From assembly GCA_951406725.2 (NCBI GenBank), contig OX597823.1, forward strand, positions 100,254,001 through 100,318,000: a stretch of 64,000 nt of DNA. The letters run 5' to 3'. The position numbers were made by a program, and so were the translations under genes. Each line of letters begins with the position of its first letter. Positions within the stretch are counted from its first letter, which is position 1. The notes beneath the pieces are model-generated. The model worked only from the letters and a program-made list of their open reading frames with translations, did not search any database and was not told the DNA's origin. Shown here piece after piece: positions 1 through 64,000 of the stretch. This DNA is from Octopus vulgaris (taxonomy: Eukaryota).

Positions 1-1352
1 CCCATCTTTTTTTAAAACATTCGCTAGACAAAACTTGCCTCTCTACTCTCACTTTCCTTTTCAAGTGATACCTGAAGAAGTTGATGACAGATTGACCAGA
101 GAGGAAAGTGTTTGTCTCCAATCCTTTCAGACGCGTCCACCAGATACATTCTTTCGCCATAGCCACAAGTATGATAAAAATAGCTCTTCCTTCCCGTTTG
201 AAGGAGGCGTGACGATATTAAAGATAGACTCGGCTGATAAACCGATTCGTCCCACACGTGACAGCAGTCGTTCGACATAAGCCCACAGGTCGGAGTTGTT
301 GGACACTGCACGATTGCGTGCAGAACGGTTTCGTCGCTCTGACCGCATCTCGGGCAGGTCGGCCTCGTGTTTCTCTGGAAGTTGTCCATACGTCCCGACC
401 CGAAAGTCGTCTCAAACAGGCGGGTCAGGTATTCCTCGTCGACGCCCAGGTTCGCCCAAGATCGTCGTCGTACCTCCCCTCCACTAATTCCCTATAGAAT
501 GATTTGGTTGTGTTGAAGTCACTCAAGGTCGACCCTGGACGGCATAGTTGCTTGAGAGCAACACGACACTCGCGATGCCATTCGCCTAGCCTCGGCCTCT
601 TTTTGATCTACGACTGCAGTTCGGTCATGGAGACGAGCTGCGGGAAGGCGTGCCTCACAAACGGCGACCACATCTGTTCACCGTCGTCTAAATAGAGCTG
701 GAGATATCGCAGTCTCAGCGCGTCTGCGCATCATTAACCATGGCATCTCCAGCCCTACTTTTAACGAGTGTTGACAGCAAATGGATCGCCTGACCATCGG
801 GACGCATCCTTTCCACAAGAAGCGGAAGACAATGCGTTCTAGTTTGGTGATGGTAGGGTCGGGACAAGGTACGACGGTCAGGCGGTAGTAGATGATGGAC
901 GCGATGTACGTGTTCTCCACCTCCGCCCGACCTTTTAGGGACAGTTTCCTCTCGGCCCATTACCGGGCGAGAGTGACCACCCTACTCATTATCTCGTTCC
1001 AGTTCTTCTCCAATTGGAGGTACGGACCAAACCAGACACCGAGCAACTCCGTCCAGCGTCCCAAGACGGAGGCGCTGCTGGACGGCATGGGCTTGCTTCT
1101 CCAGGTGCCGAGCTCCAAGTCCACTGACTTTTCCCGGTTGATTTTCGCTCCTGTCACCGCTTCGTAGTCTTTCAGGGTCTCGCCGACCAGCTCGAAGTGT
1201 TCGTGGCTTGACACTATGTCGGTGACGTCGTCCGCGTATGCAGACACGCTCGTCCCGCATCCCAGTTCTCGCGCGATGCCCCTCAGAGTCTCCAGCTTCC
1301 TCAGTAGTGGCTCGAGAGTCAATATGTATAGAAGCGACGAGAGGGGGCATCC
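1..1352 (-). mobile_element. Tx1-like (L1 clade) LINE, 5'-truncated and frameshifted ORF2 (end of RT plus C-terminal region); runs off the window edge
   Basis: Minus-strand ORFs give GCPLSSLLYILTLEPLL, SAYADD, YRLTVVPCP and CPRCGQSDETVLHAIVQC. The 5' truncation abuts (ATCT)n. Confidence 0.9.

Positions 1353-1445
<93 letters not shown>
1353..1445. repeat. (GATA)n microsatellite between two Tx1 copies
   Basis: Direct reading. Confidence 0.98.
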
Positions 1446-1446
<1 letters not shown>

Positions 1447-4400
1447 GTTTTTATTGTGGCCACACAGGGCTAAACACAGAAAAAATGGACGAAATACAAT
1501 GTAGAGTTTTTCTTTTCGAGGTGGGATGGGTGGGACACACAAAGAAAAAACGTTCGATCAATAGGGATCTGTGGGTTATGTGGTGTATAAAAAGCAATAT
1601 ATATAAAGTTCACAGTTTAGGTGTAGCCTTGGAAAGAAAAACCTACAAAAAGCCCAAGGTCACCTCAGACAGTTCGAAATGTACACAAGAGTAAGTCACC
1701 TTACCTCTCGTTGTCTCTTTTGGTTACAGATTTAAGCTTAAAATGGTGTCGTCTTTCATACTGACCATTTTTTCCACTTTTACCCACTTTTTATTGAAAC
1801 ATTCGTTCGACAAAGCCTTCCTCTCTATTCTCGTCCTCCTTTTCAAGTGGTACTTGAAAAAGTTGACGAGAGACTGACCAGAGAGGAAGGTGTTTGTTTG
1901 TAGCCCTTTCAAACGCGTCCACCACACACATTCTTTCGCCATAGCCATCAGCGTAACGAAACCCGTTTTCCCTTCCCGTTGAAAGGAAGGTGGTGGAACA
2001 ATATTCACGATAGACTCGGCCGATAAGCGGGCCCGTCCTACACGCGACAACAGCTGTATGACGAAGGTCCACAGCTCTGAAATATCTGGACACTGCACGA
2101 GTGCGTGCAGAACGGTGTGGTCGTTCTGACCGCATCTCGGGCAGGTCGGTCCGGTGATGGTTTTCGAACCGTGCCTGTAGTTCTTCTCTCGAACAGGGAG
2201 TGCGTCTCGATAGCATTGCTAAGCCAGGGATCTCTGGAAGTTATCCATAGGCCCCGGCCCGAACGTCGTCCTGAAAAGGCGGGTTAGGAGTTTCTCGTCG
2301 ACGCCCAGGTTTGCTCCGAGTGTGTCGTCGGACCTCCCCTCCACTAGTCCTCTATAGAACGCTTTAGTCGTTTGTAAGTTGCACAAGTTTGATCCCTGAC
2401 GTCAGAGCTGCTTTAGAGCTTGGCGACACTCTCGGTGCCAATCGCCCAGTTTCGGTCTCTTCTTGATCCACGTTTGCAGTTCGGTCAGTGAGACGAGCTG
2501 CGGGAAGGCGCGCCTCACAAACGGCGCCCACACCTGTTCACCGTCATCGATGAAGCTCCAGAGATGTCGCAGTCTCAGCGCATGCCTGCGCATCATCAAC
2601 CACGACATGCCCAGTCCTCCATTTAACGGATGTTGATAGCAAATGGACTGCCTCACCATCGGAACGCCACCCTTCCACAGAAAGCGGAAGACTATGCGTT
2701 CCAGTTTGGCGATGGTAGCGTCGGGACAAGGCACGACGGTCAGGCGGTAATCGATGACGGATGCGATGTACGCGTTCGCCACCTCCGCCCGACCTTTTAG
2801 AGACAGCTTTCTCTCGGCCCATGTTTGGCTGAGAGTGACCACTCTACTCGTGATCTCGTCCCACTTCTTATCCATTTGGAGGTCCGGACTGAACCAGACC
2901 CCGAGCAATTTAACCGGTCCGTCCGTCCAGCGTCCCACTACTGAGCCGCAGTCGGACGGCATGGACTTGCTTCTCCAGGTGCCGAGTAGCAAACCCACTG
3001 ACTTTTCCGGGTTAATTTTCGCTCCCGTCACCGTTTCGTATTTTTTTTAGTGTCTCGCCTATCATCTGGATGTGTTTTTCGCTCGACACTATGATGGTGA
3101 CATCGTCCGCATATGCCGACACGCTCGTCCCGCAACCCAGTTCCCGTGGGATGCCCCTCAGTGCCGCCAGTTTCCGCAGTAGCGGCTCGAGAGTCAATAC
3201 ATACAGAAGCGCTGACAGGGGACACCCCTGACGGACCGAACGCGTGATGTCAAACGGTTTCGACAGGTGACCGTTCATCCGAATCACCGATCGGATGCCG
3301 TTATACAAGGCAGCGATCCAACCGTGGAAGACGGGACCGAAGCCAGCCGCCCTGAGGACGACCGCCAAGTACCGATGGTCTACCCTACCCAAGGCTTTAG
3401 ACTGATCCAAATTGATCAGCGCCCCACCCATGCCAGGATCCTTAACTACCCTGTCCACAATGTAGCGCATCAGATGGAGGTTGTCATGTATGGTTCTGCC
3501 CGGCACGGCGCATGTTTGCGCCCTGTCGACCAGTCTACCAATGACAAGCGCCAACCTCTCGGCTATTACTTTGGCCAAAATTTTCAAATCTGCGTTGAGC
3601 AGAGTGATGGACCTGCAATTGTTTGGGTCTTTCTTCAGCAACGTCACTGCCCCTCGGCGCACGAAACCGGGGATTCTCCCGTTTTGTTGCCAGTTGCAGT
3701 AGACTGATGCCAAGAGGTCGCCAAACAAGTCTGGCATTTGACAATACAGCTCGTAGGGTAAACCATCCAATCCAGGCCACTTATCCCTCGCACAGCCCGC
3801 CATCGCATCCAGCACGTCAGCGGCTGTGATGGGACTTTCACAACACTCCGCTTCTCTTGCCGAGAGCCGCGGCAGGTCGGTCAGGTAGGCACTGAAATCC
3901 ATCCCGCGTTCCGACCCACCACTCGCACCAAACAGTCGAGCAAAGTGCTGTTGAAAGGCCTCACACATCCTTTCGGGTTCGAGTAAACTGCATCCCTGTT
4001 GATCTATTAGAGACCGAATGGTGGCTCTGTTGTCACGTTGCGCCTCCGCTACCCGGGCCTCTCGCGCAGCTTCGATTCCTTCGTTCCTTAAGGCACGCAT
4101 TTTAGCTCTGACGACGCAACCTTCGTGTTTGGCGTTGAGGTGTTGGTCGAGGGCCATCCTCGCAGCCAGCACGTTGGTTGCGCTGCCAGTGGTAAGTGCC
4201 TCTTCTAGTTTCTTAACCAAGTCTCCCTCTACTCTATTTCGATCTGTCGTTAATTCCTTGCTAAACCTAACTGATTCCGATTTTATTGCCATTTTCAGGG
4301 CGAACCACCCTCGCTAATCCGGTTCCTGTAAACCTGTCGCGCTAAGAGCGACGTGTTCAGTTTCCAGTTACCGGGACCCTGTCTATGTGTCTTATCTAAG

Positions 4401-5905
4401 TCGAGCATACACGTCACAAATTTGTGATCTGTGTAGCTATTTTAAATTGTGGACATCCTACACTATCCCTATCTTCTGTCCTGCATAGAATTCTATCTAG
4501 ATAAGATCTCGACGATCCGACGCGGTTTGTCCAAGTCCACGTTGGCACGTTCGGATGGTCGAGTCGGAACCTGTCAGACAAATGGAAACGTCTGAGCAGG
4601 TCTTTGAGGCACTTACACCCCCTTCTATTCCTATCCATTCCCACATAGTCTAGATGCGTGTCCAATCCCCTACTAACAGTAAAGGTCTAGACGTACCCAG
4701 GAAAACTTCTAGACGTCTGAAGAAATCCGCCCGACCCGTTAAGGACTGTGCATAAACTGCCATCAGACGGAATGCACACCCATTTCTGCCATCCACGTCC
4801 AAGACAACCAGCCTACCCTCCGGGTCTAGGAATGTTGTTCTTACTTTTACATTTAGACTCTTTCGAAAAAGCACTGCGGTACCTCCACCACCCATGTTCG
4901 GCAGACAGGGAGAAAATTAAATGTCGAATTGATCGCCAAACATGGAGGCGAGGGCCCGCGGCTTGCTGAGTCTGGTTTCACTGTCATCTTCAAAGTCATC
5001 TTCACAGATGTTAGTGTTGGATGCAATGTATTCCATTAGTTTTTTATTGCCCGTGTCTATTGCTGTTAGATGTGTGGTTTTGCGAGGTCATTGATGTTTT
5101 GATTGTCTACGCGGGGGCTGTCAGGAGTTAAATATCTCCCTGCTTTACTTGCTTGTTTGGTGGGCTTTTTTGATCTTTTCCTTTTACCCCCTGTGGCTAT
5201 TTGCCATTCCGTCGAAATTTCCTCGTTGGACGAAGAGTCTGACTAATCAGAAGGGGGTAAAGGCAAAGCATTTGCGTTAATATGTATGTTTGTAGAAAAT
5301 GTTGTTGTTTTGTGCGGTGTTTTTGTTGTTGTGGTGTTAGGGGTAGAATTTGTCTTCCCGTCACTGTTATCTGTTTCCTTAGTTGTCGTCCTTGGTGCTG
5401 GTGTTGGAATGTCTTTTGATGTTGGTTGTGGTTTTGCTTCTTTATTTGGTTGCGACGTCAACGGTAATTGTGTTGGTGCTGTTTCTTTTCATGGTGCTGT
5501 TGTTGGGGTTTGTTTGCTAGTTTGTTGTTGTTCTTGGCGTTGTTCCATATTTTTATATAATTCTTGTATCAGTTGTGGGTTTGGTGGTGTTGGTAGCAGA
5601 GATTTATTTTTTTTTTGTTTTCTGATTTGTTTTTTCTTGTTTTTTCTGTCCCAGAACGCACTTTGCAATTAAGTGGTCTGGGCTGCCACAGCTGTAGCAT
5701 CGTGGTTTTTTACCTTCTGCTACCACATACAGGCTTTGCCCATATGATATTAGGTAAGTTCTCGATAGAAGACCCATCGATTTGAAGGGTCACCTCTATC
5801 GATTTACCACTCCAATTATCATTTTTAAACACGGCGATTTCCAATATGTTTATCGATTTCAAATGATAACATATCGCCGATGTTATCCATTTGGGTGGTA
5901 TTTCT
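1446..5905 (-). mobile_element. Tx1-like LINE, near full length: partial ORF1, decayed ORF2 and 3' UTR ending in AATAAA next to (ATCT)n
   Basis: APE motifs GGTAVLF, LLVGDW, WTWTN and SYLDRIL (4414-4895). RT motifs PGLDGLPYELY, ITLLNADLK, LDQSKA, VRQGCPLS and YADD (3012-4292). C-terminal region 1724-3031. ORF1 remnant with a Cys/His knuckle and Thr/Lys/Pro-rich tail at about 5240-5905. Confidence 0.92.
3012..4292 (-). pseudogene. RT domain segment of Tx1-like ORF2 (426-aa open stretch, frameshifted at both ends)
   Basis: Canonical non-LTR RT motifs including QGCPLS and YADD. Confidence 0.9.
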
Positions 5906-7342
5906 GGCGGGACGATATTAAAGATAGACTCGGCTGATAAACCGACTCGTCCCACACGTGACAGCAGTTGCTCGACATAAGCCCACAGGTCGGAAATTGT
6001 TGGACACTGCACGAGTGCGTGCAGAACGGTTTCGTCGCTCTGACCGCATCTCGGGCAGGTCGGCCCCGTGTTTCTCGAGCCGTGTCTGGAGAGCTTATCT
6101 CGAACGGGTAGCGCTTCTCAGTAGCACTGCCAGGCCAGGGATCTCTGGAAGTTGTCCTTGGGCCCTCGCCCGAAAGTCGTCTCAAACAGGCGGGTCAGGT
6201 ATTCCTCATCGACGCCCAGGTTCGCCCCGAGCTCGTCGTCGTACCTCCCCTCCACTAATCCCCTATAGAATGCTTGGGTTGTTGGAGTCACTCATGGTCG
6301 ACCCGGGACGGCAGAGTTGCTTGAGAGCAACGCGACACTCGCGGTGCCATTCGCCCTTCCTCGCCCTCTTTTTGATCTACGACTGCAGTTCGGTCATGGA
6401 GACGAGTTGCGGGAAGGCGTGCCTCACAAACGGCAACCACACCTGTTCACCGTCGTCTACGTGGAGCCTGAGATGTTGCAGTCTCAGCGCGTGTCTGCGC
6501 ATCATCAACCACGGCATGCCCAGCCCTACTTTTAACGAGTGTTGACAGCAAATGGATCGCCTGACCATCGGAACGCATCCTTTCCACAAGAAGCGGAAGA
6601 GAATGCGTTCTAGTTTGGTGATGGTAGGGTCGGAACAAGGTACGACGGTCAGGCGATAGTAGATGACGGACGCGATGTACGAGTTCGCCACCTCCGCCTG
6701 ACCTTTTAGGGACAGTTTCCTCCCGGCCCATTACCGGGCGAGAGTGACCACCCTACTCGTTATCTCGTTCCAGTTCTTCTCCATTTGGAGGTACGGACCA
6801 AACCAGACCCCGAGCAACTCGACCGGACCGTCGGTCCAGCGTCCCACGACGGAGACGCTGGTGGATGGCATGGGCTTGCTTCTCCAGGTGCTGAGTCGCA
6901 AGCCCACTGATTTTTCCCGGTTGATTTTCGCTCCTGTCACCGCTTCGTAGTTTTTCAGTGTCTCGCCGACCTGCTCGATTTGCTCGTGGCTAGACGCTAT
7001 GACGGTGATGTCGTCCGCGTATGCAGACACGCTCGTCCCGCATCCCAATTCTCGCGGGATGCCCCTCAGAGTTGCCAGCTTCTGCAATAATGCCTCGAGA
7101 GTCAATACGTATAGAAGCGACGAGAGGGGGCATCCCTGACGGACCGAACGTGCGATGTCGAAAGGTCTCGATAGATGTCCATTTACGCGAATTACCGAAC
7201 GGATGCCTCTGTACAAAGCGGCTATCTAGCCGCGGAAGACGAGACCGAAACCAGCCGCTCTGAGGACAGCCTCCAAGTATCGATGGTCTACCTTATCGAA
7301 AGCTTTCAATTGATCCAAATTGATCAGCGCCATACCCATGCC
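5906..7342 (-). mobile_element. Tx1-like LINE, 5'-truncated in RT, 3' end missing; same subfamily as 1-1352
   Basis: ORFs 6731-7216 (QGCPLS, YADD) and 6377-6691; visibly close nucleotide similarity to 1-1352. Confidence 0.9.

Positions 7343-7424
<82 letters not shown>
7343..7424. repeat. (GATA)n microsatellite at a Tx1 5' junction
   Basis: Direct reading. Confidence 0.98.
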
Positions 7425-8527
7425 GTAGTCTAGCGGTGGTTTTGCCTTTGGCTGCACCTCGGCATGTGGACCTTCTCCAGCCCTCTGTATACGACCTGGT
7501 TCTGCCCTATCCCCCTCCACAACCACCACCACCATTGCTAAGTAGATCACTGGAACTTCTGCCACCATGTTTACCTTGACGAGAATGAATACTGAAAGAG
7601 ATTTTTTGTTGCCTTCTCCAGATAAGGAAAATTTGAACTCAGAATGTAGAGAGCCGGCAAATATACCGTTAAGCGTTGCTACCGACGCGCCAACAATTCT
7701 GCTACTTTCCCACGCGCAGGACAACGTGAACTGCAGTGTTTAACCCGGTTCCGGGAATCAAACCCACGATCTAAGTGAAACCAGCGAACCAGGTGAAACG
7801 GCAGGCTTTACCTCAGAGTGTCCCTCTCCTGGAAGGACGATGTGACAATAGCTAGGGGTCCCTCACTCCTGGTGATTTTAATTGTTTGTAACTCGTCTAA
7901 GTTCACTTTCCCTTTGACGAGTTTTGTTTTCCATCTCGCAGGTTGCTCAAAACCCGCCCTAGTCACCATGCAGGCTCGCCGGTCGCCGATGACCCGACCA
8001 TATCACAGGTTGTACTGGGTTACGTGTTACTAGTAACAATGAATAACGACTTGAATATAATTATAGTTTAATTATAATCGTAGTTTATTAAACGAAAGGC
8101 CACAGTGGACATTCTAGCAGACAAGATGGTTAAGGTCGAAACATCTTTGTTTCTTAACAGTTCATTCGTGCTGATTTGTAACTCAAAAATAGAGGTTGCT
8201 GCTCATTGACAATATATTTATATTTTCAAACATCGTTTCATTCAGCTGCTAACGGAACATCGAATGGGAGTGCTAAAAAACACACCGATTCTCTTGCTTC
8301 TTAAATAGTTTTGTGATTTCTTCTTACAAACTAAAGACATCTGTCGGGCGTTTTCTTGTGAAATATCTATTATAATAAGTATGTCTGAGTGAAACGACCA
8401 GAATCATCATTACAAGGCGATAGTGTTTCACTCTGTAAACGCTTAGAACACCAAGAGACACCTGGCGACTTTACTTACAATATCATACAACTGCAACAAT
8501 AATTCGCCTTTTTTTACTTTCATCTTT

Positions 8528-8580
8528 CTATTTATTTATTTATCTATTTATTTATTCCTTATTATTATTATTATTATTAT

Positions 8581-8627
<47 letters not shown>
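8528..8627. repeat. Compound (TTTA)n/(TTA)n/(TAG)n microsatellite
   Basis: Direct reading. Confidence 0.9.
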
Positions 8628-9539
8628 CACTTAACGGAAAATTAAATTCCTTTAATCTGATATAGTATTTTAGTGAATACAGCTGTGGCAGTGGTTTCGC
8701 TGTTAAGGTTAGGAGTGACGTCTTTGAAGGTGGAAGTGATGGTGGGATCGTGGTGGCTGCGGCGATTGTGGTAGTGGTGGTGGTGGTGGTGGTGAAGGAA
8801 ATGGTAGTAATAGCAGCGGTGGTGGCGGCGGCGATAGCAATGCTGGAATTGCTGAAAAAAGATGGAAGACGAAAGAAAAGAATTCATACATCTGTATTCT
8901 TTTACTTGTCTCAGTCATTGGACTGCGACCATGCTGGAGCACTGCTTTGAAGTATTTAAACGAATAAATTTATCCTAGTGCTTATTTGATGTCTGATACT
9001 AACTCTATCGTTTCTTTGCACCGAACTGCTGGTTACGCAGACGTAAACAAACCAACACCGTTGTCTGTTGAAGGGGGCAAATACAAAGACGTACATGAGC
9101 CAGATAGATATATAAATAGCCGTATGTATATTTAGTGGGGCAAAATGAAAAAAAAACATTCACCAGTCTTGATAAATGTTTTAGCCTTAAAAGCACAGTG
9201 TGCACTGGTTCAAATTACGATGGAAACTTTAAAAACAAAAATGATAAAACATTAGCGACATAAAGACACCATCTGCCTAATTTTATATACGCCTCATCAA
9301 CAGCCGCGTAAAATATGCGAAGTCTTTCTGCCTTGCTTGCGTATGCGTGCTTGTGTATGTATGTATGTATGTATGTATGTATGTATGTATGTCCCATTTG
9401 ACTTTGCATGTATCTTGCTGTTGCTCTCATTCGTAGTTTTGCCGTCGATTGCTCTTATGCGATACATCTGAGATACCTATCTTCTGGTCGTCTGTTCGAT
9501 TTGTGGTATTTTGCCCCAGGATACACACTCCTGAAATTA

Positions 9540-9960
9540 TTTATCTTAATTGAAGTTACAGTGCTGAAAACTGTTGACAGGTTCGTTTGTCTGCGTAGCA
9601 CATTCAATCTTTCTCGCTCCTCAAAACCTGAAATATCTCTAAGGTTTCAAAAAAGACTGATTCCTTCAGGTATTTTTCGTCTCTCGCTACTCCCAACATG
9701 GCGTCAAAACTTGCTGTATATTGTCTGTGTATTGACTTCCTGTCTTTATTCGTCTCATACACGAGTCTTTCACAGTCATCATGTAAAGATCCTTGAGCAC
9801 TTGCAACAAATATATCTAAGACATATTCTAAATATCAGCTGGTCCTTGCACAAATATATTTATGGGGAACAAAACATAGATATTTGACGGAAACCGAACT
9901 TTAGGGCATTGGGGTGATGGCATATAATCCCTGTTTATGTTGGACAGGACACCTTGTACG
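9540..9960 (+). mobile_element. Highly decayed RTE-like LINE fragment (post-RT region)
   Basis: Translation LKTVDRFVCL...KILEHLQQIYLRHILNISW resembles the RTE thumb region. Confidence 0.55.
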
Positions 9961-10033
9961 AATCTCTTATGATAAAAGGCAGATTTTCTCTGCCTGTTCC
10001 CATGTTCCTTTTTAATACAATTCTACAATATAG

Positions 10034-10492
10034 AATTTCTTCAATTGGAATTTACCTACGATTTTTACAAGTAGATTCGATTGGGTCATGGCATATAAAG
10101 TTTTTTCAATTTGACCCCCAATTAAGCAAAAATTCGAGAAAAGTAAATATTTTACGATTTGCCTCTCTAATTTCAACTGCTTCACTCATGCTATTACCAT
10201 AATTTCTCCTACTTTCTCTTTGCAAGTATACCTTAAACCACTACTCAAAAAAAAATACAGAGCAAACAGAAACAAATAAATACATAACGATTTACTCCTC
10301 ACACAATTTCTTCAATTGGAGTTTACCTATGATTTTTCTCAGCACATTCCATTCGCTCATGGCATATAAATTTCTTTCAATTTCACCCCCAATTAAGCAA
10401 AAATTCGAGAAAACTCAATATTTTGCGATTTCCCTCTCTCACTTCAAAGGCTTTACTCCGCCTATTACCACACTTACTCCCACTTTCTCTTT
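10034..10492. repeat. Two diverged copies (about 190 bp, period about 270 bp) of an unclassified repeat
   Basis: aatttcttcaattgga...cccccaattaagcaaaaattcgagaaaa...actttctcttt occurs at about 10034 and 10306. Confidence 0.8.
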
Positions 10493-10548
10493 ACACACAT
10501 AGACACGCAAACATATACATATATGACAGTGTCAATTGTTGAAATAAA

Positions 10549-10719
<171 letters not shown>

Positions 10720-11216
10720 CAGGGATGAGCCATTAATACTGGTCATCCTTTTTGCTAGAGGAAGATCCGCTATGGTCTTATATGCTACACCACTGGTTTT
10801 CAATTCATATTAATCAAATTAATATTCAATTTTTCACCCTTATTATGTGTGTGTGTATTAGCAATTCGTATAAAATTGCATCAATGACTTGAACTTGAAT
10901 AAGTGGTTTCACATAAATGGGGATAAATTAAAAAGGTTTGTTGTTATTATTATTACTGTTTGACTATTGTAATCACGTTTGTTGGTTCCTCGTCAGGGAA
11001 ACTTGTTGTTGTGTTGCATTTGTTAAAAAATTGTAAACCGTAACCCTCCCCCTTTCGGAGAAGGGGCTTTGGTTATTGTTTAAAAATTGAATTGTGTCCC
11101 TGTTTGGGGAAATTGACAATATTTTCACCGTCTTTACGGAAGCATTTTTGTTAAAATGCCTTCGATACAAGAAAGTCCAAAAATTGGAATTTCAACATCA
11201 ACAACAGGGTACTTTA

Positions 11217-11259
11217 GTATGTATGTATGTATGTATGTATGTATGTATGTATGTATGTA

Positions 11260-11290
<31 letters not shown>

Positions 11291-11530
11291 ATGTATGTAT
11301 GTATGTATGTATGTATGTATGTATGTATGTGTGTATGTATGTGTGTATGTATGTATGTATGTATGTATGTATGTATGTATGTATGTATGTATGTGTGTAT
11401 GTGTGTATGTGTGTATGTGTGTATGTATGTATGTATGTATGTATGCGTGTATGTATGTATGTATGTATGCGTGTATGTATGTATGTATGTATGTATACGT
11501 ACATATCCCGGGCCCTAATGTATGTATGTA
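11217..11530. repeat. (TATG)n microsatellite
   Basis: Direct reading. Confidence 0.98.
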
Positions 11531-12359
11531 TTCCATAGCAGAATTGTTATATATATTATTTATCCCAGTCAATTTCTTTGGCAGTTGGTATTATGTACAC
11601 TTTTCGCAACGACATCATGTCGCAACGGAAAGTTCACGTTTTATCGTCCTTCTCAAGCTTAAAGGATAGGTACATGGCAACGTACAGCTTGTTTTATGGT
11701 ATGCATAAAGTGTTTCTTTTCTAGGTCGTTGCTGAGACATGTTGGTCCTGCACGTCAGGGTTCACGTGAGAGGTCATCAGGAAGTGCTTCTTGAGGAGTT
11801 CATTCCCAATCTGCAAGATATTATTCACGTCATTTTGATGAAGTTGGTTGATGTATATATTTTTGTTGTCATTTTTCTTTTTTACATCACTCGGGCAGTA
11901 CCTGCTGTCTAACTGATACCATATCAAAGGTTGTCTGCTCTGATCTTAAACCTTTTTCTCCTTTTCTTCTGAGATAGAGTCTGTCAATTTCAGTCTTTAT
12001 ATAGAAGTTTGTAGTTCATGACAAGGAGCTTGGTTGGGGGTGCTAATGTCTGTGGAACAGATTTCCTTTAAAGACTAATCAAATATCACAAATGTTGCTG
12101 TTGGTATTGCAAATACATTGTGGATATTGTCTTGTTGCAAAAGGATGACTCTGACGGCCATTTCCTTTTTTAGTCTGGTTTTATATTTTCTGGTTATTGT
12201 GTCTTCGTCCACAGCACTTTTCTATGATATCTTTATAGTTCTCATAGAACAGTTTTCCCACATTCTGTTGTTACATATAAACATTTCTTTTGGTCAAATT
12301 CTATCTTTATACCAGCTGAAAATGTTGTGACTAAATCCAGCTGCTTCTCAACATTACAT

Positions 12360-12832
12360 ATATAATTACTAAGATCGTTTGGCGAACCGCTAAGTTATTT
12401 TATCGAACTCCTTTGACGAACCGCTAAGTTATTTTATCGATCTCCTTTGGCGAACCGCTAAGTTATTTCATCGATCTTGTTTGGCGAACCGCTGTGTTAT
12501 TTTATCGATCACGTTTGGCGAACCGCTAAATTATTTTAAGATTGAACACCTTTTGCCCGATTTCAATCTAATTTTCAACATGTTAAAGTGGAAGCGGATT
12601 AGTAATTTAAGCGCGGAAATCTAATTTTTTATAAATGAGAGAGATATAAAGATAGAGAGTAAGAGAAAGCGAGGGAGAGTCCGAGAGAAAGGAAGAGTAA
12701 GAGAGTGGGAAAGTGAGAGAGAAAGGAGAGAGAAACAAAGGGGGAGAATGTGGCGATAAGAAACAGAAAGGAAGCAACAGAAAGTAACAACCACACCCTC
12801 ACCCGCGCGTAGAGCGGGTCACCTTAAGCTAG
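12360..12832 (+). mobile_element. Non-autonomous Helitron with an internal ~33-bp minisatellite
   Basis: 3' hairpin acccgc-gcgtaga-gcgggt followed by CTAG (12829-12832) then T. About 5 copies of tttggcgaaccgctaagttattttatcga at 12375-12540. The 5' boundary is approximate. Confidence 0.7.
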
Positions 12833-13044
12833 TCATAAATATAAATTACATTTCTGATTGTTTGTTTGTTTTTAGAATACGTGGAGTACACGTAATCGTA
12901 GTGTAGTTCGAACTGAAGATCACCATTCAACCAGCTTGATTGTTTTTGTTTTTCGATGTTTTCCACAGTTTCTTTTAAATTATGTTTTAGAAACTCTATC
13001 ATTACGAATTCAAAAATAGAAGACATCTAATATATATTTGGCAG

Positions 13045-13260
13045 AAGGCGGCGAGCTGGCAGAATCGTTAGCACGCCGGGCGAAATGCGTAGCCGTATTT
13101 CGTCTGCCGTTACGTTCTGAGTTCAAATTCCGCCGAGGTCGACTCTGCTTTTCATCCTTTGGGGTCGATAGATTAAGTACCAGTTGCGTACTGAGGTCGA
13201 TCTAATCGAGTGGACCCCTCCCCAAAAGATTCGGTCCTTGTGCCTCGAGTAGAAAAGAAT
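13045..13260 (+). mobile_element. tRNA-derived SINE (family A)
   Basis: Box A-like tggcagaatcg and box B gagttcaaattcc. Related copies at about 33311, 41939, 55260, 56825 and 60290 (minus). Confidence 0.8.
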
Positions 13261-13547
13261 ATATATCTATCGGACTCTCAGGATATCTGTTTTACAATCT
13301 AACATCGAAATTCCAGGCTTTTTCTTTTTGTTTATCCTTTTTTGTTTTTGCTTTGGATTTTTATTTTGTTTCCTCCCCCACCCCCGATTTTTCCATATTT
13401 TATAGTATCCCACATTCCAAAACACTCGCGGCCGGACTTTCTTTAGAAATTTTCAATCCTTGCATTTTTAAACGTCCACCCGTCCACTATCATCGTACTT
13501 CGTAACACAAGACACTACCATGTCTGTATGTATTGTACACACACTTA

Positions 13548-14426
13548 ATATGCATATGCGGCATAGTTTCGGTTGTAGTAGCACAGATTTCCGTCGATTT
13601 CCGTAAAAAACTTTTATTTTTTTACATAAGTAATGAGAGCGAAAGAGACTAAGAGGAAGCGATTTTACGACGAGAAGGTTTCACTTTGAAGTCGACCTGT
13701 GTGTGTTTGATGGGGTGTGGGAGACAGACAGTATGTTGTGTAAGTGAAGTGCTTCTGTTAGTGTGTGCGAAGAGACAGACATACATATACACATACACCG
13801 AGTACATACATACACACACACAGATACATACACACACACATACATACATACACACACACATACTTACACACACACACATAGATACATACACACACACACA
13901 TACATGCAGACATACATATACACATACACCGAGTAAAAAATTACACTGAATCGACCATACATACATACACACATACATACACATACACACATACATAGAT
14001 ACACACACACATACATGCAGACATACATATACACATACACCGAGTAAAAAATTACGATGAATCGGCCATACATACACACACACACATACATAGATACATG
14101 CATACATACATATACACATACATGCATACATACATATACACATACACCGAGTAAAAAATCAGTTATCTCTCTCTTTCACACATTACTCTCTCTCTGTCTC
14201 TTCGCACACACTAACAGAAGCACTTCACTTACACAACATACTGTCTGTCTCCCTCACCCCATCAAACACACACAGGCCGATTTCAAAGTGAAACCTTCTC
14301 GTCGTAAAATCGCTTCCTCTTAGTCTCTTTCGCTCTCATTACTTATGTAAAAAAATATAAGTTTTTTACGGAAATCGACGGAAATCTGCGCTACGACATG
14401 CGAAACTTCGCCGCATATGCTTATAT
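13548..14426. mobile_element. Foldback/MITE-like element with ~230-bp terminal inverted repeats around a (CATA/CA)-rich minisatellite
   Basis: 13548-13779 is the reverse complement of about 14192-14426; the two ORFs share the translation CLFAHTNRSTSLTQHTV...RRKIASS on opposite strands. Confidence 0.85.
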
Positions 14427-15302
14427 TGTGTATGTAGCATCTGACGTAAATATATGTGTGTGTGTGTGTGTATGTGTATGTATATGCGTGTGTGTGTGTG
14501 TGTGTGTGTGTGTCTGTCTGTCTGTCTGTCTGTCTGTATGTCTGTATTCCTCAGTCCTCGTATGTTTCTATGTGTGCAGGATAATAACGGTGTGCGTATA
14601 TGTATGCGACACCTATTCATCACTTGTTTCTCTTGTTGGTCCCAAGCGGTGAATAATCATGAATATTAATTAGGGACCTTTACAAGGAAATATTCGAACA
14701 ACAAAGAAGAACAAAAAGAAAAATTCTGTAGTTTTGTTGTGACTGCTGTCAAAAATGAATTTATTGTAATACAGGGTTTATAGTCCCCACGACCCAACTA
14801 ACCCATATATTTGGTTCACCTGAATATGATACCATCTCTCGACAGACCAACGTGGGAGCTTGCATATGGTCGCTCGATCTTCCACAAATAACAACAAATT
14901 TCCTTCGAATCGTATCGTCTTACAACGGGAAGTATACTTTGAACAATGCAGTTCTAGTTATGCAAAAAGAAGAGAGGATGATCAAGGTTATAATGCCTTT
15001 CAGCGTAGTAAGCCTACTGGATCAGTGCTGACCTGAGCCTAAAACAACAGCGCTATCTATCTATCTAGCTAGCTATTTATCTATCTATCTGTCTATCTAT
15101 TTATCTATCTGTCTGTCTATCTATCTATCTATCTATCTATCTATATATATATATATATATCTATCTATCTACGCATGCATGTATATACGTACGCACGCGC
15201 GCTCACACATGTATGTATGTCTTTCTACCCGTCTCTATGTATGAATCTCTCTCTCTCTCTCTTTCTTTCTTTCCCATTGTCAGAGTGAGATATTTACAAG
15301 TA

Positions 15303-16010
15303 ATGGAGGTGACCGTCAAAGAATTCTTGAAATGTTTTCCTTTGTTCTCCCCTCCTCGCTCTACCGGAAGAAATGTATTACACAGTATTAGTCGTGGCGC
15401 ACTGGATCAGGTGTCAGCAATTCATCTGAAGAGTCGTAGGTTCTTGTTCCTACGACGTGCCCCCTTTTCCGATCGTGTAATCTTTGTTGTCTCTTATTTA
15501 CCCGACAACAAAATATGAAAAGAAAAAGAAACTTTTACAAAGACGGCTTGGTTATGACGAAACCTCGACGTGAGTGTTACTTGTTCTGCAAGAAAGTGGA
15601 TTACAGTACTTGGAGTGTATTCTCATACGAGAAAGACTGGAGGAGAAGTGGTTGGTGGAGGGGGGCAGGGAATGAAGGAGGAAAGGAAAGGAGAAAAGTT
15701 GTTGTATAGTTTCAAAAGTGAACAATTTTATGATCGAAGCTGTCCCAGTTCTCTTTCTCTTGAAGATTATGTAGCTATGACTTCATTATCTAATGCATCC
15801 TTTACTTTTCAAGACGGTAAGGGGGTATACTTTAAGGGAGATTTGATTGCTACATTTAACACGTCAAATGATCATCCAAAGCCTCTCAGCAGTGTTTCGA
15901 TCTGTATTTTGAAAGAGTATAGTAATTTGCTTGAAGCATTGCAATATGTAAATATGAAATGCTTAAAAACCTTTGAGCAAAGCAGGGATAGATTTGAGCA
16001 AAGTATGTAA
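15303..16010 (+). pseudogene. Candidate non-TE coding exon or pseudogene of unknown product: 235 codons with two in-frame TGA
   Basis: Polypyrimidine tract plus CAG at 15281-15283, then gtaATGg at 15303. ORFs 15213-15518 and 15570-16010 share one frame, with TGA at 15516 and 15555. Confidence 0.35.
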
Positions 16011-16719
16011 AGCGATGTCAATGAATGAAACCAAGAGCAAAGATATTGTTTCCTTTCTAAGATTGCTTAATAATCCTTTAATATTTCTGGGAAAATTTCT
16101 TCTTTTCACGTAAATCACTAATGTTATGTTTTCTAACTTAATATATTTCTACATAGACTACTCTGGGAGTATTTTCACTACATCGCTTCGTTCTTCATAT
16201 ACGAACCGGTTGCCTTACATATTTAATGTCTCGTGACTAACTGCTATTTATGCGTTAGCCTTCATGTAAAGCTATCTCTTTGTATACTGGTTGCTGAAGC
16301 ATGTCATTTCAGAAACCACAAAACGCCTATGGAAGTTACCATAATTTCACTATGCACACATTTTCTTTTTCTGAATTTATATGATACATTCTTTCCATTG
16401 ATTTCTTTCATATAGACTTTGGTCATATATATATATACACGCAAGTACTGTCCAAATCTCCGACCAATCACATACAGCTAGCTGGCATTCAATTCGTGTA
16501 TCAATTTTCGGGCATTTTGATTAGGTTTTGGGTAGAAAATTCATAAAAAAGTCACTTCTAATGATTTTTTAATGGCTTTACGGGATGACTGGGGAAATGT
16601 AAAGATGTGCACGACCACCCTAGGACGGTTTTGAATGACCATAAAAAGTGCGAGCCCTCAAACCAAAATTTATGGATTTGTATAGACACACACACAGAAA
16701 TATTGCCGTTTATATATAT

Positions 16720-17501
16720 ACTAGCAACATAGCCCGGCGTTGCCCGGGTATGTAAGAGCCCCTAGTAGGCAACGACTAATCCCAATCTAGTCCTTTCCCT
16801 CTAGGGAACGAAGGCGCATGTGTAGGTTGCAATGTCTTCTCTTCACTCCCAAATAACTATCAAACAGCTATCGATAATTCAACCCAACCAATTCCTACCA
16901 GGAAGAAATTACATTCGAGACTTTACCCCTAACACCGCCACTTCTGCTAATAGCTGCTGCAGCCGCAAGTTATTCGAATACTTTTTTTGTTTACACTTTC
17001 TTTATAACTACCACCCCAAACGTTTTACCTTAAATTTTTGATGTACCCTAGGGGTCCTCGGACGCTACTTGCAAACTCTTGGTTTATTATGAACCGCTTT
17101 TGTCGTGTGCATCAAAAAACCTTTTCTATTCGTTTGTTCAGTTTGGTCACTTTTGACTTTTTCGTTGTTGTCACTCACATTGCTGCCCGCTTTTTTGCCG
17201 TTTTTGTACATTTTTATACATTTTGGGATACTTACCCCACGTGTTCCGAGAGTTAAAAAGGTCGAGTTGCGTCCCCTAGACAGTCTGTAGAAAATGTGTT
17301 GCATATAAAAAGCTTAGATTCTCGACCCATGTCGAATTTATCGATTTTTTTTCAGAACTGGGGAACTTTTCAAAACTTTCGCTGCGTTAGTTTTGAATTA
17401 TGACATTGGGCTACGTGTGTGTCAAGTTTTAGCAGAATCGGTTGAAAGCCGCGGTCAGGTTGAGGGTACAACCTGACAGACACACAGACAGACAAACTGC
17501 C

Positions 17502-17510
<9 letters not shown>
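16720..17510 (-). mobile_element. Non-autonomous Helitron
   Basis: Minus-strand 3' end cccgg-gcaacg-ccggg, 8 nt, then CTAG. The other end is gacagacaaactgccgtttatatata, with a related end at about 16685-16715. Confidence 0.7.
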
Positions 17511-17551
<41 letters not shown>

Positions 17552-17649
17552 CAGTTTTTGCGTCTGCGCAGAGATTTGAAAAGTTAAGATCTGCAAGTTG
17601 TTTAGATCAACACTTGGTCTAACGCGCTGCGCATCTCGATTTAACTTAG

Positions 17650-17733
17650 GCGTCTCGCTGATGAAAGCGGCCTTAGCAAACATATTCTGTCTGTTTTGCT
17701 AGAAAGAGGTAGAAACTGATCAGTCCGGGATGT
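17650..17733 (+). ncRNA. Type I hammerhead ribozyme-like motif (PLE-associated)
   Basis: Stem I gcgtctcg/cgggatgt, CTGATGA, long stem II, GAAA, palindromic ctgatcag, GTC site. The stem II junction is non-canonical. Confidence 0.6.
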
Positions 17734-18212
17734 ATCGTTATTGGTAAATGTTTTTGATTTTCACTCTCGATAAATTTATCCCTTTTTTGTGTCCCTAGCA
17801 CTTGGCATCCTTATTTAGGAGCCCTTAATTATATTTCTATATGAATAATATTTTTCTATATGAATAATATTTTGTCTAATGACTAATTCGTCCTTTGTGC
17901 TGGGCCACTGGTAGTAATCTATATTATTACCCTTTTGATTATATTCATATATATATATATATACATATATATTATCAATTAATCAATATAGGGTAGCAAA
18001 AAATTCAATAGAAATTTATCGCCACCAGCGATTGAATTTTTTGCTACCCTATATTGATTAATTGATGATTTTATGACTAATTCTGAAATTGAATCAGCAG
18101 TTTATATTTACTGCTGATAAGTTGGCGCGAGTACGATGGTTTTGAAAATTTTAGGGCAGATATTCCTAGGGCATAGATACAGATGCCTCGTGTATATCCG
18201 CCTCTCCTGGCC

Positions 18213-18311
18213 TCTTTACCGATGAGGTGTAGCCTTTGGTGGATTGACTTAATTTAATTTAATTAAGCTGGTTTACCATTAAAAACACCGAAACAATGCA
18301 TTGTCTAAAGA
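18213..18311 (+). ncRNA. Type I hammerhead ribozyme-like motif with core variant CCGATGA
   Basis: Stem I tcttta/taaaga, stem II ggtgt/acacc, GAAA, palindromic caatgcattg, GTC. Confidence 0.65.
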
Positions 18312-18441
18312 TGAATTAGGGTAAATGTTTTTAAATTTTCCTTTAATTTCTGAATTACTACTACTTGGCGGTTTGAGTCCTGGCTGCTCTTTCTAGTGGG
18401 TCGAATGGCTTATTAAGGCCATTCCTCAATTGTTGTTGAAT

Positions 18442-18482
18442 TTATATACATATATATATATACGTATGTATGTATGTAAATG

Positions 18483-18537
<55 letters not shown>

Positions 18538-18648
18538 ATATATATGTATATATATGTATGTATATATATATATATGTATGCATATATATATGTATGTATG
18601 TATATATATGTATGTATGTATATATATATGTATGTATATATTTATATG

Positions 18649-18686
<38 letters not shown>

Positions 18687-18729
18687 CATGTATATATATG
18701 TATATATATATACTTATATATATATATAC

Positions 18730-18790
<61 letters not shown>
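18442..18790. repeat. (TA)n/(TATG)n microsatellite
   Basis: Direct reading. Confidence 0.98.
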
Positions 18791-18792
<2 letters not shown>

Positions 18793-20173
18793 CAATAATA
18801 ATTCTCTAAACGAGATATAGACAGTAACTGCTCCATAACAAAAGGGACATTAGCCATTTGAATGTGGCTAGGGACAGGGCAGGGCGGTGGGGGTGTTACT
18901 GTTGCATTTAGCCCCAGGCGAACATCAACGTCACCAGAAAGGCTTGACACCATCACGGCGTCCTCTATCCTGCAAAGGGAGATCATCCACCGAAGAAGCG
19001 GAAGCCACATACGGACCCAGGTTTCGAGGTGTTTGCCTCTCGTCAACATATGGTAGGCACCGCCCTTTGAAACCTCGGTTGCTGGTGCATCGGCGGCATG
19101 TTCCGAAACCCCTTCGGTGGAACGTGAGCCACCGGAGCGAGAGGCTCTGTTAGTGGGAATTGTGCTACTGACAGAGCGGGCTGAAGCCCCTCCCCGTGAG
19201 GAGAACGTGAAACCCGTCGTTTTCTATCTCAGGAAAGGGCCTGTCGAGAAGTGCTTGGACGGTCTTCTAGGCCGAAAACGATTGGACTCTGTTTGTATAG
19301 ACTGTCCAGACTGGTCTCCGAAGGCGGCTGCGGATGTTGTGAGTCAGAAGGAACTGTTCGAGGTTATGGTGACCTATAATAAAAAAGATTTTGCTTCCCT
19401 CTTTCCGGACCCCGACCTGCCGATGCAGGCTTTCCTGCTTGATTGATCTTATAGATTGTGTGTATATTGAATAATTTATTAAATATATTTGTAAGTCCAA
19501 TAATTGTCGTTTTTTATGGGAAAAAAAGAACAATGTTTTAGAGAAGCAGAAAATCGGTGGGCGTTTACTGCCTTCTCTCATCAATATCATCCTTGTTTCC
19601 TCATTCACTTCATCAATGTATATGTCCAACCCGCAAGCTACTCTTTGTATGGCAAATCTTAATGAAATAAAGTAGCTTGCTTAACCTTTGTCGAAGACAG
19701 ACGTCTTTTTTTGGCGGTGAGTCAAACGTTTTGTTGCACATGGATAATTTTATTAATATGTTATTAATATTGAATTTATTAATATTATTGATATTGAACT
19801 TGTTAAAGCCGTTGTAGGCTTTATTGTCGTGCCCCACCCCCGCTGAACTGTTATCCTCATTAAGGGGGAAAATATTATAGGCTTCCCGTTTTGGGGATAA
19901 GCAAATTATTATTGTGGAAAAAATTAAATTTTAGCCATTGTAGACTCTATTGTGACATCCACCCGTAGCGCGGGTGAGATTTGAACTGTTGTCCTCGTTG
20001 TGAGAAAAAAATATAGGTTTCCCTTCCCTTTTGGGGGGATTCTATATTTCATTATTGTGTGGAAAAAATTAATTTCGAATCGTCGTGAACTTTGGACTGC
20101 GGTAATACAAATTGATTATTTTTTTCCTCTGCGAGAGGGAAACCTTTTCTCTTGAATTATACTTATTTCAACC

Positions 20174-21244
20174 ATGTCGGTTGAAATCATTCGTGAAAAA
20201 AATGCTCTTGTAGAGAGCAATGTTGATGTTGGCAATTGCACCAACACTGTGAAAAAGTTTTCGGCAGTTGCCTCTGTGGCAACCGAAAATATCTCGGCAG
20301 ATATGTTGCAGGGATATTTTAAAAGGATGAAGGAAGAGGGAGGTGATGTTGTGATATCACCCTCCTCCACTGTGTTAGAAACAGAGAAACGGACCGTAGT
20401 GTATAAAACCTTCTGCCCACAAGACAAAAGGTTCAAACACTTCGAAAAAGAAATAATCGAAAAATGCCTGCCCCCGATATGGAGGGATATAGTGTATATC
20501 TCGAGGGGACGGGCATATGGTTCTGTTGAGGTCCAATTCTCAAAGGAAGAGGTGGCCTGCGGGCATTCCGTGTGTCTCCTGAAGTTCAAAGAAGTGGTAC
20601 TTCTGCCAACTTATATGGGACGAAAAACGTCCCGTGTAAGAATCAATGAAGTGCCACCTGAAGTGGACCCGAAAGAAGTGGTGGCCGTCCTGCTGTTTAA
20701 TAGGACGGACCGAATAAAATATTACAAACGACAAGTTCCGCCCCCCCCCCGAATTGGTTAGGGGGGAACATTACAGTATTAATTCAAGGAAAACAGGAGG
20801 ACATTCAGGTCCTACCAGAGAGAGTGCTCGTTGGGGAGAATGTGGCCCTTAGGGCACAGGTGGAAGGCCGTAAGCCCACCTGTTACCAATGCGGAAAAAG
20901 AGCCACATTCGAGTGGACTGTGAATAACAAAAAAAACCACCCCGCAAGCACACCAACCCCCACAAACAAAAAAAATCCCCACTCCCCCTGTTGTGGTGCC
21001 AGCCCCGAAACAAATGACAAAAAAGACCCAGCCCCTACACTCACAAACCCATACAAATATAAAAACACCCATACCCTTGAAAGCTGTGGCACCGACTGCT
21101 CCAAAAGGTGTTACCCCTAGAGACGTTAACCCCTCAGACGATACCATAGAGGTATCAGAGGGTGGATTTATAAAAAAAGAAAACCTTCCCCATCCATATC
21201 CCCTACAAAAAAACAAAACCAAAACAATACACAAAAGACACTAA
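20174..21244 (+). pseudogene. Tx1-like ORF1 (frameshifted)
   Basis: Homologous to ORF1 at 36636-37986 (RTVVYKT, ISRG..SVEV.F, LPTYMGR, VEGR.P.C..CG). Confidence 0.8.
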
Positions 21245-21581
21245 AAAAGAAATCCCACCCAGGAAGAAAAAGAGGAAAATTGTATGCTTGTCGAATACAA
21301 CACTACTGAACAATACACAAACGAAGCTATTGTGACACATCAGAGGACAAAACTCTATATCCAACATGAAGGACTGACGCGGAGATGTGCAGCAATAGGG
21401 GAAACCCTATACCGCGACTTAAAGGAAAGGAACCCGAACGCCATTTGAAATATTAACGAATTACCAAATTATGCGAAGGAAGGGGCTGATCCACGTGTGG
21501 TGAAGTCGGCCCCAGCTTCTCCAAGGAGAAAGTAAGTAGAACGTTTTACTTTTGTAAACGGACTCACTTAACTTTGGTTGT

Positions 21582-24500
21582 TTGAATGTGCGTGGTCTGA
21601 GTTCGAAGTGGAAGCAGGCGTGTTTCCTCGACGATCTCAGATCACATGATATGCATATGATGGTTGCTACAGAGACCAAGCTGAACAGTCTACAAACCTT
21701 CTCGCTTCTCCTGAATGGCTACGAGAAAATCATATCTCCTGGCCAGGCCGGACGTCGAGGGGTGTAGTGGTACTGATCCGTAAAGGATTGGCTCTGCAAA
21801 CAAGTACAGTCTATGTGGGCCCCGAAGGTGGGCTGGTCGTCCTTGATGTGACATACAGCAGTAAGGCCTTCAGGTTGATCGGACTCTATGCACCTTGTGC
21901 TAGAGGTTTCCAAACTGATTTTTATCGGCGCCTAGAGAACTTTCTCGTGACGTCGAAGACTTTAGTGGTATTACGGGACTTTAATGCTATCGTTGAGGTA
22001 CACATCGATAGTGTTGGCTCGATCCATAGAAAAATGAACTCACGTCTCGTGGATCTGCTTAAGCGGTTTCAGCTGGCAGATCGTTACAGACTTGACCATC
22101 CGAACGTCCTAGAGTGGACCTGGATGAGTGGCGACGGAAGGTTCAAGTCCTACTTAGATAGGATAGTGATAAGAACTGGAGATAAGTCTAGTTTTAGTTG
22201 TCCACAGCTTGTCCAGGTGCCCTATACTGACCATAGAATGGTCAAGTGTAGACTGGACATAGGTAGCACACTTAAGATAAAACCCGGCTACTGGAAGCTG
22301 AACAAGTCTATTTTGACTTGTGAGGCATACCGTAGCCGGATGAAGAAGTTAGTGCAGAGGGCGTTAACCGGAGCCGTGGTTAATAACCGGTGGTGGTTCG
22401 CCCTCAAAAGAGCCATTCGATTCGAGTCCATTAGGTTTAGTAAGCAAGTAAGACTAGACAGGGCTAGAATAAAAGGGCAATTAGTTAAGAACTTAGAGGA
22501 GGCGTTGAGGTTGGGCTGTGCATCTCACATTTTGGCAGCGACAACGGCATTAGACCGTCACCTCAAAACCAAACATGAGGGGTGTAGAGTTCGGGCTAAA
22601 GTGCGAGCATTGGGCCGTGAGGGAATTAATGTTGCTGGATGGGTCCGTACGATAGAACCCAGCGTGGCAATGATGCCACAATTAGGTCTCTTGCGGACGG
22701 AAACGGATGCACGGTCAAGGAGCGGGACGAGATGTGTGAGGCACTTTACAAGCACTTCGACGAGTTGTTCGGGAGGTGCGGGACGCTGGATCATGGTGAG
22801 GCCCTTAGGGACTTCCTGTCTGGCAGCCCGCATCTCTCGGCACGAGAGGCTGAGTGCTGTGAATGATCAATCACGGCCGCAGAGGTAATCGAGGTACTGG
22901 GCGAATTCCCCGGGGAGAAGTGACCGGGTCTCGTTGGTCTGCCTTATGAATTCTACAAAACTATACCAGACTTGTTCGGGCATCTGCTGGCCAGCGTCTA
23001 CGCCAATTGGCAGCAGAATGGGAGAATTCCCAAGTCTGCGAGCCGGGGGATGGTGACGTTGATCAGGAAGGACCCGAGCAAGGTGGACGATATAGGGAAC
23101 TTCAGGCCCATAACTCTGCTGAACACAGAGTTAAAGATTTTGGCCAAGGTGCTAGCGAAAAGGTTGGCGCGGGTCGTGGACAAACTTGTCGGGGAAGTGC
23201 AAACGTGCGCTATCCCGGGCAGGACGATACACGACAATTTCAACCTTATACGCTACTCCTTAGAGAGGGTGGGGAAGCTTTCTGGCGCAGGAGGGGCACT
23301 GGTACATGTAGACCGGTCCTCGAGAAGGCTGGCCTGGGCCCGACCTTCCGCTGTTGGATTGCTGCGTCGTACAGCAACATCGACTCCGTCGTCAAGGTGA
23401 ATGGTTTCCTTTCGAAGCCATTCAGGATCGAGCGTTCAGTTCGTCAGGGGTGTCCCCTGTCCCGGCTTCTAAATGTGTTGGCTCTTGAGCCTTTGCTGCG
23501 GGAGTTAGAGGCACTAGGGGGCGCACCGCATGATCTATGGTGTGGAAGAGGAGCTACGGCGTATGCTGATGACATCTCCATCATCGTGGCGGATGAAGGT
23601 CAGCTTCCAGTGGTGGAAGGGGCTATCAAAAGCTACGAGGCGGTGGCAGGAGCAAAGGTTAAGGACAAGTCAATTGGTTTGCAGCTCGGCACCTGGAGGA
23701 GCAAACCGATGCCGTCCAATAACGTCGTGGGGCGTTGGACGGAAGGTCATGTTAATCTGCTCGGAGTCTGGTTCGGGCCAGACTTCCAGGTAGAGAAAAA
23801 TTGGAGTGAGGTGGCCAGCAAGGTGACTGCTCTAACCCAGACCTGGTCTGGGCGGGCGTTATCCTTGCTAGGAAAGGCGGAGGTGGTGCAGATGTGTATA
23901 GCATCGGTTATCTCCTACCGTCTGACCGTGGTGCCTTGCCCCGATTTGTGGCTGAACAAGTTGGAGAGAATCCTTTTCCATTTATTGTGGAAAGGAGGAA
24001 AGCCACTCGTGAAGCGCTCTGTCTGCTGCCAGAAGCCACTAAAGGGTGGGCTAGGGATGTCTTGGCTGAGGATGTGAAAATTCGCGTTAAGGTTGAGGCA
24101 CCTCTGGCTTTACATGGATGGAGAGCAGATGTGGTCACCGCACGTTTGTTTCTACCCTCCGCAATTAACGTCCTTAACGGACATTGGTAATTGGATCAAG
24201 CAGAGACCTAGGCTGGGGGACTGGCAATTGGAGTGCCACCAGGCACTTCAGCTACTCTCTCGGGCGGGCAATGCCGGCAACAAGAGTTCCACCGCGGATT
24301 TCAATTGTGGGTTAGTGGAAGTTAAGTCCGAAGACGCCTTGGGGGAGACCATGGGCTACGATTAAAATCAGAGAACTTTCGGGCCGGGGTATCTTGACAA
24401 TTACCAGAAGTCTCTGGCTTGGCAGTGCTTCCGTGCGGCGTTACATGTTCGTGATAAACTGTCAAGGCACGGAAGTGCCGTCTCGCCGACATGTCTGAGG

Positions 24501-24881
24501 TGCGGGCAGGACAGGGAAACCGTCTAGCACGCATTTGTGGAGTGTCCGGAATTAACGGGACTGATAGTTTTCGCAGAGCAGCTGTTGTCATCGATGGGAA
24601 GAGTACAGCTATCAGCTGAGATTGTGCCGCCTCCTTCCCTTAACAGGGAAAGGAAGGCTTGCTTTTTCTGCGTAGTAGCTATACTGAAAGAAACAGTATG
24701 GAAGGCGCGTGTGAGAGGCATAGTGTCGGGTATCTTTATATCCGGCCAGGGGTTGGTTAACTTTTTTAGTTACCACCTCAGTAATAAGATCAGGCTGGAG
24801 AAAAGGTACCTGTCACGAGACAGATTCATGAGAAGATGGAAGCCTGTGGCGAGGAAGCTGGGAGTGTTTGGCACCAGGTAA
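21582..24881 (+). pseudogene. Tx1-like ORF2 (APE endonuclease, RT, C-terminal domain), disrupted
   Basis: Motifs spread over ORFs 21582, 21767, 22639, 22972, 23007, 24093 and 24537. Confidence 0.9.
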
Positions 24882-25135
24882 GTGGAAGCCAAAAACAGGA
24901 AAGAAAAAGCAAGGGGTCTACTCTGGTGGTCGGATGCCTATTCTTCAGAGAAGCCATTACAAATTTCATTTGTAATGAGCAACGCTTAAGTCAAAAGTTA
25001 TAAACATATTTATTAAATTATTGTAAATTTTAAACTGTAAATATTTAATCGCTACAGCTACTTCACCCTTTTATGTTTGTCTGTTCTTGTTCGTCCCCTC
25101 TTTGTAATGCCTTCATGGCAAATATTTATGAAATA

Positions 25136-25270
25136 AAGTAGCTTGCTTACCAACCACATGGTTCCGGCTTCAGTCCCACTGCGTGGCACCTTGGGCAAGT
25201 GTCTTCTACTACAGCCTCGGGCCGACCAAAGCCTTGTGGGTGGATTTGGTAGACAGAAACTGAAAGAAGC

Positions 25271-25353
<83 letters not shown>

Positions 25354-25560
25354 TGTGCGTGTGTTTGTCCCCCCAACATAGCTTGGCAACTGATGGTGGT
25401 TTGTTTACGTCTCCGTAACTTAGCGGTTCGGCAAAAGACACCGATAGAATAATTACTAGGCTTCCAAAGAATAACTCCTGTGGTCGATTTGCTCAAATAA
25501 AGGCGGTGCTCCAGCATGGCCTCAGTCAAATAACTGAAACAAGTAAAAGAGTAAAAGAGA
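25136..25560 (+). mobile_element. tRNA-derived SINE (family B) lacking its extreme 5' end, with internal (TG)n and an adjoining common repeat
   Basis: Matches the more complete copy at about 30380-30810 (agcttgctt.ccaaccacatggttc...caccttgggcaagtgtc). Confidence 0.8.
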
Positions 25561-25695
25561 GTAATCAGCCGAAATTACTACGATGATCCGGTTCTTGACT
25601 GAAGACTGAGGGTTTCGAATGTCCTGTCCGTGTTTATTGTGTCGTCTTCTGGGAGTTGTGCGTTCTTGTCCATGTTGTGTTTTTCTACATACCTT

Positions 25696-25802
<107 letters not shown>

Positions 25803-27982
25803 ACTGTACCTTAATATCATTTGTAAACAAAGATAAGTTCATATGCTGAACCCACCTTTCCATATTACCTCATCACCATGAAACAATCTGATATTATGAA
25901 TTCGGTAAACAGATTTGATTTTATTGATATATTTTGGCTGCAGCCTGTGCAGCCTATTTATTTATTTATTTATTTATTTATTTTCTTTCTTGGTCATATC
26001 TGGCTTCATTAGATAGACTTTAAACAGGGAAGAAATTAACTCCATTGACAACATAAGAATAGTTTGTATTTCACATCAAATGTAGGTATTAAGTCAAGGA
26101 GGAAAATGGAAGAAATATGTTGCAGAGATAAATTAAAGTTCTAAATAAATGAATGTCAAATTTATGTAGCAGAATGAAACGACTGGGCGCAGCTGTATAG
26201 ACGCTGATGATTTGACACAGCTGATTGGCTATTCAACCTGTTTTGGCGGCGGTACTTTTTGGTGTTGGAGGCAAACCCGCGCATGCAAAAATATACACAT
26301 ACAGATAGAGTGAGAGAGAGAGGGGGCGATAGAGAGAAACAGACATAACAATTTATTAATCGAACACGATTGATATAAACACTTTCCCTCTCCTCATACA
26401 CACAGAGAGATATGCTCTGACATATAAACACAGAAGAAGAGGAAGAGGAAGAGAACGAGAGACACATTAAAACGTCTGATGTCAAATAAGTCATCGTCGA
26501 ATCAACGACATCAAATAGGCGGCGTCGAAACAGAAATGCCAAAACGTTTCATATCCCATAGGTAATATATGCTACATACAGAATATATTACATGCTGTTT
26601 ATACGATATAAACAGGATTTAAATGTTCAGAGAGTGTGATAATTTAACGTTTAACATGCATTTTGTGTTCTTTTTTTTAATTAACGTAAATTAACTGGAA
26701 GTAAAAACTGTAACTACTCATAATTTGTGTATTTAAGGGATACATGTGTGTGGTTCCAAATTTGTTTCTTTAAACATAGTCTCGAGTCCACACAAGCCTT
26801 GTGAGGGAATTTGGAGCCATAGATATAATCTATTCATGGGATAGCCTGCATCTATAATTCAAAGGTATGGCTTTGTCCCACACTGAGAATTGCGTTAAGA
26901 AAACACATCCCGCCTACAAACTCACTCAATGAACAGGACATTCCGTTGATCGAACGATTGTAACATTCATTGACAAAACCGACGGCGAACCATTCATAAG
27001 TGTGTACTCATATGTTACTGGGTAGTTGAGAATAAACTCATGCCAGCTCATAAAATCGTTCTCATGCCAGCTCATAAAATAGCGCGAGTAAACTGATCGC
27101 CTGTGCCGGACTAACAACCTCCCACGTGTCCTTGTCGTTGCATTGGTGCTTTTACCGCCAAAATAATTCACTCAAAATCAAGTTTGTGCCAGCTCCGGAA
27201 GTCGGTGACTGCCGATGACGTTGGCTTGCCTGTCTGTTGAGTACGTTACTGTAGGCTGTGGTTTGACTGAGTCTTTCTAGATTGACAATGACTTAATGGG
27301 GATTATAAAGATATACTGAACAGGTGTCAGTCATAACAAGGTATAAAAAGTTATGATCAGTTATACTAAAATAAAGAGTATTGAATACTTTAGATATAGT
27401 AAGCAGGGATTACATATACTAATATATACAATAACTTCATTGACTATATTAGGGGCGTGGAGCTGAAGCTTCACAATAGTGGCGAGTGTAGTTGTGGTGA
27501 TATGTTGGTGGCAATGGTGGTGGTGGTGGTGGTGGTGGTGGTGGTGGGGTGAGGTGACGATTTTAGTTGTCTGTTGGTTGCTTATGGGAGTGATGGTGGA
27601 TGTGACGGTGGTGTTAATGGTGGCGACGGCGTGGGCGGGGGGGTGTTATCAGGTTATGCTGACTAATGACTACTTACGTGGCTATTTACATTACCGAACC
27701 TGAAACTAACAAGTTGTTGCCCGTTCGCCTTTCAAGAGTTTGTATTACATCTGCTAAGTTGGTTCAGAATCTGATTGTAGCCACCAGACATTTGATACCC
27801 ACTGTACCAGTTATATACTGACGTACTGGAGTCCATCTAATCGACAATAACCTTTCTCCAATGTTAGAAGTCAATATTGTTATTTAGTAGCTGTCTCCAG
27901 TTTTCAAGTGCAGAAAAATGCTGTACTATCGATGTGTGGATGTTAACATGAGTCATCGTAACGGCATGATCAAGAATTAGTC

Positions 27983-28128
27983 GAGTGGTTCCAAACCTGT
28001 GGTCCGCAAAGGTAGTACTGGAGGTCATCAACATGTTAAGCTGACAGACCTTTCAAAATACTGGGGTCCGTGGGAAAACTCATTTCAATAAAAGGGGTCC
28101 TTGGTAATGAAAAGGTTGGGTACCACCG
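27983..28128. mobile_element. Short hAT-type MITE
   Basis: Imperfect TIRs gagtggttccaaacct / aggttgggtaccaccg; 8-bp TSD AATTAGTC at 27975-27982 and 28129-28136. Confidence 0.8.
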
Positions 28129-28410
28129 AATTAGTCCTTCTGTAACGACATCATTGATACAGAGATAAAAACATAGATTTGAACTCCTTGTCGTCGTCGG
28201 CGGCGGCGCCCATCTCCGGTATCTTCTAACATTATTATTAGACAACATCATAAAGTAGTGATAAGTTTATGGTATGTGGTTTGAATATCTGAAATTAGCT
28301 CACACCATCGTGTATTTCGCTTGCTCGTAAATCAGCATGAATTACACAACATCCAATTCCTCCATTTATAAATATGGAACCTATGCTAGAATCGTTATCA
28401 TTCATTAGAG

Positions 28411-28927
28411 CCGGGGTCACCAATTCACAGCCCGCGAGGTCAGTTCATTCGCACTGTACCCTGTGTGTAAATACCTGCAATGAGAGTTCATTTGTCTCTG
28501 CTATGGCATCGGTGCTTGGTGAGCAAACATTTTTTTCAAAAATGAAGAATGTGAAATCAGCACATCGAACGAGGTTGACTGATGAACATTTGAAAGCAAT
28601 TCTCTTGGTTGGATGCAACAATTCCAAACCATTTATTGATGATATCTTAAAAGCTAAACACCAGTTTCACAAATCTCACAAACCTTTTTTTGCTGCTTAG
28701 TTTGTGAGATTCGGACATGTGCACACTGGGTGTGATATAACTATCTTATTGCTAACATATATAACTATCTTACTGTCTTCTTTGATAACTTTTTAGTAAA
28801 TAACTATGGTGGTTGTCTTTATTTTTTGAGTATTCACTGTATTGCATTCAACAAAATGGCTATGCGGCCCGCGCTCGTTGTTCTTTCAGTTATCTGGCCC
28901 GCCGTGAAAAACGTTTGGTGACCCCTG
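28411..28927 (+). mobile_element. Internally deleted hAT (Charlie/SPIN-like) transposon retaining a transposase C-terminal fragment
   Basis: TIRs ccggggtcaccaa / ttggtgacccctg; 8-bp TSD CATTAGAG at 28403-28410 and 28928-28935; EQTFFSKMKNVKSAHRTRLTDEHL resembles the hATC dimerisation motif. Confidence 0.88.
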
Positions 28928-29485
28928 CATTAGAGGGTGCTGGTTTCAAAATGCGTGCAGCATCACACAGTATTCATTCGAAAGAATCAGTAGAATCCCT
29001 CTGGTAATCGTTAATTACATTCTTCTGTTTTGCATTTACATCCTGGATTTGACTCTGCATTTCAACTTTGAAGACTGACAAAAAATATGGTAGCAGTTAT
29101 CTATTGATGTACTGGAATCGAAACCTAGTACCAAGGTTACAAATCAATATTGTTATTAAGTACTTGCAGCATTTAGTTACGGCACTCTGTGTTCTGAGTT
29201 CAAATCCTGTCTGGTCCACTTTAACCAGAAATTTGACTGAGAACCTTAGCTTTTATTCTTTTACTTGTTTCCGTCATTAGACTGCGGCCATGCTGGAGCA
29301 CCGCCTTGAAGAAGTCTTAGTTAAATGACTCGATCCCAGGACTTATTTTTGAAAGCCTGGTACTAATTATATCAGTCTCTGCTGCTGAGCCGCTAATTCA
29401 CGGGGACATAAACACACCAACACCGGGTGTCAAGTGGTGGTGGTGGACAAACACTGAGATAAAGACATGTACATATGTGTGTGTA

Positions 29486-29560
<75 letters not shown>

Positions 29561-29561
<1 letters not shown>

Positions 29562-30375
29562 TAGCAGTATTGCCCGGCTCATGCGTTCATGCGTTCTATG
29601 CACGCGCGAATTAAGCTAAACTTGGATGAAGTTCAATCAAAATTCAATTATTTTGGTTTAAAAATCAAGCATTTAATGCCCTCTATTTTTGTGCTTATGT
29701 GTTCCATTTCCTCAATAGGAAGTACGTAGAAGCGTTTCATAAATTTTTGTTGATCAAATAATTGCATTGTTGAATTATTCTTTTAGATCAGTATTTCTCA
29801 GCGGGGATTTCAGGGGAGAGTTTCAGGGAGTCGCTGGCGATGTATCGTGATGATCAAAAATCCGGCCTGCTAAAATTTGGTTAAAGTGATTCAAACTGCA
29901 GATTCAACGCAAAATGGTCACATTTAATTCAAAGCGTTAAAAATGTTATGAAAACAATTGGTATGTGTTCACAAAGTCCAAACGTTTAATACGAAAAAAC
30001 CCTCCAGGCTACATCCCGAAAATTCATTTCTTTGCCGAATTTCTACAATGTTTACGGCGATTCGTTTTTATATCTTGATTTTTTTATTTTCCATGCAATT
30101 TACGCATGCTTGCACGCGTGGTGAACACAGTTCACGTCAAACAGCTGACTGAGTAAAGTTCACTATTCAATGCATGGGATAAGGCCTAAACAAACACATT
30201 ATCGATTTTTGCACTTGCGAGATGAATTTCGGAATAGAAATAGCGCAGTTCAATTTTCATTCGCCTAAACTTTAAGTGACCCATTTTTGGTGGTTCTACG
30301 ATTTGTTGGCTAGGAGGAGATGTGCCGAGAAGTTAAACACACAGACACACACACAGATACACACACAGACACACA
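29561..30375 (-). mobile_element. Probable non-autonomous Helitron
   Basis: ta-ctagcagtattgcccgg terminus like that at 16720; CA/GACA-rich opposite end. Confidence 0.5.
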
Positions 30376-30379
30376 AGTA

Positions 30380-30541
30380 GGCGCAGGAGAGGTTGTGTGG
30401 TAAAAAGCTTGCTTCCCAACCACATGGTTCTGGGTTCAATCCCACTGCATGGAACCTTAGGCAAGTGTCTACAACTATAGCTTCGAGCCGACCAAAGACT
30501 TGTGAGTGGATTTGGTAGATGGAAACTGGAAGAAGTCCGTC

Positions 30542-30602
<61 letters not shown>

Positions 30603-30810
30603 TATGTATTTGTGTTTGTCCCCCCACCATCGCTTCACAATTGATGTTGGTGTGTTTACGTCCCCGTAACTTAGCGGTTCGGCAAAATAGGCCGATAGAA
30701 TAAATACTAGGCTTACAAAGAATAAGTCCTGGAGTCAATATGCTAGACTAAAGGAGATGCTCCAGCATGGCCGCAGTCAAATGACTAAAATAAGTAAAAG
30801 AATAAAAATA
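30380..30810 (+). mobile_element. tRNA-derived SINE family B with internal (TG)n; an inverted partial copy follows at about 30815-30970
   Basis: Box A-like tgtgtggt, box B gggttcaatccc; homologous to 25136-25560 and about 35045-35165. Confidence 0.8.
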
Positions 30811-31806
30811 TATATACGATAGGCTTCTTTCAGTTTCCGTCTACTAAATCCATTCACAAGGTTTTGGTCAGTCCAAGGCTATAGTAGAAGATACTTGCCC
30901 CAGGTGCCACGCAGTGAGACTGAACTCGGAATCATGTGGCTGGGAAGCAAACTTCTTACCACAAAGCCACAGATTGTATAACTTTTTATCAGTTGCTGTT
31001 GTGTTTGTTGTGCTGAGAATGTTGACTTTGTTGGGTATTGTGTGTGTTAGTGTGTGTGTTTTGTGTATGGGTGTGTGCTTGTTAGTGTATGTACTTTTTC
31101 AACTCACACACTCGCACACACTCACATATACATACACACACACATATATATATAAGTGTATATGTTTGTGAGAGAGTGCGTGTACAGATGTGTGCGTGCG
31201 TGTTTATTATGTATGTCTGCATGTATATATGTGCATAAATGCATGTATACAAGTATGTATGTGTGTGTGTGTATTTATGTGTATAAGCTTATATTTTCTA
31301 TGTGTATTTTTGTACGTTATGATTGTGTATGTACGTGCATGTTTATTCATTTGCATGTGTGCGTGTGAGAGAGAGGGGAGAGCGAGAGAAAGTGTGTGTG
31401 TGACACATGTATATGTTTACGTATTTGAAGGTTATGTGAAAAATTTTATTTACAGATAGCATTGTAGAATGTAGGCCAAGAAAATGTATGCAAAATTCCA
31501 GACAAGTTTAGACAGGACAGAGGTGTTGGAGTAATGAGGAAACACTGTGAAGCTTCATGATCATTCATGTTTAACAATAGACTGGTGTTTGTTGTAGTGG
31601 TAAGGGTTCGGTGGTGGTGCTGGTGGCTATGGTGCTAGTGGTTCAGGTTATGCTGACTAATAGTTGCATATGAGATTGAAGCCTTGTAGTTGTTGTTATT
31701 GTGGTTTAACTCCGGGGTGGGGGGAGGGCCTAATTGAGCAAAGATCAAAGACGTTCCATTCGTGACAGTCCCATCGTTAGGGTTCAAACTGCTACAATAT
31801 GACTTC

Positions 31807-33039
31807 TACGAGGGTCGACTGAAAAATGTATAGGCTGACCAAGATGCTCTTATGGAATGTGACCAAATGAAGTTATTTTTCACCAGCCCCACCCCCCTGC
31901 GGTCCACACACTTCTTCCATCGGTGTTGCAGTGTTTGGATTTCATTGGTGAAGAAGCTGTTGCTCAAAAATCTTCTGCGATACTGGTTCCCAGCCAAGTG
32001 TTTTTTGTTTATGTTGGGTCGCCAGATGGGGTCAAGTCAGGAGAAAGGAAGAGTGATCAACCAGTTCAAGGCCACAGACATGCAGAGCAGCCATTGAAAC
32101 TGAGCACTTGTGTGACGGAGCATTGTCCTGATGTAACAAGTTTACTCTCGTCAGTTTTCCTAGGCGTTTGGTCATGTTGGCCTTTCGTTACTGCCTCAGC
32201 AAGTTGACATAACACTCTCTATTGGTAGTGAGGTCATTTTAAAGATAGTCAACAAACACATTGCCTTTTGCATCCTAAAAAACTGAGGCCATCATCTTCC
32301 TTACAGATGAAGCGATACTTTGGAACGGGTACATCTGCCGCATGGATTGTCCCTTTGTCTCTGGCTCAAAGTGATGAACCCAACACTCACGCTGGCTTAG
32401 GAAACTTTCGAAGAAATCAGCTCCATCTGCCTCAAACAATGTCAGATTTTCCTGTGATCAGCCTGGGGCGCTTTTGACCAGGTGTCAGAAGATGTGGCAC
32501 TCACCGAGCAGAAACCTTCATCATGCCAAGTTCATTGTGCAAAATACTCTCCACTCTTCCATGGGATATGCTAACGGCATTGGCTATTTGGTTTATGGCC
32601 AATCGCCTGTCACTGTCATCCATCAGCATGTGGTGAATACGGTCAATGTTTTCTTCAGTAATGGCAGTTGCAGGATGTCCAAACCCTGGGTCATCTTCAA
32701 GACTCTCCCTTCCCTTTCTAAATTCAGGGACCCACTTTTGCACTGTTGATAAACCTGGAGCATCATTCCCTAATGTTGCAACCATGTCAGCATGAATGTC
32801 CTTGAGGGCTAAACCCCTTTTTCGGCAGATAACACAACGATGCAAAATTTTGTCCGTTTTCAAAAGAAGTCACTACAAGTTACTTTCGAAATCTCCTTCA
32901 AAGAGTCAGATGTCAGTTTACCTGGAAAGAAACGATGTAGTTATTTATAAGAAGAGTTGAAATTAATGCATGCAAGATTTCACAGCTCTAGCATCACTCC
33001 TTCATAATCGGTCTATGAACATTACGGCCCATCTTCGTA
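31807..33039 (-). mobile_element. Decayed mariner (Tc1/mariner) transposon
   Basis: TA-CGAGG...CTTCG-TA ends. Transposase N-terminus IHADMVATLGNDAPGLSTVQKWV.EF..GRESLEDD and C-terminus LQHRWKKCVD. Confidence 0.88.
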
Positions 33040-34812
33040 TTTCAAACATGTCAACCGTCCACATGGAGTCTTCCTCGTCGGTTGTTTCCTCAAGATTTTA
33101 ATGTTATTTAACCCCAGTTCAGCACTGATGGTCAAAGGCCTGCAAAATCCATGACCACACCGTCTTCAGTTCAAACTAAGGTGTATCTTATATTCTGTGA
33201 TTTGAGGGGAAATTAGCTGTTATTTCTAGCGGGTGAAGTGACAACATAGAGATCCTCTTGTTGGTTCTTTGTAACCGTTGCATGAAATCGTCGTGATGGC
33301 CATTATAATGAAGGCGATGAACTGACAAAATCGTTAGAGCGTCACAAGAAATACTCTGCAGTACATTTTCCCGATCGTTTATGTTCTGAGTTTCAAATCC
33401 CTCCGATGTAAAATTTATCTTTCATTTTTTTTTTCAGGATCGATAAAATAAAGTACCCGTCAAGTACTGAGAGTGGTGGTATCGTCTAATACCCCCACCA
33501 CCTCAAAGTTGCTGACTCTGTACTTAAATTAGAAACCATTGTAATCGCCAAGTTGGTTGTGGCTGTTTTGTGATTGCGGTGACGGCTTCTTTGTGTGCGT
33601 GCGTTGGCTGTGACAACGTGAATAAGTTGAACTTCTCGTTCGAACGATAGACTATAAATCTATACTCTCAGAGCATGACTGGCTGTTCTCAGAGTCATGG
33701 ACCGAGAAGAACAAAGTTTAGTGGGAAAAAAAGATAAAAGAACAAGGGCCAAAGTTCTCAGTCGTGCAAGAAAACTGACTCATGTTTGGCTGGGAGTATT
33801 TTTAATTTTCTCATATTTGTTTCAACCCACTGGCTGTGACCATGACAGGGAGATAGATTTTATTTATATATTTATTCTATTTTGAGAAAAGTTTTGGTAA
33901 AGTGGATCATTTTTAACGATAACGATTCAAAAAGACATTGTATTTGTGTAATCGACTTACGATCTCATTTGTACAAGTTTTTATCATAACTCGAACATAA
34001 AGCAGCCACGTGACCAGGTTAGCAGACAAGATATTAGAGCAAAGATAGATAGGTGGAATTCGGTGAACTTGCAGGGTAAAAAAGACTAGGGTTGCTATAT
34101 CTGAGCAATCACAATCCAGGACAGCTCTACTGACAGTCACCACAGAGGTTTGTGAGGATTGTCAGTAGAGGCTTTTAAACACTGTGTATTTCATCTCTGT
34201 GTATCCATCATCGTAGATACCAATTATACAAAACTGGATACTGTTTTGGGGTAATTGTCAATTGCAAGTATTTACTAATGATCCGATAACTAAGGAAATT
34301 CATAATGTGGAACAAATATAATAAATAACAATTTATTTTATATATAATAAATAATAACAAAGAGTTTGACTGTGCGTGAATGTGTGTGTTTGTGTGTGCG
34401 TGTGTGCGTACGTGTGTGTGCACGCGCGCGTGCGTGTGTGTATAATTTCTTAAGTGATGGGATCTGGACATTTGGATAATTTTTTTAATTCTTCCTGGAC
34501 GCGAAATTTGACAGCTAAATTCAGGACTGAGCTTGGGAAATATGGACGCCTGGCAACCACGTTTTAGCGGGGAAATTCTGACCACTTTCTTTCACTTGCC
34601 TTTGAGCATGTTGTGAAATGATGGATGTATTGGAAAGGGCAAGGGTGTTCTATCGATCATAGTGTTTGAATATATAGAACTCTAACAGAAAATTGTCTCC
34701 AGATAACCAATTATTGTGAAATTCGCTTAACTGTGTCCATCGAGATACAGAGATCCGACAGGAGCCATGTTGTTTAATTTCCTTATTCGTATACACACAC
34801 ACGCGCGCGCGA

Positions 34813-34844
<32 letters not shown>

Positions 34845-35167
34845 CGCTAACCTTGGTTTTGGTGGCTCACTTCAGAGATTAATGTTTTGAGAAGAAAATG
34901 TTTTGGAATACAAGCTGCTGTTTATATTTCCTCGCCGTATCCATGAGGCAATGTTTGGAGTATTTCAAGGAAGCAAACAAGCGTAAATCCATCCAAGAAC
35001 GCTGGAATTGCCAGATGAAACGAAACATAGCCATGGGTTTAAGAAGCTAGCTTTGCAACCACGTGCTTTTGAGTTCAGTCCCACTGTGCAGCACCCTGGG
35101 CATGTGTCTTCTGATCGACCAATATCTTCTGAGTGAATTTGATTGAGAGAAACTGTGGAAACCTGTA

Positions 35168-35216
35168 GTATGTATGTATGTATGTATGTATGTATGTATG
35201 TATGTATGTATGTATG

Positions 35217-35250
<34 letters not shown>

Positions 35251-35280
35251 TGTATGTATGTATGTATGTATGTATGTATG

Positions 35281-35314
<34 letters not shown>

Positions 35315-35348
35315 TGTATGTATGTATGTATATATGTATGTATGTATG
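35168..35348. repeat. (TATG)n microsatellite
   Basis: Direct reading. Confidence 0.97.
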
Positions 35349-35409
35349 TTTTGCCTTATGTATGTATTCTCATGCATATAGTTACATATCTAGCCATACT
35401 CATATATAT

Positions 35410-35810
35410 ATTTAAATGATAAACTTCTGGAAAGTTTTACATATTTTTACAGTCCCAGTGATGTATTGGATCTGTGGTCTTCGAATTAGCTTTCTCTTTT
35501 CTGGTTTTGAGAAGCCCAATTTCTCAAGATTGGTATTTAGGCAGTGTGTTACATATCCCGGGCACCAATAATTACAGGTATAAACCTGAACTTGTAATCT
35601 GGATAGACTAAGTGCAGATTTCTTAATAGTTCAGCGTAGGTGTTCTCTTTTCCACTGATCTTCAGCTTGATGTTAACATCGGCTGGGCAGCTAATTTCAA
35701 CAACTGTGCACAATTTCTCTTCTCTATCCCAAATCACTATATTATTTTATTCAGGTCTTCACTGGTACATTCCACCAGTATTCCTTTTTATTATGAGTGG
35801 CTATGGCTTC
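35410..35810 (-). mobile_element. 3' fragment of an RLE-type (R4/NeSL-like) non-LTR retrotransposon
   Basis: IWDREEKLCTVVEISCPAD...KENTY..L...IPVIIGA is a restriction-like endonuclease C-terminus. Confidence 0.75.
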
Positions 35811-35834
35811 TACCATATTGTATGTATGTGTAGT

Positions 35835-35935
35835 AAAACATATGAATTTAGTCTTTCCGCTTACATTTCACTGAGAAAAAAAAATGTTTTTTTTCTCAGT
35901 GAAATGTAAGCGGAAAGACTAAATTCATATGTTTT
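35835..35935. repeat. Near-perfect palindrome with ~49-bp arms
   Basis: aaaacatatgaatttagtctttccgcttacatttcactgagaaaa and its reverse complement are adjacent. Confidence 0.92.
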
Positions 35936-36164
35936 GACCATATGTTTTAACCTATATATAAAAAAAAAGAAAATACATATGTATAACTAATTTCGTTCGC
36001 AAAATTGTAACAATTTTTCTGGTAAGAGGCTGATGTAGCGTGGCAGTTTCAGCAATTGTGAAAAATGACTATAGCGATTGCTAATATCTTCACTGTGTGA
36101 AAGGCAAGGCAGGAATGATCTCGTTTGAGGTTACAACCATCTTTGGTCAACCTGTTCTATTTCT

Positions 36165-36439
36165 AAACACTAATTTGATTGGCTGACAGGACACGAGTGG
36201 TCTCTATGTGTTTCGCGCCACTGGGTGACATGTGACACGAGGGTCCCTACGAAGTCCGCCACTGATTGACACGTGACGCGAATTGTCTCGACTTATTTCG
36301 CGCCATAATTGCGAATCAGCCAATCAAGACTTTCGGTTAAAATTCCATTTTCTGGGGTTCGGTGAGCCAACCAAACAGTATATAAACAGGAATTCATAGA
36401 CACTTGGGTCTCGGTTTCCAGTTCTTTTAAGAGCTAACT
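36165..36439 (+). promoter_or_regulatory. Pol II promoter-like module: inverted CCAAT pair, two TTTCGCGCC (E2F-like) sites, E-box, TATA, then a 6-bp-stem/TTTA-loop hairpin
   Basis: gattggctga at about 36177; tttcgcgcc at about 36210 and 36296; cacgtg at 36270; tcagccaatca at 36316; tatataaa at 36379; AGTTCT-TTTA-AGAGCT at 36420-36435. Confidence 0.55.
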
Positions 36440-36635
36440 TAGACCCCTGCTGCTCAACTAGAGATATGCGATTGTCTCTGCTACTAGCTTAATTTCTCTC
36501 TCTGTGTTGTTTTTTGACTACTCATTACCGACTACCCAATTGCTGACTTCTTCACATTTGTTCGACAGCCGGCGGCTACAGAAACATAACAGGTAGGCAG
36601 TTCTGCCACACCCCCACTGTACGAGGAGCCAAATA

Positions 36636-37986
36636 ATGGCAGACTCAGAGACAGACATAACAGAAGCTGACATCCGTGAACCAAAACCATTGTCTGACAT
36701 GGAGTCAGACACGGAGAAAAGAAGACCCGTAGCTAAAAGGTTAATAGCGGCACCGAGCCTGGTAGTAGGTGCCGTGAAAGAAACTCTAAACTTTGCAGCA
36801 GCAGCTGGAGGAAAAAAGAAGGAGATATGCCTTGACAACTTGGACGCTTTGGAGCAATATATTACAAGGTCCGGATCACAGACCAAATTAATACAACCCA
36901 GGGAGACGCAAGAGGACGTCGAACGGAGAACAGTGATCTTCAAGACATACAATGTCAAGGAAAGAAGAATTGGGTTCTCCACTGAAAACCAAGTAGAGAA
37001 GTGCCTTGGTCCTGTATGGGATAAAATAAAATTTATCTCCTGAGGGAAAAAATTTTCCACAGTCGAAGTGAGGTTCGGCACAGTGGAAGAAGCTAAACTC
37101 CACTCAGTGGAACCTCTGAAATCGGACGAGGTCTTTCTCCTACCTATATACATGGGCAGGAGGACCACAAAAATTACAATTACAAGGGTCCCCCCACCCC
37201 GAAATAGAGCCTGAGAGGCTGGTGGCAGCCGTAACCTCGGGCCTCAGGGACAAGATCAACATAATCAGCGCGGTGGTGGAAGAAGCAAAATTCTGGGTCG
37301 GCCAGAAAGTGACTGTCACACTGCAGGCCGAGCCAGCCACCTTAGATGAGTTCACCGAGGCGATAGACATCAATGACAACCATCTACCAGTCATGGTGGA
37401 AGGTCGCCAGCCCAGGTGTTTCCTATGCGGGAAAAAAGGGCACATCCGGAAAAACTGCGAACCAGCAGGAACAGACAAAACAGTAAAGCCCTCAACCCCT
37501 GTCGAAACGTCTGCTACCCCAGCAACAGTAGATCTAACAACGTCAACATCAGAAGAGAAAGAAGGAGAAGGATGGACAGCCGCCGCCGCAAAAAGAAAGC
37601 ACAGGAATCCATCCCCGGAAAAAGGAAAGACCGAAGGAAAACCTGAAGGGAAAAAGAGGGACATCAAAAAGGCGAAAAAACCGGAGAACAACAACAACGC
37701 CTACGTCGCGATCCGGACGGTCGACAGTGAGGTGATGCGACGTGTAGAAACACAGCACCTCCAAGAGATAGAGGTAGAGGAACATTTAAAAAAGGATCTG
37801 ATAAAGGTCTACAAAATAAATCATAAAGCCTACAATGTACTGGCGAACAATTTCAGGAAGGATGTAGGTTCTCTGCGGATGGAGGTCTCGAGTCGCCTGT
37901 ACGAGGGCCTGATCCAGCCAAACCCACGAGACCCGGTCAAGGAGGAGGCGGTTACCCCCCGCCCGGACTCGGAAGGAGCAAGGTAA
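36636..37986 (+). pseudogene. Tx1-like ORF1 with CCHC zinc knuckle; one stop (37041) and one frameshift
   Basis: CFLCGKKGHIRKNC knuckle. The TGA aligns to Arg in the paralogue (ISRG), consistent with CGA>TGA. Confidence 0.85.
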
Positions 37987-37993
37987 GTGATTT

Positions 37994-39769
37994 ATGGCTG
38001 TTCAAGTAGGTTGTATAAATGTACGTGGCCTGATGACGAACTGGAAACAGGGACGTTTTCTAAATGACATCAGGTCACACAATTTAGACATTGTTGTAGC
38101 TACTGAAACTCGGTTAAAGGGACCAAGAGATCTACTCCCGCTCCTAAATGGCTACGAGAGATATATCTCTCCATGCCGGCAGGGGGGCGGAAGTGGGGTG
38201 TTGGTCCTACTTAAAAGGAATAGGGTTTCGGAGAAAAAGGTGATTTTTGTTGACCCAGAGGGCAGACTGGTCGTCCTGGACCTGACATTCAGATGTGGTA
38301 AGGAGGTCAGGCTGGTGGCGGTGTACGCACCCCAAACACAACAGACTGATTTCTTCCAAGGCCTGGAGAAATTTCTAGGGACGTCAAAACCCATAGTGAT
38401 GCTAGGGGACTTTAACGCTATCGTCGATGCGCGTGTCGATAGCGGTGGCTCCAAAAACAATAGGACACCTAACAGTGGCTTCCGGGATCTGCTGAGTCGT
38501 TTCCAGCTGGTAGATCCATATAGACAGGAACTCCCGAACGCTCCACTGTGGACGTGGTCAAATAGCGACGGGTCTTCCAAGTCTTATATAGATAGAATTC
38601 TGGTTAGGAAAGTAGACAAAGATATAGTTAAGTATCCACTGTTCCACTTGGTCAGCTACAACGACCACAAGATGGTCACGAGTGAGCTGTACTTAGATAG
38701 CGTATGTAGAAGAGGATCCGGTTACTGGAAACTCAACAAATCCCTACTGGTGATGGAGGAGTACAGAAGCCGGATTAGGTTACTAATCCAGAGGGCGTTA
38801 ACTGGTTCCATTCTCAACAATAAATGGTGGTTAACGCTCAAGAGAGCCATAAAATACGAGTCCATCAGATATAGCATAGGACTAGCAACGAAAAAGCGTA
38901 AGAAAGAAGAGGGATTAGCTAAAGCTCTAGAAGAAGCCATAAGGTCTGGCGATGGGACCCTGGTGAAAGCGAAGAGACTGGAACTGAACCAGCACCTCGA
39001 AGTCAAACACATGGGTTGCATCGTCAGGGCTAGAATCCGCGCAATGGGAAGCGAGGGTACTAGGGCCGCTAGATGGGCACGAGTTGTGGAGGCTCAGCAC
39101 GGAAATGATTCCACAATTAAGTCTGTGACGAACGAGAAGAATGATGTGGTAAGCAAACCAGAGGAGATGTGTCAGACCTTTCAGGAGCACTTCGCCCACC
39201 TCTTCGGGGGCGGGCGTGGTCCGGATGAGGGGGAGGACCTCACGGGCCTCCTCGCCGGATTGCCGCGCCTGTCGGAGTGGGGAGCGGAGAGCTGTGAAGG
39301 GTCAATCACACTGGAGGAAGTTATGGAGGCCATAGCTGACTGTGGCAGAGGCAAGGCTCCGGGACTCGATGGTTTACCCTACGAACTATATAGAAGTATG
39401 CCAGACTTGTTCGGGCCAATACTGGCCAGCGTCTTCGCGAACTGGAATCAGAATGGGAGGATCCCCAGATCTGTGCGCCGGGGAGTGGTGACGCTGATCA
39501 GGAAAGACCCGGACAAGGGGGACAGAATAGATAATTTTAGGCCCATCACCCTGCTAAATGCAGAGGTGAAGATTTTGGCCAAGGTCTTGACGAAGAGGTT
39601 GACGGATGTCGCGAAAGATCTGATCGGGGAGGCACAAACCTGTGCAGTCCCCGGAAGAACTATTCAGGACAATCTTCACCTCATACGTTACACCATAGAG
39701 GGGTTTGAAAGTAACACTGGCAGGGATGGGGCATTGGTCCATTTAGACCAGAGTAAAGCTTTCGCCTAA
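37994..39769 (+). CDS. Tx1-like ORF2 N-terminal part: intact APE endonuclease plus the first half of RT (591 aa)
   Basis: NVRGL, ATET, GDFN, SYIDRI, NDH, PGLDGLP, RPITLLN and LDQSKAF; the frame ends at a deletion junction. Confidence 0.88.
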   Translation: MAVQVGCINVRGLMTNWKQGRFLNDIRSHNLDIVVATETRLKGPRDLLPLLNGYERYISPCRQGGGSGVLVLLKRNRVSEKKVIFVDPEGRLVVLDLTFRCGKEVRLVAVYAPQTQQTDFFQGLEKFLGTSKPIVMLGDFNAIVDARVDSGGSKNNRTPNSGFRDLLSRFQLVDPYRQELPNAPLWTWSNSDGSSKSYIDRILVRKVDKDIVKYPLFHLVSYNDHKMVTSELYLDSVCRRGSGYWKLNKSLLVMEEYRSRIRLLIQRALTGSILNNKWWLTLKRAIKYESIRYSIGLATKKRKKEEGLAKALEEAIRSGDGTLVKAKRLELNQHLEVKHMGCIVRARIRAMGSEGTRAARWARVVEAQHGNDSTIKSVTNEKNDVVSKPEEMCQTFQEHFAHLFGGGRGPDEGEDLTGLLAGLPRLSEWGAESCEGSITLEEVMEAIADCGRGKAPGLDGLPYELYRSMPDLFGPILASVFANWNQNGRIPRSVRRGVVTLIRKDPDKGDRIDNFRPITLLNAEVKILAKVLTKRLTDVAKDLIGEAQTCAVPGRTIQDNLHLIRYTIEGFESNTGRDGALVHLDQSKAFA

Positions 39770-40755
39770 CCGTCGTCCCCTGTCCGGATTCGTGGGTAAA
39801 CAAGTTGGAGAGGCAAGTCTTCCGCTTCTTGTGGAAAGGTTCCTCCCCTCTTGTGAGACGATCTATCTGTTCTCAAGAGCCGTTAAAGGATGGGTTAGGG
39901 ATGCCTTGGCTGTTGATGCGCAGACATGCGCTGAGGCTCAGGCATCTTTGGGTCTACCTGGAAGGAGATCGGGTGTGGTCTCCGCTCGCAAGACAGACTT
40001 TCCCCAGCTTTGCCAGTTTTGGTGGTAGAGAAACCTGGTTTCGTCGCAGACTAAAATCAAATATGTGGTATTCGGAGTGCCGAAAGGCTCTCATGCGCTT
40101 CCGCAGCTCGGGCAATGCCGGTGGCTTTGGTACAACCGCAGCATTCTATAGCAGGTTGGTAGAGGCCGGAAATGACGATACCCTGGGAAGGACCCTGGGC
40201 CTCGATGGTAATCAGTTGGACAGCCTGTTCCAAAGAACATTCGGACCAGGGACACTGGATAACTTTCAGAAGACCCTGGCCTGGCAGTGTTACAGAGGAG
40301 CCCTACCCGTTCGAGATAAACTCACAAGGCATGGTCACGGTGGACCTTCAGCATGCCCAAGGTGCGGGCAGGATGTGGAAACAGTCCTGCACGCCATCGT
40401 TCAATGTCCGGAGATTTCGGAAGTGTGGGTTTATGCCGAACACCTGTTGTCGGACGAGGGAAGAGTACAGCTGTCGTCTGAGTCAATCCTTAAAATTGAC
40501 CCACCTGGTTTCATGACGAACGAAGGTAAGCATTGCTTTCTCGTGATAGTAGCAGTTGCGAAAGAGGTTATATGGAAGACGAGAATGAAAGGTTTAATGT
40601 CAGACACCATGATCTCTGGCACCGCCCTAACAAACTTCTTCAGGTTCCATCTGAAGAGGAAGGTGGAGCTAGAGAAAAGGTGTCTGACAAAGTCTGTATT
40701 CAAAAAGAGATGGACGCATGTAGCACGGATGCTGGGTGTGAAAGGCCCTGCATGA
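39770..40755 (+). pseudogene. Tx1-like ORF2 C-terminal part (zf-RVT-like, CPRCG..ETVLH)
   Basis: Open 316-aa frame homologous to the other copies. Confidence 0.88.
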
Positions 40756-41372
40756 ACACACCATGATCACCTACCAAAAGTTTCAGCTGAAATAACAGGG
40801 CTCGTGGGGTCGGCTACCCTGTTCTTTTAGCTTCATTGTCCTTTTTTGTTGTTTGTTTTTCGATTTCATTATAACACCACTGTACATAACTCATCCGATT
40901 TCATTGTAAAAAGTTCCATGTTTTGACCCCAAATCATTGTATTGTCCCCATCTGTGTTAATCCGTATGGATAATAAAGAAATACTCGGTTTCCAGTTCTT
41001 CTAAGAGCTAACTGTTGCTACGCTAATCTATACAACTACTGAAAGCCTCTCGAGTAGATTCCAGCATCTTGCCCTATGAACAGTAAACTAAATGCCATTG
41101 TTAATTTTATGTTCAGTACCGTTGGGTATGCTCCACGCCACCCGAACACACAGACACAAAACATGCTAACGCTTACGAACTCTTAAAATCCACATGATTG
41201 TAAAATACGTAAAATAAATAATATTTATCTACCAACAGAAGACTTGTGTCAATTCACTTATGTACTATTGTCGTTTGTATGTAGTTTATGGCTTTGAATA
41301 ATTCGTTAAGAGTAGAACCGCGTGCAATCGTATTTCCTACACGATACGACCAAGCGTGATCCTATTTCTTAC

Positions 41373-41403
<31 letters not shown>

Positions 41404-41938
41404 TGTGTGTGTGCATGAATGTGTGTGTCTGTGTGTGTGCGTGTGTGTGTGCGCGCGCGCGTGTCTTTGTGTTTGTCCGCTTGACAATCGCTGTTGGTTT
41501 GTTTACGTCTCCTTAACTTAGCGGTTCGGCAAAAGAGACAGACAGATTAAGTACCAGACTTTAAAAGAACAAGTAAGGAGATCGATTTGTTCTATTCAAC
41601 TCTTCAAAGCGTGCCCCAGGATGGCCGTAGTCCAACGACAGGAACAAGTGAAGAGTAAAAGAAATGACAATCAACGGAAGACCATTCGTTATGTTGGAAC
41701 AATTATTAAGAGTCGAAAAAGGACAAGTAAATTCCTCGCTCACCGATTGAAACAGACACTACCAATGATGTTCAGAAATGATAATATATATTCTTATATT
41801 CTTTTATTCTTATATTCGTAAAGCGCAATTCAAACACAAATAACCTGTATCTGGAACTCCACGTGAATTCGGTTCTTGTAGCATAATTTTATCTCTTAAG
41901 TTAAGTCTAGGTTTGGGTGTTCCACAGATTATATTTAG

Positions 41939-42187
41939 AAGGCAGCGAACTGGCAGAAACGTTAGTACGCCGGATGATATGCTTAGCGGTATTTCGTCTG
42001 CCGCTACGTTCTGAGTTCAAATTCCGCCGAGGTCGACTTTGCTTTTCATCCTTTCGGGGTCGATAAGTACCAGTTACGCACTAGGGCGTAACTGGTTACG
42101 CACTAGGACCGATGTAATCGACTTAGTCCCTTTGTCTGTCCTTGTTTGTCTCCTCTATGTTTAGCCCCTTGTAGGCAATAAAGAATT
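41939..42187 (+). mobile_element. tRNA-derived SINE family A with a Tx1-like 3' tail
   Basis: Head matches the 13045 copy; the tail at 42145-42185 matches the Tx1 3' end. Confidence 0.8.
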
Positions 42188-44135
42188 AATTATATATTTA
42201 GAAAAGAAAACGAAACATGTGAAGTAGTTTATAAGATGTTCTAATTGCACCAACGTACATACGAGCCATCTCCTCATGGCTACCACTGTCACATCTCTCC
42301 GATAATATTACGTTTATTTTATGTTTATTGCACGTCTCTGACGTTTTGGCAGCGAATATGGATTATATATTTCATAATTTTGTATTGTTACCAATAATCG
42401 CCTTATGTTAATGAAACGTACGTAAGATGATGATATATTTAAATATCTTATAAACAACTTCACAGGCTTTGTTTTCTTCTCAAAATGGTAATATAAGAAT
42501 TCTTGAATAAAAGCTAATTGCTATGACAACTGAATAAAAAATATCTTTCAGTGAGAAATTCCAACACAAGAAAAGAATGGAAAAAAAAAGAGAGGGTGAG
42601 AATAATTTCGACCAAAAGAAAACAAAGCAAAAATGCTTCATAGAAATATAAAAAGAACGATGGTTTCTTTGAAGAAATGACGATAATGAAGACTTCAAAC
42701 GGGTTGTAGTATGACTTGATAAAATTGATTTACTGTTGAAGCATTACACCTTAGTCGTATATCATTTATAGCGATCGAACGTTCTATGTGGTCACTTGTA
42801 GACCTTCTAAAAATAGCAGCTAAATCTCCTTCTAAATACACCCAGTCATTTTGAAAATGGAAGGTCAAATTGGATAATAGCTTCGTAAATACACAAAGCG
42901 ACGGCTGGAAAACCTTTGATCGTACATTTGCTCCAACATGACCGGATCTAAACGACAGCGGCCAGTAATGGCGATATTGTTGACTCTTGATTCATAACTC
43001 TGAGAACAGTCAATCCTGCACTGAAAACATTGATTCGGTTAGCAACAGTCACCAACATCTTTCTCAGTTTGTCGTCCGAATCAGAAGTTCGATTAATTCA
43101 CGCTATCGCGGCTAACACTGAGAGAAAAAACATGTAGATACTTGAATCTGGAATGCTGGCTAAAAGGATTAACCTTTTGCTGTGAACATCTTATAAATCT
43201 ACATTAGCGTGTACATGATTGTGAAACAAAAAAGAGTAACAAATCTATGGGTCGGCTTATCTATCAATGACTAATGTCATCCCAACTCCAACAATCCTAA
43301 GGGATTGTTCCTAAGACTTGTTGATGGCCATACAAAAAGAGAGCGTTGCAAGAAACTGAATGCCCCTAAAGTGAAATGGAAGATTTGTTGGGATAGACAA
43401 ACGAATGCAATGAAGACATTTCTCTCTCAGTACAACCAGTCGCAATGGTGATTAATCGCATGGCACATGCAAGTTTTTATACCGTGTCTTGTGCTGTTAG
43501 ACAGTTTTGGTGCGCCCATATTTTGTACTAACATATAGAGTACTTCCACTTTAAGTTGCGGATTGTGAGGAGAGACAGCAGTGGGCTGAAGATAAATGAG
43601 AAACTGTTGGATAGCTGGCACCGCGGTTAATGTTCGCTACAGTGTGAAGTGATTTGTACTTTCTGGACTGAGCTGGAAGTTGTTAAAAGATGATGGCATT
43701 ATCATCCAGAACAATATGGTTTTTTTTTTTTAACTAGGATGGACGTGATCACGAAGCCACTCTTGGATGTCATAAATAACAGTGACAAATGAAATATACA
43801 CTGCTGATAGTTGTTATTGACAAACAACGGCAGTAATTTTATTCAGCTGAATATACGTTATTGATGGGTTGAAATTACCGAAATACGACAACTTTGACGT
43901 GAAATTACTTCATAAATATAAGTTTTTCTTAAAAATGCAATGAGTAAAACATGTTTTATATGACACATTCTACCAGTGTCCGAAGTTTGAAAGTGTTTAG
44001 TTACAAAAACTTATTTCTTTAAATCTGTACGTCAAAAGGTAAAGATCCGATATGAATTGTAGATACAAGATTTCAATTATGACAGCGTTTCAAATATATA
44101 CTCTATCTCTCACTTTCTCTCTCTCAAATATACAA

Positions 44136-44189
<54 letters not shown>

Positions 44190-44192
<3 letters not shown>

Positions 44193-44772
44193 ACTTATAA
44201 ATAAGGGCTAAAGAAAATTATTTCAATGCCAATATGCTGATAACAGACTTTTAAATCGTCAATTTCCACATATTATTTACTCGCTACAGAAAAAAACACG
44301 AAGAACTGAAATCGAGGAAAGCTGGCCGATAGAATTTTTTTTTAAAGTTCGTTATTTCTATATTGAATCAATTTCGGAATTTATCTCATAAAAGATTCTT
44401 TCCTCTTCAGTAGAACATACGAAAGGATATAAATAAGATACTTACATGCGCCCATGGAAAAAAGCCGAAGCAAAAATCATGAGTACATATAAGTACCTCA
44501 GATATATCTAAAAATAAAATTCTTTGGTCAGCCTCAGCACAACGTGTTGACTGTTCTCCACTACAGGTTATAGTGGTTACCAGTCCCTATAACATATTGG
44601 CATTGAAATAATTTTCTTTAGCCCTTATTTATAAGTTGTTTATAATTTTAACCGTAAAGGTATTTTAATATGCTGCCACATTTTTTGATGGAATTTTTTT
44701 CTGTAAAAAAAACTTCATCCTATATTAGTAGTAGACTTATTACTACTCGCTATAGGGACTGGTAACCACTAT
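44190..44772. mobile_element. (TA)n-adjacent element with nested inverted repeats, probably PLE-derived
   Basis: 44190-44236 is inverted at 44593-44639; 44570-44591 is inverted at 44751-44772. Confidence 0.6.
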
Positions 44773-45079
44773 GCTCCACGCCACCCGAACACACAGACAC
44801 AAAACATGCTAACGCTTACGAACTCTTAAAATCCACATGATTGTAAAATACGTAAAATAAATAATATTTATCTACCAACAGAAGATAAAGTTTTTTCTAC
44901 CTATATTTCTTCTACTGCTTGTACTGATATTAAATCTATCACCTACATCTCTATTATTGCTAGTTATATTGATATTACAATTAGTATAATTAAATTCACA
45001 ATTATTGTTCGTTGTGGATCGAGTTATCACATTAATAGTAGTAGTAGTAGTATCTTCATTAGATATATAATTATTGGGA

Positions 45080-45809
45080 CCAGAGACCGAGACCTATGGA
45101 AGTATGCTGTGCGTGAGAAGACCCGGCAAGACTAGTGAAGCCATAACCCGTGGCCCCTACCTGGGACGTAGTCAGTCCGCCTGTGCATACCTTCCTGCTT
45201 GTGACACTTGTGAAGACCTGTTGAGGCAAATCAAATCAAAGTCAAATCGAATCAAGTCAAACCAAATCAAAATAGATGAACATCAATGGAATTTGTATCC
45301 TTGTGGTACCAGTGCCGGTGGCACATAAGAAAACCATCCGAACGGGACCGTAGCCAGTACCGCATCGACTGGCCTCCGTGCTGTGGGCACGTAACAAACA
45401 CCGTCCGAGCGTGGCCGTCTGCCAGCCTCGTCTGGCACCTGTGTCGGTGGCACATAAAAACACCATCCGAGCGTGGCCGTCTGCTAGCCTCGTCTGGCAC
45501 CTGTGTCGGTGGCACATAAAAACACCATCCGAGCGTGGCCGTCTGCCAGCCTCGTCTGGCACCTGTGTCGGTGGCACATAAAAACACCATCCGAGCGTGG
45601 CCGTTCGCCAGCCTCGTCTGGCACCTGTGTCGGTGGCACAAAAAATCACCCACTACACTCTCGGAGTGGTTGGCGTTAGGAAGGGCATCCAGCTGTAGAA
45701 ACACTGCCAGATCTGACTGGCCTGGTGCAGCCTTCGGGCTCCCCAGACCCCAGTTGAACCGTCCAACCCATGCTAGCATGGAAAGCGGACGTTAAACGAT
45801 GATGATGAA
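45080..45809 (+). mobile_element. SINE-like element with an internal 62-bp tandem array (about 4 copies, 45384-45650) and a (GAT)n tail
   Basis: gtggcaca recurs at 45447, 45509, 45571 and 45633. The tail ggttggcgttaggaagggcatccagctgtagaaa...cgttaaacgatgatg is shared with 50620-50945. Confidence 0.8.
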
Positions 45810-46059
45810 TATTATCCCCATTATTGTAATGAGTGCTATTACTAGCTATTTCAATGTTGCTATTGCTATCCAGAATATTATTGTTATTATATTTACTGTT
45901 ACTATAATTAATGTAGCTATAGTTGTTATCAACGTTAAATTCGCTGTTTAAGGAACTACTACCAGCTATCTCTAAGTTGTCAGCTTGGCGGTTAGGCATC
46001 AAAGCTATAGGGATAATGCCTTGGCTGTTGTTATTAGTTTGGTTGCTACCAATATTAAC

Positions 46060-46290
46060 TCCTGGACTGTTGGGGTTTGATTGATCATTATTATGAAAAA
46101 TGCATCATCCCTATATAGACCCCCCTGAAGATCTGGTACCTCTGAGAACAACTTCTTAAGCAGGTAGGCTCCGACCAAGTCAGTTACCTGAGCTGAATCG
46201 CTCGAGTCCATGGCCACATCGAAGCTATCAGGGGTATCGGATCTAGTCCAAAGTTTGCCATCAAATTCGATTACTGTCTTCCTAGCTATC
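46060..46290 (-). pseudogene. Penelope-like element RT fragment
   Basis: SFDVAMDSSDSAQVTDLVGAYLL...GGLYRDD matches the PLE pattern FDVxMGSxDxAxxxxLVG / GLYRDD. Confidence 0.8.
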
Positions 46291-46359
46291 TTTCTTTTAT
46301 CTTTTCTTTCCTCTCCATACTCTCCCTATTCCCTTTTCTCTATTTTTTCTATTTCTTAT

Positions 46360-46830
46360 TACTCTTAACGAATTATTCAAAGCCATAAACTACATACAAA
46401 CGACAATAGTACATAAGTGAATTGACACACATAAGTGAATTGTTACGTGCCCACAGCATGAGTTGAATCTGTATTTATCTTGTGTACAAGTTGAATCTTT
46501 GTAGATGGAGACGATGTTGGTTATGACGTTATGTCTGTCGCTTGGTTTACGATAGCGTCTTCATATTATGTTTTGCTTGGTTATCGTCTGCCTTTCAAAC
46601 TGGAACATGGTTGAGTAAGCTCTGTGTGGTCTCCGACTAAGACCTTAAAAGGTCTTAAGCCAAAAGACATGAATCGTGATATGATCAGTCTATTTAAAGA
46701 GTTAAGATGGCTCAAATGAAAAGTCCTATCCGAAAGCCGTGATTGGTCAGTTTACACACTGGCACGAAGTAAATAGAGAGACAGACCGCGCTTAGATGCT
46801 AACCAATCAAAATAGTGGACACAACAACGT
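46360..46830 (-). promoter_or_regulatory. Diverged second copy of the CCAAT/TATA/hairpin module
   Basis: Minus strand reads cactattttgattggtta...tgaccaatcacggctttcgg...gagcca...tttaaatag, then TAAGACCT-TTTA-AGGTCTTA (46638-46657). Confidence 0.5.
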
Positions 46831-46924
46831 TAAACTAGCCAAAGATGTTTGTAATCTCAAACGAGATCATTCTTAATATTTTTCTCAAACAGTGAAGATA
46901 GCAATGAAGAAAACAATATTGCTA

Positions 46925-47200
46925 CACTATAACCACCGGTCTTCTTTTAGACTCAAACACAAGGCTAATAGTACATCTTTATCACGTAAAATTTGGGAAT
47001 TTAAGGACAAAAATATCGAATTTAACCTTAGATGGTCCATTATTGGATCGGCAGCTACTTATAAAAATAATAGAACAGGTTGCCAGCTATGTTGCTAAGA
47101 ACTTCTAAAAATCATTAGATTCAAAGATAAAAACAAGCTAATTAATAAAAGAGCTGAATGTAAGCCAGCTTGCATGCATAAATTAACTAAAACCTTTAAA
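46925..47200 (+). pseudogene. Penelope-like element GIY-YIG endonuclease C-terminal fragment
   Basis: YNHRSSFR...STSLSRKIWEFK...WSII..A..Y....CQLC...LINKRAE...CMH. Confidence 0.8.
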
Positions 47201-48059
47201 TATTATAATCCTTAATTCTCCATTGTAATACCTTCACAATCATTTCACATTGGAATTTCAATAATTTACTCCACCCTACCACTACTCAGGTATTAGATTA
47301 ACTAATCATGGACTTACCCTAACAACTCTATCCCCGGATAGTATGCACATACCATTCAATATGGAAAACTTATACTTACTTATGCGTATCTATATGGAAC
47401 ATAGATAATTAATCTAACCATTGTCCCTATAATTTAGCATATAACTTCATTAATATCTTTATTAATATCAACATTAGATGAGTAATATAGGGTAATAAAT
47501 ACCTAGAATCTTTTCTCCTAACAATATAAATAAGATGCGGTCACAGGAGTGTGACGAAAGAACTCTGGCCGAAATAAGATTAAGATTAATGTAAAAAATA
47601 AATAACACTGAAGCAAAGTAACACCAAATATATAGTGCGTGTGTTTTTATTGGCTAAACTGGCAAAATGACCATTCCTAAATACAACAATAATATAAATA
47701 AGAGTATTTTACATAGTGGATAATCTTAAAATCTCTCAAACCAATGCATTTTTCCAATCAATATTATATTATAATATTGTAACAATATTGCTTCGGTACT
47801 TTGCTTTTGTATTTTTCCTTACTCTTTCTTATTTTTCGTATTTTTCTTATTTTTCCTATTTTTTCCTATTTTTCTTATTTTTCATATCGTTTTTATACTT
47901 TATTTTTACCGTATATTTTTCTAATTTTACCGTTTATTTTTATCTTTACATTTAAATTAATTAAAACCAATGTAGATATTTAGATGTGATGCTTCTACGT
48001 GTGTGTATGCATGAATCCACGGGCGTATATGCATGAAGATTTATACATAGTGGGATTTA

Positions 48060-48311
48060 CATGTATGCATACTTGAGTGTATATATGAGTGGAAGTGTAC
48101 ACACACACACACATACACACACGTATATGTGCATATATATATGTGTGGGGGTGTATGTATGTGCATGTATATGTATGTGTGTACTTATATGTAAGTGTAT
48201 GTGGGTGGGTGCATATGTATTTTTATGTGTATATGTATACATGTGTGTATGTGTATATGTTTATGTGTATTTGTGTATGTATGTATATATATGTGTATGC
48301 ATATGTAAGTG

Positions 48312-48356
<45 letters not shown>

Positions 48357-48622
48357 GTGTGTGCTTGTATATTCGAGAATATATGGGTATGTGGATATGT
48401 GTGTGTTAGTATACACATATATATATGTATATATGGATATGTACCTGTGTGTGCATGTATATGTACGTATACGTGTATGTATATATGCGTGTATGTGTAT
48501 GTGTACATTTGCATGTGTATGTATATATAGGTATATGTGTGTATATATACATATATATATATACAATATATGCATACATACATATATATATGTACGTACC
48601 TACATCTCTATGTATATATACA

Positions 48623-48669
<47 letters not shown>
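48060..48669. repeat. Degenerate (TA/TG)n microsatellite
   Basis: Direct reading. Confidence 0.95.
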
Positions 48670-48672
<3 letters not shown>

Positions 48673-49060
48673 TACAGGACACCACAAATAAACGTAGAAC
48701 ACAACGAGAAACGAAAACATAAAAACAAACTAGGAAACGGACTTTTTTTTAACAACGCAGAAACAGAGTACAAGACAAACAATACAAGGAATATTCCCCT
48801 TCATCAGCTGCCCCTGGTTCGACTCAATGCGTGTTTCGAAGGCAAGAGCAGAACACGATCCGACCGAAACAATCTTTCCTGCAAAATGAATTAAATAAAA
48901 TTCTTTTGCAGAGGGGTAAAACAAGGAAAGAAAAAAAGTGACAAGAACAGGACGTAAAAGCAATACAAATAAAAATACAGTACACATAAAGAATAAAAAC
49001 AGGACAATGAAACTTTCGTTTCTCGTTGTGTTCTACGTTTATTTGTGGTGTCCTGTACTC
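48670..49060. mobile_element. 391-bp element in (TA)n with 47-bp terminal inverted repeats; inverted partial copy at about 50012-50352
   Basis: gagtacaggacaccacaaataaacgtagaacacaacgagaaacgaaa at 48670-48716 is inverted at 49014-49060. Confidence 0.85.
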
Positions 49061-49208
49061 ATATATATATATATATATAACGGGAAGCTTTATGAAAATA
49101 GACAAAAGACGAAGGCAGGTTTACGGAAATAAACAAAAGACGAAGGCAGGTGGAATACAAACAAACAATTGTATTAGTATGGCGCTCAGGAAATATAAAT
49201 AAAACAAG

Positions 49209-49246
49209 TCTTTAACGTTTCGAGCCTACGCTCTTCAACAGAAAGA
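49209..49246 (-). ncRNA. Minimal type I hammerhead-like motif
   Basis: tcttt CTGTTGA a GAGC-gtag-GCTC GAAA cg TT aaaga; one core substitution. Confidence 0.55.
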
Positions 49247-50349
49247 TACACAGAGAAGAAACACAGAAAGAAGGAGAGAAAAAAAATGCGTACAGAGGCT
49301 AGCGAATCAACATGGCGATCTGATTTCGGCCAGAAGTCAAAGATCAAACGTGAGACGCAAGAGCGAAATTAGGGGAGATAATAGGGTTAAATGACCTCGC
49401 TCCAACATAAGAGTGTGTGTGTGTATGAGAGAGTATTAGTGCGTATGAGAGGTCTGGACGTGTGTATGTATATATGATGTGATGTGTAAAGTCGTATGGT
49501 GTAGTGTAGAGAGAGGAGATGAGGGAAGAGGGGGAGGTAAGGGGGAGAGATGAGGGGGAGATGTAGGTACGTACATATATGTATGTATTACTCTCTCTTT
49601 TACTCTCTTTTACTTGTTTCAGCCATCCGGCTGAGGCCATGCTGGGGCACCGCATATATTTTATTTATTAAATTGTTATTATATGACTGAGCGCCCTCGC
49701 GTCGTTTCGTTTCTTTCCTCCAAGTAAGTGTTTATATATAATTATTACGCGCACTCTCTAACCCTTTATTTGACCTTTCCTTCCTTCCTGTCTCTCTCCT
49801 TATTTTTCACCCTTTCTGGTTTCCTTTCCTCTCTATATATCTCTCCCTCTCACTCCTCCTCATCTCTCTCACGGCTGAGTGGACTACTAACTTTCTTTTG
49901 CTCGTAGCTTTCTACAAGTCAACATCGACATTTTCTGTCTCTAGAAAGTCGATTCTAAGTTGCGCTCCGAATTTTTCCATCGTCTAGGCTTAAAAAAGCC
50001 CTCAATGTTGGTTTCATTGTCCTGTTTTTATTCTTTATGTGTACTGTATTTTTACTTGTATTGCTTTTATGTCTTGTTCTTGTTACTTTTTTTCTTTCCT
50101 TGTTTTACCCCTCTGCAAAAGAATTTTATTTAATTCATTTTGCAGAAAGGACTGCTTCGGCCGGATCGTGTTCTGCCTTTACCTTCGAAACACGCATTGA
50201 GTCGAACCAGGGGCAGCTGATGAAGGGGAATATTCCTTGTATTGTTTGTCTTGTACTCTGTTTTTGCGTTGTTAAAAAAAAAGTCCGTTTCCTAGTTTGT
50301 TTTGTTTTCGTTTCTCGTTGTGTTCAACGTTTATCTGTGGTGTCCTGTA

Positions 50350-50411
<62 letters not shown>

Positions 50412-50557
50412 TGTATATATACATATAGATGTAGGTACGTACATATATGTATGTATGTATGCATATATTTTATTTATTAAATTGTTATTATATGACAGAG
50501 CGCCCTCGCATCGTTTCGTTTCTTTCCTCCAAGTAAGATTTCATATATATATATATA

Positions 50558-51791
50558 CTAGCTTAAGGTGACCCGCTCTACACGCGGGTAAGAGTGTAGT
50601 TGTTACTTTCTGTTTCTTCCTTTCGGCACGTAAAAAGAACCATCCGAACGTGGCCGATAGCAGCACCGCCTTGACTGGCTTCTGTGCCAGTGGCACGTAA
50701 AAAGCACCAACCGATCGTGGCCGCTGCCAGCCCCCCTGGCACCAGTGCCGGCGGCACGAAAACAGCACCCACTACACTCACGGAGTGGTTGGCATTAGGA
50801 AGGGCATCCAGCTGTAGAAAAACTGCCAGATCAGACTGGAGCCTGGTACAGCTTCCTGGCTTCCCTGACCCCAGTCAAACTGTCCAACACGTGCTAGCAC
50901 GAAAAACGAACGTTAAACGATGATGATGATGATGATGATGATGATTCTCCCTCTTTGTTTCTCTCTCCTTTCTCTCTCACTTTCCCACTCTCTTACTCTT
51001 CCTTTCTCTCGGACTCTCCCTCGCTTTCTCTTACTCTCTATCTTTATCTATCTCTCTCCCATTTATAAACAACAAAAGATCTTGAGTAAGTTGAGAAATA
51101 AAATATTTTGAAAGATCAATCATAAATATCAGGCAGTCACAACGGAAAGGTCTGCTTCAAGGCAGACAGCAAAACACTAACATTTAAAAGGGACAGACGA
51201 ACTTGCGAGCTGGATAAAAATTTTTAAAATATTGGAAACCAAAGTTTGAAGGGATAGAATCTGAGGATAGTAGAGTCACCATGGCTGGCATTTTTTAACG
51301 ACGGACAGCAACGTAGTGGCAGTTTAACGGCTGGTGTAAAATTTTGAACTTGATGTAAAAGAAAATTCCTAAACACCAAGCTTTGAGGTAATTCTTTCTC
51401 ACGACAGTAGACTCACCATGGCAAGCATTCAAAACTTCTTCATCGTGGACGGCAACACATTGACGATTTAAAGGCTGGCGCAAATTTTTTAGCTTGATGT
51501 AACAGAGAATTCCTAAACACCCGCTCCTGTAAATTTTAATCCCCTTTCAGCCACATTTAGACCTCTTTTCACATTTCGGTTAATATAACCCGATTTCATT
51601 CGGGTCTACTCGGGCCACATTTTAAAAGATGAGGAATTTTGTCCTAGAGGTCACGCCTTTCATTTGAGGAAACAAATAGTTGCCATGCAAACTCGCCAGC
51701 ACTTTTAAAATAGGTGTGTATATTTTCAGCACAACCGACCACATAATGCACATATTATATATATATATATATATATATACATACATATGTG

Positions 51792-51863
<72 letters not shown>

Positions 51864-52680
51864 AATTAAATTAGAGATAGGCAAATCAAACAGTGAAAAG
51901 CATAAACCAAAACATAAAAATAAAAATATAATATACAAAATATAGAAAATAGAAAATTTTAAAATTTAGATCATTTAAATTTAAAATTAAAATTATTAAT
52001 TTATATTTATAATTATTTTTTAAATATATATAACTATCAAAAAGTATTAAAAAGTTTAATATACATAAATACAGATATATACACTTTGTATATATACATT
52101 ATATATACATATTTATATGTAGAACACACACACATATATAAATTAACCCAATAAATATCTGATTCATAATATTTGTTCTCATGATTGTGTGGTGGTGGTG
52201 GTGGTGGTGGTGGTGGTGGTGGTTGTGGCGATGATAATTCTCCCTATGAATGCAGACAGACGTAGAGAGAGAGAGAGAGTGTGTGTGTAAAAGCGCTGTC
52301 GAAGGCGGGGAGGGGGGAGATATAAGACGTTGTGAAACGACGTTATAAAGAGAAAGTGAAGGGAAGGGACGTAGACGCTGTGAAACGACGTTTTAGATAG
52401 GATGTGAAAGGAAGGGAGGAAAGAGAGTGAATGATGGAGGAAGACAGATACATAAAAGAATGAGAGTAGACTTGTCAAAGTGCGTTTTTGACCCTAGCAA
52501 CGACACCTTTTAAGATGGGGATTTCTAACCTAGCCCACTCGCATCCTCACCTCATTTTACATGTCAATGTAAATTTTGGAGTCAATCCGACGGAATCTAG
52601 TGGCCTTTAACCCGTTCTCAATGCCAAAACCAGACAAACAAACAAACTTTTCGCATTTCAGAATTATAATATAGAATATA
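50558..52680 (-). mobile_element. Helitron-derived region interrupted by a SINE (50620-50945) and microsatellites
   Basis: Minus-strand end acccgcgtgtagagcgggtcaccttaagCTAG is the same family as 12801-12832. The far boundary is uncertain. Confidence 0.55.
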
Positions 52681-52766
52681 GATATATATATATACCGGAG
52701 TAAACACATAAATGTGAAACAAGGTGGAAAAAAAGAGTACTCAAATACTAGTGGTAGAGTAATATG

Positions 52767-52862
52767 CTTTATTTAAAGCAGCAGAAAATTCTACAAAACC
52801 TGTTACTCTGAGTTTCACGAAACTCAGAGTAGCAGTAGAATTTTCTGCTGCTTTAAATAAAG
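52767..52862. repeat. Hairpin with ~44-bp arms and one bulge
   Basis: ctttatttaaagcagcagaaaattctac..tgttactctgagtttc-ac-gaaactcagagtagca-gtagaattttctgctgctttaaataaag. Confidence 0.88.
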
Positions 52863-52907
52863 TATATATATATACATCTCGCTCAGAGATTTATTATTGC
52901 TTATATA

Positions 52908-52957
<50 letters not shown>

Positions 52958-53001
52958 TATGTATATATGTATATGTGTGAGTATGTGTGTGTATATATAT
53001 G

Positions 53002-53032
<31 letters not shown>

Positions 53033-53293
53033 GTATATATATATGTATATGTGTGTGTTTATGTATATATATGTATATGTGTGTGTATGTATGTATGTAT
53101 GTATGTATGTATATGTGTGCGTATGTGTGAGCGTGTGTGAACATGTACACACACGCACACATATATATATATATGTATATATATATATATGTTTATCGAG
53201 TTTTACATGGGTGTGGTTATGTGTGTGTACAGATACCCGTACATATCATTGGTTGTATGAAACAGGTTTATATATGTGCGCGTGGGTAAGTAT

Positions 53294-53329
<36 letters not shown>

Positions 53330-54321
53330 TAGATATACTTAAAGCATGTAGTGACAGATTGCTATAAACTGACCACTCACTACAACAATATCAAATTTCA
53401 TTCCCCCTCCTCCGATAATCAGAAGTAATATATGACACTTAGCGCATCAAAAACCAAAATCTCAAATATTGTAACATCTTATCTCTCTATCTTAATTCTT
53501 TTGTCTTTACGATCACTTTATATCTTTTATTTTTATTTATTTGTGTATATTTTACATTTTTACAATACATTTCTATTATTTACGGTTTTATACCTTACGT
53601 TTTTTATATTTTTTATATATTTTTATATATTTTCTATATTTTTTTATATTTTTATATCTTTTATATTTTATTATATTTTATTGTATTATATTCATTTATA
53701 TTATATTCATTTATATTTATATTTTTTACTTAGGATCCCAACATTATTACCTTTTTCTCCATTTTTTCCTCCTCTTCCCCTTCTTTTTCTTCCCACTTTT
53801 CTCTCTTTCTTTCCTCTCCATACTCTCCCTATTTCTTTTTTTCTATTTTTTCTATTTCTTCTTTTCTCCACCTTTACTTCTCCTTATTTCCTTCCCTTAC
53901 AAGAGGAATGAACCCACTCTAATCTACTCAACATTCACTCTATGTTGACTGATGATGGATTTTTGAAGTCCAATGATACCCTACATACCTATTTGATTAT
54001 GAAGATTTAGAACCTTACTTTCTCAGTGAAACTCAATATACCCACCATTATAGACAATACAAAATGTACATTTTCGGTTTTTTTCATAATGTGATGGAAG
54101 TCTTTGGTATAGAAATTGCATGCGGCTGAAGAGAGTTTTAAACCATCTGTTATGTCGATTATACATTGATGTAAGAATAGGTTGTTGTATAAAGCTTGAA
54201 ACACGTGTACCGCGACATCCTTTGTGTTCTGTTTTTTTATTTCATTTGATGCATATACCCTCTCACCTCTGCTACTAGCTGGCATATACAGGTGCTTACA
54301 CTTATCAAGTATTCACCCTGA

Positions 54322-54359
<38 letters not shown>

Positions 54360-54416
54360 GAAATATTAAAATTACTAAGTCTCTCTAAAAGAGAACAACG
54401 GCAGCGTTCCCGGAAA

Positions 54417-54803
54417 ATATTAGTTATCGCCATACTAATATGGCATTCTTATAAAAGTAAGAATAAAGCTGACCGCTTATTAGCTCCATGAGGCCATCGC
54501 CTTAAGTTAGCTATTTGATACACAAACTGTATCCATATAAATAAAACCTTTGAACAGAGATTGTCAGAAGCGACACCTACTGGTTTGGCTACGCTGCATT
54601 GAAAAGGGGCAATACCCCGAAACGCGTCTGTAGCTGCCAGCCAAGTAGTGTGGAGCGACTGACCTCCCTTGTTCAAAGGCTATATGGATACAGTTTGTGT
54701 ATCAAATAGCTAACTTAAGGCGATGGCCTCATGGAGCTAATAAGCGGTCAGCTTTATTCTTATTTTTATAAGAATGCCATATTAGTATGGCGATAACTAA
54801 TAT
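54417..54803. mobile_element. Foldback element with ~123-bp inverted arms and a central degenerate hammerhead
   Basis: Arms at 54417-54539 and 54681-54803; hammerhead at 54593-54634. Confidence 0.85.
54593..54634 (+). ncRNA. Minimal type I hammerhead-like motif with a degenerate core
   Basis: gctgca TTGAAAA gggg-caata-cccc GAAA cgcg TC tgtagc; two transitions from CTGAAGA. Confidence 0.65.
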
Positions 54804-55521
54804 ATATATATATAGGTGGTGGGTTGTTGTTCTATCCATATGCTATATGTGTGGTTGTGTGTATGTGTGTGTAGGTAAGTAGGTTGGAAGAAAGGACAGT
54901 ACGTAAAGTAAACATACACTCATAAAGCTCATAAATGGACTAATGCGGAATTTAAGGGGCAATAAAAACTAAATGAGAAATTGGACGCCCATTGTCATAA
55001 TCAAAAGCTTCTCTGTGACAGTTTAGTAGTTTTATTATTGCTATTAATAAGGCAGCGGCGAACTGGCCGAATCATTAGCGGCATTTCGTCTGTCTCTGCG
55101 TCCTGCAGAGGGCGACTTTCCCTTTCGGTATTGGCAAAATAAGTACCAGTTAAATATTGGGGTCGATGTAATTGACTTCTACCTCCCCCGATATTGCTGG
55201 CCTTCTGCCAAAATTTGAAAACAATATTTAAAGGCACCAAGGATCATTGGCACGCGAGACAAAACGCTTTGTGGCGTTTCACGAGTCTTTACGTTTTGAG
55301 TTCAAATTCCTCCGAGGTCGACTTTGCCTCCATTCGTTTCGGGGTCGATGAAACAAATACCAGATGAGTACTGCAAGTCAATGCAATCGACTTACCCCAG
55401 CCCCAAACATTTCAGGTCTTGAGCCTTTAGTAGAAAGGATGATTATCATATTTTTTATTCTTTTTATTTGTTTCAGTAATTTGACTGCGGCTATGCTGGA
55501 ACACTGCCTATTATTATTATT

Positions 55522-55583
<62 letters not shown>

Positions 55584-55601
55584 TATTATTATTATTATTA
55601 T

Positions 55602-56745
55602 TGAGTGAGAGAGCAATTCATGCCATCAAAGTGAGACTGGGGCAAAATATACGAAGCCCAATATACCCATCATGAATACCCGTCTGATAAGGGTACACCA
55701 GGCACATGCATCACAACCATATGTGCGCAACATGCTGATCTCATATCAAGACAAACAGCACATGACCTTGCAGGTGGGGCCCAGTTAGAATTTTCTTCAG
55801 GTTGAGTAGCCCATCCCGCTCAAAAGGTCCCTGAATAAGGGTTGTTTAAGGATGTTGAAAGAACCACCCATGTTTCCAGAGGTGAATTATCCAAACCCCA
55901 AAGAATCCCTCTCAACACATGGCTATGATGCTCCCCCACTACTTCAGCTCGTGATCAGAGATGCACATATCGTCAGCCACTAAGGGACATACTCAACTGG
56001 TTAAGGTCAAACAACTGAGTGTGGTATTGAGCAGAATATTTGCTGTAGCCCATCTTTTATACCAAGACAAAACAATGTACATGATTACACTTCCAATCAG
56101 TACTGTTATTATTATTATTATTATTATTATTGAGTGAGAGAGCAGTTCATGCCATCAAAGTGACACTGGGGTAAAATATACGAAGCCCAATATACCCATC
56201 ATGACTACCCGTCTGATAAGGGTACACCAGGCACATGCATCACAACCATGTGTGCAACATGGTGATCTCATATCAAGATAAACAGCACATGACCTTGCAG
56301 GTGGAGCCCAGTTAGAATTTTCTTCAGGTTGAGTAGCCCATCCCGCTCAAACGGTCCCTGAATAAGGGTTGTTTAAGGATGTTGAAAAAACCACCCATGT
56401 TTCCAGAGGTGAATCATTCAAACCCCAAAGAATCCCTCTCAACACATGGCTATGATGCTCCCCCACTACTTCTGCTCGTGATCAGAGATGCACATATCGT
56501 CAGCCACTAAGGGACATGCTCAACTGGTTAAGGTCAAACAACTGACAAGCAAATCTGTGGTATTGAGCAGAATATTTGCTGTAGCCCATCTTTTATACCA
56601 AGACAAAACAATGTACATGATAACACTTCCAATCAGTTAAGATCAGAAGCCATGAGAGCCACTGCCTGGTACTGCTGAGAGCCACTGCCTGGTACTGCTG
56701 AGAGCCACTGCCTGGTACTGCTGAGAGCCACTGCCTGGTACTGCT
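55602..56745. mobile_element. Two tandem copies of a ~500-550-bp non-coding repeat flanked by (TAT)n
   Basis: 55602-56100 closely matches 56131-56635; a 23-bp unit repeats 4 times at 56654-56745. Confidence 0.88.
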
Positions 56746-56754
56746 TATTATTAC

Positions 56755-56824
<70 letters not shown>

Positions 56825-57479
56825 AGAGTGGCGAGCTTGCAGACTCATTAGCTTAGCGACATTTCGTCCGTCTGAGTTCAAATTCCGCCGAAGTCGACTT
56901 TGCCTTTCATCCTTTCGGAGTCAATAAATTAAGTACTAGTGAAACACTGGGGCTCGATGAAATCGACTGGTTCCCCCAACCACCACCTAAATTTCAGGCC
57001 TTGTACCTTTAGTAGAAAGGATTATCATTGTTATTAAGAAAGTGGTGAGCTGATAGAATCGTTAGCACGTTGGACGATTATAGAACACAGCTGTTTCGGC
57101 ATTTTGCATCTCGTGAGCCAAAAGTACCCGGACCTTTTGAACCTAAATAAACCACAGGCTTTGTTTAAAATTTCAGAGAACAACAGAAATCATCATGCAA
57201 ATAAGGACCTTTTTGTCTGTTGAAAACAATGTATGAGTATTCGGGGCTGTTTTTTCTTTTGTTTTGGAGGTTTTTGTTCCTACTGAAGGACCTACACAAA
57301 TGATTTGTTTAGAGTAAATCATCAAATCGGCATTGCCCGATAGGTGGCGAAGCGATTGCAGAACAGCGTGAGATGAAGCGTTTTACTCAAGAACACAGCG
57401 CATCACCCGGTCCAGGAACTGAAACCACGATCTCTCAATCGTGATTGCAACACCCTAACCACTAGGCCACGCCCTTCAC

Positions 57480-57481
<2 letters not shown>

Positions 57482-57544
<63 letters not shown>

Positions 57545-57790
57545 TTTCTTTATTGGCCACGCAGGGCTGAACACAGAGGGGACAAATACAAATGTAGAGC
57601 TTGTCTTTTCAAAAATGAAAAAGAGGGGAAAAATAAGAAAGTAAAATTCCGATCAAAAGGATCGGGGAGGGGGGAAACGATCAAAAGGGATCGTGTATCA
57701 CAGAAGAGTTTTGAAAATGTAAAAAGTTAGATAAGGTTTATCCGTGGAAAGAAAAGCCTACGGAAAAGACCACGGTAACCTCAGACAAGG
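57482..57790 (-). mobile_element. Tx1 3' UTR-only insertion with (GATA)n at 57482-57542
   Basis: tttattggccacgcagggctgaacacaga...aaatacaaatgtagag...cacggtaacctcagaca is homologous to 1449-1671. Confidence 0.85.
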
Positions 57791-58224
57791 AGGGAATAAA
57801 CACGAGAGCAAAGTGCTCTCTCTCTCTTTTCGATTTACAGGATCACAAATATGTTTAGAGGTATAATGCATGTATGATTTAGTTGTTTGTGGATGCAATC
57901 GTGTTGTTGCTGTTGTTGCTGCTGTCGTAGCAATTGTTGTTGTTGTTCAGTCCATGGTTATCCCCGACTGGGCAGCTCTAGCACTAGAAGTCTTTTCAGC
58001 CATGAATTTTGTACATTTAAGACTACGGAGTTCAACGTTTCCTTCCTTTTCCCTAGACGCCGACGTGTGATTTGAGGAAGATTTTGCTGCTATTTCTTGC
58101 AAGTGACCGAATAAAGGGCTTCACTGTTGACTTGAGACATTTATGTCGGTGTGTGTGTGTGTGTGTGTGTGACAACAACTGTTATCTAAAGATAACGATT
58201 CTGTCAGCACGCTGCCTTAAATAA

Positions 58225-58278
<54 letters not shown>

Positions 58279-58280
<2 letters not shown>

Positions 58281-58834
58281 GCCCTGATGCAGTACCAGGC
58301 AGTGGCTCTCATGGCTTCTGATCTTAACTGATTGGAAGTGTTATCATGTACATTGTTTTGTCTTAGTATAAAAGATGGGCTACAGCAAATATTCTGCTCA
58401 ATACCACAGATTTGCTTGTCAGTTGTTTGACCTTAACCAGTTGAGCATGTCCCTTAGTGGCTGACGATATGTGCATCTCCGATCACGAGCAGAAGTAGTG
58501 GGGGAGCATCATAGCCATGTGTTGAGAGGGATTCTTTGGGGTTTGAATAGTTCACCTCTGGAAACATGGGTGGTTCTTTCAACATCCTTAAACAACCCTT
58601 ATTCAGGGACCGTTTGAGCGGGATGGGTTACTCAACCTGAAGAAAATTCTAACTGGGCCCCATCTGCAAGGTCATGTGCTGTTTATCTTGATATGAGATC
58701 ACCATGTCGCACACATATGGTTGTGATGCATGTGCCTGGTGTACCTTTATCAGATGGGTAGTCATGATGGGTATATTAGGCTTCGTATATTTTACCCCAG
58801 TGTCACTTTGATGGCATGAACTGCTCTCTCACTC

Positions 58835-58835
<1 letters not shown>
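58279..58835. mobile_element. Third, inverted copy of the ~550-bp (TAA)n-flanked repeat
   Basis: Reverse complement of about 56131-56676; (AAT)n on both sides. Confidence 0.88.
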
Positions 58836-58869
<34 letters not shown>

Positions 58870-59369
58870 CAATAACAATAATAATAATAATAATAATAAT
58901 AATTATTCATCTACATCCACGTCGCCATGTTTGTTGCTATTAAATCTTATCTTCCTGAAAATTACTTAATATTTGTTTAATCTCAATCTTCTTTAGTCTT
59001 CATTGAAGCATTAAATGGAGTCTAGGTGACGACACGTTGTAGATGTCTTATGAAGTATGTAAGGATTACAGAGAGGGTTAAGAGAAAGTGAATGAATGAA
59101 TGAATGAGTAAAAGGGTGAGTGAGGGCATGAGTGAGGATGCGAATGATTGAGGAAAGGAGAGAGTGAGGGGAGGTATGTGTGAGTGAGTAAGGGTGTGAT
59201 TGGTTAAGAAAATACAAGAGAGGTGACATTATCTCCATCAATATTGAAATAATAAAATAATAATAAAAACAATTGACGGCGTCCCTCAGTAATTAACTTC
59301 TGGTTTGTCTATAACATGTTAAACCTTGTACATGTAATCAGTGATTCCTTACTACTTCGTCCGACACTC

Positions 59370-59783
59370 GCATCCCAAAACAGCTCTTCTACGGTGAACT
59401 CGGCCAGGGCAGGCGCAAAGTCGGAGGGCAGAAGAAGCGCTACAAGGATAGTCTCAAGGTCTCTCTCAAAGACTTCTCCATCGGAACAGAGACCTGGGAG
59501 ACACTTGCTGCCAACCGCTCATCCTGGCGCAGCGCAATCACCGTGGGAGCAGGGACAGCCGAGGAGGGACAGATTCGGTCAGCGGAGCAGAAACGTCAAA
59601 TGCGTAAAGCCAGAGCCGCCTGCACCAGTAGCACGGCCCCTACCCACTTCTGCCCCACCTGTGGGAGGGGCTTCCTTGCCCGGATTGGCCTCACCAGCCA
59701 CCTCAGGTCTCATGGCAGCAGTTCCATCAGATGATGTCAGTTGGTCATCTTCGAACCGAAGGACAAACATTATTATTATTATT
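59370..59783 (+). mobile_element. 3' end of an RTE-clade LINE with C-terminal C2H2 finger and (ATT)n tail
   Basis: QLFYGEL..GRRKVGGQKKRYKDSLK...W...A.NRSSWR and CPTCGRGFLARIGLTSHLRSH. Confidence 0.85.
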
Positions 59784-60236
59784 ACTACTTCGTCAAGAAC
59801 GGTAAGCACTATATTCTGTTGAGAAGGTCTAATGAGACTGAAACAAGTTCAGAGTTGTCTCCCCATATCTGTTGAAATTATTAAAATCATATTAGCTATT
59901 GAGCTTCTTCATGATATAAATTACTTTTTTTTTTAGCTTTTGCAATGCTCACTACTTCAAATATGTTGACACTAAAGTATTGCTTTTGTGCAACTGGAGT
60001 CTCTTGAGTATTTGATATTTTGAGAGGGGTTGTTTAAAATATATTTAGTCTTACAGTCTATCACTCTAAACAACAACAACAATAATAATAAAAGTCTGGC
60101 GCCTTCAACAATGACAACACTTGGAAAAAGAGCAACTATGAAATCTAAAAATTGAAAACTAATTTCATAGTGGTGAACAACAAAAACAACATTAACAGCA
60201 GCAAAAAAAAATTGATACTTCTACTACTACTACTAC

Positions 60237-60275
<39 letters not shown>

Positions 60276-60462
60276 GTTCAAATTTTGCCACAAAGGCAGC
60301 AACTTTAGGGGAGGGGATGAGTCGATTACATCAACTCCAGTGTTCAATTGGTTCTTATCTTATCGACCCCAAAGGATGAAAGGCAAAGTAGACCTCGGTG
60401 GAATTTGAACTCAGAAAGCATTTCGCCCGGTGTGATAACGATTCTGTCAGCACGCCGCCTTA

Positions 60463-60501
<39 letters not shown>

Positions 60502-61927
60502 CTAGTTAGTTCCCTCGTTGATACGGTGTATCAGAATGGAGTTCGGACTGAGAAAGTGTGGTGTTAGTCTTGAAGAGAAGCAAAATCAAATGTATGGACG
60601 GGCTAACGATACTGTCGGGGGAGGTTATGAAGCAGATAGAAGAGACGGGCTATAAGTACTTGTGAATAATGGAAATGGACAAATTGATGGAGAATGAGAT
60701 TGACAAAAATTTAAGGTTGCGCAGACTGAGACTGATACTTAAGTCGAAATTAAACGAAAGGAATAAGATCAAAGCTATCAACACCTGGGCGGTTTCACTC
60801 CTTCGATATGAAGCCGGGGTAATCGCATGGACAGTAGACAAACTAAACAGCTTAGACAGAAAGACAAGGAAGTTGCTAACTAAATATGGGCCACACCACC
60901 AAAAAAGTGAAGCAGATAGACTGTATGTACCAAGAAAAAGAGGGGGAAAAGGACTTATTGGATGCGAACACAGCATTGGAGCAAAAGAAGAACAAAACAA
61001 CATAGCATGGTATGTAAAAAATGCCACAGAACCGCTATTATTAGAAGTAGGAAGGTCAGGCTTGAGTAGGATGAAAGATTGCAAAGATAAAGCACTGTAC
61101 AAGAGATTGTAAACGAATGAAACTGAAAATAGGTGAGTAAAGAAAAGAATGCATGGACAATTTCATAGGGATGTTGATGACTGTGGATGACTAAAAGTGA
61201 TTTAAAACCGGAAACGGAGGCTCTAATCAGTGATGCCCAAGAGCAAGCACTAAGAACAAACTACATAAAATACAGAATAGATAACACAGCAGAAAGTGAT
61301 AAGTGCAGAATCTGTGGACAAAACGATAAAATCGTATAGCATATTACCAGCCAATGTACGCCAGAAGAAAGATAAGAGACGCCATGACAATATAATCAAG
61401 CTTGTCCATTGGACACTTTGCAACAAGTATGGACTTGACAGAGCAAAAAATGGTACGACTACAAACCTGAAGAAATGCAAAGATCCTATAGGATTTTAGG
61501 ATTCAGTGTGACCATGAGATAGAGAATAGGAAGCCGGACATAGTCTTAATTGAGAAAGAAAACAAATTATGCTGGATCATAGATATAGCATGCCTAGCTG
61601 ACAACAAGGTGTACGATAAGGAAGAAAGAAAAGTTGAGAGATATGACAGGTTGGCTTGGGAAGTTAAGCAGTTGTGGTCGATGAAAAAGGAAGCTGCAGG
61701 ACTAATAATTGTCGGAGCCCTTGGAACAGTGAGAAAATCTCAAGAAGTACGTAGAACAAATAGGGGCACAATAAGGGTGGAGCACTTGCAGAAAACAACA
61801 CTGCTTAGAACCGCTCGAATACTCCGGAAGGTGCTCGAAAAATAAGAGGTGTTACCTTAGTTCACTGGTAGTGAACAGCTGACACTGTAGTACATCTCCA
61901 GCGTTAGATGCTGTGCAAAGGCAATAA
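60502..61927 (+). mobile_element. 5'-truncated R4/Dong-like RLE non-LTR retrotransposon, preceded by (TAA)n
   Basis: LKSKLN..NKIKAINTWAV, LDRKTRKLLT, DRLYVPRKRGGKGL, CRICG, RHD, KPDIV...IIDIA and IVGALGTV. Confidence 0.88.
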
Positions 61928-61980
61928 GAAGAAGAAGAAGAAGAAGAAGAAAAAGAAGAAGAAGAAGAAGAAGAAGAAGA
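61928..61980. repeat. (GAA)n microsatellite between two tail-to-tail LINE 3' ends
   Basis: Direct reading. Confidence 0.95.
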
Positions 61981-61983
61981 AAT

Positions 61984-63000
61984 AATCTCTTTTATTTGCC
62001 ACAAGGGTGAAAGATGAGGGGGACAATACAAAACAGACATAAAGTGTGAGGGTTTACATATAAGGAAATGCTAAAATGAAAAGTATACACGATATACATT
62101 AGAAGGGTACATGACACTAGAAAAAGAGGGAAAAAAAGGATCGTAATGGGATCCTCCTTATTCAGGAGGACCTCTAGAGATAATCAAGGAACCCCACCAT
62201 CCAAGATCACCCTGAGTACCAAGAATGAGAGCCCACTCCAACTTCATAGGCCTACCTATGGTACCATCCATTCTTGCCATTTTTGTAACCTTCATCCACC
62301 TTTTGATAAATTCACTCGAGGACAGCACGTCCCTCTCCACCCTCACTTTCCTTTTCAAGTGAAACTCGAAAAAATCGATGAGGGCTTTACCAAAGAGGAA
62401 AGTTTCTGTCCTCATTCTTTTCAGCCTTGTCCACCAGATAACCTCTTTCGCCACAGCCACCAGACAAAGGAACACAGCCTTGCCAGCCCGATTAAAGGAG
62501 GACGGCAGGGCAACCATCTTTATGGATTCGGACGACAGACGGATCTGTCCTACACACGACAGATGGATCTGTTGGACATAATTCCACAAGTCAGCAATGC
62601 CCGGACACTGAACGAGTGCATGCAGAACGGTTTTGTCGCTCTGTGAGCACCTCGTATAAGCCCGTCTGACAGTCTTGACTCCAATGCAACAGTATGTGAC
62701 CGTGCATCTTGTGATATTTTCTACCATGTCAGATGGCAGGTTTAGAGCTACCCTTCTCCCATCTCTGTTTACAAATTTTCTTGCAAATTTTAATTCTCCT
62801 TCGTCTATGTGGAAGCATTCCATATTCCTCGCCGCTGACGCAAAAGACGTAGGGGCGATATTTGCATTTTTATCTTTTATTTCTTTCGAATTGTTGTTGT
62901 TGCTGCTGCTTCTGCATCTGTATGGAAAACAATTAAATTTTAGAAAAATTAAATTGTTTTCCATACTTACAGTTGAAAAAGTTTCAATCAGTCAAACCGG
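61984..63000 (-). mobile_element. Internally deleted Tx1-like element: ORF1-like start fused to the ORF2 C-terminus, plus 3' UTR
   Basis: ORF 62158-62964: SFASAA...RCTVTY resembles the ORF1 N-terminus and is followed by RCSQSDKTVLHALVQCP...FHLKRKVRVER. The 3' UTR has gtattgtccccc...gtggcaaataaa. Confidence 0.8.
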
Positions 63001-63164
63001 TACTGAAATGGTTTTTATAAAATTATTTTAGCATTTTCTACCTTGACTTTTTTTCCCATATATTTCAACTCGTGTGTTCCTTTTCAACCTTCTACACACG
63101 CACACACACACACATTTATGATTCCCTTCCTGGGACTGTCACATTAAGTTGACAGTATACAACT

Positions 63165-63223
<59 letters not shown>

Positions 63224-64000
63224 CCAAAGTAATCGTAATCTATTCGACCTGAAAGGTACTTGTAGAAAATTTCATTAAAAAATACCCGGATCTTTTCCTT
63301 TTGAACAGCAGTTTTCAACACAATTTCCAGTTAACTAAACACTTTTAAACTTCGTATACTGGTAGAATGTGTCAAAATAAAACATTTTTTTCTCTTGGCT
63401 TTCTTGAGAAAATTGTAATTTGCAAGTTTAACGTAGTTTAATTTTTCGAATTTTAACCAATCAATTGCCTCTAATTGAGCTAAAATTATTTGCTGCGTCT
63501 AAAACTGAGACAACATCCTGTCACTAACCCTAACCCTAACCCTTTGATGTATGGTGGTGGTGGTGGTGGTGGTGGTGGTGAAGAATTACTCTATAATATT
63601 ACTCGTTAATATCTAATTATAATTACAATATAATAAATTTACTTTGCTGGACCAACACTGCAAATACTGAAGTAATTTGGAAAGAAATATTTTATTGCAA
63701 AGATGCTTTGGAGGAAATCCCTTCAGAGATGCTGCAGCCTTTACAAGAAATCTTTTTAATATTACCAAAATGAAATTCCAAAGCAGAAAGATTATTCCGG
63801 AGAATGAATGTTATTGAAAGAAAATTGAAAAATATGATACAACTTTCCAATGCCTGAAGCTGTTCTCTGTAAAATATGGCCTGAAATGAGATGAGAACTG
63901 CAGTAGAGATTACTATTCTTTACCTGGGGCAACGTTGAATAAGACTTACACAATGGATATCTAACTCAGAAATAGGGAGTCTGTCGAAACAGAAAGATAC

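Follow-up and report, generated by a model that had tools for sequence, protein, structure and literature searches.

The locus

The stretch of DNA analysed here (the window) comprises 64,000 nt of the Octopus vulgaris contig OX597823.1. An earlier note on this DNA had described a promoter-like module which occurs twice and is followed each time by a hairpin resembling the histone 3' stem-loop. All promoter motifs and both hairpins named therein were recovered where it had placed them, with 41 and 43 nt separating TATA box and stem in the first and second copy respectively; the second copy, for which a span of 46360-46830 had been given, actually extends from 46453 to 46926. The features on which the following account builds are listed here.

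35834-35897, minus strand: second, inverted copy of the 3' end of the Gypsy internal region (86% to Gypsy 5036-5099), forming a perfect palindrome upstream of the module
35874-36033, plus strand: Gypsy internal 3' remnant, ending in a purine-rich tract (91% to L031)
36034-36489, plus strand: 5' part of a Ty3/Gypsy long terminal repeat (LTR; U3 and start of R), beginning with TGTA (94% to L031 LTR 1-451)
36177-36182, plus strand: inverted CCAAT box GATTGG (sequence match)
36211-36219, plus strand: E2F-like site TTTCGCGCC, the reverse complement of which is found in part of the host H2A/H2B promoters
36270-36277, plus strand: CACGTGAC, a box that the intergenic H2A/H2B promoters of the host frequently carry too
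36296-36304, plus strand: second E2F-like site TTTCGCGCC (sequence match)
36320-36325, plus strand: CCAAT box CCAATC (sequence match)
36364-36386, plus strand: H2A/H2B-type core consisting of GAGCC (36364), 10 nt and TATATAAA (36379)
36406-36446, plus strand: predicted extended bulged leader hairpin (z -2.07; the outer part of the stem, 85% paired overall, is less well kept than the core)
36409-36410, plus strand: predicted transcription start (placed by TATA+30/31; LINE insertions share this junction)
36420-36435, plus strand: histone-stem-loop-like hairpin AGTTCT-TTTA-AGAGCT with 6 stem pairs, the base pair being A-U, and a loop of 4 nt; its distance to the first T of TATA is 41 nt
36490-40983, plus strand: Tx1/L1-type LINE inside the LTR with a zinc-knuckle ORF1 and an endonuclease and reverse transcriptase ORF2 (broken, internal deletion), identified by ORF domains
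40972-40982, plus strand: LINE tail AATAAAGAAAT
40984-41013, plus strand: target duplication following the Tx1 tail; it includes the window LTR's hairpin once more (40994-41009, loop TCTA), which makes a third hairpin copy in the window
41014-41373, plus strand: 3' part of the Gypsy LTR (rest of R and U5), ending with TACA (93% to L031 LTR 455-815)
46453-46926, minus strand: truncated sister-family LTR (copy 2; untruncated members measure about 1,010-1,030 bp), its promoter elements arranged in the same order
46808, minus strand: copy 2 inverted CCAAT box GATTGG (sequence match)
46746, minus strand: copy 2 CCAATC (sequence match)
46691-46713, minus strand: copy 2 core promoter consisting of GAGCC (46713), 10 nt and TTTAAATA (46698); position weight matrix (PWM) match not significant
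46640-46655, minus strand: copy 2 hairpin AGACCT-TTTA-AGGTCT, with compensatory changes in stem pairs 3 and 4

The module is part of a Ty3/Gypsy LTR

A search of the genome (2.8 Gb, 227 contigs) with window positions 36060-36480 as query yielded at least 46 matches (the best 40 of 548 candidates were scored), several of which form same-strand pairs about 5.2 kb apart. At most other loci the module continues directly into sequence equal to window 41014-41373, and hence 36034-36489 and 41014-41373 represent a single repeat, about 815 bp long and bounded by TGTA...TACA. Between the paired copies, Pfam searches with the ORFs of locus L031 identified gag (DUF7041), protease, reverse transcriptase, RNase H and integrase in Ty3/Gypsy order, and the LTR pairs, which possess TG..CA ends, are 96.6-100% identical in L031-L033 and L035. 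Target duplications of 4 bp flank three of three two-LTR copies, 13 of 29 loci of the LTR family to which the window copy at 36034 belongs (family 1) and 8 of 30 loci of the sister family to which copy 2 belongs (family 2); none was seen at the window's own truncated copy. A candidate primer site, TGGTGACCC, lies directly 3' of the 5' LTR in 4/29 family-1 loci, and a purine tract was found 5' of the LTR in 3/29; the same tract lies ahead of the 3' LTRs of L031-L033 and L035. The 29 family-1 loci divide into 13 solo LTRs with 4-bp duplications (two of which share flanks), four 5' LTRs, three 3' LTRs, one locus without duplication and eight incomplete ones. Family 2, for which the best 40 of 1,013 candidates were scored, is known here from LTRs alone, with a candidate primer-site motif, TGGTGACC, following the LTR in 2 of 30 loci.

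The assignment of the module to the U3-R part of a Ty3/Gypsy LTR is virtually certain. As the purine tract and the remnant of the internal region precede it, the window copy is identified as a 3' LTR, the 3' part of which contains AATAAA at 41213. The earlier note had suggested an undescribed repeat or non-coding RNA family, of which the repeat family stands and the stand-alone RNA does not, and had asked for an LTR or Penelope-like (PLE) terminus, of which the former was found, with paired copies flanking gag-pol, and the latter was not, neither a hammerhead nor a PLE reverse transcriptase being located nearby. A Penelope terminus or hammerhead repeat was also rejected on the grounds that Rfam at gathering thresholds gave no match in the whole window and that the adjacent ORFs are those of an APE-RT LINE and of Gypsy. 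Likewise, a LINE with terminal repeats of its own was rejected, as the repeats belong to Gypsy.

Compared with other Ty3/Gypsy elements (here the DUF7041-gag group), the likeness comprises the paired TG..CA LTRs, the flanking primer site and purine tract, gag followed by protease, reverse transcriptase, RNase H and integrase, the 4-bp duplications and the solo LTRs; what the window LTR adds is an H2A/H2B-type core and a histone-like hairpin, both of which are absent from the related families L349, L352 and L356. L356 possesses a near-identical integrase (91%) but wholly different paired LTRs without GAGCC and without the hairpin, and the module is hence dispensable for the window's Gypsy clade. 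As a separate observation, the LTR pair of L356 (1150-1930), which is 97.5% identical, still contains E2F-like, inverted CCAAT and TATA motifs, as would be seen after LTR swapping within the clade. Only L349, L352, L351/L201 and L356 were used as hairpin-negative control LTRs; 60 further gag loci, many without a 5' LTR upstream, were not counted as hairpin-negative. Beside copy 2, two more family-1 LTR fragments were found in opposite orientations (44770-44885, plus strand; 46360-46429, minus strand), pointing to a rearranged third LTR.

The LINE insertion and the predicted start site

The LINE separating both parts of the window's LTR is one that we take to be of Tx1 type, considering its domain layout. 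The LINE-LTR junction was also present in contigs of two other sequencing runs, which renders an assembly error unlikely. The eight runs consulted consist of contigs, from which neither start, end nor strand of a transcript can be read, and they carry no weight in either direction as regards expression. The target duplication of the window (36410-36489 and 40984-41013) was found to measure about 80 bp at its 5' copy, the 3' copy having suffered a deletion; in L036 and L037 the duplication amounts to 16-18 bp. A pattern combining LINE tail and target gave 12 matches versus none for the control, seven of them located in the window's LTR clade just 5' of the hairpin and five elsewhere, mostly in a SINE-like repeat. 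Wherever the promoter side was readable (window, L036, L037, L038, L339), the junction lies 30-31 nt from the first T of TATA, and one LINE insertion into an H2B gene was found at the same TATA distance by comparison with its paralogue. From TATA spacing and LINE junctions we infer a start site by which the hairpin would occupy RNA positions of roughly +11 to +27.

Tx1 families preferring LTR elements are known from PMC4494074 and PMC4640811, the former of which calls a LINE target-specific when a single kind of target makes up more than 20% of its flanks. That an LTR family is hit again and again at the same site resembles what PMC4494074 describes for Tx1-8_Crp and Tx1-4_AMi, from which the present case differs in that the site is defined as TATA+30..32, that several unrelated elements use it, and that 22 of 30 copies reside elsewhere. 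The other copies among the 30 examined of the window's LINE family locate to the window's LTR (2) and to histone 5' ends (6, with three distinct junctions); given the 22 copies elsewhere, the idea of taking Tx1 targeting as proof of histone-specific recognition was dropped.

Members of the window's LINE family were observed in H2B/H3 5' ends and twice in histone-cluster spacers (L038 at 99.36 Mb, L104-L106, L123, L128). At L038 a nest of LINE, LTR and LINE lies ahead of an H2B gene; at the tail junction (minus strand, oriented position 2185) the 3' target copy departs from its own 5' flank in 2 of 17 letters and agrees there with the window LTR variant, a hint that target sequence from a donor copy was brought along by read-through RNA.

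A promoter core of the H2A/H2B type

The order of promoter motifs in the window LTR includes the TTTCGCGCC sites, which we take to be E2F-like, and a core whose counterpart is specific among the host's own histone genes: GAGCC is located 10-11 nt before TATA in 24/24 H2A and 23/26 H2B genes and in none of 10 H3 and 9 H4 genes, the three H2B genes without this spacing having a LINE tail at that place. When CCAAT, GAGCC and TATA were used as an anchor blind to the hairpin, 53 non-redundant rows were obtained (35 LTR, 15 histone-locus, 3 unrelated), and 29 of the 35 LTR rows possess a hairpin with 6/6 pairs at +37..+44, whereby the underlying loci are a non-random set chosen by searches and 11 of the 35 LTR rows had been found via hairpin-bearing patterns. 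With the H2A PWM, sister subfamilies scored 26.3 (L237), 24.5 (L243) and 20.7 (L314), each with 0/100 shuffles reaching the score, the maximum among window tiles being 10.6; L304 (11.0) and L232 (9.7) likewise gave 0/100, L316 and L305 1/100 and L299 3/100. The window family scored moderately (H2B PWM 12.7, 0/100 shuffles; H2A PWM 5.5, 4/100), family 2 gave no significant H2A/H2B PWM match (22-26/100 shuffles), and three control LTR families were negative. The earlier description of the promoter as histone-like is thus borne out by comparison with the H2A/H2B genes of this genome.

Alignment by nhmmer against histone promoters identified in three subfamilies no more than the short core, and in L316 a longer weak match (E 0.016); family 1 gave no match at all, and no long homology was detected in the LTRs. 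E2F-like, CCAAT and TATA motifs are present as well in the hairpin-less LTRs L349 and L356. The likeness of the LTR core to H2A/H2B promoters, as judged by motifs and matrices, may reflect capture or convergence. A retained copy of the host's downstream TGCGAT motif was considered and rejected: it is found at about +31 in family 1, is absent from the sister subfamilies, and profiles built from downstream sequence only gave E values of at least 0.6. The literature search found no paper on a mollusc GATCC promoter. At L168 (position 1233), an H2B promoter is broken right after the TATA box by a reversed SINE-like insertion.

The leader hairpin

Folding places both 16-nt hairpins at the apex of a bulged stem that extends over about 40 nt, with z-scores of -2.07 for the first copy and -2.93 for copy 2; this extended stem is predicted for most subfamilies, the outer part shifting register between families. 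Covariation was analysed with 18 LTR pieces (15 distinct), none of which had been found via the hairpin pattern, and pairs were counted from a plain alignment. Across the 15 distinct variants 88 of 90 stem cells are paired, as compared with 21-56% for slid controls. Stem pairs 3 and 4 covary, with 12 cells showing two-sided change and 0/500 shuffles reaching the score, whereby only these two pairs covary and the sequences are related and share changes, so that few independent events are represented. Invariant are G2, C5-G12, U6 and loop U1/U3, whereas all four letters are seen at loop position 2. An intact stem was found in 25/29 family-1 loci (three are split by LINEs and one contains a mismatch) and in 27/30 family-2 loci, and four other sequencing runs revealed two differences inside the 16-nt hairpin, both of which keep the fold.

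The specificity of the pattern was assessed in 1.54 Mb of sequence made up of the window and the loci. Among 2,489 distinct perfect 6-bp/4-nt hairpin contexts, 60 carry G2-C, C5-G, U6-A and loop U1/U3, and these 60 are made up of 15 host histone stem-loops and 45 of the AG...CT LTR type, with no others. A looser pattern without C5-G is less specific, as it is reached by 0-2/100 shuffles per LTR and occurs at two unrelated window sites and in one of three control LTRs. Genome-wide, AGTCCT-TNTH-AGGRCT has 369 occurrences as against 26 for the reversed pattern; 29 loci with it were examined, of which 17 belong to the window's LTR clade, 9 to a second Gypsy lineage and 3 are unrelated.

These findings strongly suggest that the hairpin is a selected RNA structure rather than a chance palindrome. 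Consequently, the earlier claim of a conserved hairpin with different stems and the same fold holds as covariation at fixed spacing, and the case which the note had set against itself, an ordinary LTR with a chance palindrome, came true for the LTR and not for the palindrome. Two tandem hairpin units are found in the leader of some subfamilies (L233, L313, L316, L317, L333). Near the 3' end of the L349 LTR, immediately ahead of the primer site, lies a perfect hairpin of 6 AT-rich pairs and a TATT loop, positioned like the U5 units of L344 described below and not histone-like in sequence.

Comparison with host histone stem-loops and SLBP

The histone 3' stem-loop requires U at loop positions 1 and 3, and SLBP is known to have tolerances at the base pair and in the loop. 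Stem-loops of the host read GG(C/T)CCT, loop TTTC, TTTT, TTTA or TCTA, and AGG(G/A)CC in 65 of 69 histone genes, two of these loops (TTTA and TCTA) also being found in LTRs. The distance of the LTR variants to the nearest host stem-loop amounts to 3-5 letters; for families 1 and 2 it is 4-5 of 16, and sister subfamilies approach to 2-3. As had been proposed earlier, of the histone stem-loop letters only the basal G-C is lost and G2, the U-A closing pair and loop U1/U3 are kept: the base pair is A-U in 27/27 LTR variants versus G-C in 49/50 host stem-loops. At least two A among the three 5' flank bases occur in 0/27 LTR variants versus 44/50 host stem-loops, with H4 also at 0/5, and the 5' flank of the LTR hairpin is predicted to be paired. 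A downstream motif of the H2B type was found in 0/27 LTR variants, the true histone downstream element (HDE) of the host itself not being established. The LTR hairpin lies 41-43 nt after TATA without an ORF ahead.

The proposed scoring against Rfam Histone3 turned out negative, as the module's hairpin remained uncalled both at the gathering threshold and at E 10, host stem-loops reaching 22-32 bits in the same searches. In terms of RF00032 and SLBP recognition, the LTR hairpin shares the 6-bp stem, the 4-nt loop, G2-C, C5-G, U6-A and loop U1/U3, but differs by its A-U base pair, its A-poor and paired 5' flank, the lack of a downstream element and of a preceding ORF, its predicted 5' position and its score below Rfam detection. 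As described in PMC12775136, SLBP recognises G7, which equals stem position 2, and contacts A3-A5 of the 5' flank; unpaired A/C flanks are part of the motif as given in PMC5368982. The LTR hairpin fails as a bona fide histone 3' end. It could still act like an SLBP site, and binding of SLBP to the hairpin of the window's LTR lineage is tentatively considered, at somewhat less than even confidence. That the module as a whole is histone-derived or histone-mimicking is probable.

The genome contains one SLBP locus. A search for U7 gave 28.7 bits at best against a cut-off of 34, with controls scoring too. At host histone loci (e.g., L142, L153, L162), TGCGAT lies 34-45 nt past the stem-loop in H2A and most H2B genes, and GA(A/T)(A/T)GTT occurs at +8..20 in 14 of 19 H2B genes; no vertebrate-type HDE was found at these loci, and Rfam found no U7.

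Stem-loops in other transposons

A second Gypsy lineage (L344) carries four tandem stem-loop units in its U5, without GAGCC. These units possess histone-like AAC flanks in 20/25 cases, include a 20-bit Histone3 match and differ by 2 letters from the nearest host stem-loop. Reverse transcriptase and integrase trees, which were built from 13, 14 and 23 of 24 loci, L348 contributing no rows, and which, being unrooted, do not order events, placed L344 with the hairpin-less L349 and apart from the window's clade. In L344, L208 (2071-2200) and L320-L331 each U5 unit was seen to be followed by a TGCGAT-like motif, the array lying just before the primer site.

Following up 16 lower-ranked Histone3 matches led to a Helitron-like repeat, in which an A-rich flank and a canonical stem-loop are followed by tandem A-U variants about 240 nt past the stop of a Pif1 helicase. 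The label Helitron is an assumption of ours based on Pif1 and on features of the 3' end adjacent to the stem-loops. A Helitron-type 3' end was found at 5/20 loci and at least one stem-loop unit at 18/20. The family (L372, minus strand, oriented 1498-1680; L380, L375, L388-L407) has at least 45 matches, of which the best 40 were scored, and reaches 21-31 bits with Histone3. An H2B-like downstream motif follows 9/31 units versus a background of 0.9%, the motif having been chosen after H2B had been seen. Among the elements considered, this family is the strongest candidate for a message other than that of a histone with genuine 3' processing of the histone type.

As a second Gypsy lineage and a Helitron carry tandem and more canonical histone stem-loops, the borrowing from histone genes recurs. 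In a wider and rather unlikely reading, transposons of this genome would have repeatedly hijacked the replication-dependent histone pathway, by a promoter and a cap-proximal SLBP site, by U5 stem-loops and by Helitron 3' stem-loops, thereby gaining S-phase or early-embryo expression, export and translation via SLBP.

A proposed mechanism and its alternatives

Considering promoter and hairpin together, we suggest, with confidence that falls just short of even, that the LTR acts as a histone-gene mimic in which the promoter provides timing and the leader hairpin a weakened SLBP site. Initially, the H2A/H2B-type core would fire the LTR together with the histone genes, presumably in S phase or at cleavage stages. 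The hairpin, located about 11 nt past the predicted cap, would then serve as a weakened docking site for SLBP and not as a cleavage signal, since the downstream element is absent and AATAAA remains at 41213. Finally, SLBP bound to the leader hairpin would help export or translation of the uncut RNA.

The alternative that survives best assumes that a histone stem-loop was captured and now has only a retroelement leader role without SLBP, be it in strand transfer, in packaging or in shielding the 5' poly(A) signal, as for TAR. HIV-1 TAR is a bulged stem-loop at the start of R; the window hairpin resembles it in being a bulged stem-loop at the predicted R start and differs in sequence and by its 4-nt loop. 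This possibility, though on the unlikely side, is in line with the fixed cap-proximal position, with the extended bulged stem of most subfamilies, with the loss of the A-rich flank and of the downstream motif and with the uniform A-U base, but leaves unexplained why variation affects pairs 3-4 and loop position 2 and spares G2 and loop U1/U3, and why A-U variants also occur in the U5 array and in the Helitron.

It is improbable that the likeness to histone genes is coincidental and that the LTR is an ordinary one, whose promoter motifs are those of proliferation genes in general and whose leader hairpin is unrelated. CCAAT-rich LTRs are indeed known, LTR12 being an example (PMC11417402), and E2F-like and CCAAT motifs in control LTRs, the negative Rfam result and the distance of 4-5/16 letters between family-1/-2 hairpins and the nearest host stem-loop would fit. 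On the other hand, all 60 five-feature contexts among 2,489 are of histone or LTR type, sister subfamilies are only 2-3 letters away from host stem-loops with H2A core PWM scores of 20-26, and promoter and hairpin likeness both indicate one gene class.

Very improbable is a histone-type, poly(A)-free 3' end provided by the hairpin of the 3' LTR, which would leave an R of only about 35 nt: the hairpin, lying in R, would also be present at the RNA 3' end and 9/31 Helitron units (versus 0.9%) carry the H2B-like motif, picked after H2B, but the downstream motif is found in 0/27 variants of the window's lineage, AATAAA is present at 41213, and the 5' copy would be cut too. A stand-alone family of short capped non-coding RNA genes with an S-phase promoter can practically be dismissed, as the solo repeats that make up most copies, and which might speak for it, are solo LTRs with 4-bp duplications and the paired copies flank gag-pol.

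Relation to known systems

LTRs containing a control sequence of a multicopy host gene, as suggested here for the histone-gene mimic, are known from Cassandra, Helenus and Ajax, which according to PMC10886601 are non-autonomous and possess Pol III promoters of tRNA or 5S genes; the present Gypsy element, by contrast, codes for proteins and combines a histone-type promoter for Pol II with an RNA hairpin. The main text of that paper makes no mention of histones. Human LTR12 is likewise an LTR with NF-Y sites that is tied to the histone 3'-end machinery: its CCAAT boxes are accompanied by an HDE-like, U7-pairing motif which is bound by U7, the LTR being repressed (PMC11417402). For the window LTR the link is a stem-loop, and no HDE-like motif was found. 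Ty3-like LTR elements and L1-Tx1 LINEs of the octopus have been catalogued, the main text of PMC13282606 lacking mention of histones, and PMC12775136 regards SLBP and the stem-loop as reserved for histone mRNAs. The literature search, which was thin on subscription papers and Repbase reports, found no report of histone stem-loops in LTR elements or Helitrons.

If the suggested mechanism is true, transposons become active in step with DNA replication and in embryos at cleavage stages, a period in which new copies enter the germ line, and the host would be unable to close the SLBP route without harming its histone supply. A histone-derived Pol II case would thus be added to the few LTRs made from host gene parts. 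The natural variants, i.e., the A-U base, the paired flanks, the 5' position and the tandem arrays, are useful for probing the tolerance of SLBP.

Other repeats in the window

Further diverged LINE copies, 64-69% identical to the LTR-borne LINE, are located at 662-1352, 2045-4575 and 5905-7344 on the minus strand and at 21576-24866 on the plus strand, those on the minus strand ending near (GATA)n repeats. A fragment of a Mariner-type transposase (HTH_48, under the curated cut-off) lies at 32501-32869 on the minus strand.

What the first reader, a model, noticed from the sequence alone, without database searches (positions are those of the whole stretch)
41939..42187. tRNA-SINE with a 3' tail matching the Tx1 3' terminus: candidate Tx1-dependent SINE and tail swap
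Seen: the SINE tail tttgtctcctctatgtttagccccttgtaggcaataaagaa (42145-42185) aligns without gaps to the Tx1 end tttgtcccctctgtgttcagccctgcgtggccaataaagaa (minus strand, about 57546-57586). Other copies of the same SINE head (13045, 56825) have a different tail. Known: shared 3' tails mark SINE-LINE partnerships and are typical of stringent LINEs rather than poly(A)-recognising mammalian L1. Inference: these Tx1 elements recognise a 3' RNA motif and a SINE subfamily has captured it.
Basis: partly seen in the sequence, partly recalled or inferred. Interest (0 to 1): 0.7.

Follow-up and report, generated by a model that had tools for sequence, protein, structure and literature searches.

The report
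Octopus SINE wearing a Tx1 tail
A young, very abundant short jumping element in this probably octopus genome ends in the same 45-letter tail as a whole group of L1/Tx1-type retrotransposons that have no poly(A) tail, so these relatives of human L1 likely choose the RNA they copy by that tail, which is predicted to fold into a small hairpin.

Summary
Confirmed and genome-wide. The SINE tail matches the LINE end at 57.5 kb (33/41, ungapped). The body-tail junction is not unique: 44,286 exact matches, and about 200,000 copies estimated from a 600-kb sample. Tailed copies are 5% diverged against 16-17% for copies with the older tails, so this tail is the newer one. The last ~45 nt are conserved across ten L1/Tx1-type lineages whose 3' UTRs are otherwise at background identity. 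None of 90 such LINE ends has poly(A), and a 4-bp terminal hairpin covaries, though it is energetically weak. Tx1 rather than L1 rests on anatomy, not a reference tree. Tail recognition itself is inferred, untested. About a third of tails run into the SINE's own position 50. This scan already noted the same partnership on other DNA of this genome (e1-9594145). I found no paper describing it in ten searches, but Repbase, Dfam and the 1994 octopus SINE paper were not seen.

The parts
41939..42187 (+). Full-length SINE copy of the tailed subfamily (head, body, LINE-type tail)
   Evidence: the 40 scored genome candidates all reach query position 246-249 of 249
41951..41961 (+). A-box-like motif of a Pol III promoter
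   Evidence: sequence; regex hit. tRNA origin not shown
42013..42025 (+). B-box-like motif (8 of 9 to the recalled consensus)
   Evidence: read by eye; the strict regex did not hit
42069..42096 (+). Near-palindromic fold-back insertion private to this copy
   Evidence: 28 nt, 93% self-complementary
42131..42187 (+). LINE-type tail: pyrimidine-rich tract, hairpin, AATAAAG end, no poly(A)
42164..42176 (+). Predicted 4-bp terminal hairpin (3 of 4 pairs intact in this copy)
41930..41938 (+). 5' target-site duplication
42193..42201 (+). 3' target-site duplication
57546..57787 (-).
1445..4554 (-). Longer broken copy of the (TATC)n-associated LINE group, with RT and zf-RVT
36440..40983 (+). Near full-length two-ORF LINE (ORF1 zinc knuckle; APE, RT, zf-RVT; broken frames) with a 30-bp flanking duplication and a variant of the tail
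21576..25135 (+). LINE of a family that inserts at one site of a different SINE; divergent variant of the tail
61985..62654 (-). Truncated LINE 3' end with a tail variant, followed by (TTC)n
13045..13260 (+). Same SINE head and body with the older tail
56825..57025 (+). Degenerate SINE copy with the older tail

Best explanation
A SINE with about 200,000 estimated copies carries the conserved, poly(A)-less 3' end of this genome's L1/Tx1-type LINEs, which it likely acquired by a template switch and which likely lets the LINE's ORF2 protein copy it. Shown: the shared tail, the subfamily, its youth relative to the older tails, target-site duplications, absence of poly(A), and conservation confined to the last ~45 nt across LINE lineages and ORF1-only passengers. 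Inferred: Pol III transcribes the SINE; ORF2 binds the tail (pyrimidine tract plus small hairpin) and starts reverse transcription just after it. Because the consensus has no run of four T, the RNA likely reads through into the flank, and those few extra bases likely pair with the nicked target, which would explain why each tail variant prefers its own flank. The most likely drivers are the families ending in the same hairpin as the SINE, not the (TATC)n family at 57.5 kb.
For: Junction 44,286 exact, tail 81,605 exact, controls 0. 44 tailed copies among 130 body hits in 60 arbitrarily placed 10-kb stretches. Body divergence 5.1% (n=40) against 16.2% (n=19) and 16.9% (n=15), p about 3e-8. TSD called in 18 of 21 solo full-length copies, 13 bp or more in 14. 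71 of 79 ORF2-verified LINE ends not selected by tail score 40 or more against the SINE tail; 1.3% of 600 random windows do, mostly SINE copies. Pairwise identity among 10 lineages is 0.73 in the last 45 nt (shuffled 0.49) and 0.47-0.55 further upstream (shuffled 0.46-0.53). 0 of 90 LINE ends and 1 of 73 SINE ends have an A run. Hairpin: 67 of 76 positions pair in 19 distinct arm pairs, null 59.7 +/- 2.1, all four Watson-Crick types at one position. Intact 1,128-1,134-aa ORF2 frames exist. One LINE family matches the SINE's last 45 nt at 43, and 6 of 15 of its fetched ends share the (A/C)AGAA flank preferred by one SINE variant (6 of 10 against 3 of 43, p=0.0006).
Against: No binding or mobilisation assay. 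RNAalifold found no consensus structure on 27 aligned ends, and four tails fold little or no better than shuffles (z +1.1 to -1.9). The covariation test allowed loops of 4-6 nt and does not control for relatedness. The tail holds AATAAA, so part of its conservation may serve polyadenylation. No LINE was found with the SINE's commonest flank (0 matches; none among 30 of 411 matches examined). LINE ends with the exact SINE-like terminus are few (55 for one pattern) next to 6,687 for the (TATC)n family. If flanks are RNA-determined, flank comparison cannot exclude that family.
Confidence: 0.72

Rival explanations
1. The tail came from a Tx1-type LINE, but the LINE protein is relaxed: the conserved end serves transcript 3' processing (AATAAA plus upstream U-rich tract), and the SINE is copied by cis-escape and end-target pairing without specific tail binding.
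For: AATAAA is the best-conserved part of alignment A1; folding support is weak; flank preference tracks the SINE tail variant.
Against: A Pol III element has no evident need to keep a poly(A) signal, yet the tailed subfamily expanded to about 200,000 copies; no copies carry poly(A); compensatory changes sit in the hairpin, outside AATAAA.
Confidence: 0.15
2. The abundant (TATC)n-associated family, named by the first reader, is the main mobiliser, and the SINE's different flanks come from its own read-through bases.
For: It is the most numerous tail-bearing family counted (6,687 exact ends) and matches 37 of 45.
Against: Its hairpin differs from the SINE's; other families match 43 of 45; only 154 SINE-type tails abut TATC.
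Confidence: 0.1
3. The junction is a chance insertion of a tiny truncated LINE at a SINE end, or the tail similarity is chance.
For: The tail is pyrimidine-rich and short.
Against: 44,286 exact junctions; shuffled maximum 27 of 41; TSDs enclose head and tail together.
Confidence: 0.01

Closest known systems
Maize/sorghum ZmSINE2, ZmSINE3 with LINE1-1_ZM; Chlamydomonas SINEX-3_CR with L1-1_CR (Ohshima 2012, PMC3472496, part 1 of 3 read; Ohshima 2013, PMC3747384, passages)
   Same: L1-clade LINE and SINE share a ~45-50-nt 3' end, conserved across LINE families, with a hairpin and compensatory changes.
   Different: Those are plant and algal; the algal pair is stated to end in poly(A). [quoted passage not shown] Here: an animal, no poly(A), about 200,000 copies.
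Crocodilian SINEU with Tx1-Mar (Kojima 2015, PMC4494074; part 1 of 5, section 19 and passages read)
   Same: A SINE proposed to be mobilised by Tx1-clade elements; shared target preference inside another repeat.
   Different: SINEU has snRNA heads and poly(A) tails, and no LINE sharing the SINEU-1 3' terminus was detected. Here the link is the shared tail.
Tail exchange in SINE superfamilies: MetaSINE, DeuSINE, bivalve HCD SINEs (PMC4824008, PMC11481361, PMC4758252; passages)
   Same: One head and body with alternative tails, read as a change of partner LINE.
   Different: Partners named in the passages read are CR1, CR1-Zenon, L2, Nimb and I; 'Tx1' and 'octopus' occur 0 times in the main text of PMC11481361.
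Octopus tRNA-derived SINEs OK, OR1, OR2 (Ohshima and Okada 1994; not held; recalled)
   Same: The head and body probably belong to one of these described families (recalled, untested).
   Different: Whether this tail or a LINE partner was described there could not be checked.

Membership tests
SINE | Short, non-coding, interspersed, high copy, common 5' and 3' ends | tested here: met
   232-nt majority sequence
SINE | Target-site duplications | tested here: met
   18 of 21 solo full-length copies
tRNA-derived SINE | Head homologous to a tRNA, with A and B boxes | tested here: inconclusive
   A-box-like and B-box-like motifs present; ARAGORN 0 hits, no Rfam tRNA match; no comparison with host tRNAs
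tRNA-derived SINE | Pol III transcription | not testable with these tools
   No run on record as RNA was listed (LINE query)
Deu/Nin SINE superfamily | Nin domain in the body | not tested
L1 superfamily (L1/Tx1) LINE | Two ORFs; ORF2 with APE endonuclease, RT and C-terminal zinc motif, closest to L1 | tested here: met
   Pfam Exo_endo_phos, RVT_1, zf-RVT; human L1 ORF2 E=4e-66 against R2 4e-26
Tx1 clade | RT groups with curated Tx1 elements rather than L1 | tested here: inconclusive
   Quick tree: seven octopus rows, an Argonauta protein and one unnamed protein form one clade (SH-aLRT 99); no curated Tx1 reference was in the set
Tx1 clade | Gag-like ORF1 with a zinc knuckle (recalled as typical) | tested here: met
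   zf-CCHC in 3 of 4 ORF1s of full-length elements, one above cut-off
Tx1 clade | Target-specific families | tested here: met
   28 of 30 copies of one family at one site; (TATC)n family; other families look unspecific
Stringent LINE-SINE pair | Shared 3' sequence | tested here: met
   43 of 45
Stringent LINE-SINE pair | Conserved 3' stem-loop | tested here: inconclusive
   Covariation p=0.0006 but no RNAalifold consensus and weak energies
Stringent LINE-SINE pair | Tail required for retrotransposition | not testable with these tools
   Needs a cell assay

The most novel reading that the evidence does not exclude
An animal L1-superfamily lineage uses a folded, poly(A)-free RNA tail for template choice and supports a whole guild of passengers (a 200,000-copy SINE and ORF1-only elements). 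Target choice is partly written in the RNA: read-through bases after the tail pair with the nicked DNA, so a source copy nested in its own head steers new copies into other copies of the SINE, where in-register joining re-tails older SINEs and builds 184-bp arrays.
Probability: 0.35. Interest if true: 0.72.

Novelty: new variant of a known kind. Interest (0 to 1): 0.52.

Why it matters
Human L1 picks templates by poly(A), and tail-sharing SINEs are rare in the L1 clade (three, in plants and an alga, in Ohshima's survey). An animal L1-type lineage with intact young copies, a defined 45-nt tail, natural stem variants and a hugely successful passenger would let one test directly whether stringent recognition is ancestral in this clade, and compare its ORF2 with the solved human L1 ORF2 structures. 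It also names a probable engine for a large share of the octopus SINE expansion.

Tried and rejected
Chance or unique junction: rejected. The 57.5-kb family as main partner: disfavoured. The 25-kb family as partner: 0 SINE tails at its specific site. A LINE targeting SINE position 50: none found; 26 or more of the 30 loci from the position-17 search were SINE variants, with 1 ORF2-bearing LINE and 2 other elements. RNAalifold consensus: none. Test that nested copies carry an older head: not significant (p=0.31, n=9), and its class labels were crude. Homology of old and new tails: weak (p=0.06 and 0.02), not claimed. Partner of the old tails: not identified; 20 of 198 hits lacked a SINE body and were not tested for ORFs. 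tRNA identity: no hit. Expression: no RNA holder listed. The careful tree did not finish; the quick one was used. Paper searches found no description of an octopus SINE with a Tx1 tail. Supplements, Repbase, Dfam, SINEBase and the library behind PMC13282606 (passages read) were not seen and may hold this family.

Full report
Setting. The window lies in a 2.8-Gb genome of 227 contigs. The nearest named ORF2 relative is from Argonauta, and PMC13282606 (passages) gives 2.8 Gb for Octopus vulgaris, so an octopus is likely; this is inference.

Observation. The SINE at 41939-42187 has a 9-bp target-site duplication. Its last 41 nt match the minus-strand end at 57586-57546 at 33 of 41 without gaps; 200 shuffled tails reached at most 27 anywhere in the window. 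The copies at 13045 and 56825 share head and body but have a C-rich tail. The 57.5-kb element is a ~240-nt 3' UTR fragment. It matches the RT-bearing element at 1445-4554 (72% over 315 nt), and 13 of 30 relatives had ORF2 sequence upstream, none a SINE head.

The junction is a subfamily. All 40 scored candidates of 5,018 reached the end of the query. A 34-nt junction pattern has 44,286 exact matches and a 30-nt tail pattern 81,605, with reversed controls 0. In 60 arbitrarily placed 10-kb stretches, 130 body hits split into 44 with this tail, 58 with another and 28 too short to class, which scales to roughly 200,000 copies (rough: arrays cluster). Body divergence from each group's own majority is 5.1% (n=40) against 16.2% (n=19) and 16.9% (n=15) for two older tails; 10 further old-type copies were unassigned. 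The new tail is therefore derived. TSDs were called in 18 of 21 solo full-length copies, 13 bp or longer in 14; the script allowed small shifts, so short calls may be chance. Head and tail are also covered, and the tail-to-position-50 join seen, in contigs of runs labelled as three other organisms and one more (X16, X18, X19, X20).

The LINEs. Intact relatives of the window's 36.4-41.0-kb element are ~5.2 kb, two-ORF, with 1,128-1,134-aa ORF2 frames and TSDs of 11-19 bp in the clear cases. ORF2 has APE, RT and zf-RVT domains, ORF1 a zinc knuckle. Human L1 ORF2 is the closest solved structure (E=4e-66; R2 4e-26). The tail-bearing rows form one clade in a quick tree, which held no curated Tx1 reference. 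'Tx1' therefore rests on anatomy and on target-specific families: 28 of 30 copies of the 25-kb family sit at one site, nearly all in another SINE, and one group ends in (TATC)n.

The tail is a lineage-wide 3' end. Of 99 distinct ORF2-verified ends, 90 score 40 or more against the SINE tail; leaving out the 20 found through tail patterns, 71 of 79 do, against 1.3% of 600 random windows. These ends come from a few searches, so families are unevenly sampled. Across 10 lineages identity is 0.73 in the last 45 nt and at shuffle level further upstream. None of the 90 has an A run of 8; 1 of 73 SINE ends has 6 A. A 4-bp hairpin before the AATAAA-like motif pairs at 67 of 76 positions in 19 distinct arm pairs (null 59.7 +/- 2.1). 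Against this, RNAalifold gave no consensus, energies are weak and the permutation ignores relatedness.

Which partner. Over the last 45 nt the SINE majority matches one LINE family at 43, an intact family at 39, the 57.5-kb copy at 37 and the other window LINEs at 33-37 (gapped alignments). The longest match, 54 of 58, is to a non-autonomous element found: 9 of 20 ten-kb loci show an ORF1 upstream of its end and none an adjoining ORF2. It may be the donor or a sister of the donor; the autonomous donor with the full 58 nt was not found. The 57.5-kb group has 6,687 exact ends before TATC, while SINE-type tails have 154, and none lies at the 25-kb family's site. The 43/45 family begins its flank with (A/C)AGAA in 6 of 15 ends, including an insertion at position 16-17 of the SINE head (another). 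One SINE tail variant prefers the same flank (6 of 10 against 3 of 43), and 1,499 SINE tails abut that head site.

Self-nesting. 27,810 tails run straight into SINE position 50 (25 of 73), with 184-bp arrays of ten or more units. Of 75 full-length units followed by a position-50 unit, 73 have no extra head upstream, and 19 are followed by an old-type or truncated remainder. Solo copies also often begin their flank with the same few bases (15 of 62 AGGTA), while no LINE with that flank was found. The majority sequence has no run of four T. I infer read-through RNA whose end pairs with the target. In-register insertion, wholesale copying of multimers and unequal crossing-over all remain possible; the one test tried was not significant.

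Mechanism. Shown: shared tail, subfamily, age order, TSDs, no poly(A). Inferred: capture by template switch, Pol III transcription, ORF2 recognition of the tail, priming aided by read-through bases. Confidence 0.72.

Literature. Tail sharing between SINEs and LINEs, and tail exchange, are established (PMC4824008, PMC11481361, PMC4758252; passages). In the L1 clade Ohshima found 3 such SINEs, plant and algal (PMC3472496 part 1 of 3; PMC3747384 passages). SINEU is linked to Tx1-Mar by target, ends in poly(A), and no LINE sharing the SINEU-1 end was detected (PMC4494074, part 1, section 19, passages). PMC5804259 and PMC10294476 (passages) added nothing on this pair. Ten searches found no description of it; repeat databases, supplements and the 1994 octopus paper were not seen. 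Earlier notes of this scan on other DNA of the same genome report the same partnership and the SINE-targeting LINEs; they are leads, not independent support.

Verdict. Real, mostly as read, with the partner reassigned within the same LINE lineage. A new variant of a known kind, already seen by this scan; interest 0.52.

Noticed in passing
G000:C1:4676263-4677963; genome-wide: 184-bp tandem arrays of the SINE lacking its first 49 nt; 27,810 exact tail-to-position-50 joins.
   Followed up: partly
window 21576-25560; L201-L230: A LINE family inserts at one site of a different SINE head (28 of 30 copies at the same flank).
   Followed up: partly
L091-L140: ORF1-only non-autonomous elements of about 1.5-3 kb, often head to tail, with the closest 58-nt match to the SINE tail and a CAGT flank.
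   Followed up: partly
window 36410-36439 and 40984-41013; L330: The near full-length LINE has a 30-bp flanking duplication, and a relative (L297/L330) sits in a similar flank, suggesting a preferred site.
   Followed up: no
L325-L327, L335-L341: Young intact LINEs stacked head to tail at 5.2-kb spacing; several share one target sequence in an unidentified repeat.
   Followed up: no
window 42069-42096; L003: Fold-back palindromic insertion at the same body position in independent SINE copies.
   Followed up: no
older-tail SINE copies, e.g. window 13045-13260: The older tails also hold a short hairpin with the same five-base loop; overall similarity to the new tail is not significant. Their partner LINE is unknown.
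   Followed up: partly
window 55531-58906, 48557-50477, 13536-14436: Long inverted repeats of 244-570 nt at 92-98% identity, with tandem units; possibly foldback or MITE-like elements.
   Followed up: no
L315: A LINE end is followed by sequence that looks like the start of a histone H3 gene (recalled resemblance, untested).
   Followed up: no
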